A DNA stretch of 20,000 nucleotides from an uncultured virus (IMG/VR IMGVR_UViG_3300010885_066780) (lineage: Duplodnaviria > Heunggongvirae > Uroviricota > Caudoviricetes), in the IMG/VR virus record IMGVR_UViG_3300010885_066780; one strand, 5' to 3'. The notes below the pieces were generated by a model, which worked only from the letters and a program-made list of their open reading frames with translations, did not search any database and had not been told where the DNA came from. Made by a program: the position numbers and the translations under genes. Positions 1 to 20,000 of the stretch are shown in pieces (positions within the stretch are counted from its first letter, which is position 1; the number at the start of each line of letters is the position of its first letter).

Positions 1-988
1 TTCTAACCCTTAACATACCAACCAAACAACTACCAACAGGACCCCATAGGTCATCACCTTTAACAGGCTGTGCCCAATCAGCTTGAATAAAATAAGTTTG
101 AAAATTGCCTATTTTTGCAGCTTCTTGAATTTCTTTTTTAGTATGGTTAGCACCATGCCATTCTTCATCTGAATAATAAAACACCCAAACTGGTTTGGTT
201 TGACTTTTTTGTTTGATATTTTCTAAAGCTGCATGGGCTTGTTGCGACAAATGCGCATTTTCTTGCTTATCTAACTCTTCTTGTTTACGAGTATCTTTTG
301 CTTTTTTGCTCCAAGGAATGAATTCTGGAAGTTCGAATTCATTTAGCGACATTTTAGTATCATAGTCAGGGCATGCATCTTGTACAATTTCTATTATTTT
401 AGCCACATTATTTGCAATGTTAGGCATTTGATTGATTATGCCTCTATTGCCAATTCCTGGGTTTCTTTTTATTATTTCATTTCTATCGTCTCTTTCATCT
501 GGAGTTCTAGGCATATCTGAACCCCACATACTGTCAGTATGATGAATTTCGCTTTTTACTAATTGACCTTTCCAAAACAAATAGCTTGTCGGGATAGTAC
601 GAATACCTAGAATACCTTCTAAATATCCACTAATTCTTCCGGTAGCATCATCGTCAATATCACTAATGTTAGTTGATTGATAATCTAGCACAAAATAAGT
701 TTGGAAATTTCCAAGTCGCGCAGCATCCTTAACTTCTTGTTTCATACTTTCATCAGAGTTATCATGAAAAAATAACCAAACCGGACTAATGTAACTGTTT
801 GCTTTAATGGTTTCAAGTTCATGTTCAGCTGCTGCTCGATCTTGTTGATCTTGTACCTTTTGTTCTCGTGTAGCAATCGCTCTCTTGCTTCCTGGAATGA
901 ATTCTGGAAGTTCGAATTCATTTAGCGATTCTTTTGAATCGATTCCTTCAAGTAGGTTGATTATTTTTCTGATTTGTTCAGTACTCAT
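1..988 (-). CDS. Hypothetical late/virion protein with internal ~193-aa tandem repeat (3' end outside window)
   Basis: ATG at 988 (MSTEQIRKIINLLE...), GGAG RBS at 995-998, TATAAATA motif at ~1011-1018; frame open to window edge, so absent from ORF track; SLNEFELPEFIP...GNFQTYF occurs twice. Confidence 0.85.
   Translation of the reverse strand, partial: MSTEQIRKIINLLEGIDSKESLNEFELPEFIPGSKRAIATREQKVQDQQDRAAAEHELETIKANSYISPVWLFFHDNSDESMKQEVKDAARLGNFQTYFVLDYQSTNISDIDDDATGRISGYLEGILGIRTIPTSYLFWKGQLVKSEIHHTDSMWGSDMPRTPDERDDRNEIIKRNPGIGNRGIINQMPNIANNVAKIIEIVQDACPDYDTKMSLNEFELPEFIPWSKKAKDTRKQEELDKQENAHLSQQAHAALENIKQKSQTKPVWVFYYSDEEWHGANHTKKEIQEAAKIGNFQTYFIQADWAQPVKGDDLWGPVGSCLVGMLRVR
315..349. repeat. 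35-bp exact direct repeat, copy 1 (copy 2 at 894-928)
   Basis: GGAATGAATTCTGGAAGTTCGAATTCATTTAGCGA at 315-349 and 894-928, 579 bp (193 codons) apart. Confidence 0.95.
894..928. repeat. 35-bp exact direct repeat, copy 2
   Basis: Identical to 315-349. Confidence 0.95.
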
Positions 989-1032
989 TGTATACTCCAA
1001 ATGTATTAGCTATTTATATATATATGATAAAT

Positions 1033-1374
1033 TCACCGTAATTGAACCAAGTCAGGATTGTCAGCAATGAAATCCTGTATCAGAAAAATCAAAGACAGTA
1101 TTTCAGGATCCGCCGCTCTAGAAAATTGATTGAAAATTCCCAGATAATTCATTCGATAGTAGGCAATTAATCTTTCAGCAATTACCAGATCATCTGTCAA
1201 TAAATTGGCATGGTGAAAGATGATTTCTGCTATGGCAATACCATGTTTCAATTCAGTTTTTGAACCAGCTACTGCCCCCACTATTTGAACAAAGTCAATT
1301 CCAGCTTGTCGGGCATGTTCTTCAAACCGTTGAGAAATTTCTATCAAGCCAGGATCAGCAGGGTCAATTTTCAC
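1033..1374 (-). CDS. Hypothetical protein, 113 aa
   Basis: GTG start just downstream of TATAAATA late-promoter motif; fills gap between tRNA-Gly and next gene. Confidence 0.7.
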   Translation of the reverse strand: MKIDPADPGLIEISQRFEEHARQAGIDFVQIVGAVAGSKTELKHGIAIAEIIFHHANLLTDDLVIAERLIAYYRMNYLGIFNQFSRAADPEILSLIFLIQDFIADNPDLVQLR

Positions 1375-1391
1375 CTATTATTTATAGATTG

Positions 1392-1464
1392 TGGAGCGAA
1401 TGCTGGTATTCGAAACCAGTGGGTCTGACAGGCAATCGGACTCCTCTCCCAGGAGGACATTCGC
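1392..1464 (-). tRNA. tRNA-Gly(GCC), atypical
   Basis: Acceptor GCGAATG/CATTCGC, U73, CCA; loop TT-GCC-TG; T arm CTGGT-TTCGAAT-ACCAG (U53-A61). Confidence 0.85.
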
Positions 1465-1472
1465 ATAAATTA

Positions 1473-1563
1473 TGGAGGATAGCGGAGAGAACGATTCCCA
1501 TACCATTTGAAAGGTACCAACTGTTTAGCAAACAGCGCCAACCACCCGGTTGATTCACTATCC
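1473..1563 (-). tRNA. tRNA-Ser(GCT), 8/4 fold with 6-bp D stem
   Basis: Acceptor GGATAGTG/CGCTATCC (8 bp), T stem GGGA/TCTC (4 bp), D arm TCAACC-GGGT-GGTTGG, long variable arm, loop TT-GCT-AA, CCA. Confidence 0.9.
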
Positions 1564-1566
1564 AAA

Positions 1567-1653
1567 TTATTTAAATGTGAACCAAGCTACCAGTCCCCAA
1601 AACACACTGGGAATTAATAAACAGATCCACATTCCAATATATCCTTTTTTCAT
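1567..1653 (-). CDS. Possible small membrane peptide, 28 aa
   Basis: MKKGYIGMWICLLIPSVFWGLVAWFTFK; hydrophobic, fills intergenic gap; no clear RBS. Confidence 0.4.
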   Translation of the reverse strand: MKKGYIGMWICLLIPSVFWGLVAWFTFK

Positions 1654-1673
1654 ATTTTAATTATATGAATTCG

Positions 1674-2978
1674 TTAATTGGAGTCAAGATGTTGTTGCGC
1701 AATATCTAAAGCATGTTCCAGGTCTGGAAAAGTTATTCCTAATAATTGTATAGCAGAAATAAGCATTACTGCTTCTTTGTAGTTTTTGCTCACCGTCAAT
1801 AGAGGAACAATAGTTTTCATGATTTCTCGATGAACAACTCGATCACTTTTCTTAGCAGGATCGGCAGCAACTTGGCGAACTACCGCAGCAATATCAGGAT
1901 AAGCAGTGGCATTTGATTTGAGTCTGAACCAGTCAACTGGATCAATTATGGTGGTATTAATTTGATATCGTCCATCGGATCTATCAGTCCAGTCTGCTGA
2001 AATTATATTCATTTGGTTTGTTTGCTTATTATAACGATAGGTCAAATATACTACATTGTTATTTTCAGATCCATATACTGCATAATAAGCGATCTTAAAT
2101 GGCATTCCCTTGAGAATCGCTACTCCGGAAGCATTACTGGAATTATCTTTCGGAGTCATTTGGTAATTGACTCCCGCAAATGTAACTATGTTTGCGTTGT
2201 TCTTTTTACACCATTCAATGAACTCATGAATAGTATTAGCGGTGGGCTGCTTGCTGAGTTTATAAGCAGTTAATCTAGCTTGTAGGTCTTTAGTGCCTTT
2301 TTCTATTTCCCAGCGAGATAACTGTCTTTTTTGTCTTTTACCCATTGCAACTTCATCCTGGAGAACGAGTTTTGCGGTCACAGGCTGGTTTTTTGTTTTG
2401 CCAAGCAGCATTATCATATTCATCAAGTCGGCTAGTGAACCAGTGTCGGTCTTTGTACCCGCTAACTTGTTGATATATTCAACTCGATTTTCTTCGCTAT
2501 AACCACCCACGTATTCATAGTCTTTAGTAGTTCGAATAGAAGAAGTAGGCAATGCGCGCAATTGTTGATTCCAAGGCAGCTCCTTGTTTATTGCTTCAAT
2601 ATCATCTTTATATGCAGACAAATCCCAGGCCATCCATTGTTCTCGACTGGCGCCAGCTAAATGATAGGCATCTGTAATTGCAAATATAACAGCTTGGTCA
2701 CCCATATAAACTGCGAATGCAACCGGATGCTTTTTATCAGCGGTTTGTTTTTTATATGCAGCTCGAATATCTTTTAGGCCATTTTTCAAAACGCTCAAAT
2801 CTATGACTGGACTGGTGTTTGATAGCCAATTATTTTGAACAAAACTAGGGTTGAATTTATTTTGTATAGTACTTGTTCTTCGACCATAATCATTTTGTTT
2901 CAACAAATCTCCCAATGGCCCCAAATTCAATTGAGCTAGGGTTCCCAAATCTTCTGTCAATACTTGCCAAAGTCTCAT
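1674..2978 (-). CDS. Hypothetical late/virion protein, ~434 aa
   Basis: Long ORF; N-terminus MRLWQVLTE resembles a capsid-targeting propeptide; ATAAATAG upstream at 3001-3008. Confidence 0.85.
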   Translation of the reverse strand: MRLWQVLTEDLGTLAQLNLGPLGDLLKQNDYGRRTSTIQNKFNPSFVQNNWLSNTSPVIDLSVLKNGLKDIRAAYKKQTADKKHPVAFAVYMGDQAVIFAITDAYHLAGASREQWMAWDLSAYKDDIEAINKELPWNQQLRALPTSSIRTTKDYEYVGGYSEENRVEYINKLAGTKTDTGSLADLMNMIMLLGKTKNQPVTAKLVLQDEVAMGKRQKRQLSRWEIEKGTKDLQARLTAYKLSKQPTANTIHEFIEWCKKNNANIVTFAGVNYQMTPKDNSSNASGVAILKGMPFKIAYYAVYGSENNNVVYLTYRYNKQTNQMNIISADWTDRSDGRYQINTTIIDPVDWFRLKSNATAYPDIAAVVRQVAADPAKKSDRVVHREIMKTIVPLLTVSKNYKEAVMLISAIQLLGITFPDLEHALDIAQQHLDSN

Positions 2979-3000
2979 CAATACACCAAATGTCTATTGA

Positions 3001-3017
3001 CTATTTATCATAAATAG
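3001..3017. promoter_or_regulatory. Back-to-back (bidirectional) T4-like late promoter motifs
   Basis: Perfect inverted repeat CTATTTAT-C-ATAAATAG between divergent genes. Confidence 0.7.
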
Positions 3018-3020
3018 TGG

Positions 3021-4448
3021 ATGCGTTACTGGGAAATAATAAACGAAGCTCTGAACATGGAGCTTACTATTCAAAATTGGGCCAAGCCACTTCGTGATCG
3101 AGTCAAAAGAGATACGAAATTTTCAATTCCGCCGCAAATGACAGATCAAGAATTGATTGATTGGTTTGCTCAATGGGATCCAACCAAAGCTAAAAAATAT
3201 TTGATCAATTGGATCTTACCACGATATGTCTGGGGTGGAATCAACTATGCAGAAGACTTGGAAGGAGTGCACGATGATCTAGCTAACTTTGATCGATTCA
3301 AACAACGCATGCCTGAAAAGGATATTCTAAAAATAAAGACGGCTGCTGAATTGGCGACTATGGTCCGTGAAACACTGAAACCACCTGGTAGCATAGACGG
3401 TCCAAATGGCACAATACCACCGGCTGAAGTACAAGCCGCTCATTCAGAATCCATAAAGGTATTTGAAGACGACACCAATCTGATTGTTATTCCTCTAACT
3501 GCTCGTGCAGCTGGATTCTGGGGACGCCATTCCAATTGGTGCACTGCCTATGGTTATAAATGGGGCAACTATCCTGATCGAACTAGTTGGTTTGAACAAT
3601 ATAATAATGAAGGACAACGATTGTTGACGGTTTTGAATAAACAAGATCCAGAAGCAATTGGATTGAATTTTCAATGTCATTATGATGGTCAATTTGGTGA
3701 AGCAAGTCAGATTATGGATTTGACAGATTATGATGCGATTGACGATAATAAATTGGCCAAAATATTTGAAAAATTATCTAATAGTCAATTGGAAATTATT
3801 GCCAAAAATTGTTTGGCGTATTATGATGTTGAAACCGACAATACCAGTCGATTCGACATTCATTCAACTAACAAAATTACGGCAGACAGCAGACTACTTG
3901 TAAAGAATATTAAATTTCCAGACTTGATAAAAGTACATGGTAATGACACGGCCAAATGGGCTTGGCAAACAATAGTTGGTGACCGGCATTTTGATACCCC
4001 ATATTTTGAAGAAAATCTGGAAACTATTGTGGAAGATCGATTACCTAGAAAACTCCGAGACAAGTTGGCCGCTTGGTTAGATAAAAAATATCCCGATTCC
4101 GAAAACGAATCCATTGCTGATTGCTTGGAAAATAATGACGAATATCAAATTATTGAAACACTGAAAAGTGAGAATTACAATGCTTTTCGGAATGGTTGCG
4201 AAGGTGCTATGTGGCAGGCATTCGACGAAGCTGTTTCAGAAGCCAATATTCAATTGATGGAACCTCACAACTATGAAGGACTGTGTTCAGTCATTGGTCC
4301 CAAAGTCATTGATTTCTTGAGTTATCCACGTTTTCGTGAAGATCCAGATGACAATCAATTAATTGTGTTGCAGGAACCCAATTATGGTTGGGATGGATAT
4401 GATAAATCAATTTGGGAACAAGGTGAGATAGAAGCGCTGTTGATTTAA
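3021..4448 (+). CDS. Hypothetical late/virion protein, 475 aa, with WCT-motif domain common in large phages
   Basis: N-terminus MRYWEIINE; segment LIVIPLT-AA-FWG-SNWCTA-F-QY; ATG 3 nt after ATAAATAG. Confidence 0.85.
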   Translation: MRYWEIINEALNMELTIQNWAKPLRDRVKRDTKFSIPPQMTDQELIDWFAQWDPTKAKKYLINWILPRYVWGGINYAEDLEGVHDDLANFDRFKQRMPEKDILKIKTAAELATMVRETLKPPGSIDGPNGTIPPAEVQAAHSESIKVFEDDTNLIVIPLTARAAGFWGRHSNWCTAYGYKWGNYPDRTSWFEQYNNEGQRLLTVLNKQDPEAIGLNFQCHYDGQFGEASQIMDLTDYDAIDDNKLAKIFEKLSNSQLEIIAKNCLAYYDVETDNTSRFDIHSTNKITADSRLLVKNIKFPDLIKVHGNDTAKWAWQTIVGDRHFDTPYFEENLETIVEDRLPRKLRDKLAAWLDKKYPDSENESIADCLENNDEYQIIETLKSENYNAFRNGCEGAMWQAFDEAVSEANIQLMEPHNYEGLCSVIGPKVIDFLSYPRFREDPDDNQLIVLQEPNYGWDGYDKSIWEQGEIEALLI

Positions 4449-4449
4449 T

Positions 4450-4524
4450 TGGGGTCTCTAGATGGAATCGCACCATCATGCCCGGGATATGAATCCGGTC
4501 CACTCGCTGTTGTGGTATAGAGAC
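4450..4524 (-). tRNA. tRNA-Met (or Ile2) (CAT)
   Basis: Acceptor GTCTCTA/TAGAGAC, C73, CCA; D stem CCAC/GTGG; loop TT-CAT-AT; T loop TGCGATT. Confidence 0.85.
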
Positions 4525-4542
4525 ATGAATATTCAAAAATTG

Positions 4543-5766
4543 TTATTCGTCATCTTCTTCATCATCAGTTGCATTGTCATCATGATTATCAGTTGTTCCA
4601 CTTGATGGATGTGAAGAGATGAAATTATAATCACTAGAAGTTCCTATATTTTCAGAAAATGTCATGCTCAATATTTTTTTACCAACATTTAATGGATCTA
4701 GTATACGTTTAGTGTAGTTATTGATTGCATTGACTTGTCCACGCGAATATCTCGCAATTATTCTAAACATAAGCAGGAAATCAGTATAATTGCTTGTTGA
4801 TGGCAATAATAAAAAGACTGATGACATAGCTCGAGATTGAATCATTGAGAATAATATACTACCAATAGTCACATGTATACGAACATCACGAATTCGAGGT
4901 AGCTGTCGCCCTGCACTGCCAGTTATTTTTATTTCCCAGGGATATTCCATTCTTTCATGAACATTTTCCATATCCACTTGTATTTGTTGACCATGTTCAG
5001 TTACAAATACGCATCGCATATGCCAAGCGCTATTGATTGTTTGGCTATAATCATATCTTTCTTTTTTATCCAAAATTGAATCTGATTTTAAAAATTCTGG
5101 CAGTGCTTCATTAAATGCATACTGCAATGAAGTTTCAACATCATCGATGCGACTTCTACGGATTTCCTTCACTCGGTTAACTAATATGTTCGTTATGCTA
5201 CTTTTTAGATACGATTCAGCATCAATTGCGCATACGACTAAAACATTTGATAATCTATTTGGTTGGATGTTTGTTTGATTTAAAGCAGTATTATCTTTTG
5301 CTAGATCTAATGTTACCCATCCAAATTTTTTCCCCAATCTGTTAGCTAAAGCACGGTATAATTTGTCATGACTATCTGTAGCTGGGTGACACTTAAAAAA
5401 TACTGGTTGAAATTTAATAATTACTTCTTCTAATGATTGCCTTACTGCTGAAAAAACTCTAGCAGCAGTAGATCCATAATTGTTAGAAACTCCAAATTCG
5501 CCGTCAACACTAAATTCAACATCATAACCAAATGCATTGCCAATATAAATTGCATCAAAGGTTATTTTAAATCTTAAAAATTCACCTTCTTGATCTCTAA
5601 TACGAGTGGAAGCATGTATAGATTTTTTGAGATTTCCACGCCATTCAAAGTCATATTTGGTATCAAGATATTCTAGAAACATATCTTTGTGATTTTCATT
5701 ATGTGGTTTTTTCAAACTTAAAGTTTCAAATAAATTAATAAACCTTCTTATTTCTTCAGAACTCAT
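4543..5766 (-). CDS. Hypothetical late/virion protein, ~407 aa, acidic C-terminus
   Basis: Likely start ATG 5766 (MSSEEIRRFINLFE, same N-terminal class as genes at 988 and 7829); ATAAATAC motif at 5791-5798. Confidence 0.85.
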   Translation of the reverse strand: MSSEEIRRFINLFETLSLKKPHNENHKDMFLEYLDTKYDFEWRGNLKKSIHASTRIRDQEGEFLRFKITFDAIYIGNAFGYDVEFSVDGEFGVSNNYGSTAARVFSAVRQSLEEVIIKFQPVFFKCHPATDSHDKLYRALANRLGKKFGWVTLDLAKDNTALNQTNIQPNRLSNVLVVCAIDAESYLKSSITNILVNRVKEIRRSRIDDVETSLQYAFNEALPEFLKSDSILDKKERYDYSQTINSAWHMRCVFVTEHGQQIQVDMENVHERMEYPWEIKITGSAGRQLPRIRDVRIHVTIGSILFSMIQSRAMSSVFLLLPSTSNYTDFLLMFRIIARYSRGQVNAINNYTKRILDPLNVGKKILSMTFSENIGTSSDYNFISSHPSSGTTDNHDDNATDDEEDDE

Positions 5767-5803
5767 TGAATGACCACTTAATAATTTCAAGTATTTATTC
5801 AAT

Positions 5804-5878
5804 TGGATGAAGCGATTGGGGTCGAACCAATAACTACCGATCCAGAGTCGGTCGTTTTACCAGTTAAACTACGCTTCA
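5804..5878 (-). tRNA. tRNA-Gln(CTG)
   Basis: TGAAGCG/CGCTTCA acceptor (U1-A72), ACCGA-CT-CTG-GA-TCGGT, TTCGA T loop, CCA. Confidence 0.95.
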
Positions 5879-5884
5879 AAATTT

Positions 5885-5959
5885 TGGCGCAGATGACCAG
5901 GATCGCACTGGCCTAACCCGTTAGACAGACGGGCCTCTTCACTAGATGAGTACACCTGC
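5885..5959 (-). tRNA. tRNA-Asp(GTC)
   Basis: GCAGGTG/CATCTGC acceptor, G73, CCCGT-CT-GTC-TA-ACGGG, T loop TGCGATC, CCA. Confidence 0.9.
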
Positions 5960-5967
5960 ATTATAGT

Positions 5968-6061
5968 TGGCGGAGGAAGGGTCGTATTGCACGCCTAACC
6001 GGGTCCTAGCCGGTTCTACAGTTTTCAAGACTGTCGTTGGAACTTTCCAACATCATCCTCC
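5968..6061 (-). tRNA. tRNA-Ser(TGA), atypical (8/4-like, 6-bp D stem)
   Basis: ACAGT-CT-TGA-AA-ACTGT, long variable arm AACCGG/CCGGTT, D arm GTTGGA-AAGT-TCCAAC, bulged T stem, G73, CCA. Confidence 0.85.
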
Positions 6062-6069
6062 GTGTGCTT

Positions 6070-6144
6070 TGGTACTAGCGGAAGGTAACGCTCCTTCTAC
6101 CACAGAGTTATCAGCTCTGGCCCTCACTTTTCGGACTCACTAGT
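6070..6144 (-). tRNA. tRNA-Ile(GAT)
   Basis: ACTAGTG/CGCTAGT acceptor, A73, CAGAG-CT-GAT-AA-CTCTG, T arm GAAGG-AGCGTTA-CCTTC, CCA. Confidence 0.9.
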
Positions 6145-6186
6145 ATGATTTTAAAACATTTGAGCTATGGGCACAAATAAATTTGT

Positions 6187-6420
6187 TTAAATGTCAGTTG
6201 CAGATCGGTGTGACTTATAATCACGCTCACGTTCTTGCAAATATAATCCATCTACGATAGCTGGATAAGTTTCCACAACCTGCCACCCATTGGTCCAAGT
6301 TCCCGCTTGTCGGAGCCGAACATATTTGCCTGGTATGGCATGCTCAACTGGGATCCAAGCCACATGAGTATCACCATTGACTCGTTTCAGTACCGCATGT
6401 TTATATTGATTTCGGTTCAT
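6187..6420 (-). CDS. Hypothetical protein, 77 aa
   Basis: GGAGG RBS before ATG 6420 (MNRNQYK...); the longer track ORF runs through tRNA-Asn. Confidence 0.8.
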   Translation of the reverse strand: MNRNQYKHAVLKRVNGDTHVAWIPVEHAIPGKYVRLRQAGTWTNGWQVVETYPAIVDGLYLQERERDYKSHRSATDI

Positions 6421-6450
6421 AGCTTTCCTCCTTGTGTTTGTTTGAATGAT

Positions 6451-6540
6451 TGGCTCCTGAGGGAGTAATCGAAACTCCATAACCCTTTCGGGTATACGCC
6501 GAGTTAACAGCTCGGTCACCTACCATTAGTGCACTCAGGA
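6451..6540 (-). tRNA. tRNA-Asn(GTT) with long variable arm
   Basis: TCCTGAG/CTCAGGA acceptor, G73, CCGAG-CT-GTT-AA-CTCGG, variable hairpin ACCC-GAAA-GGGT, CCA. Confidence 0.9.
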
Positions 6541-6549
6541 ATAAAAGAT

Positions 6550-6632
6550 TGGGCTACCGGGGTGGTTCCGCCCCACTTTCGACTGGGTTAAAAGGCCAGC
6601 GTCGGACTATCCTGACTATACGATCCCGGTAG
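6550..6632 (-). tRNA. tRNA-Lys(TTT)-like, 8/4 fold, enlarged D loop
   Basis: CTACCGGG/CCCGGTAG acceptor, C73, T arm GTGG-GGCGGAA-CCAC, CTGGC-CT-TTT-AA-CCCAG (C31.C39 mismatch), CCA. Confidence 0.75.
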
Positions 6633-6645
6633 ATTTTTTATTTAG

Positions 6646-6722
6646 TGGTAAGCCCTTTGGGATTTGAACCCAAAACCTACCTTCGTAGAGTCGGTCGCTC
6701 TGACCAGTTGAGCTAAGGGCTT
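6646..6722 (-). tRNA. tRNA with ambiguous anticodon arm: Arg(ACG) or amber-suppressor-like (CTA)
   Basis: Canonical acceptor AAGCCCT/AGGGCTT, D arm and TTCAAAT T arm; central segment ACCGACTCTACGAAGGTAGGTT folds in two registers. Confidence 0.8.
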
Positions 6723-6735
6723 ATATTATAAAAGT

Positions 6736-6822
6736 TGGAGAACCAGGTCAGAATCGAACTGACTAGGAGATTCCTCTCGACGAATTAAGAGTTCGTTGGA
6801 CCGACCATTGTCCATCTGGTTC
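6736..6822 (-). tRNA. tRNA-Lys(CTT) with long variable arm
   Basis: GAACCAG/CTGGTTC acceptor, U73, ACGAA-CT-CTT-AA-TTCGT, variable hairpin GAGA-GGAA-TCTC, TTCGATT, CCA. Confidence 0.9.
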
Positions 6823-6830
6823 ATATGTAG

Positions 6831-6910
6831 TGGCCCCACCCCGCTGAATTGAACAGCGTCCTCGAGTTTTTCAGACTCATGTGCTTACCATGTGAATACA
6901 CCTGAGTGGG
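6831..6910 (-). tRNA. tRNA-Phe(GAA), enlarged D loop
   Basis: CCCACTC/GGGTGGG acceptor, TGAGT-CT-GAA-AA-ACTCG, TTCAATT, CCA. Confidence 0.9.
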
Positions 6911-6919
6911 AAATTTGAA

Positions 6920-6996
6920 TGGTACGTTCGGAGGGATTTGAACCCCCAACCAACAGTTTCTAAAACTGCGCTCTCTGCCAATTGGAGTACGAACGC
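6920..6996 (-). tRNA. tRNA-Leu(TAG) lacking long variable arm
   Basis: GCGTTCG/CGAACGT acceptor, A73, GCAGT-TT-TAG-AA-ACTGT, 5-nt variable region, TTCAAAT, CCA. Confidence 0.9.
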
Positions 6997-7005
6997 ATGT
7001 AGAAT

Positions 7006-7084
7006 TGGGTGCGTCGGTGGGAAATGCTCAACCACGATCTCCGGCATATGAAACCGGCGAGATAGACTTCTTCTCTACTACGCA
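7006..7084 (-). tRNA. tRNA-Met(CAT), atypical T arm
   Basis: TGCGTAG/CGACGCA acceptor (one mismatch), CCGGT-TT-CAT-AT-GCCGG, bulged T stem with AGCATTT loop, CCA; 5' end overlaps endonuclease stop codon. Confidence 0.8.
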
Positions 7085-7623
7085 TCATTATTCTTTAGTT
7101 TGGTTTCTGATATCTTTTTTCTAATTTCATCAGGAACTACTTTACCGGTTAAGGCTTTTGCTATTTTTCCTTTAGTTTCTATAGAATGTTTTTTACCGAG
7201 ACGAGATTGTCTAATCTTTTCTATGGTTTCTGGAGAATGCTTTCGTGATTTATACTTAATTCTAGTTTCATCTGTTATGATTCTATCCGAACTTGCATAT
7301 GCAATCTTTTTCTTAGTAGAATTTGAATGACGCTTCCCCTTAAAGTGTGGACCGCCTTCGCCGCCTATACCAAGATTATATGTATCTGTTCTACTGACAA
7401 ATTCTTCAGTTATTAGTTCTTTTTCTTTGGAATTCATCTCTTCTTCTGTATCAAAGATGAATAAAACCTCTTTAGAAAATTTTTCTTTACCATATTTCTT
7501 AATGGCATCTCTTAAATGCTTTCCAGATCCTAAATAGGAATCATTTGGATCTTTGGTTTGATGTTTTCCAATATAGATTTTACCATTGATTAGGTTCTTG
7601 GTCTGATATATCGTATAGTACAT
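7078..7623 (-). CDS. GIY-YIG homing endonuclease with NUMOD3 repeats (SegB-like)
   Basis: TIY...NGKIYIG motif, YLGSG, AIKKYG; C-terminal repeats GKRHSNSTKKKI, RKHSPETIEKIR, GKKHSIETKGKI; freestanding within tRNA cluster like T4 segB. Confidence 0.92.
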   Translation of the reverse strand: MYYTIYQTKNLINGKIYIGKHQTKDPNDSYLGSGKHLRDAIKKYGKEKFSKEVLFIFDTEEEMNSKEKELITEEFVSRTDTYNLGIGGEGGPHFKGKRHSNSTKKKIAYASSDRIITDETRIKYKSRKHSPETIEKIRQSRLGKKHSIETKGKIAKALTGKVVPDEIRKKISETKLKNNDA

Positions 7624-7628
7624 TTTAT

Positions 7629-7653
7629 TACTCCTATATACGGAGTATTTATA
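7629..7653 (-). promoter_or_regulatory. Late promoter plus RBS-sequestering hairpin of the homing endonuclease
   Basis: TATAAATA (7646-7653) overlapping hairpin TACTCC-7nt-GGAGTA whose 3' arm is the RBS. Confidence 0.75.
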
Positions 7654-7702
7654 ATATCAGAAACCAGTTACTAACCATCTTGTCCTTCCTGCTATAAAAA
7701 TT

Positions 7703-7788
7703 TGGTCCATCACCTTGGATCCGCCCCAAGTATGCCCGAAGGCGCTCGATTTACAGTCGAGTCCAGTCTCTCATGCCGGTCGTGATGG
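7703..7788 (-). tRNA. tRNA-Tyr(GTA) with C1-G72
   Basis: CCATCAC/GTGATGG acceptor, A73, CTCGA-CT-GTA-AA-TCGAG, variable hairpin GCC-TTCG-GGC, T loop GGCGGAT, CCA. Confidence 0.9.
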
Positions 7789-7828
7789 ATAATAATAAAT
7801 AATCAGTATTGCATTTTTAGGAAAACAC

Positions 7829-8170
7829 ATGAGCTCAACTGAAATGAGAAAATATATTCAACTATTAGAGAATATAGAACTTGAAGAAAAATGGAGTGCC
7901 AAATATAAACGGAGTATTGATTGCACTCACCCCAAAGGTTTCAGTCAAAGAGCACATTGCGCCAGTAAAAAACAACAGAACGAAAGCACTGATGAAATGC
8001 AAATGACATGCCCAGATTGTGGTATGTGTGAAACACATGGCAACCTCAATGAGATCAAAAAAGGTCAAAAAGATGCAAATGGAGTGACCAAATGCTGGTC
8101 AGGTTATCATGCACAAGGAACCAAACCAGGTAAAAATGGAGGTCGAGTACGCAACTGTGTGCCTGATTGA
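7829..8170 (+). CDS. Cys-rich hypothetical late/virion protein, 113 aa
   Basis: AGGA RBS, ATAAATA upstream; N-terminus MSSTEMRKYIQLLE; mini-modules KWSAKYKRSIDC-PKGFSQRAHC, CPDCGMC, CWSGY...NCVP. Confidence 0.85.
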   Translation: MSSTEMRKYIQLLENIELEEKWSAKYKRSIDCTHPKGFSQRAHCASKKQQNESTDEMQMTCPDCGMCETHGNLNEIKKGQKDANGVTKCWSGYHAQGTKPGKNGGRVRNCVPD

Positions 8171-8193
8171 TTTTTATAAGTTATTGAAATGAT

Positions 8194-8270
8194 TGGGAGA
8201 ACCAGCGGGAATTGAACCCTGCATCCCTTGATTGAAAGTCAAGAATCTTCTGCCATTAGACGATGGTTCC
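8194..8270 (-). tRNA. tRNA-Glu(TTC)
   Basis: GGAACCA/TGGTTCT acceptor, CTTGA-CT-TTC-AA-TCAAG, TTCAATT T loop, CCA. Confidence 0.9.
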
Positions 8271-8309
8271 ATAAAGTGTTGGATGATGTAATTTAGTTGC
8301 TATAAAAGA

Positions 8310-8759
8310 TTAAGACTCTGCACCAAATTTCTTACGAAGACGTTCGAACTCTTTTCGATCCCGTTCTTCTTGCGCTTTGTCTCGTGCATATTTTTCTCGA
8401 GCCTGCTCTTCTAGCTTGATCTCTGTAATTTGCTTGAGACGTTGTTCTTCAATCGGATGCCAGTCAATTCCTAGATAGGATTGAGGAAAGGTCACTGTGA
8501 TTGAATCTTCAACTCGAGACCAATAAAAATACACACTTACGACAGGAGTTCCTACACCCCAATCAGGTCCTTCTTCACCTTCATGATAAGGGCTATGATA
8601 ATCAAAAAGACGATAGCGTTCAAATCCATATTGAGAGCTTAAAGATTGTTGTTCTCGCATTGAATAGATTTTACGAGCCATCTTGTTCAGCTTGTCCTCT
8701 ACTTGCTCTGTAGCTTGTTCAGCTTCACGAATCTGATCAAGTGTTAGGTAATCATTCAT
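8310..8759 (-). CDS. Hypothetical protein, 149 aa, C-terminal charged helix
   Basis: AAGGA RBS before ATG 8759 (MNDYLT...), downstream of sigma70-type promoter. Confidence 0.8.
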   Translation of the reverse strand: MNDYLTLDQIREAEQATEQVEDKLNKMARKIYSMREQQSLSSQYGFERYRLFDYHSPYHEGEEGPDWGVGTPVVSVYFYWSRVEDSITVTFPQSYLGIDWHPIEEQRLKQITEIKLEEQAREKYARDKAQEERDRKEFERLRKKFGAES

Positions 8760-8796
8760 TGAGTTTTCCTTTTCAATTTTGGTATTACTCATAAGC

Positions 8797-8824
8797 ATAA
8801 TACCACATAATATTATATTGTCAA
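8797..8824 (-). promoter_or_regulatory. Sigma70-type (early) promoter
   Basis: TTGACA-16-TATTAT with TG at extended -10. Confidence 0.65.
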
Positions 8825-8841
8825 GAAGAATCATAAAATAT

Positions 8842-8916
8842 TGGATGATCCCCTAGGCCACGATCCTAGATATCCAAAGCCAAAATTTGGCGACTTACCA
8901 ATTAGTCGAGGGATCA
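8842..8916 (-). tRNA. tRNA-Gln(TTG)
   Basis: TGATCCC/GGGATCA acceptor, CCAAA-TT-TTG-GC-TTTGG, T loop ATCGTGG, CCA. Confidence 0.9.
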
Positions 8917-8962
8917 ATAATTTCTGTTCGATGTTTTTTTGATATAAAAATTTATATGACTG

Positions 8963-9240
8963 CTACCAATACGTAAATTTAAAAATGTAAATTTTATAAA
9001 ATTTTATTACCTTTTTTCTATTTTCTGATTTAGTTAGGTATTGTAAGTTTGAAATAGAATGCAACCCTCCTTTGGATATAGGGATAATATGATCGACCTC
9101 ATATCCTTCGGGACAAGCTTCATAAAATTTTTTAATTGCTGAAAGATCTTCGTCATGTGGAGTATTATATTTCTTTTTGGCATTATATCTCGCCCATGCT
9201 TCTCGTTTGATACCTCGCGTGTGTTCTTTTGATACCTTGG
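8963..9240 (-). pseudogene. HNH endonuclease, probably 5'-truncated and frameshifted near the 3' end
   Basis: YEVDHIIPISKGGLHSISNLQYLTKSENRKK; upstream part of the ORF is the antisense of another gene; one extra A in the A6 run (~9012-9017) would give KKGNKIL-stop. Confidence 0.7.
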
Positions 9241-9438
9241 GTAGATTCCAATAATAAAAATAGAAAATATTTTCCGGATTTTTACCTACCAAAATATGAT
9301 CTTTATTTAGATCCAAAAAATGATTACCAAATAAAGATTGGTCAAGAAAAGTTAGATTGTGTTTCAAACAAAATTCATCTAATTTATGGTCGAGTTGAAT
9401 ATATTCAACAATATATTTTGAATATCATGACCAGTTAA
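9229..9438 (+). pseudogene. PD-(D/E)XK (TnsA-N/homing-type) endonuclease C-terminal fragment
   Basis: IPWVD...RKYFPDFYLPKYDLYLDPKNDY motif; only a TTG start, N-terminal part apparently missing. Confidence 0.65.
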
Positions 9439-9473
9439 ACTGCCCGGCAACAATTTATAGCATATAATAAAAA

Positions 9474-11786
9474 CTAATCAGGATATAGTGCAGCCAAAGC
9501 TTCAGCACTGTCTGCACGAGTATTACCGGTGCCTATATCCAGGTGTGCTTGACAATATGCTCGTATCTCATGTCCAGGGATACGAGAGATTGCACTGGGT
9601 GGTATGGGGTTGGTGCTATACACAGGATGAAAACGTTGCATGTCTAAAGCTGGGTCATCAAACACTGTCCAATCTTTTGGCAAGCTTATGCGCCAAATGT
9701 CGGTGGGTTCCCTATAAGGTCTAGACCACGTTGCCCATTCACATACATCTTCAAATCGCCTAAACATATAAACCCCAGGTATTCTTTGACGTTGAGTATA
9801 TTTTTTGATCATGACCAACAGTCCCAATCTCTCAATGTTATGCCTAGATTCAGATGGACTCATATGATAGAAAGTTTGAGAACCTGTTTGTTCATTCAAT
9901 ATAAATTCATAAGCTCTCATACTGTTATTTATGGTCTGGGTGGGAAGTTTTGCAATTCCAGCCTCTTGCAAGCCTAACACGTTAATTTCAAACTGTCTTT
10001 CAATCCATTTCTTTGCATCGTTTTCTTTTTCATATAAACTACTTTTTATATAATATCCGTCACGCCCATCAGGATAAATTGCCGCAATCCAGCCTGCGGT
10101 TTGCTTTTTGATATATCCAATGTATCTTTTAGAATTAGCAACATTGGAATATTTCATGCTTACATCATAACTAACGTTGCCATCGCTTGAAGTGGATTTT
10201 ACATATATAAAATCAACGTTGTGTTTTTTACTAAAATTAAACATTTCGTCCAGTGGTTCACCCATGTCATTTACTGAGCTACGCATATGTGATTGCCATT
10301 CTGGAACATGATCAATTGCACTAACGACAAATTCCATTACAGCAGCGACCGCATCTGGATTATCACCAAAGAATTCTTCTAAATCACGGTAACCAATATC
10401 ATGTACCAACTTTTCCAGTGTTCTAGCATCAACGCTTGGGTTGTTTCTCATCCACAGATCTATTGAATTGCCAGCTGTATTTGATTCTGAAACATTAATT
10501 CTTTTTTCATGATCGCCATTATAGCTGGGTTGACGAGTATTGTCCAGGTATTCTTTTTTAACCCAGTTGATAGCAGCCTGTGAAGTTTTAAAACCGCGTT
10601 GGGATTTTTTGGTTGTATTGGAATAAGCAGACCAAGTTTCTCCGTTTGTGGATTTTTGTACTATTCCAACTTGTTTGCCACCGTCACTAATGATTGCTTC
10701 TTGACCTTTTTTTGTCCAATGAGCTTTGGGTTCTACTACATTTTCCATCAATGATTTGTTGGGATCAGCTGCTGCGGTTTTGACAGCATCGGAAATTTCT
10801 CGGGTACTAGCATTTGGCATTACTACTCGAATGGCTGCTGTGACTGCTGCTTGATCTCGGTGTCCCAATTCTTTTTCATCATAGATGGTTTCAAACATTT
10901 GAGTAATTTTGGCCAGATCGTCAGGATGTAAATCATACCCACGATGTTTTTTTAGCATGCCAATTGCTCGTTCCACGAATTGTTCTTTGGATATTGGTGT
11001 TTCATCACTTTCATCCAAGTCTTCTGGTCCTCGATAAGTCCACATTTTTTTCAAAATATTAATACCAAAAATTGCAACACCGACTGCTCCTAATAGATCA
11101 ACTAGTGTAGAAAATTCAGTGTCTGATTCAGTTACTTTTCCCCAGCCTGTTTTTGCACGAATAGCAAAAGTCACTTCTTGTTGTTTGGTGTATTCTTCAG
11201 AACCTTTTTTATGGGGTCCTGATGCCTTCAACTTTTTTAATTCTGCTTTTAAAGCAGCTACTGTTTTACCAGCAAACATACCTTTTTTCTTTTTTGGAGT
11301 CTTCATTTTAGAAACCCATTTTTCCATGAGATTGCTATTTGCTGCTAAACGAGCTTCTTTTTCAGTTGCATATCCTTCATGACCTTGTATGATTACATGC
11401 CCATTACGAGATTTATACCAAAACCACATTCCATCAGAATCTTGATATACTTTGACTTCTGTTTGATCAGTATTGTTTATGGGATCGTCCCAGGTTTCCA
11501 TGACTTGGTCATGAGTTGATTTGGGAGTTTTAGAGTTGATGGCTGCTTGAATTTTTTCTATTTTTAATTCAATGGCTTTTATAGCTGCATCGGGTTTTTT
11601 AGTCCCTTTTGCATAACGCAATTTACGGCGTTCTTCTTCCAACTGTTCTTCGAGTGCATCCAATGACAAACCAGAATAGGGATTGGTATCATTTGAATCT
11701 TCTTGAATCGAAGCTGATTCAGTCAATGTTGTTTTTTCAATTGAATTAAATTGATCTAGTAAATTTCTTATGTCTTTGGCACTCAT
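9474..11786 (-). CDS. Modular late/virion protein, 770 aa, with DUF1508/YegP-like module and C-terminal ADP-ribosyltransferase/Tpt1-fold-like domain
   Basis: AAGGA RBS and TATAAATA upstream; VYQDSDGMWFW..SRNGHVI..GHEGYATEKEA; C-terminal TFYHMS..NIERLGL..GVYMF..IWRI..IPPSAI; many [LIV]xE sites. Confidence 0.85.
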   Translation of the reverse strand: MSAKDIRNLLDQFNSIEKTTLTESASIQEDSNDTNPYSGLSLDALEEQLEEERRKLRYAKGTKKPDAAIKAIELKIEKIQAAINSKTPKSTHDQVMETWDDPINNTDQTEVKVYQDSDGMWFWYKSRNGHVIIQGHEGYATEKEARLAANSNLMEKWVSKMKTPKKKKGMFAGKTVAALKAELKKLKASGPHKKGSEEYTKQQEVTFAIRAKTGWGKVTESDTEFSTLVDLLGAVGVAIFGINILKKMWTYRGPEDLDESDETPISKEQFVERAIGMLKKHRGYDLHPDDLAKITQMFETIYDEKELGHRDQAAVTAAIRVVMPNASTREISDAVKTAAADPNKSLMENVVEPKAHWTKKGQEAIISDGGKQVGIVQKSTNGETWSAYSNTTKKSQRGFKTSQAAINWVKKEYLDNTRQPSYNGDHEKRINVSESNTAGNSIDLWMRNNPSVDARTLEKLVHDIGYRDLEEFFGDNPDAVAAVMEFVVSAIDHVPEWQSHMRSSVNDMGEPLDEMFNFSKKHNVDFIYVKSTSSDGNVSYDVSMKYSNVANSKRYIGYIKKQTAGWIAAIYPDGRDGYYIKSSLYEKENDAKKWIERQFEINVLGLQEAGIAKLPTQTINNSMRAYEFILNEQTGSQTFYHMSPSESRHNIERLGLLVMIKKYTQRQRIPGVYMFRRFEDVCEWATWSRPYREPTDIWRISLPKDWTVFDDPALDMQRFHPVYSTNPIPPSAISRIPGHEIRAYCQAHLDIGTGNTRADSAEALAALYPD

Positions 11787-11830
11787 AGCAAATCCTTTTA
11801 TTATCCACTATTTATACCAAAATATAAAAA

Positions 11831-11925
11831 TAGCCACAGCCCCCACGCCCGCCTGACTACTGACCTTTTCCTAATTGTTCATGCCCCTCGAGTGGAGGTC
11901 AATTGTACCTAGAAGGCCTTACCGA
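11831..11925 (-). ncRNA. Candidate structured ncRNA downstream of tRNA-Trp
   Basis: GC-rich non-coding island with nested stems GGCCTT/AAGGTC, AATTG/CAATT, CCTC/GAGG, then a G-rich tail and U-rich run. Confidence 0.45.
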
Positions 11926-11931
11926 ATTATT

Positions 11932-12005
11932 TGGCCACCGCACCTGGAATCAAACCAAGATCATCTGTTTTGGAGACAGAGGCCCTATCATTGGACGATA
12001 CGGTA
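11932..12005 (-). tRNA. tRNA-Trp(CCA)
   Basis: TACCGTA/TGCGGTG acceptor, G73, TCTGT-CT-CCA-AA-ACAGA, T loop TTTGATT, CCA. Confidence 0.9.
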
Positions 12006-12023
12006 GCATAAAATATTTCTAAA

Positions 12024-12198
12024 CGCAGGAGTTGTTAATTCCCACTATCGCTATCACCGGCCTTGGCCAGTAATAGTTGCGCCTTTTTCCTACCCAATTG
12101 TAACTCAACAATTCACATTGCCCAATTGGGAATCCATCCGCTATGCCGGTAACATTTCGCTTTGTCTGCAGGCTGGTTACTCGCCTTTTTAGTCCTGT
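12024..12198 (-). ncRNA. Candidate ~175-nt multi-stem ncRNA
   Basis: Terminal helix ACAGGA/TCCTGC, stems GTAAC/GTTAC, CCCAATTG/CAATTGGG, hairpin CTATTACTGGCC/GGCCGGTGATAG; no convincing ORF. Confidence 0.55.
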
Positions 12199-12257
12199 TA
12201 AATTCTATCTATCCACCACTATTCATATTTCTACCTTGCTCCTATGTTTCAGGTAAT

Positions 12258-12284
12258 AAAAAACCCCGGATTTTTGATCCGAGG
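12258..12284 (-). terminator. Intrinsic terminator (attenuator)
   Basis: CCTCGGAT-CAAAA-ATCCGGGG followed by TTTTTTATT. Confidence 0.85.
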
Positions 12285-12339
12285 CCTGTAAAATTTGATT
12301 TTTGAAGTTTCAGCTTCTTATTTCAAATTTTGGGGCCTC
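12281..12339 (-). promoter_or_regulatory. Antiterminator hairpin overlapping the leader stop codon and the terminator 5' arm
   Basis: GAGGCC-CC-AAAATTTGA (12339-12323) pairs with TCAAATTTT-ACA-GGCCTC (12298-12281); inner hairpin GAAG-CTGAAA-CTTC. Confidence 0.75.
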
Positions 12340-12451
12340 CAGAACCACGCTCAAAATTGGGTTGATTTGAGCCAAACTGACGCACGCTTGGGCTGGTCAC
12401 GGACCAATCCAGATAGGCGAGTTCAAATTTTGGTTTCATAATCAGTGTCAT
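12323..12451 (-). CDS. Putative attenuator leader peptide, 42 aa
   Basis: AAAGGA RBS; MTLIMKPKFELAYLDWSVTSPSVRQFGSNQPNFERGSGGPKI-TGA; below ORF-track cutoff; stop codon lies within antiterminator 5' arm. Confidence 0.75.
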   Translation of the reverse strand: MTLIMKPKFELAYLDWSVTSPSVRQFGSNQPNFERGSGGPKI

Positions 12452-12483
12452 TGAAGTTTCAGTTCCTTTGTTTGTTCGATCTA

Positions 12484-12512
12484 TTTATGCCTGTTCTTGA
12501 ATTCAAAGTCAA
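12484..12512 (-). promoter_or_regulatory. Promoter P2 for leader (sigma70-like plus late motif)
   Basis: TTGACT-17-CATAAA(TAG); overlapped by inverted repeat TGTTCTTGA-8-TCAAGAACA (12492-12517). Confidence 0.6.
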
Positions 12513-12564
12513 GAACAAAAATTATTTTTCTAAATTTTTCTAATCTTCGAAAAATCTACTACTA

Positions 12565-12593
12565 TTTATACCACCAGTTCAGTTGAGTGTCAA
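12565..12593 (-). promoter_or_regulatory. Promoter P1 for leader (sigma70-like plus late motif)
   Basis: TTGACA-17-TATAAA with TG extension; the -10 is also a perfect TATAAATA. Confidence 0.75.
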
Positions 12594-12600
12594 CCGATCA

Positions 12601-12792
12601 TTAAATATGATATGCAATATCTTCCCAATCATCTTGGGACATGCTGAGATAATCCATTTCGGTATACCCAAGCCTGTCAATTCCGTTTCCGCAGCCAACA
12701 TAGTTCCCATCTTGATCAACTCCGGAATAACCATAGCTATCATATCCTTCGGAATCATAATCAGCCATATGTTGCTTAGACATATAGGCCAC
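12601..12792 (-). CDS. Small acidic hypothetical protein, 63 aa
   Basis: GGAG RBS before GTG 12792; YDSEGYDSYGY motif; TTGACA-16-TATTGT upstream (12826-12853). Confidence 0.7.
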   Translation of the reverse strand: MAYMSKQHMADYDSEGYDSYGYSGVDQDGNYVGCGNGIDRLGYTEMDYLSMSQDDWEDIAYHI

Positions 12793-12865
12793 GTTCAACG
12801 CTCCGTTGTTTGTGTTCGTATCAATACAATAACAGGTACAAGGCATTTGTCAACTATATTCTGTA

Positions 12866-13321
12866 CTATTTGTTCTTTTGCAGGCTCACCAGTTCCAGAT
12901 AAAAGTGGAAATACTTTTCCATGCGGGCCATGTCCTTGGGAGTCACACCCTTGAGTCTAGTGATCTGAGTGTTATGGTTCAAATCAGACATCTTTACCAG
13001 CACTGCATCTGGGTTGCCTTTGACCTTGTCCTTATATTCTTCATAGGATTCACCAGGCACTTTGGTCATGCAACGAATGCCATCAATGATTCGATCTGTG
13101 AAACCAAGTTCTCTGAGTTGGTTGTAAGTCACATCACAATCTTCAACAATGTCATGACCCAGGGCGATGCATTGCAGTTCTTCATCGTCCGACTTGAGTC
13201 CATACATCACAGACAGAGCGTGCAGAATGTAGGGGTTGCCGCCCTTGTCAAACTGACCAGCATGAGAGTTGGTAGCCAGTACCAACATCTTGTTTAGGAG
13301 TTCGCCCTTTTTGAAAGTCAT
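12866..13321 (-). CDS. HD-domain RelA/SpoT-family hydrolase (small alarmone hydrolase/Mesh1-like)
   Basis: HAGQ.DKGG.PYI.H, ALGHDIVED, VKMSDLNHN motifs; AAAGGAG RBS. Confidence 0.88.
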   Translation of the reverse strand: MTFKKGELLNKMLVLATNSHAGQFDKGGNPYILHALSVMYGLKSDDEELQCIALGHDIVEDCDVTYNQLRELGFTDRIIDGIRCMTKVPGESYEEYKDKVKGNPDAVLVKMSDLNHNTQITRLKGVTPKDMARMEKYFHFYLELVSLQKNK

Positions 13322-13363
13322 TTTGGTTTCTCCTTTGCTATAGCTCGTACAATCATATTTGCA

Positions 13364-13462
13364 TTATTTGAAATGTCTGTCAACCATTGTAAGAATTGTT
13401 CCGATTGCAAAACAGCTGGATCCTGACAAATAAAACCACAATGCTAAGTCTGCCATTTTCAT
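13364..13462 (-). CDS. Possible small membrane protein, 32 aa
   Basis: MKMADLALWFYLSGSSCFAIGTILTMVDRHFK; starts 5 nt after upstream stop. Confidence 0.5.
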   Translation of the reverse strand: MKMADLALWFYLSGSSCFAIGTILTMVDRHFK

Positions 13463-13467
13463 TTCTT

Positions 13468-13878
13468 TTATGCCTTCTTATTTTTGCGATCTTCTTGCCA
13501 AAGCTTCCAAATTTCAGGCAAGTTGTCTTTGATGATGTTTTTCAATTCTGTGTTTTCTCGGGTTGATTGATAGTGATCATTAGACATCAATTGCCAACTG
13601 CGATGATGTCTTTCCTTGACTTCATCAAAGGTCCGACTATTGGCGTCATGCAATTGTTGCCAAGCTTCTATTCGTTCTTGCAAACTAACGATTTTAGCAT
13701 TGGCTGCTTCTAACTCATTTAGTGTTTTGTGCCATGCTGCTGTACCGTATTCCAGTATATCATAAATTTGCATCATATCTTCGATTGCTTGAATTTCAAG
13801 ATCATTAGAATGACTGGAAATTGTTTTCGAAGATAAAAACTTGCGCCATTCTTCTCGAGTCTTATGCAATATAGTCAT
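13468..13878 (-). CDS. Hypothetical coiled-coil protein, 136 aa
   Basis: ATG 13878 (MTILHK...) overlaps upstream stop as ATGA. Confidence 0.8.
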   Translation of the reverse strand: MTILHKTREEWRKFLSSKTISSHSNDLEIQAIEDMMQIYDILEYGTAAWHKTLNELEAANAKIVSLQERIEAWQQLHDANSRTFDEVKERHHRSWQLMSNDHYQSTRENTELKNIIKDNLPEIWKLWQEDRKNKKA

Positions 13879-14216
13879 TTGATTTCTTTCACAACGTAAC
13901 GAGCAGCAAAACAATCAGCAAGCGTCAGCAATTGTTTTCCACCCCGGCCTTGATAAATTTCGATCGTCTTTGGATCTCGCTGATTTTCATTACCACCCCA
14001 ATGACGACGTGCTTCTTCGTCTAGTTCATTGGCATCATATGCGTCAGCAATTGCAAGTAATGGCTCAATAGCTGTTTTCAAACGTTTGATTTGATCATAG
14101 AGTGCAGCATGTTCCAAAACTTTTGAAACATGTCCGCGTTCTTCTAAGGCAAATTCCCGCAGACGTGTATTCTCAGCCTTCAAAAATTCCAGTTGTTCAA
14201 GATCAGTCATTGTCAT
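13875..14216 (-). CDS. Hypothetical protein, 113 aa
   Basis: ATG 14216, 5 nt past the -10 box of a sigma70-type promoter. Confidence 0.8.
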   Translation of the reverse strand: MTMTDLEQLEFLKAENTRLREFALEERGHVSKVLEHAALYDQIKRLKTAIEPLLAIADAYDANELDEEARRHWGGNENQRDPKTIEIYQGRGGKQLLTLADCFAARYVVKEIK

Positions 14217-14221
14217 TTTCA

Positions 14222-14250
14222 ATTATGTGAACTTTCTGCGACTATGTCAA
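14222..14250 (-). promoter_or_regulatory. Sigma70-type promoter
   Basis: TTGACA-17-CATAAT. Confidence 0.65.
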
Positions 14251-14251
14251 T

Positions 14252-15811
14252 TCACCGATTTTCTGCTGGAGTTGCTACGTCAATCAATTCTCGCAGTGCA
14301 CGAGTAATTGCCACATATTCCAGATTGACTTCTTGAACTTGTTGCCAAGCCTTCTTTGCATAGGGAGAAGGCATATACCTGTCACGTCCTAAAATATAAA
14401 CTCGGTGCCATTCGCGCCCCTTTGAACGATGTACCGTTGACAGCGTCAGGACTTCTGGCAACCGATCATCTGGTGTATTACCAAACATGCGATCAATGTC
14501 AGCTACTAGATCATCTACCAAGTCTCGCTTTTGCAGCAAGCACCGATTGATAATCACTCGGAGGCAATCTATCTGATCAACCAGAGCTTCAACGCGCCCT
14601 TCTTGCCCCTTGCTCATAAACTTGGCAGTTTGGCGAGCTTCAAAATCTTCCAGCTTGGTCAACAGTCGGTCCAGAGTCTTGATTTTCCAACGTCGGGCCA
14701 GCTTGATCAAACCAGTTCCAATTTCACGTCCTTCAACCCGACAAGCGATTCCCCGAGACAAGAGTGAATAAGCGGTCGTTACCAGAGGAGCTGTGTTTCT
14801 GCAAAGAATGGCATCGGTCTTTCCCAGTCCTTCAGCATCAAGTTCTTCAAACTTGATTGATCGGATGACGCCATCTTCACTGTCTTCCCAAGCTTTGAAG
14901 TCGGGAACAAGTCGTTGTGCTTCAGCAACCACCAGCTTGGGGCAACGACGAGTCACATTCAGTGGCATCGTAACTGCATTAGTTGCCTGCTTGAGTTGGT
15001 TCATGGAATCACTGTCAGCTCCAGTAAATCCATAAATTGCTTGGCAGGGATCTCCCACAAAAATCATTCGACCAGTACGTGGCTTCAACATGGCCATAGC
15101 CAATGCTCGTCGCGCCGGGTTGGTGTCTTGTGATTCATCCAGGAGGATCCAATCCTTGGGCCAGAAACGAGCCTTAAAATAAAGCGGGGCCAGGATCATG
15201 TCATCAAAGTCAATTACTTCTCGACATTGGTTGAGGCTGATTCTGTAGACTGCTTGCGCTGCTCGAATTACAGCAGCAACATCCACATCTTCAGCAACAT
15301 CATCTTCAATTCCAAAGTGATCCCAGATGTCCCACCAAAGAGCTGTGTCTTCAATTCTGCCCAAGTGACCAATTGCACGTTGCTTGGCCAAGCTGGCCAA
15401 CTTAGCAATAGCAGTGTCACATTCGGTATAGATGGCACCTTCAGGTTGAAAGCTTTGTTCTTTAATAATGTTGGCCAACTTCTTGTCATCCACTCGGACG
15501 TTGGGAGCAATCTTTCTCCAAGCTGAAAATCCAAAGCTATGAACAGTGCCAGCCTGTGCAACTCGCCAGTCGAACTTGGCTTCTTCCAACCAAACCTTAA
15601 GTTCGTCAGCGATCTTCTTGTTATAAGCCATGAGTGCCACATCACCAAACCGACCATCAACAATGGCTTCAACCACTCGCTTGAGGGTAAATGTTTTGCC
15701 ACATCCAGCACGTGCCAGCAGTTCAAGAGATCCGGTTCCTTCATATACCCAGCGAATGACTGCCAGTTGTTGATCGGAAAGTCCTTGCCAGCGAGTAGGG
15801 TTGAAAGCCAT
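14252..15811 (-). CDS. UvrD/Rep-family SF1 DNA helicase, ~519 aa
   Basis: LSDQQ Q-motif, ARAGCGKT Walker A, TVHSFG, LLDESQD, VGDPCQAIYGFTGA, TRRCP, STVHRSKGREW, YVAITRA; AAGGA RBS before ATG 15811. Confidence 0.93.
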   Translation of the reverse strand: MAFNPTRWQGLSDQQLAVIRWVYEGTGSLELLARAGCGKTFTLKRVVEAIVDGRFGDVALMAYNKKIADELKVWLEEAKFDWRVAQAGTVHSFGFSAWRKIAPNVRVDDKKLANIIKEQSFQPEGAIYTECDTAIAKLASLAKQRAIGHLGRIEDTALWWDIWDHFGIEDDVAEDVDVAAVIRAAQAVYRISLNQCREVIDFDDMILAPLYFKARFWPKDWILLDESQDTNPARRALAMAMLKPRTGRMIFVGDPCQAIYGFTGADSDSMNQLKQATNAVTMPLNVTRRCPKLVVAEAQRLVPDFKAWEDSEDGVIRSIKFEELDAEGLGKTDAILCRNTAPLVTTAYSLLSRGIACRVEGREIGTGLIKLARRWKIKTLDRLLTKLEDFEARQTAKFMSKGQEGRVEALVDQIDCLRVIINRCLLQKRDLVDDLVADIDRMFGNTPDDRLPEVLTLSTVHRSKGREWHRVYILGRDRYMPSPYAKKAWQQVQEVNLEYVAITRALRELIDVATPAENR

Positions 15812-15842
15812 GACGTCAAATCCTTGTGCAATCTCTTTGTCT

Positions 15843-15870
15843 ATCATACAAGTTTTTGAAAAGTTGTCAA
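15843..15870 (-). promoter_or_regulatory. Sigma70-type promoter for helicase
   Basis: TTGACA-16-TATGAT. Confidence 0.65.
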
Positions 15871-15963
15871 GAGTGATCTTTGAACAGCATAAATAAATTA
15901 GATAGTTGTGGCGGAAATCGACCACAACTCAAAAACCCTTCAGCAGAAAGTGATTGAAACAAA

Positions 15964-16710
15964 ATGACAACATCTCCGAATAAAATACAAATCCTTCAAA
16001 CTCTATTAAAACATTTTCCCACTAGTGATTTCCAACAGTTGGGATTAGCTACCGATGAATTATTTGGATTGTTATATCCAGATGAACTTGGAACTGAAAT
16101 TCCAAACACGTTTGTCAATTTTTTGAATACATTAATTATCAATAATGTCAAATCTGGACAAGTGATATTCAAACCCAGATCCTACCAAACTGATTTTGCA
16201 ACACAATTGACTGGAGCATATTCTAGAATCATCCATAAAGCTGACAGACAGATGGGGACAACTCTTATGTTAACAGCATTTGCAGTATGGACAGCTTTAT
16301 CCAATCCCTGGCAATGCATTGAGTATATTGTACCAACATTCAATGTCAGCAAAACCGTTAGTCATCGATGTCAAGACATCTGTTTGAACCCCTTATACAA
16401 ACTGCATGTTGTATCAGCCAACTTTCATGGTATTCAATTCACCAATGGAAGTCGACTAGTATTCAGCACTGCATCGTCTCCTTGGGTTGCTCGTGGAAGA
16501 AGTTGTGGTATGATAATTATTGAAAATGCTGATCTCATATCTAAAAAATATGAAGAAGATTTGTATGGCAATGTTTTTGCAGCGACGCATCCCAATGGAA
16601 AAATAATTGTTAGTGGTGGTGAATCATCATTTCAAGGCCAGTTCTATGATATTTGGCAGAATTCTGCGGATTGGCATCATATTGAACATACACAAGACAT
16701 GGGGTCTTGA
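15964..16710 (+). CDS. Terminase large subunit ATPase-like protein (degenerate, no nuclease domain)
   Basis: FKPRSYQ, KADRQMGTT, IQFTNGSRL, RGRSCGMIIIENAD, GKIIVS, FYDIWQ resemble T4 gp17-type N-terminal motifs. Confidence 0.7.
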   Translation: MTTSPNKIQILQTLLKHFPTSDFQQLGLATDELFGLLYPDELGTEIPNTFVNFLNTLIINNVKSGQVIFKPRSYQTDFATQLTGAYSRIIHKADRQMGTTLMLTAFAVWTALSNPWQCIEYIVPTFNVSKTVSHRCQDICLNPLYKLHVVSANFHGIQFTNGSRLVFSTASSPWVARGRSCGMIIIENADLISKKYEEDLYGNVFAATHPNGKIIVSGGESSFQGQFYDIWQNSADWHHIEHTQDMGS

Positions 16711-16763
16711 TTATTTTAAATACGTTGGGTTAGCTTAACTCAAATACTTTTTAGGAGATAGTA

Positions 16764-17546
16764 ATGAATAAAATTGAATATTCAGATAATGTACATCCAA
16801 AATTTGGAAGACCATTAGTATCCAAATTTATAAATTTTAAAGAATTGAAATTATCACATGCTAGAAATGTTGCTATCAACAAAAGACAATTGAATGAATA
16901 TAAAATTGTTCCTGAAATGGAATTTCCAGTTCATGATTTGACAAAAGGCACTCACATAGGAAATGCAAACACAACATTAGGACCAATGCAAATTTATAGG
17001 ATGTATGAAATCAATGAAGATCAACAACATATGATTTTATATGCATTTATAAGAGAAGATTTGGGTCCTACAAAACCATTATGTCAAATCGTGTTTAATT
17101 ATATAGAAAATATTGGATTATTGAGAAAAGGTATGTATTGTGTTGCTGGATTCCGTGGCCGAGGTTTGATTTCAGAATTAACTTTGTGTGTTACCAAAAT
17201 GGATGATGAAAGAATCATAAGTGATGTGCATATGACACCTTCTGGAGAAAAAGCTTGGGAAAAATTATTGCGAGATTATCCTTCACAAACTGGGATTTTT
17301 CATGGACCAACTCAAAAAGTTTATCCTCTCCAGGCAGCTAATAAAATATTCAATAATGTATTTGTTGTTAGTCCTAAAGATGACAATGCAAGTGATCAAT
17401 ATTGGTTTGAAAATCCAGAACATGGACAAGCTTGGTTTTACTATATCAATTATCATATTAATACTATTCAAGAATCAGCAGTCAATAATTCTAGGCACCT
17501 TGGGTTGATTCAACCATATTATTCTTTTGGAGACGGTTATGAATAA
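16764..17546 (+). CDS. GNAT-like hypothetical protein, paralog 1
   Basis: AGGAG RBS; YCVAGFRGRGLISEL motif A-like, ISD..MT.SG..AW; ends QPYYSFGDGYE. Confidence 0.8.
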   Translation: MNKIEYSDNVHPKFGRPLVSKFINFKELKLSHARNVAINKRQLNEYKIVPEMEFPVHDLTKGTHIGNANTTLGPMQIYRMYEINEDQQHMILYAFIREDLGPTKPLCQIVFNYIENIGLLRKGMYCVAGFRGRGLISELTLCVTKMDDERIISDVHMTPSGEKAWEKLLRDYPSQTGIFHGPTQKVYPLQAANKIFNNVFVVSPKDDNASDQYWFENPEHGQAWFYYINYHINTIQESAVNNSRHLGLIQPYYSFGDGYE

Positions 17547-18309
17547 ATTTTCAAAAAAATACAATCATCTATTAGAAAATTCATTACCAATAAATGCTTA
17601 TTGTCAAAATGATTTGACACTGAAAACCGCCATAAGAAACCCCATTCAATTGAATGAATATATTATAATTGATGTAACACATTTCACCGCAGTTGATTTT
17701 TCTAAGGCTACTTTGATTGGAAAAGTAAATAGTACTTTGGGTATGCTAGATGTTTATCGAGCAACATTCACTAATCAAACTATTTGGTATGCTTTGGTTG
17801 ATCCAATTATTGGTCCTTCAGCGTCGTTGTGTCATATAGCATTCTTGTTTAAAGAAGATTTACCATTATTGAGAAAAAATGCCTATTGTCTACCAGAATA
17901 TAGAAACAAAGGATTAATTTCAGAATTGAATTTGTTCATTGCCAAAAAAGAAGGTATCACAACAATCAGTGACACTCTAATGAGTCAGTCAGGCGCAAAG
18001 ACTTGGGAAAGAATGATTCGATTGTATCCATCACACTGTGGTATATTTTATGGTCCAACGCAAGATGTTTTTGCAATCGATAAAATTGGCACTAAACAAA
18101 ATGGCTTAACTATAGTTGATCCAGCAAAAGATAGTCGCAGTGCACTTTATTGGTTTGAAGATCCAGATCAAGGACAAAAATGGTTTTATATTTTTCTGTC
18201 ATTTGATGAACAGCCAATTACAGAAGATGAACATATATTCTATAATGCTATAAACAGAAGTTTGGATTCTTTTCAACCCTATTGCTTCTTTGGAGACGGT
18301 TATGAATGA
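17539..18309 (+). CDS. GNAT-like hypothetical protein, paralog 2
   Basis: Start MNKFSKK at 17539 with GGAG RBS inside upstream gene; YCLPEYRNKGLISEL; ends QPYCFFGDGYE. Confidence 0.8.
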   Translation: MNKFSKKYNHLLENSLPINAYCQNDLTLKTAIRNPIQLNEYIIIDVTHFTAVDFSKATLIGKVNSTLGMLDVYRATFTNQTIWYALVDPIIGPSASLCHIAFLFKEDLPLLRKNAYCLPEYRNKGLISELNLFIAKKEGITTISDTLMSQSGAKTWERMIRLYPSHCGIFYGPTQDVFAIDKIGTKQNGLTIVDPAKDSRSALYWFEDPDQGQKWFYIFLSFDEQPITEDEHIFYNAINRSLDSFQPYCFFGDGYE

Positions 18310-19045
18310 AGTTAGATATTCAGATTATGTTCATCCAAAATTTGGAAGAGCATTGCTTTGTGATCCTATTTACTATGAAGATCATTCACTCGAAACCGCT
18401 CTAAAATCTCCGACGACATACACTTTGGATTTTTCTTCAAGAGATTTTTCGCTGGCAAAAATAGTGGGAATAGTTGGTAGTTTTTGTGGACAAAAAGCAG
18501 TGTATCGCATAGTATTTGACAATGGTCGAATCTGGTATGGATTATTTGAACGCAATAAATGTAATTCTGATTCAACAAATCTCATATGTGGCTGGGAATT
18601 CATATATGATCCTGCCCGCCCACTGTTACCAAATGATTCATTCTGTAAAAAAGAATATCAAGGACAAGGACTTTTATCAGAATTGTTTTGGTTTATTGCA
18701 AAAAATGAACATCATTCAATCAGCAGTCCTGTAGTACCAAAATGTGATACGATAAAATTTTGGAATGCACTGCTTCATGATTTCTATGTCAAACATATTA
18801 GTATATATCATTGGCCAACGAAACAAACATATACCGCATATTCAGCAGGAAAAGTAATTGATGGTCAATATGTGATTGATCCAAATCAAGAAAAGATGAC
18901 CGAGTATTATCATATGCCGGAAGAATATATTAAATTCAAGGAGTGGTTCTATGTCTATAAAACGCCAACATCTAGAACTTCTTCCGAAGACAGATATTTG
19001 GGACCAATTCAACCCTATTGCAAATTTGGTGATGGTTATGAATGA
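18302..19045 (+). CDS. GNAT-like hypothetical protein, paralog 3
   Basis: Start MNEVRYSDYVHPKFGR (matches paralog 1 N-terminus); FCKKEYQGQGLLSEL; ends QPYCKFGDGYE. Confidence 0.8.
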   Translation: MNEVRYSDYVHPKFGRALLCDPIYYEDHSLETALKSPTTYTLDFSSRDFSLAKIVGIVGSFCGQKAVYRIVFDNGRIWYGLFERNKCNSDSTNLICGWEFIYDPARPLLPNDSFCKKEYQGQGLLSELFWFIAKNEHHSISSPVVPKCDTIKFWNALLHDFYVKHISIYHWPTKQTYTAYSAGKVIDGQYVIDPNQEKMTEYYHMPEEYIKFKEWFYVYKTPTSRTSSEDRYLGPIQPYCKFGDGYE

Positions 19046-19150
19046 TCGTCAATAACTCGTTTTTCAAGACTCGGATTGATATTGGAAATGAAAATTAATT
19101 CATCGCACTCCTTGGAGACGGGTCAGAAATATCATAAATTATAAACTCTT

Positions 19151-19291
19151 TTATATTTTTGTATTTGATGTATGACAGCATTCTTTAAATGAATCAAAGT
19201 TTTTGCTCGGTATTGATTTAATCTTGTTCATTGGTGTGAAATTGGCCCGATGTATATTGCTTCTTCCAGTGATCAATCTAAATCTCGCCAT
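19151..19291 (-). CDS. Possible small hypothetical protein, 46 aa (possibly frameshifted)
   Basis: AGGA RBS, ATG 19291 (MARFRLITG...), 7 nt after upstream stop. Confidence 0.35.
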   Translation of the reverse strand: MARFRLITGRSNIHRANFTPMNKIKSIPSKNFDSFKECCHTSNTKI

Positions 19292-19298
19292 TCTATTC

Positions 19299-19484
19299 CT
19301 ATTCAACCAATTGTTTCTTACGCCATTTCAAAAAGACCTGTAGCCAATTGACCGCTAGAGCAGCAAGATCCAACCACATTAGAAACATGTTTTTTTCATA
19401 AAACGCCCACGTTGCCAAATAAGTGAAAGCCATTATGAAAAAAGTGTCTGCATTGAAGAGCACAAAACGACAAATATTTTTCAT
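19299..19484 (-). CDS. Small membrane protein, two TM segments, 61 aa
   Basis: TGATG overlap with upstream gene; two hydrophobic stretches and basic C-terminus. Confidence 0.7.
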   Translation of the reverse strand: MKNICRFVLFNADTFFIMAFTYLATWAFYEKNMFLMWLDLAALAVNWLQVFLKWRKKQLVE

Positions 19485-19690
19485 CAGTTGCATGCTTGTA
19501 CCGATCCATCCCGGTTATATTTCACAGTTGCACCAGATGGGAATTGTAGGTACTTCACCCCATCAACACATGTTTCACTATGTCCGGTAATATTTGCTAC
19601 ACCACGATCAAAATGCCCACAAGCAGAAACACTTAGACATCCAATTGCTGCCGCAGCAATAGCCAATTTTTTTAGTGTAGTTGAGTTCAT
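19484..19690 (-). CDS. Small phage lipoprotein, 68 aa
   Basis: AAGGA RBS; basic N-terminus, hydrophobic helix, lipobox-like VSAC. Confidence 0.8.
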   Translation of the reverse strand: MNSTTLKKLAIAAAAIGCLSVSACGHFDRGVANITGHSETCVDGVKYLQFPSGATVKYNRDGSVQACN

Positions 19691-19704
19691 TGGTAATTCC
19701 TTTT

Positions 19705-20000
19705 CTAAATATCTTTAAACATGCGATGAGCCATGGATTCAAAAGCTTGTCCAAGCCGATTATATACAAATTGAAATACTCGTTTGAAGGGATCGTTCAA
19801 CAGCGTCCAGACAGCACTGGCCGGCCAGTAACTCATCCAAAAGATAATACGACCTTGATTATTTTGTGCGGTGGGAATTTTTGGCGCCAGCGGAGACGTT
19901 TTCAAATCACGTTGGTATCTTTCTTTTTGAGTTAGAGTTCCATATCCTGTATTCACCATTGTTGTATCATCAATAGCGCCATTTTCTTGAATCCATTTAT
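19705..20000 (-). CDS. Hypothetical protein, C-terminal part (start probably outside window)
   Basis: Frame of track ORF 19705..19959 stays open to the window edge; WMSYWPASAVWTLLNDP hydrophobic segment. Confidence 0.75.
   Translation of the reverse strand, partial: KWIQENGAIDDTTMVNTGYGTLTQKERYQRDLKTSPLAPKIPTAQNNQGRIIFWMSYWPASAVWTLLNDPFKRVFQFVYNRLGQAFESMAHRMFKDI

Follow-up and report, generated by a model that had tools for sequence, protein, structure and literature searches.

A co-varying A18/G55 elbow in the tRNA array of an uncultured phage, recurrent in many phage tRNA arrays and usually missed by gene finders

We found that tRNA genes with A18 and G55 in place of the usual G18 and pseudouridine-55 elbow are widespread and essentially confined to phages; this paired elbow swap recurs in many phage tRNA arrays, where gene finders tend to overlook it. 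The DNA analysed here (the window) is a stretch of 20,000 nucleotides from an uncultured virus (IMG/VR IMGVR_UViG_3300010885_066780). Positions 1392–12005 carry the tRNA array of this freshwater phage, which is related to jumbo phages of about 360 kb. Judging from sequence comparison, it is highly probable that the array genes are working tRNA genes and that 6 of the 17 in the window belong to the phage structural class with the replaced elbow.

The 17 tRNA genes, accompanied by one doubtful gene, all lie on the minus strand, encode their CCA and combine an NCCA 3' end with a cloverleaf fold (17/17); in a control on six genomes, CCA was found in 0 of 19 wrong-strand cloverleaf matches. The discriminator base at position 73 agrees with the anticodon: it is G in Asp, Ser-UGA and Trp, and A in Tyr, Ile and Leu. 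Many of the ORFs interleaved with the tRNAs are unassigned, while homing endonucleases (GIY-YIG, HNH) and an HD-domain fragment were recognised. A related strain appears to lack single tRNA genes or to carry replacements of them. The genes with G55, followed by the doubtful one, are:

4450..4524, minus strand: tRNA-Met(CAU) (Met-4450), D-loop AACAGCGA (A18 G19), T-loop UGCGAUU (G55 C56); default ARAGORN 104.6, Rfam tRNA 47.1 bits, cloverleaf scanner 20/21 pairs; the Rfam CM puts A and G of the D-loop in columns 18 and 19.
5885..5959, minus strand: tRNA-Asp(GUC), D-loop UCUAGUGA, T-loop UGCGAUC, G73; ARAGORN match only with -ps85 (98.0) or -mt, scanner 20/21 pairs with CCA, no Rfam match at E<=10.
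5968..6061, minus strand: tRNA-Ser(UGA), 8/4-like, 6-bp D stem, D-loop AAGU (4 nt), T-loop UGCAAUA (G55), G73; from the MFE fold and ARAGORN -ps85 (90.8); U-U mismatch in the acceptor, T stem weak (3/5 paired in the 7/5 register).
6070..6144, minus strand: tRNA-Ile(GAU), A8, D-loop AAAAGUG, T-loop AGCGUUA (A54 G55 C56 G57 U58); ARAGORN -mt only, scanner 20/21 pairs with CCA.
7006..7084, minus strand: tRNA-Met(CAU) (Met-7006), initiator-like D stem GAGA/UCUC (A11:U24), D-loop AGAAGUCUA, T-loop AGCAUUU (A54 G55 C56 A57 U58); ARAGORN -mt 110.7; T arm irregular (an 11-nt loop closed by 4 bp, or the AGCAUUU loop given a 2-nt bulge).
7703..7788, minus strand: tRNA-Tyr(GUA), long variable arm, G8, D-loop CAUGAGAGA, T-loop GGCGGAU (G54 G55 C56 G57 G58), A73; ARAGORN -ps85 93.1, scanner 21/21 pairs with CCA.
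6550..6632, minus strand: doubtful Lys(UUU)-like gene and seventh G55 candidate, read by hand and fold; 8-bp acceptor, 4-bp T stem, T-loop GGCGGAA (G54 G55 C56 G57 G58), encoded CCA; D region aberrant and oversized, with a direct repeat AUAGUC...AUAGUC; reported neither by ARAGORN in any mode nor by Rfam.

The remaining 11 genes have U55:

1392..1464, minus strand: tRNA-Gly(GCC), canonical elbow (CUGGGA / UUCGAAU), one mismatch in the anticodon stem, U37; ARAGORN -ps85 and -mt.
1473..1563, minus strand: tRNA-Ser(GCU), 8-bp acceptor, 4-bp T stem, 6-bp D stem, D-loop GGGU (4 nt), T-loop AUCGUUC (A54/U58, U55, C56); MFE fold and ARAGORN -ps85; tRNASer of the 8/4 type is described from phages (PMC5389517).
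5804..5878, minus strand: tRNA-Gln(CUG), canonical elbow (AACUGGUA / UUCGACC).
6451..6540, minus strand: tRNA-Asn(GUU), long variable arm, canonical elbow (AAUGGUA / UUCGAUU).
6646..6722, minus strand: tRNA-Arg(ACG), canonical elbow, anticodon stem of 6 bp including one mismatch.
6736..6822, minus strand: tRNA with anticodon CUU (Lys), variable arm of 16 nt, canonical elbow (AAUGGUCG / UUCGAUU); sub-threshold Rfam tRNA-Sec match (40.5 bits vs the 47-bit cut-off).
6831..6910, minus strand: tRNA-Phe(GAA), GG in a 13-nt D-loop, T-loop UUCAAUU; ARAGORN -mt 115.3, partial Rfam match (23.4 bits).
6920..6996, minus strand: tRNA-Leu(UAG), short variable region (5 nt), canonical elbow.
8194..8270, minus strand: tRNA-Glu(UUC), canonical loops, one A bulged in the T stem.
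8842..8916, minus strand: tRNA-Gln(UUG), GG in the D-loop, T-loop AUCGUGG (A54/U58 swap, U55 C56); ARAGORN 112, scanner 21/21, no Rfam match at E<=10.
11932..12005, minus strand: tRNA-Trp(CCA), 7-nt D-loop AAUGAUA, T-loop UUUGAUU.

As an earlier sequence-only reading of this DNA had stated, AG without GG occupies the D-loop of all six G55 genes and G18 is retained in all 11 U55 genes (GG in 10, the exception being Trp); the six G55 T-loops that it quoted are all present as written. By hand arithmetic, the exact probability of AG for GG in 6/6 G55 vs 0/11 U55 genes is 1/C(17,6) = 8e-5. The 18/19 register of D-loops of 8–9 nt is ambiguous from the window alone and was settled by 7-nt loops elsewhere, while AAGU of Ser-UGA matches GGGU of Ser-GCU position for position, which gives A18 G19. 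Outside the loops, the window G55 genes share 28–49% identity, the same range as against U55 genes, and are thus not recent duplicates. IMG/VR loci L107, L120, L131 and L143 have Ile-GAU genes with the loops of the window Ile gene. The paired change is real; the remodelling had been called systematic, a word that needs a qualifier since only 6 of the 17 window genes are remodelled.

The covariation persisted in the larger alignment proposed as its refutation test. Counts from this data set are raw sequence counts uncorrected for shared ancestry, cover tRNAs with encoded CCA and standard arm lengths, as the scanner demands, and come mostly from loci picked for carrying a G55 tRNA-Phe. Among 231 unique non-seed phage tRNAs with a 7-nt D-loop, 28 (13 anticodons, 18 loci) combine A18 with G55, 203 have neither, and mixed states are absent in both directions (A18 without G55, 0; G55 without A18, 0; Fisher 1e-36, kinship ignored). 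Over all loop lengths, GG is absent in 53/58 G55 tRNAs, the other five of which also have AG upstream, and present in 597/611 U55 tRNAs. In an independent sample, seeded on the canonical T arm, 7 of 280 non-seed tRNAs (~2.5%) are G55-C56, and all seven have AG without GG; the exceptions there are three U55-C56 tRNAs without GG (L319 Gly, AACAGUA + GUCAGCA; L322 and L379, AGAAGAG[U/A]A + UUCAAGU). C55 occurs alongside unchanged GG in 10 unique non-seed tRNAs. Co-change of 18 and 55, with mixed states essentially absent, implies that each substitution needs the other in order to be tolerated; a yeast suppressor tRNA is reported to be inactivated by single mutations at 18-55, 19-56 and 54-58 (PMC4117946).

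The G55 tRNA-Phe family shows how far such genes have diverged: its 73 unique sequences include 44 versions of the acceptor stem, 40 of the anticodon stem and 21 of the T stem, with 7/7 pairs in 71 and 5/5 in 73, which points to selection acting on the entire molecule. Pseudomonas phage Boevelstad is among the carriers of the Phe gene. Another family, the initiator-like Met tRNAs, which have a common D stem GAGA/UCUC and a 1:72 mismatch, includes both elbow types (six with AGUAGUA-type D-loops and UGCAAUU-type T-loops, five with AGUGGCA-type and UUCGAAU-type loops); the closest relatives of Met-7006 are Met genes with this D stem, likewise of both types. Altogether, G55 tRNAs represent 27 anticodons and retain class features, i.e., G3-U70 in 3/3 Ala and long variable arms in Tyr, Ser and Leu-UAG. 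The G55 tRNA-Phe pattern yielded at least 110 cloverleaf genes among the 120 IMG/VR matches listed, compared with 8 in 596 Gb of cellular genomes from 185,579 species. The G55 genes adjoin canonical tRNAs in arrays, and 79 of 111 Phe-gene-seeded loci have one G55 gene.

The outer pair of the elbow is maintained. In 7-nt D-loops, 19/56 is G-C in 223 cases, A-U in 4 and U-A in 1, with three non-pairs (A19/A56 once, U19/C56 twice). We confirmed the claimed G18-A19 with U56 in Trp, whose 7-nt D-loop makes the register unambiguous (U55-U56); A19-U56 likewise replaces G19-C56 in Val-UAC and Cys-GCA of G001. All three co-varying 54/58 states that had been proposed occur in the window: U/A in most genes, A/U in Ile, Met-7006, Gln-UUG and Ser-GCU, and G/G in Tyr; C/A and A/A are among the states found elsewhere. 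A54 is paired with U58 in 45/56 cases, and U58 is found without A54 in 1/624.

The explanation that we favor is a co-evolved alternative elbow. It retains the outer Watson-Crick 19-56 pair (G-C, or A-U in Trp) and one of several co-varying intraloop 54-58 forms, while A18 would be stacked between residues 57 and 58 and touch G55, the hydrogen-bond scheme being conjectural, and G55 would assume the turn-forming role of U55. The L-shape would thereby be kept, together with the flat 19-56 surface that RNase P, the ribosome and further partners recognise, whereas G18, U54 and U55, which host enzymes modify or inspect, would be substituted. G55, A54 and G54 are chemically unable to become pseudouridine-55 or m5U54.

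Why such an elbow exists is a separate question. Compatible with the structural explanation is the conjecture, which we regard as possible and hold tentatively, that it hides phage tRNAs from host effectors reading or cutting G18-G19 or T54-Psi55-C56, so that phage translation goes on while host tRNAs are under attack. The near restriction of the class to viral sequence and its location next to canonical tRNAs in arrays favor this, and there are precedents: a bacterial toxin is reported to cut the T-loop where the conserved T meets Psi (PMC9086364), and the PARIS nuclease AriB is described as reading D-loop U16, with T5 tRNALys escaping via point changes (PMC12409363). Yet, a minority of tRNAs is remodelled in most arrays, as the single G55 gene of most Phe-seeded loci illustrates, and none of the window ORFs was recognised as a defence or anti-defence gene. 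We know of no elbow-directed anti-phage effector, and found none in this analysis; to our knowledge, the tRNAs affected (Phe, initiator-like Met, Ile, Tyr, Gln) also do not fit the usual tRNA nuclease targets. The interpretation offered by the sequence-only reading is partly supported: its selected variants, its covariation and its expected low finder scores are borne out, whereas evasion of host effectors or freedom from TrmA/TruB modification, as the reason why the elbow was selected, is conjecture. Equally tentative is the possibility that A18-G55 is just a second workable geometry, reached by a rare double change and then held by purifying selection with no adaptive benefit; phage tRNAs would sample it because they are fast-evolving and individually dispensable. 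The many other departures in these arrays (C55, A8/U14, G8/G14, bulged T stems, 6-bp anticodon stems, odd variable arms), the coexistence of both elbows in the initiator-like Met family and the low share of G55 in the unselected sample agree with this. However, the G55 tRNA-Phe D arm is invariant across at least 44 acceptor stems, G55 outnumbers U55 among the Phe genes of the sampled loci (74 vs 14, a sample biased by the seed), and cellular genomes, with far longer evolution, essentially never fix A18/G55. Psi55 is described as near-universal (PMC7912444).

Phage restriction of the class, along with the abundance of unassigned ORFs between the window tRNAs, would also suit an elbow by which a phage enzyme (tRNA nuclease, modifier, ligase or CCA-adding) distinguishes phage from host tRNAs, or by which phage tRNAs are spared when the phage itself attacks those of the host. 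We consider both versions together unlikely: apart from the homing endonucleases and the HD-domain fragment, no nuclease or modification domain was recognised in the interleaved ORFs, and the class spans very different phages, so far without a common recognised gene. A non-translational role, as tRNA-like decoys or donors for another pathway, has a precedent in S. aureus tRNAGly without G18-G19 and U55, reported to be kept from translation (PMC13443448), a precedent that also speaks against the reading as working tRNA genes. Such a role is quite improbable given the 27 anticodons, the retained class-specific features and the several arrays in which, within the stretch examined, a G55 gene is the sole one for its anticodon. 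Pseudogenes mutating in their most conserved loops would account for low finder scores, the broken Lys-UUU-like gene, the irregular arms of Met-7006 and Ser-UGA, and the apparent loss or replacement of single genes in the related strain, and Met-7006 and Ser-UGA, structurally poor in the T arm and T stem, respectively, could be decaying. Decay is, nonetheless, very improbable: stems are perfectly or nearly perfectly paired (20–21/21), and hundreds of diverged genes show the same change at both positions, never in a mixed state, along with stem substitutions that compensate each other. As an account of the whole class, it is contradicted by this recurrent paired state and the compensatory stems. 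Occurrence of the same paired states in hundreds of fully diverged, still paired phage tRNAs gives strong comparative support to the view, advanced from the window alone, that these are probably selected functional variants rather than products of decay.

The anticipated poor performance of standard finders was borne out. Default ARAGORN recovered 1/6 window G55 genes, as did Rfam at gathering score, and overall default ARAGORN detected 34/132 G55 tRNAs (26%) vs 604/612 U55 tRNAs (99%). In T5-like phages, a Met-like G55 gene is unannotated in 57 records and, in annotated ones, carries no tRNA annotation in 54/54.

The window, with a G+C content of 38% over 20 kb, is phage DNA. It encodes a fragment of the terminase large subunit, together with the following genes, one of which is a doubtful tRNA gene:

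14252-15925, minus strand: UvrD-type helicase, sharing about 40% identity with those of cultured siphoviruses
12866-13321, minus strand: HD-domain protein of 151 aa, its match to phrog_990 (metal-dependent phosphohydrolase; 374 positions) being confined to positions 151-293
7078-7623, minus strand: GIY-YIG homing endonuclease gene (with NUMOD3), between tRNA genes
8963-9367, minus strand: HNH homing endonuclease gene, between tRNA genes
6550-6632, minus strand: doubtful Lys-UUU-like tRNA gene

A mitochondrial or plastid origin, prompted by the odd tRNAs, was rejected in view of the phage helicase, the terminase fragment and the homing endonucleases. The presence of homing endonuclease genes among tRNA genes is shared with T5-like tRNA regions, and the HD-domain protein, whose gene lies directly upstream of the tRNA array, is possibly a fragment or the product of a split gene. 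The helicase shows 65-73% identity to those of ten IMG/VR contigs, two of which are complete phage genomes of 358 and 368 kb with terminal repeats; the complete relatives G002 and G001 contain 54 and 53 Rfam-detectable tRNAs, respectively. We found no helicase-tRNA synteny: the helicase has no adjoining tRNAs in the related contigs, and the tRNAs of G001 and G002 are located elsewhere. No match to the whole window was obtained by megablast against cultured phages, and the 770-aa and 475-aa ORFs of the window have no relatives in IMG/VR, where an exact search with a 40-mer from the start of the window likewise gave no match. Several freshwater metagenome studies, however, include runs that contain window DNA. 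Contigs from another freshwater run represent a strain of approximately 90% identity, which skips or replaces 1469-1574, 6545-6725, 8204-8841 and 11935-12009, i.e., the stretches with Ser-GCU, the Lys-UUU-like gene plus Arg, an ORF, and Trp. Close strains therefore differ in tRNA content.

Default ARAGORN reports nine tRNAs in the window, and Rfam six at the gathering score. Using relaxed and mitochondrial-mode ARAGORN, folding and a purpose-made cloverleaf scanner that leaves the loop sequence unconstrained, we identified 17 minus-strand tRNA genes within 1392-12005. All 17 form a four-arm cloverleaf in which the acceptor/T stack has 12 bp and the anticodon loop 7 nt, the T arm of Met-7006 being irregular; ten show 20-21 of 21 stem pairs with the scanner, the others being recognized by the relaxed or -mt modes of ARAGORN and by their folds. 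An NCCA end is encoded in every one of the 17 genes. In related tRNA regions, CCA follows 90 of 96 scanner matches on the tRNA-bearing strand (a count that omits locus L066, which has no CCA-tailed match at all) and none of 19 on the opposite strand, and the NCCA end is thus an independent mark of authenticity. The signs of a pseudogene, i.e., lost stem pairing and a variant state not conserved in relatives, were not found in the window genes, and pseudogene status is possible for the Lys-UUU-like gene only. Two genes adopt the 8/4 form, Ser-GCU (1473-1563, minus strand) cleanly, with an 8-bp acceptor, a 4-bp T stem, a 6-bp D stem, a 4-nt D-loop and a long variable arm, and Ser-UGA (5968-6061, minus strand) less regularly, its T stem being weak and its acceptor having a single U-U mismatch. 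Both match the tRNASec-like (8/4) tRNASer known from phage tRNA clusters (PMC5389517).

In standard teaching, cytoplasmic-type tRNAs do not vary at G18, G19, T54, Psi55 and C56. The canonical combination of G18-G19 with U54-U55-C56 is absent from six of the 17 window genes, which carry A18 and G55, while Trp lacks G19 and C56. The sequence-only reading had linked G55 to A-G in the D-loop, and every sequence that it quoted was found in the window. A-G, without G-G, indeed accompanies G55 in 6/6 genes, namely Met-4450 (T-loop UGCGAUU), Asp (UGCGAUC), Ser-UGA (UGCAAUA), Ile (AGCGUUA), Met-7006 (AGCAUUU, a loop that requires a bulge in the T arm) and Tyr (GGCGGAU). Its second link, of U55 with G18, also stands, as G18 is present in all 11 U55 genes, ten of which have GG. 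The chance of such a split is 1 in 12,376. In D-loops of 8-9 nt the register of positions 18 and 19 is ambiguous; the 4-nt D-loops of the two tRNASer align directly (GGGU in Ser-GCU vs. AAGU in Ser-UGA), so that the change from G18 to A18 is unambiguous in this pair. The tRNA-Trp proposed to have exchanged its 19-56 pair has a 7-nt D-loop, AAUGAUA, and the T-loop UUUGAUU, which place A19-U56 where G19-C56 is expected. Positions 54/58 take the states described by the same reading: most genes have U/A, four (Ser-GCU, Gln-UUG, Ile and Met-7006) lack it through a swap to A/U, and Tyr has G/G instead.

Among 90 CCA-tailed tRNAs of the helicase-chosen relatives (G001, G002, G004 and G005) there is a single G55 gene, the Phe-GAA of G001, missed both by default ARAGORN and by the Rfam search. 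Its T-loop is AGCGUAA, and its D-loop, AUCUAGUGA, is that of the window tRNA-Asp. These relatives also have two more A19-U56 tRNAs (Val-UAC and Cys-GCA) and A54/U58 in Glu and Gln-UUG. We built a pattern on the shared D-loop of Phe-GAA, leaving position 55 free to be G or U, and ran it on IMG/VR, which has at least 120 matches. Among the matches listed, 110 are perfect cloverleaf tRNA-Phe genes, with G55 in 110/110, and those without a cloverleaf comprise nine with U55 and one with G55. Among the matches listed, this Phe family pools at least 73 unique sequences with 44 acceptor, 40 anticodon and 21 T stems, in which pairing is almost always perfect. Such stem diversity with near-perfect pairing is strong evidence for selection on a folded tRNA. 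In genomes of bacteria and archaea (596 Gb), this pattern matched 66 times, and only eight of the matches are cloverleaves, mostly on MAG contigs. As judged by the Phe pattern, with at least 110 viral vs. eight cellular cloverleaves, the alternative-elbow class belongs to phage tRNA arrays far more than to cellular genomes.

The covariation noticed in the window persists in a larger alignment, for which we gathered the tRNAs around the Phe-family genes (matches listed) plus those of the relatives, 680 tRNAs after removal of the seed family, i.e., the tRNAs fitting the pattern used to collect the loci, and of duplicates. We used the 7-nt D-loops (n = 231), in which positions 18 and 19 are fixed: 28 tRNAs combine A18 with G55, 203 have neither base, and mixed states are absent (p = 1e-36, from counts without phylogenetic correction). 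These 28 tRNAs span 13 anticodons and 18 loci, and one of them is doubly swapped, combining A18 and G55 with U19 and A56. G55 tRNAs have 27 different anticodons, every one of which is also found with U55, and they keep the features of their classes; for example, 3/3 tRNA-Ala have G3-U70, and the variable arm is long in Tyr, Ser and Leu-UAG. A sample not picked for G55, collected with a canonical T arm as the seed, yielded 280 unique tRNAs besides the seed, from 137 loci. Seven of the 280 have G55-C56, all seven with AG and no GG; G-A is present in all four U56 tRNAs and G-U in one A56 tRNA, the exceptions being three U55-C56 tRNAs without GG. Defined by a 7-nt T-loop containing G55-C56, together with A-G, not G-G, at 18-19, the class thus takes in 6/6 G55 genes of the window, 28/28 G55 tRNAs with 7-nt D-loops and 7/7 G55 tRNAs of the control sample.

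The remaining elbow positions were surveyed in the same way. The 19/56 pair in 7-nt D-loops is G-C in 223 tRNAs, A-U in four, U-A in one and a non-pair in three, and 54/58 is U/A in 606, A/U in 45, C/A in ten, A/A in ten and G/G in five, with few others. G53-C61 closes the T-loop in 51 of 54 G55 tRNAs, and the G55 class shows enrichment of both A57 (29/54 vs. 75/598) and A60 (26/54 vs. 42/598). U54-C55-C56 (UCCGAxx), a third variant of the T-loop, was observed in ten non-seed unique tRNAs, mostly with unchanged G18-G19, and is carried by L057, L059, L060, L062, L063 and L064, loci of the relatives G001, G002 and G005. Positions 8/14 co-vary in phage tRNAs as well (A8/U14, G8/G14 and C8/A14 in loci L067-L186 and in the window Ile and Tyr), and A8 occurs with A14 throughout the G55 tRNA-Phe family, which suggests that plasticity of the tertiary core is wider than the elbow.

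The G55 genes of the window are not recent duplicates: outside the loops they are 28-49% identical to one another, no closer than they are to the U55 genes. The initiator-like Met genes, to which the window Met-7006 belongs, are recognisable as one family by the D stem GAGA/UCUC and a mismatch at 1:72, yet show both elbow types: six combine an AGUAGUA-type D-loop with a UGCAAUU-type T-loop, and five an AGUGGCA-type D-loop with a UUCGAAU-type T-loop. The near-absence of mixed states across such wide divergence implies selection against single-step intermediates, which fits the finding that no single change at the elbow tertiary pairs is tolerated in a yeast suppressor tRNA (PMC4117946). The pattern is real, lies far beyond chance and generalises past the window, and in this it supports the earlier proposal of selected, compensated variants.

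The class also occurs in cultured phages. A T5-like Salmonella phage has a Met-like G55 gene (L254:10777-10852; T-loop GGCAGUA, D-loop GCAUAGAG); in the same phage, A19-U56 occurs in an Ile gene and A54/U58 in a Phe gene. Across 57 records of T5-like phages (hosts Salmonella, E. coli and Shigella), the Met-like gene, which has a U1-U72 mismatch as in initiator tRNA, is conserved at 98.7-100%, and 0/54 annotated records name it as a tRNA; T5 tRNAs were the subject of sequencing papers in the 1980s. Pseudomonas phage Boevelstad has an unannotated G55 tRNA-Phe (Rfam, 43 bits) between the annotated tRNA-Gly and the terminase gene. It was the only match in cultured phages when one G55 tRNA-Phe was searched by blastn, a result that says little on prevalence, because blastn lacks the sensitivity to pick up tRNAs whose stems have diverged. 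The expectation that such genes would score poorly with standard finders was borne out: default ARAGORN detects 34/132 G55 tRNAs (1/73 in the Phe family) vs. 604/612 with U55. The Rfam covariance model performs better, scoring G55 tRNAs elsewhere at 39-58 bits (L107, L187), and in the window its gathering cut-off of 29 bits is passed by six of 17 genes, including one of the six with G55, Met-4450 (47.1 bits). tRNA finders and phage annotations therefore systematically under-count phage tRNAs. Culturable systems exist in the Pseudomonas phage and in T5-like coliphages, including BASEL phages growing on E. coli K-12.

In canonical tRNA, residue 18 is stacked between 57 and 58 and touches 55, and RNase P, the L1 stalk, protein L5 and T-boxes read the distal face of the 19-56 pair (PMC4810234). 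Judging from the sequences, the alternative elbow would retain the stack and this outer face, the inner G18-Psi55 contact being swapped for an A18-G55 contact. The A-G-N-G-A D-loops of the window Met-4450, Asp, Ile and Tyr and of the whole Phe family may fold as a T-loop-like pentanucleotide, and by analogy with RNase P, the L1 stalk and T-boxes the elbow may then consist of two interdigitated T-loops. Two other arrangements were rejected. The D-loop offers G55 no Watson-Crick partner, since 7-nt loops such as AAAAGUA have no C, and a T-loop folded as GNRA (G55-C56-R57-A58) fits the U54/A58 subclass only and not AGCGUUA or GGCGGAU.

By chemistry, pseudouridine-55 cannot form on G55, m5U54 on A54 or G54, or Gm18 on A18. 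It is conceivable, if rather doubtful, that the A18-G55 elbow, found with nearly all amino-acid identities, represents a parallel phage tRNA architecture selected as counter-defence, which would keep the 19-56 surface facing the ribosome and RNase P and erase the G18, T54 and Psi55 marks read by host effectors or modification enzymes. Counter-defence is a plausible reason for the elbow, given that one toxin cleaves the T-loop at the conserved T-Psi (PMC9086364) and one defence nuclease reads a D-loop base altered in T5 (PMC12409363), but most arrays have only one or a few remodelled tRNAs. We consider neutral fixation of a second workable geometry about as likely. Marking of the tRNAs as self for a phage enzyme and a non-translational role of the G55 tRNAs seem less likely, and so does decay, against the paired stems and conserved variant states of these genes. 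To our knowledge, there is no defence directed at the elbow. A natural and widespread double replacement would provide a ready-made double-mutant cycle of the tRNA corner, and a testable lead on how phage and host tRNAs differ at sites contacted by host proteins.

Compared with canonical bacterial tRNA (RF00005), the G55 class shares the cloverleaf, the 7/5 (or 8/4) stack, the 7-nt T-loop closed by G53-C61, a Watson-Crick 19-56 pair, the anticodon loop and the CCA end. It differs in A18 and G55, in 54/58, which is often A/U or G/G, and in the enrichment of A57 and A60. The Staphylococcus non-proteogenic tRNAGly, whose T-loop reportedly reads UGC, offers one parallel. It likewise has no G18-G19 and U55 but, unlike the phage class, concerns one amino acid, is chromosomal and is kept out of translation (PMC13443448). 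The A54/A58 of eukaryotic initiator tRNA and AGC-tRNAAla is also a natural, co-occurring replacement of a tertiary pair, with a purine at position 60. These eukaryotic tRNAs retain G18, G19 and U55, and their A54/A58 state is stated to be absent from bacteria and archaea (PMC7566577), whereas in the phage class the 18-55 contact itself is replaced and 54/58 takes A/U, G/G and C/A forms. The T5 tRNALys facing PARIS AriB is another phage tRNA altered where a host protein reads it; its changes, in the anticodon stem and at U16 of the D-loop, have been tied experimentally to one nuclease (PMC12409363). tRNAPyl and animal mitochondrial tRNAs also function without G18-G19 and T-Psi-C, with shrunken or missing loop-loop contacts (PMC7609411), whereas the G55 class has loops of normal size that co-vary, which argues for a retained loop contact. 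In the openly available literature, including the main text of PMC5389517, we found no description of A18/G55 covariation or of a phage-wide class, and no paper on U55G with G18A. G55, A18, tRNA and D-loop occur together in no tRNA-structure context in the open literature, only in a paper on mitochondrial DNA variants, and the main text of PMC5389517 has no occurrence of G18, G19, U55, D-loop or T-loop. An earlier mention elsewhere may exist.

The tRNA arrays have further unusual features. No CUA-anticodon tRNA was found in the window, while G001 and G002 each encode two (L058:4199-4272 and 6682-6759; L061 c5454-5531 and c5547-5621), named "Pyl" by ARAGORN; they are possible amber suppressors, hinting at TAG recoding. 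The window tRNA-Leu(UAG) (6920-6996, minus strand) has a 5-nt variable region vs. arms of 13-17 nt in the Leu genes of relatives. In turn, the genes at 6451-6540 and 6736-6822 (minus strand) have long variable arms despite their anticodons GUU (Asn) and CUU (Lys). Long-arm tRNAs with UAU and GUU were also detected in relatives, and a long-arm Asn-GUU in the T5-like phage (L057:17759-17851; L060 c11838-11928; L254:8944-9029).

Follow-up and report, generated by a model that had tools for sequence, protein, structure and literature searches.

The window, the whole 20,000-nt stretch of DNA from an uncultured freshwater phage analysed here, carries on its minus strand two promoters, a 42-codon open reading frame (ORF), a hairpin and an intrinsic terminator, followed by a 249-nt spacer and a gene for tRNA-Trp (Table 1). 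The pair of tandem promoters that had been proposed in the earlier note was recovered, P1 and P2 each consisting of a -35 element, a 17-nt spacer and a word of the form YATAAATAG. This word occurs five times in the window against 0.53 copies expected, a number reached in 0 of 200 shuffles, and besides P1 and P2 it precedes three protein genes; no copy lies between the terminator and tRNA-Trp. In L004, one of the two related contigs described below, P2 is without any change and the -10 word of P1 is kept where its -35 region is altered. Transcription from P2 probably starts near 12477, which gives the ORF at 12451-12323 a 26-nt, A-rich 5' UTR. A search of the window with a 13-nt boxA consensus, allowing up to three mismatches, returned five matches against 11.4 expected and none within 12000-12600, and processive antitermination of the rRNA or lambda type was rejected because no boxA word lies near the leader.

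Table 1. Features of the leader region and of the sequence downstream of it, in window coordinates.
Feature	Position	Strand	Details
P1 promoter	12562..12593	minus	TTGACA 12593-12588, 17-nt spacer, TATAAATAG 12570-12562
P2 promoter	12481..12516	minus	TTGACT 12512-12507, 17-nt spacer, CATAAATAG 12489-12481
Palindrome GTTCTTGA/TCAAGAAC	12516-12493	minus	encloses the P2 -35 element
SD-like AAGGA	12464..12468	minus	12 nt 5' of the AUG
Candidate leader-peptide ORF, 42 codons (MTLIMKPKFELAYLDWSVTSPSVRQFGSNQPNFERGSGGPKI)	12323..12451	minus	single Trp codon (TGG), codon 16
Repeat CCAAAAUUUGAA	12433-12422 and 12333-12322	minus	second copy inside the antiterminator 5' arm
Repeat word AAGNANCUGAAACUUCAA	start region and hairpin loop	minus	two copies
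Antiterminator 5' arm (GAGGCCCCAAAAUUUGA)	12323..12339	minus	holds the last codons and the stop UGA 12325-12323
Antiterminator loop	12299..12322	minus	GAAG/CUUC mini-stem; 18-nt near-copy (89%) of the SD-to-AUG region
Antiterminator 3' arm (UCAAAUUUUACAGGCCUC)	12281..12298	minus	GGCCUC 12286-12281 common to the terminator stem
Intrinsic terminator, stem AGGCCUCGGAU/AUCCGGGGUUU	12255..12287	minus	loop CAAAA, then U tract (U6)
Spacer, 249 nt	12006..12254	minus	between terminator and tRNA-Trp
tRNA-Trp (CCA)	11932..12005	minus	first gene past the terminator; 250 nt from the U-tract end 12255
Weak hairpin and U run	11829..11861	minus	3' of tRNA-Trp; -11.2 kcal/mol, z -1.4
Promoter word TATAAATAG	11808..11816	minus	before the 770-aa gene (ORF 11786-9474)

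The ORF itself is present as the earlier note had it, and a ribosome-binding site is there as AAGGA, poorly spaced from its start codon: the two are 12 nt apart, where 11 other SD-bearing starts have 6-9 nt. AAGGA is kept in both L004 and X4, the second related contig, with flanking bases that vary on both sides, and a gene caller predicted the ORF on three contigs. Its codon-usage score of 0.074 per codon stands between those of gene windows, which score 0.204 +/- 0.112, and of chance ORFs (131 ORFs of 30-60 codons in 20 kb), which score -0.104 +/- 0.132; 10 of the 131 chance ORFs, the leader itself counted, reach its value. Among 5.8 billion proteins the peptide is matched only within its own 90% cluster, and no Pfam or PHROG family matched it. 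Two phmmer matches among 1.84 billion representatives, P0014 and P0015, are repeat proteins aligned over four stretches at 30-35% identity and were set aside as chance similarity boosted by repeats. The ORF may be translated, as the attenuator reading below supposes.

The last codons and the stop codon of the ORF do form the 5' arm of a hairpin of about 15 bp, as claimed before: the arms 12339-12323 and 12298-12281 make 15 pairs at -19.2 kcal/mol (z -5.5), which 0 of 200 shuffles reach. Likewise, the 3' arm of this hairpin overlaps the terminator, whose stem (12287-12261) folds at about -14 kcal/mol (-13.8 to -14.3; z -4.0) and which ranks first of 23 terminator-like sites in the window. The overlap is GGCCUC, and through it the antiterminator and the terminator are mutually exclusive. 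Pairing of the terminator 5' arm with upstream sequence amounts to -11.9 kcal/mol; when the 165 nt upstream were dinucleotide-shuffled 1000 times, 3 shuffles paired as strongly and the mean was -4.9 kcal/mol (sd 2.3). The stop codon lies 65 nt from the end of the U tract. The attenuator anatomy is unlikely to be a product of chance. In the minimum free energy (MFE) structure GAAACUUC also pairs at long range with the U tract; this pairing was discarded, as an A-to-C change in L004 breaks it. No Rfam model matched within 12250-12600, whether at the gathering score or with E relaxed to 1, no RNA family was found in leader or spacer, and a T-box riboswitch was rejected on the same grounds, no T-box covariance-model match being found in that region at E up to 1.

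In folding of the free RNA, the antiterminator has a pair probability of 0.84. With a ribosome-sized mask whose P site stands at codon 5, 10, 15, 20, 25, 30 or 33 the value stays at 0.81-0.95. Masks at codon 35, codon 37 or the stop bring it down to 0 and leave the complete terminator stem in the MFE structure, so that in silico the flip from antiterminator to terminator occurs only with a mask from codon 35 to the stop. No competing upstream partner that could serve as an anti-antiterminator (segment 1:2) was predicted in the folded leader RNA. The proposal that a ribosome which finishes the leader brings about termination, and that stalling or failure to initiate gives read-through, is thus reproduced at the level of masked folding, where it is a prediction of the model.

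On this evidence, the locus may well be a leader-ORF transcription attenuator, with a conditional terminator under the control of the ribosome, an assignment to which we give slightly less than even confidence. P1 and P2 would start a short transcript in which the 15-bp hairpin 12339-12281 forms first and captures GGCCUC; with GGCCUC held, the terminator could not fold and the polymerase would cross the 249-nt spacer into tRNA-Trp. A ribosome on codons 35-42 or on the stop would cover the 5' arm, and the terminator would then fold and the transcript end at about 12258. Efficient translation would lower read-through, because a ribosome at the end of the ORF masks the 5' arm and lets the terminator fold, and read-through would rise if initiation failed or if a ribosome stalled before about codon 34. 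The scheme supposes that the ORF is translated, that the ribosome keeps pace with the polymerase and that read-through is of consequence for tRNA-Trp. The strength of both folds, the shuffle and mask results, the YATAAATAG words of P1 and P2 and the lack of one between terminator and tRNA-Trp, the stop codon within the 5' arm and the 65 nt from stop to U-tract end speak for it, as do, in the relatives treated below, the intact ORF, the unchanged arms and the pairing kept in the spacer hairpin. The 12-nt SD spacing, the intermediate codon-usage score and the lack of a regulatory codon run speak against it, as do the prediction that no upstream segment restores termination without translation and a weak promoter-like site at 12124-12097, which could feed tRNA-Trp independently; the lack of covariation in two close relatives and a low divergence that may stem from recent exchange also weigh against it.

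That site resembles a sigma-70 promoter (TGGGCA, 16-nt spacer, TACAAT; 9 of 12 matches) and lies within the spacer, which also contains an 11-bp hairpin at 12076-12051 (-17 kcal/mol, z -2.9; 0 of 200 shuffles reach this). The direct reach of the gate can extend over the 249-nt spacer and tRNA-Trp only, these alone lying between the terminator and the next promoter word (11816). The weak hairpin with a U run 3' of tRNA-Trp, which is conserved in L004 and was not flagged by the terminator scan, is a possible end of the gated unit. Given the TATAAATAG word at 11816-11808, the 770-aa gene has a promoter of its own, and in L004 the same position carries CATAAATAG.

The tRNA genes further downstream were fewer and more dispersed than had been thought. 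In place of 18, ARAGORN reports nine with default settings and about 14-15 when relaxed, and Rfam finds six at gathering score with two further weak matches. Every plausible tRNA does lie downstream on the same strand, as stated previously; at ps90 all 13 tRNAs found by relaxed ARAGORN are minus-strand (13 of 13), and at ps85 15 of 19 are, one of them within the 770-aa ORF. The idea of an array that forms a compact unit behind this gate is not supported: the tRNAs span 1392 to 12005 (10.6 kb), scattered among nine ORFs of at least 110 aa, two of which are on the other strand, and some have their own promoters. Strong promoter-like sites (11 of 12 matches) are located at 10546 and 8824. Two homing endonuclease genes, GIY-YIG (7078-7623) and HNH (8963-9367), also lie among the tRNAs. 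Most proteins of the window belong to no family.

A recount of the leader ORF returned the 28 different sense codons and 18 amino acids, without Cys or His, that had been listed before. These numbers do not point to a sampler designed for codon diversity, as at least 28 codons are found in 28% of 642 length-matched gene windows and at least 18 amino acids in 25% of 642 gene windows of leader length. The leader had been said to contain codons for 17 of 18 tRNAs; it covers 8 of 9 in the strict tRNA set, as do 64 of 642 windows, and 14 of 15 in the relaxed set. The latter value is also reached in 11 of 642 gene windows and, among chance ORFs, in 3 of 37, one of these being the leader itself. The excess of coverage over chance is only marginal. 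An all-codon design of the ORF looks like chance. The absence of a trp- or his-style run of one codon was confirmed, TGG occurring once, at codon 16, and nowhere in the leader do codons that match the regulated product stand in a row.

Relatives that carry the locus were found only in L004, from metagenome_contigs, and X4, a DNA-run contig, both about 94-95% identical to the window in this block; among the four DNA-run contigs compared, X4 alone adds a variant. Further freshwater runs (X5, X6 and X8-X15) contain part of the locus, and no RNA run was listed among those with the locus. The leader ORF is intact in all three variants (window, L004 and X4), with three synonymous changes and two adjacent replacements (S22I, V23A) in L004 and two synonymous changes and no other in X4. 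Neither antiterminator arm differs in L004, no X4 difference is listed for the 5' arm, the terminator is invariant in both relatives, and the two L004 changes in the antiterminator loop are both in its mini-loop. Over the 61 nt of the arms and the terminator no position differs, compared with 25 differences in the remaining 414 nt of the block 12480-12006. The comparison of relatives suggested by the earlier note therefore recovers the ORF and its overlapping folds in L004 and X4, and the covarying stems that it hoped for do not appear, the stems being invariant across two relatives of such high identity. The spacer hairpin remains paired in L004 despite changes at 12067, 12060 and 12059, which turn G-C into A-U and G-C into G-U. 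Compensation of this kind, with a G-U pair in it, argues for a minus-strand transcript of the spacer.

Conservation was rejected as proof of function, since a non-coding remnant of the upstream ORF is as similar in L004 as the leader is (one difference in 37 nt). The HD gene differs at 13 of 62 fourfold-degenerate sites, which, set against the low divergence of the block, points to a mosaic, recent exchange of the block; the low divergence may reflect that exchange. The tRNA alleles are also mosaic between variants, and L004 and X4 both hold a different tRNA-Trp sequence, similarity stopping about 3 nt before the tRNA 5' end. GenBank phages contain no near match, the sole distant one being a 135-nt stretch of Agrobacterium phage Atu_ph07 that falls inside the upstream ORF. 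In viral_contigs, neither four exact leader DNA words nor the 770-aa protein matched, and the HD protein was found at three loci (L001, L002 and L003). The leader was found at none of the three: L001, read downstream of the HD gene, has other genes there, and L002 and L003, checked for tRNA genes only, have one tRNA-Thr each, upstream. No relative was found in genome_contigs by protein or by DNA word.

A serious rival, rated here as rather unlikely, is an autonomous short unit, in which a small-protein gene or an sRNA of 220-300 nt is made from P1/P2 and ends at an ordinary terminator, the hairpin is an RNA structure or stabiliser, the overlap is non-regulatory, and tRNA-Trp is fed from the weak spacer promoter. 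An sRNA or a small gene is normally laid out in this way, with a promoter, about 220 nt and a strong terminator, and the bounds of 220-300 nt set by P1/P2 and the terminator do not separate such a unit from an attenuator. P2 sits before the ORF as its word does before real genes, with a 20-26-nt UTR that includes AAAGGA, and the gene-caller prediction on three contigs and the sigma-70-like site at 12124-12097 are also in keeping with a stand-alone gene; the exact internal repeats (a 12-mer present twice, an 18-mer at 89%) could be RNA binding sites. The upstream hairpin, however, is made first, is 5 kcal/mol stabler and takes 6 of the 11 terminator pairs, so that an untranslated RNA would terminate poorly, and such competition was seen in just the 3 of 1000 shuffles mentioned above. 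The lack of an Rfam family, and a peptide without homologues in which S22I and V23A are tolerated, also count against a self-sufficient sRNA or protein.

The same repeats raise the possibility, which we consider unlikely, that the terminator is set in trans by a phage or host RNA-binding protein, or by an RNA, whose binding to the repeated words shifts the balance of hairpin and terminator in the manner of TRAP, PyrR or LicT-type proteins. Two different exact 12-mers each occur twice within 160 nt, single-mismatch searches of the window gave two matches against 0.33 expected for one and four against 0.77 for the other, one copy of each lies within the switch, and neither copy of CCAAAAUUUGAA is changed in L004 or X4. 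The switch that such a factor would act on is itself well supported by the shuffles and by masked folding. The proteins of the window, mostly without family, include no candidate binding protein, however, and the 18-mer is variable in its first half among the variants, short repeats are likelier in an AT-rich leader, and the stop codon inside the arm would be a coincidence. Finally, a locus without regulation, in which the terminator closes the operon of the upstream genes, promoters for downstream genes adjoin it, and ORF and hairpin between them arose by chance, is very improbable. In its favour, no other strong minus-strand terminator follows the helicase-HD-81-aa gene row, small ORFs are plentiful (the 131 chance ORFs per 20 kb) and codon diversity is ordinary; against it, the hairpin has a z of -5.5, its competition with the terminator is as rare among shuffles as stated, two promoters unneeded at an operon end aim directly into the terminator, and the arms are invariant between varying flanks.

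If the locus is a translation-dependent attenuator, a ribosome-read switch before a tRNA gene would provide feedback from translation performance to tRNA supply, and would carry trp-style attenuation over to viruses and to a product that is RNA; if it is instead just an sRNA or small gene whose terminator leaks, it is ordinary. The broader idea that the leader gauges translation capacity in general and thereby doses the phage tRNA supply is one to which we attach little probability. Under it, a shortage of charged tRNA or of initiating ribosomes, whether from anticodon nucleases, starvation or late-infection saturation of ribosomes, would leave the antiterminator in place and let P1/P2 read into tRNA-Trp and possibly into further tRNAs. 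To our knowledge, the regulation of phage tRNA genes is largely unexplored, and no paper on their control by a leader peptide or attenuator was found in a search of the literature outside subscription journals. Phage tRNA genes have been reported to rescue infection from tRNA-cleaving defences (PMC11464382, PMC11555353); a link between this leader and anticodon nucleases is purely speculative.

With the enterobacterial leaders of the trpL type the locus would share the principle that a ribosome at the stop codon favours the terminator, which is a prediction here. The distance from the stop codon to the end of the terminator is about 70 nt in the trp leader and 65 nt here. The layout of trpL, hisL, pheL, thrL and leuL (compare PMC1183508) is also that of a promoter-proximal short ORF and an antiterminator that shares bases with the terminator. 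Unlike these leaders, the present one has no run of cognate codons and no segment 1, so that read-through would be its untranslated default; its output is a phage tRNA gene and not a biosynthetic operon, and it has no sequence or Rfam similarity to them. The bmrB-bmrCD locus of Bacillus subtilis, in outline, also combines a leader ORF with alternative stem-loops around an intrinsic terminator (PMC4191407), and the vmlR and msrD leaders are described as translation-stress-sensing attenuators of resistance genes (PMC9226507, 10.1101/2021.11.29.470318). With these the locus would have in common that the trigger for more read-through, into genes which aid translation, is impaired translation in general and not the shortage of a single amino acid. 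As they are portrayed there, bmrB, vmlR and msrD sense ribosome-bound antibiotics and need translation of the leader for induction, whereas non-initiation is predicted to give read-through here, in a phage context and with a tRNA as product.

At lambda pR'-tR', a short 6S transcript is ended by tR' unless Q modifies RNA polymerase. Both loci have a strong promoter, about 200 nt and a strong terminator before downstream genes; pR'-tR' is without a competing hairpin or leader ORF and terminates by default, whereas the default predicted here is read-through, and no Q-like gene or site was identified. The tRNA gene region of T4 contains the GIY-YIG homing endonuclease SegB according to its report (PMC2330249), the title and opening of the abstract of which mention no leader attenuator. 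As far as that account goes, both regions intersperse tRNA and homing endonuclease genes, a likeness of surroundings only.

The tandem candidate promoters (P1 and P2), the 42-codon leader ORF, the hairpin and the terminator all lie on the minus strand, and the span 12258-12593 proposed in the earlier note is bounded precisely by the P1 -35 on one side and by the last base of the U6 run on the other. The final 17 nt of the ORF, including the stop codon, pair with 12298-12281 to form a 15-bp antiterminator hairpin (-19.2 kcal/mol, z -5.5; 0/200 shuffles as strong), and among the terminator-like sites of the window the terminator ranks first (-14.3 kcal/mol, z -4.0). GGCCUC is common to both folds, being the last six bases of the antiterminator 3' arm and the start of the terminator stem. 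A shuffle test was performed in which the terminator was fixed and the 165-nt stretch that runs from the AUG up to the terminator was shuffled with dinucleotides preserved (n = 1000), the measure being the stabilisation of the nascent transcript by pairing of the terminator 5' arm with upstream RNA: -11.9 kcal/mol was observed against a shuffle mean of -4.9 (sd 2.3), and 3 of the 1000 shuffles reached the observed value. The equilibrium pair probability of the antiterminator is 0.84 when the full-length RNA is free. With the ribosome modelled as a 28-nt mask, in thermodynamic rather than kinetic folds, this probability is 0.81-0.95 when the P site is at codon 5, 10, 15, 20, 25, 30 or 33, and drops to 0 when the P site is at codon 35 or 37 or UGA occupies the A site; in these three cases the full terminator forms. 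Together, the masking and shuffle results indicate that the logical core of the model proposed earlier, two mutually exclusive folds of which the terminator would form once a ribosome finishes the leader, follows from the sequence at the level of equilibrium folding.

Features of the leader region and of the tRNA region downstream
Feature	Coordinates	Strand	Remark
Stop of 81-aa ORF	12601	-	upstream neighbour of P1
P1 (motif)	TTGACA 12593-12588; TATAAATAG 12570-12562	-	17-nt spacer; YATAAATAG copy
P2 (motif)	TTGACT 12512-12507; CATAAATAG 12489-12481	-	17-nt spacer; YATAAATAG copy
SD-like AAGGA	12468-12464	-	5' of 42-codon ORF
42-codon ORF	12451-12323	-	downstream of AAGGA
Antiterminator arms	12339-12323; 12298-12281	-	
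Terminator stem	12287-12261	-	followed by U tract
tRNA-Trp	12005-11932	-	
Weak hairpin with U run	11861-11829		after tRNA-Trp
YATAAATAG (TATAAATAG)	11816-11808	-	before 770-aa gene, as its own promoter word
HNH endonuclease gene	8963-9367		
GIY-YIG endonuclease gene	7078-7623		
YATAAATAG	3009-3017	+	before 475-aa gene
YATAAATAG	1018-1010	-	before gene ending window
YATAAATAG-type sites in L004	1489, 1571, 3129		

Five copies of the YATAAATAG word are present in the window, where 0.53 would be expected (0/200 shuffles reach 5), and every copy lies 3-110 nt 5' of a same-strand ORF start. TTGACA is missing at -35 in three of the five copies; the word probably functions independently of a -35 box. 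In sequence it is similar to the late promoter word of T4, and it may well be a phage-specific promoter word of that kind. P1 and P2, which have a consensus -35 in addition to the word, are regarded on motif grounds as probably real promoters; the P2 -35 lies inside a palindrome (12516-12493). The copy at 3009 ends 3 nt before the ATG of the 475-aa gene, suggesting that the mRNA of this gene is leaderless. A separate cassette of ~70 nt, comprising TTGACA, a 16-nt spacer and a TG-extended TATTGT followed by GGAG and a start codon, is found before different genes in the window (~12853-12780, minus strand) and twice in L004, a related 9-kb metagenome contig (~497-560 and ~897-970), and looks like a promoter-plus-RBS module that is portable and sits at mosaic joints.

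Evidence on translation of the leader points both ways. In favour, the ORF is placed behind P2 as real genes are behind the same word, with an A-rich UTR containing AAAGGA, and it is open and of equal length in all three variants (the window, L004 and a contig from sequencing run X4). Six base differences from L004 comprise three synonymous changes (codons 32, 35 and 36) and two adjacent replacements (S22I, V23A), and the X4 contig differs solely by two of those synonymous changes. Against translation, the SD-to-AUG distance is 12 nt, compared with 6-9 nt at 11 other starts where an SD can be recognised, and protein searches found no relatives of the peptide. The codon-usage score is 0.074 per codon; gene windows score 0.204 +/- 0.112, 10% of them lower than the leader, and stop-free chance ORFs -0.104 +/- 0.132, with 10 of 131 (leader counted) as high, which also counts against translation. 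Matches of the peptide to repeat units of two unrelated repeat proteins, P0014 (301 aa, E 3.6e-6) and P0015 (944 aa, E 2.1e-5), in four stretches each, one protein having Y.xWSVxSP....FG in common with the peptide, are probably due to chance.

Our preferred, if tentative, reading is that the locus is a ribosome-controlled conditional terminator; no other reading makes use of the place of the stop codon inside the hairpin arm. In the folding model, the antiterminator hairpin would form first and is the more stable of the two folds, and thus untranslated RNA would terminate poorly. That the ORF is instead a stand-alone small gene, or the locus an sRNA, is less likely, though a serious alternative. 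Less probable still is that a trans-acting factor binding repeated words sets the switch, and an absence of any regulatory function is improbable. Two repeats occur on this strand: an 18-nt repeat (89%) between the SD-to-AUG region (12468-12451) and the antiterminator loop (12319-12302), and the exact 12-mer CCAAAAUUUGAA in codons 7-10 (12433-12422) and the hairpin 5' arm (12333-12322).

The window is part of a 128-kb contig from an uncultured freshwater phage, and L004 and the X4 contig were the only relatives in the databases and runs searched. The stems are invariant across all three. Relative to L004, both arms and the terminator carry 0 differences in 61 nt and the rest of the block 12480-12006 carries 25 in 414 nt, giving 0 in 61 a probability of ~0.02 at the flank rate. 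In the neighbouring HD gene, 13 of 62 fourfold-degenerate sites are different; the 81-aa ORF remnant, non-coding in L004, has 1 difference in 37 nt and is as similar as the leader, and the leader block may have been exchanged recently. In L004 (2091-2165) and X4, a different tRNA-Trp sequence follows the same block, similarity stopping ~3 nt before the tRNA 5' end, which on sequence comparison is best taken as mosaic exchange in a tRNA region carrying GIY-YIG and HNH genes. A further difference in L004 is a 289-aa ORF on the reverse strand, inserted downstream of its tRNA-Trp.

The 18 tRNA genes counted earlier were not reproduced: ARAGORN finds 9 by default, 6 pass the Rfam gathering score and 2 more match Rfam weakly, and relaxed ARAGORN finds 13 at ps90, all on the minus strand, and 19 at ps85, of which 15 are on the minus strand, one of these inside the 770-aa ORF. 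The number accepted here is about 14-15. The tRNAs do lie downstream on the same strand, but are spread over 1392-12005 rather than forming a compact array; between them are nine ORFs of 110 aa or more, including the two endonuclease genes and two genes on the opposite strand, and promoter-like sites with 11/12 matches at 10546 and 8824. Between the terminator and the word of the 770-aa gene are just a 249-nt spacer, tRNA-Trp and the weak hairpin with its U run; the gate could directly govern little more than tRNA-Trp. The spacer contains no YATAAATAG word and one site with 9/12 sigma-70 matches (12124-12097). An 11-bp hairpin within it (12076-12051, minus strand; z -2.9) lies 46 nt 5' of tRNA-Trp and may serve in processing or stabilising the tRNA precursor. 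In L004 (~1994-2019) one of its G-C pairs is replaced by A-U, a compensatory change, and another by G-U, which is direct, if slight, evidence for transcription of the minus strand of the spacer. The tRNAs of this phage are atypical. Only relaxed ARAGORN finds the intergenic, minus-strand tRNA-like genes for Gly (1392-1464), Ser (1472-1564), Asp (5885-5959), Ser (5968-6058), Tyr (7703-7788) and Leu (6835-6914), and the 87-nt tRNA-Lys(CTT) is tRNA-Sec-like in Rfam, below gathering score.

The leader does contain 28 codons and 18 amino acids, as had been noted, but this diversity is not exceptional: among 642 length-matched windows taken from genes of this phage, 28% use 28 codons or more and 25% use 18 or more amino acids. 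The further proposal that it samples codons of nearly all the tRNAs holds marginally at best and post hoc. It covers 8 of 9 confident tRNAs, as do 64/642 windows, and 14 of 15 in the relaxed set, a coverage reached by 11/642 overlapping gene windows and by 3/37 chance ORFs 38-46 codons long, one of the three being the leader itself.

Elsewhere in the window, the ORFs at 2-1000(-), 4543-5802(-), 7829-8170(+) and 9474-11786(-) have a like N-terminal motif, MS..E/D-I/M-R..I/L..L.E, and are otherwise unrelated; none of the four has a Pfam family. Three tandem paralogous genes at 16764-19045(+) (260, 260 and 251 aa), with overlapping stop/start regions, each end in ...FGDGYE and have no family in Pfam or PHROGs.

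The locus has no Rfam T-box match and is not a T-box, no boxA was found there, and the literature searched yielded no description of phage tRNA genes controlled by attenuation. With trp/his-type leader attenuators it would share the working logic, but their codon run and segment 1 are not present here, and without segment 1 the untranslated state would read through. In this respect its nearer analogues are attenuators of the bmrB-bmrCD type, which sense general translation stress (PMC4191407).
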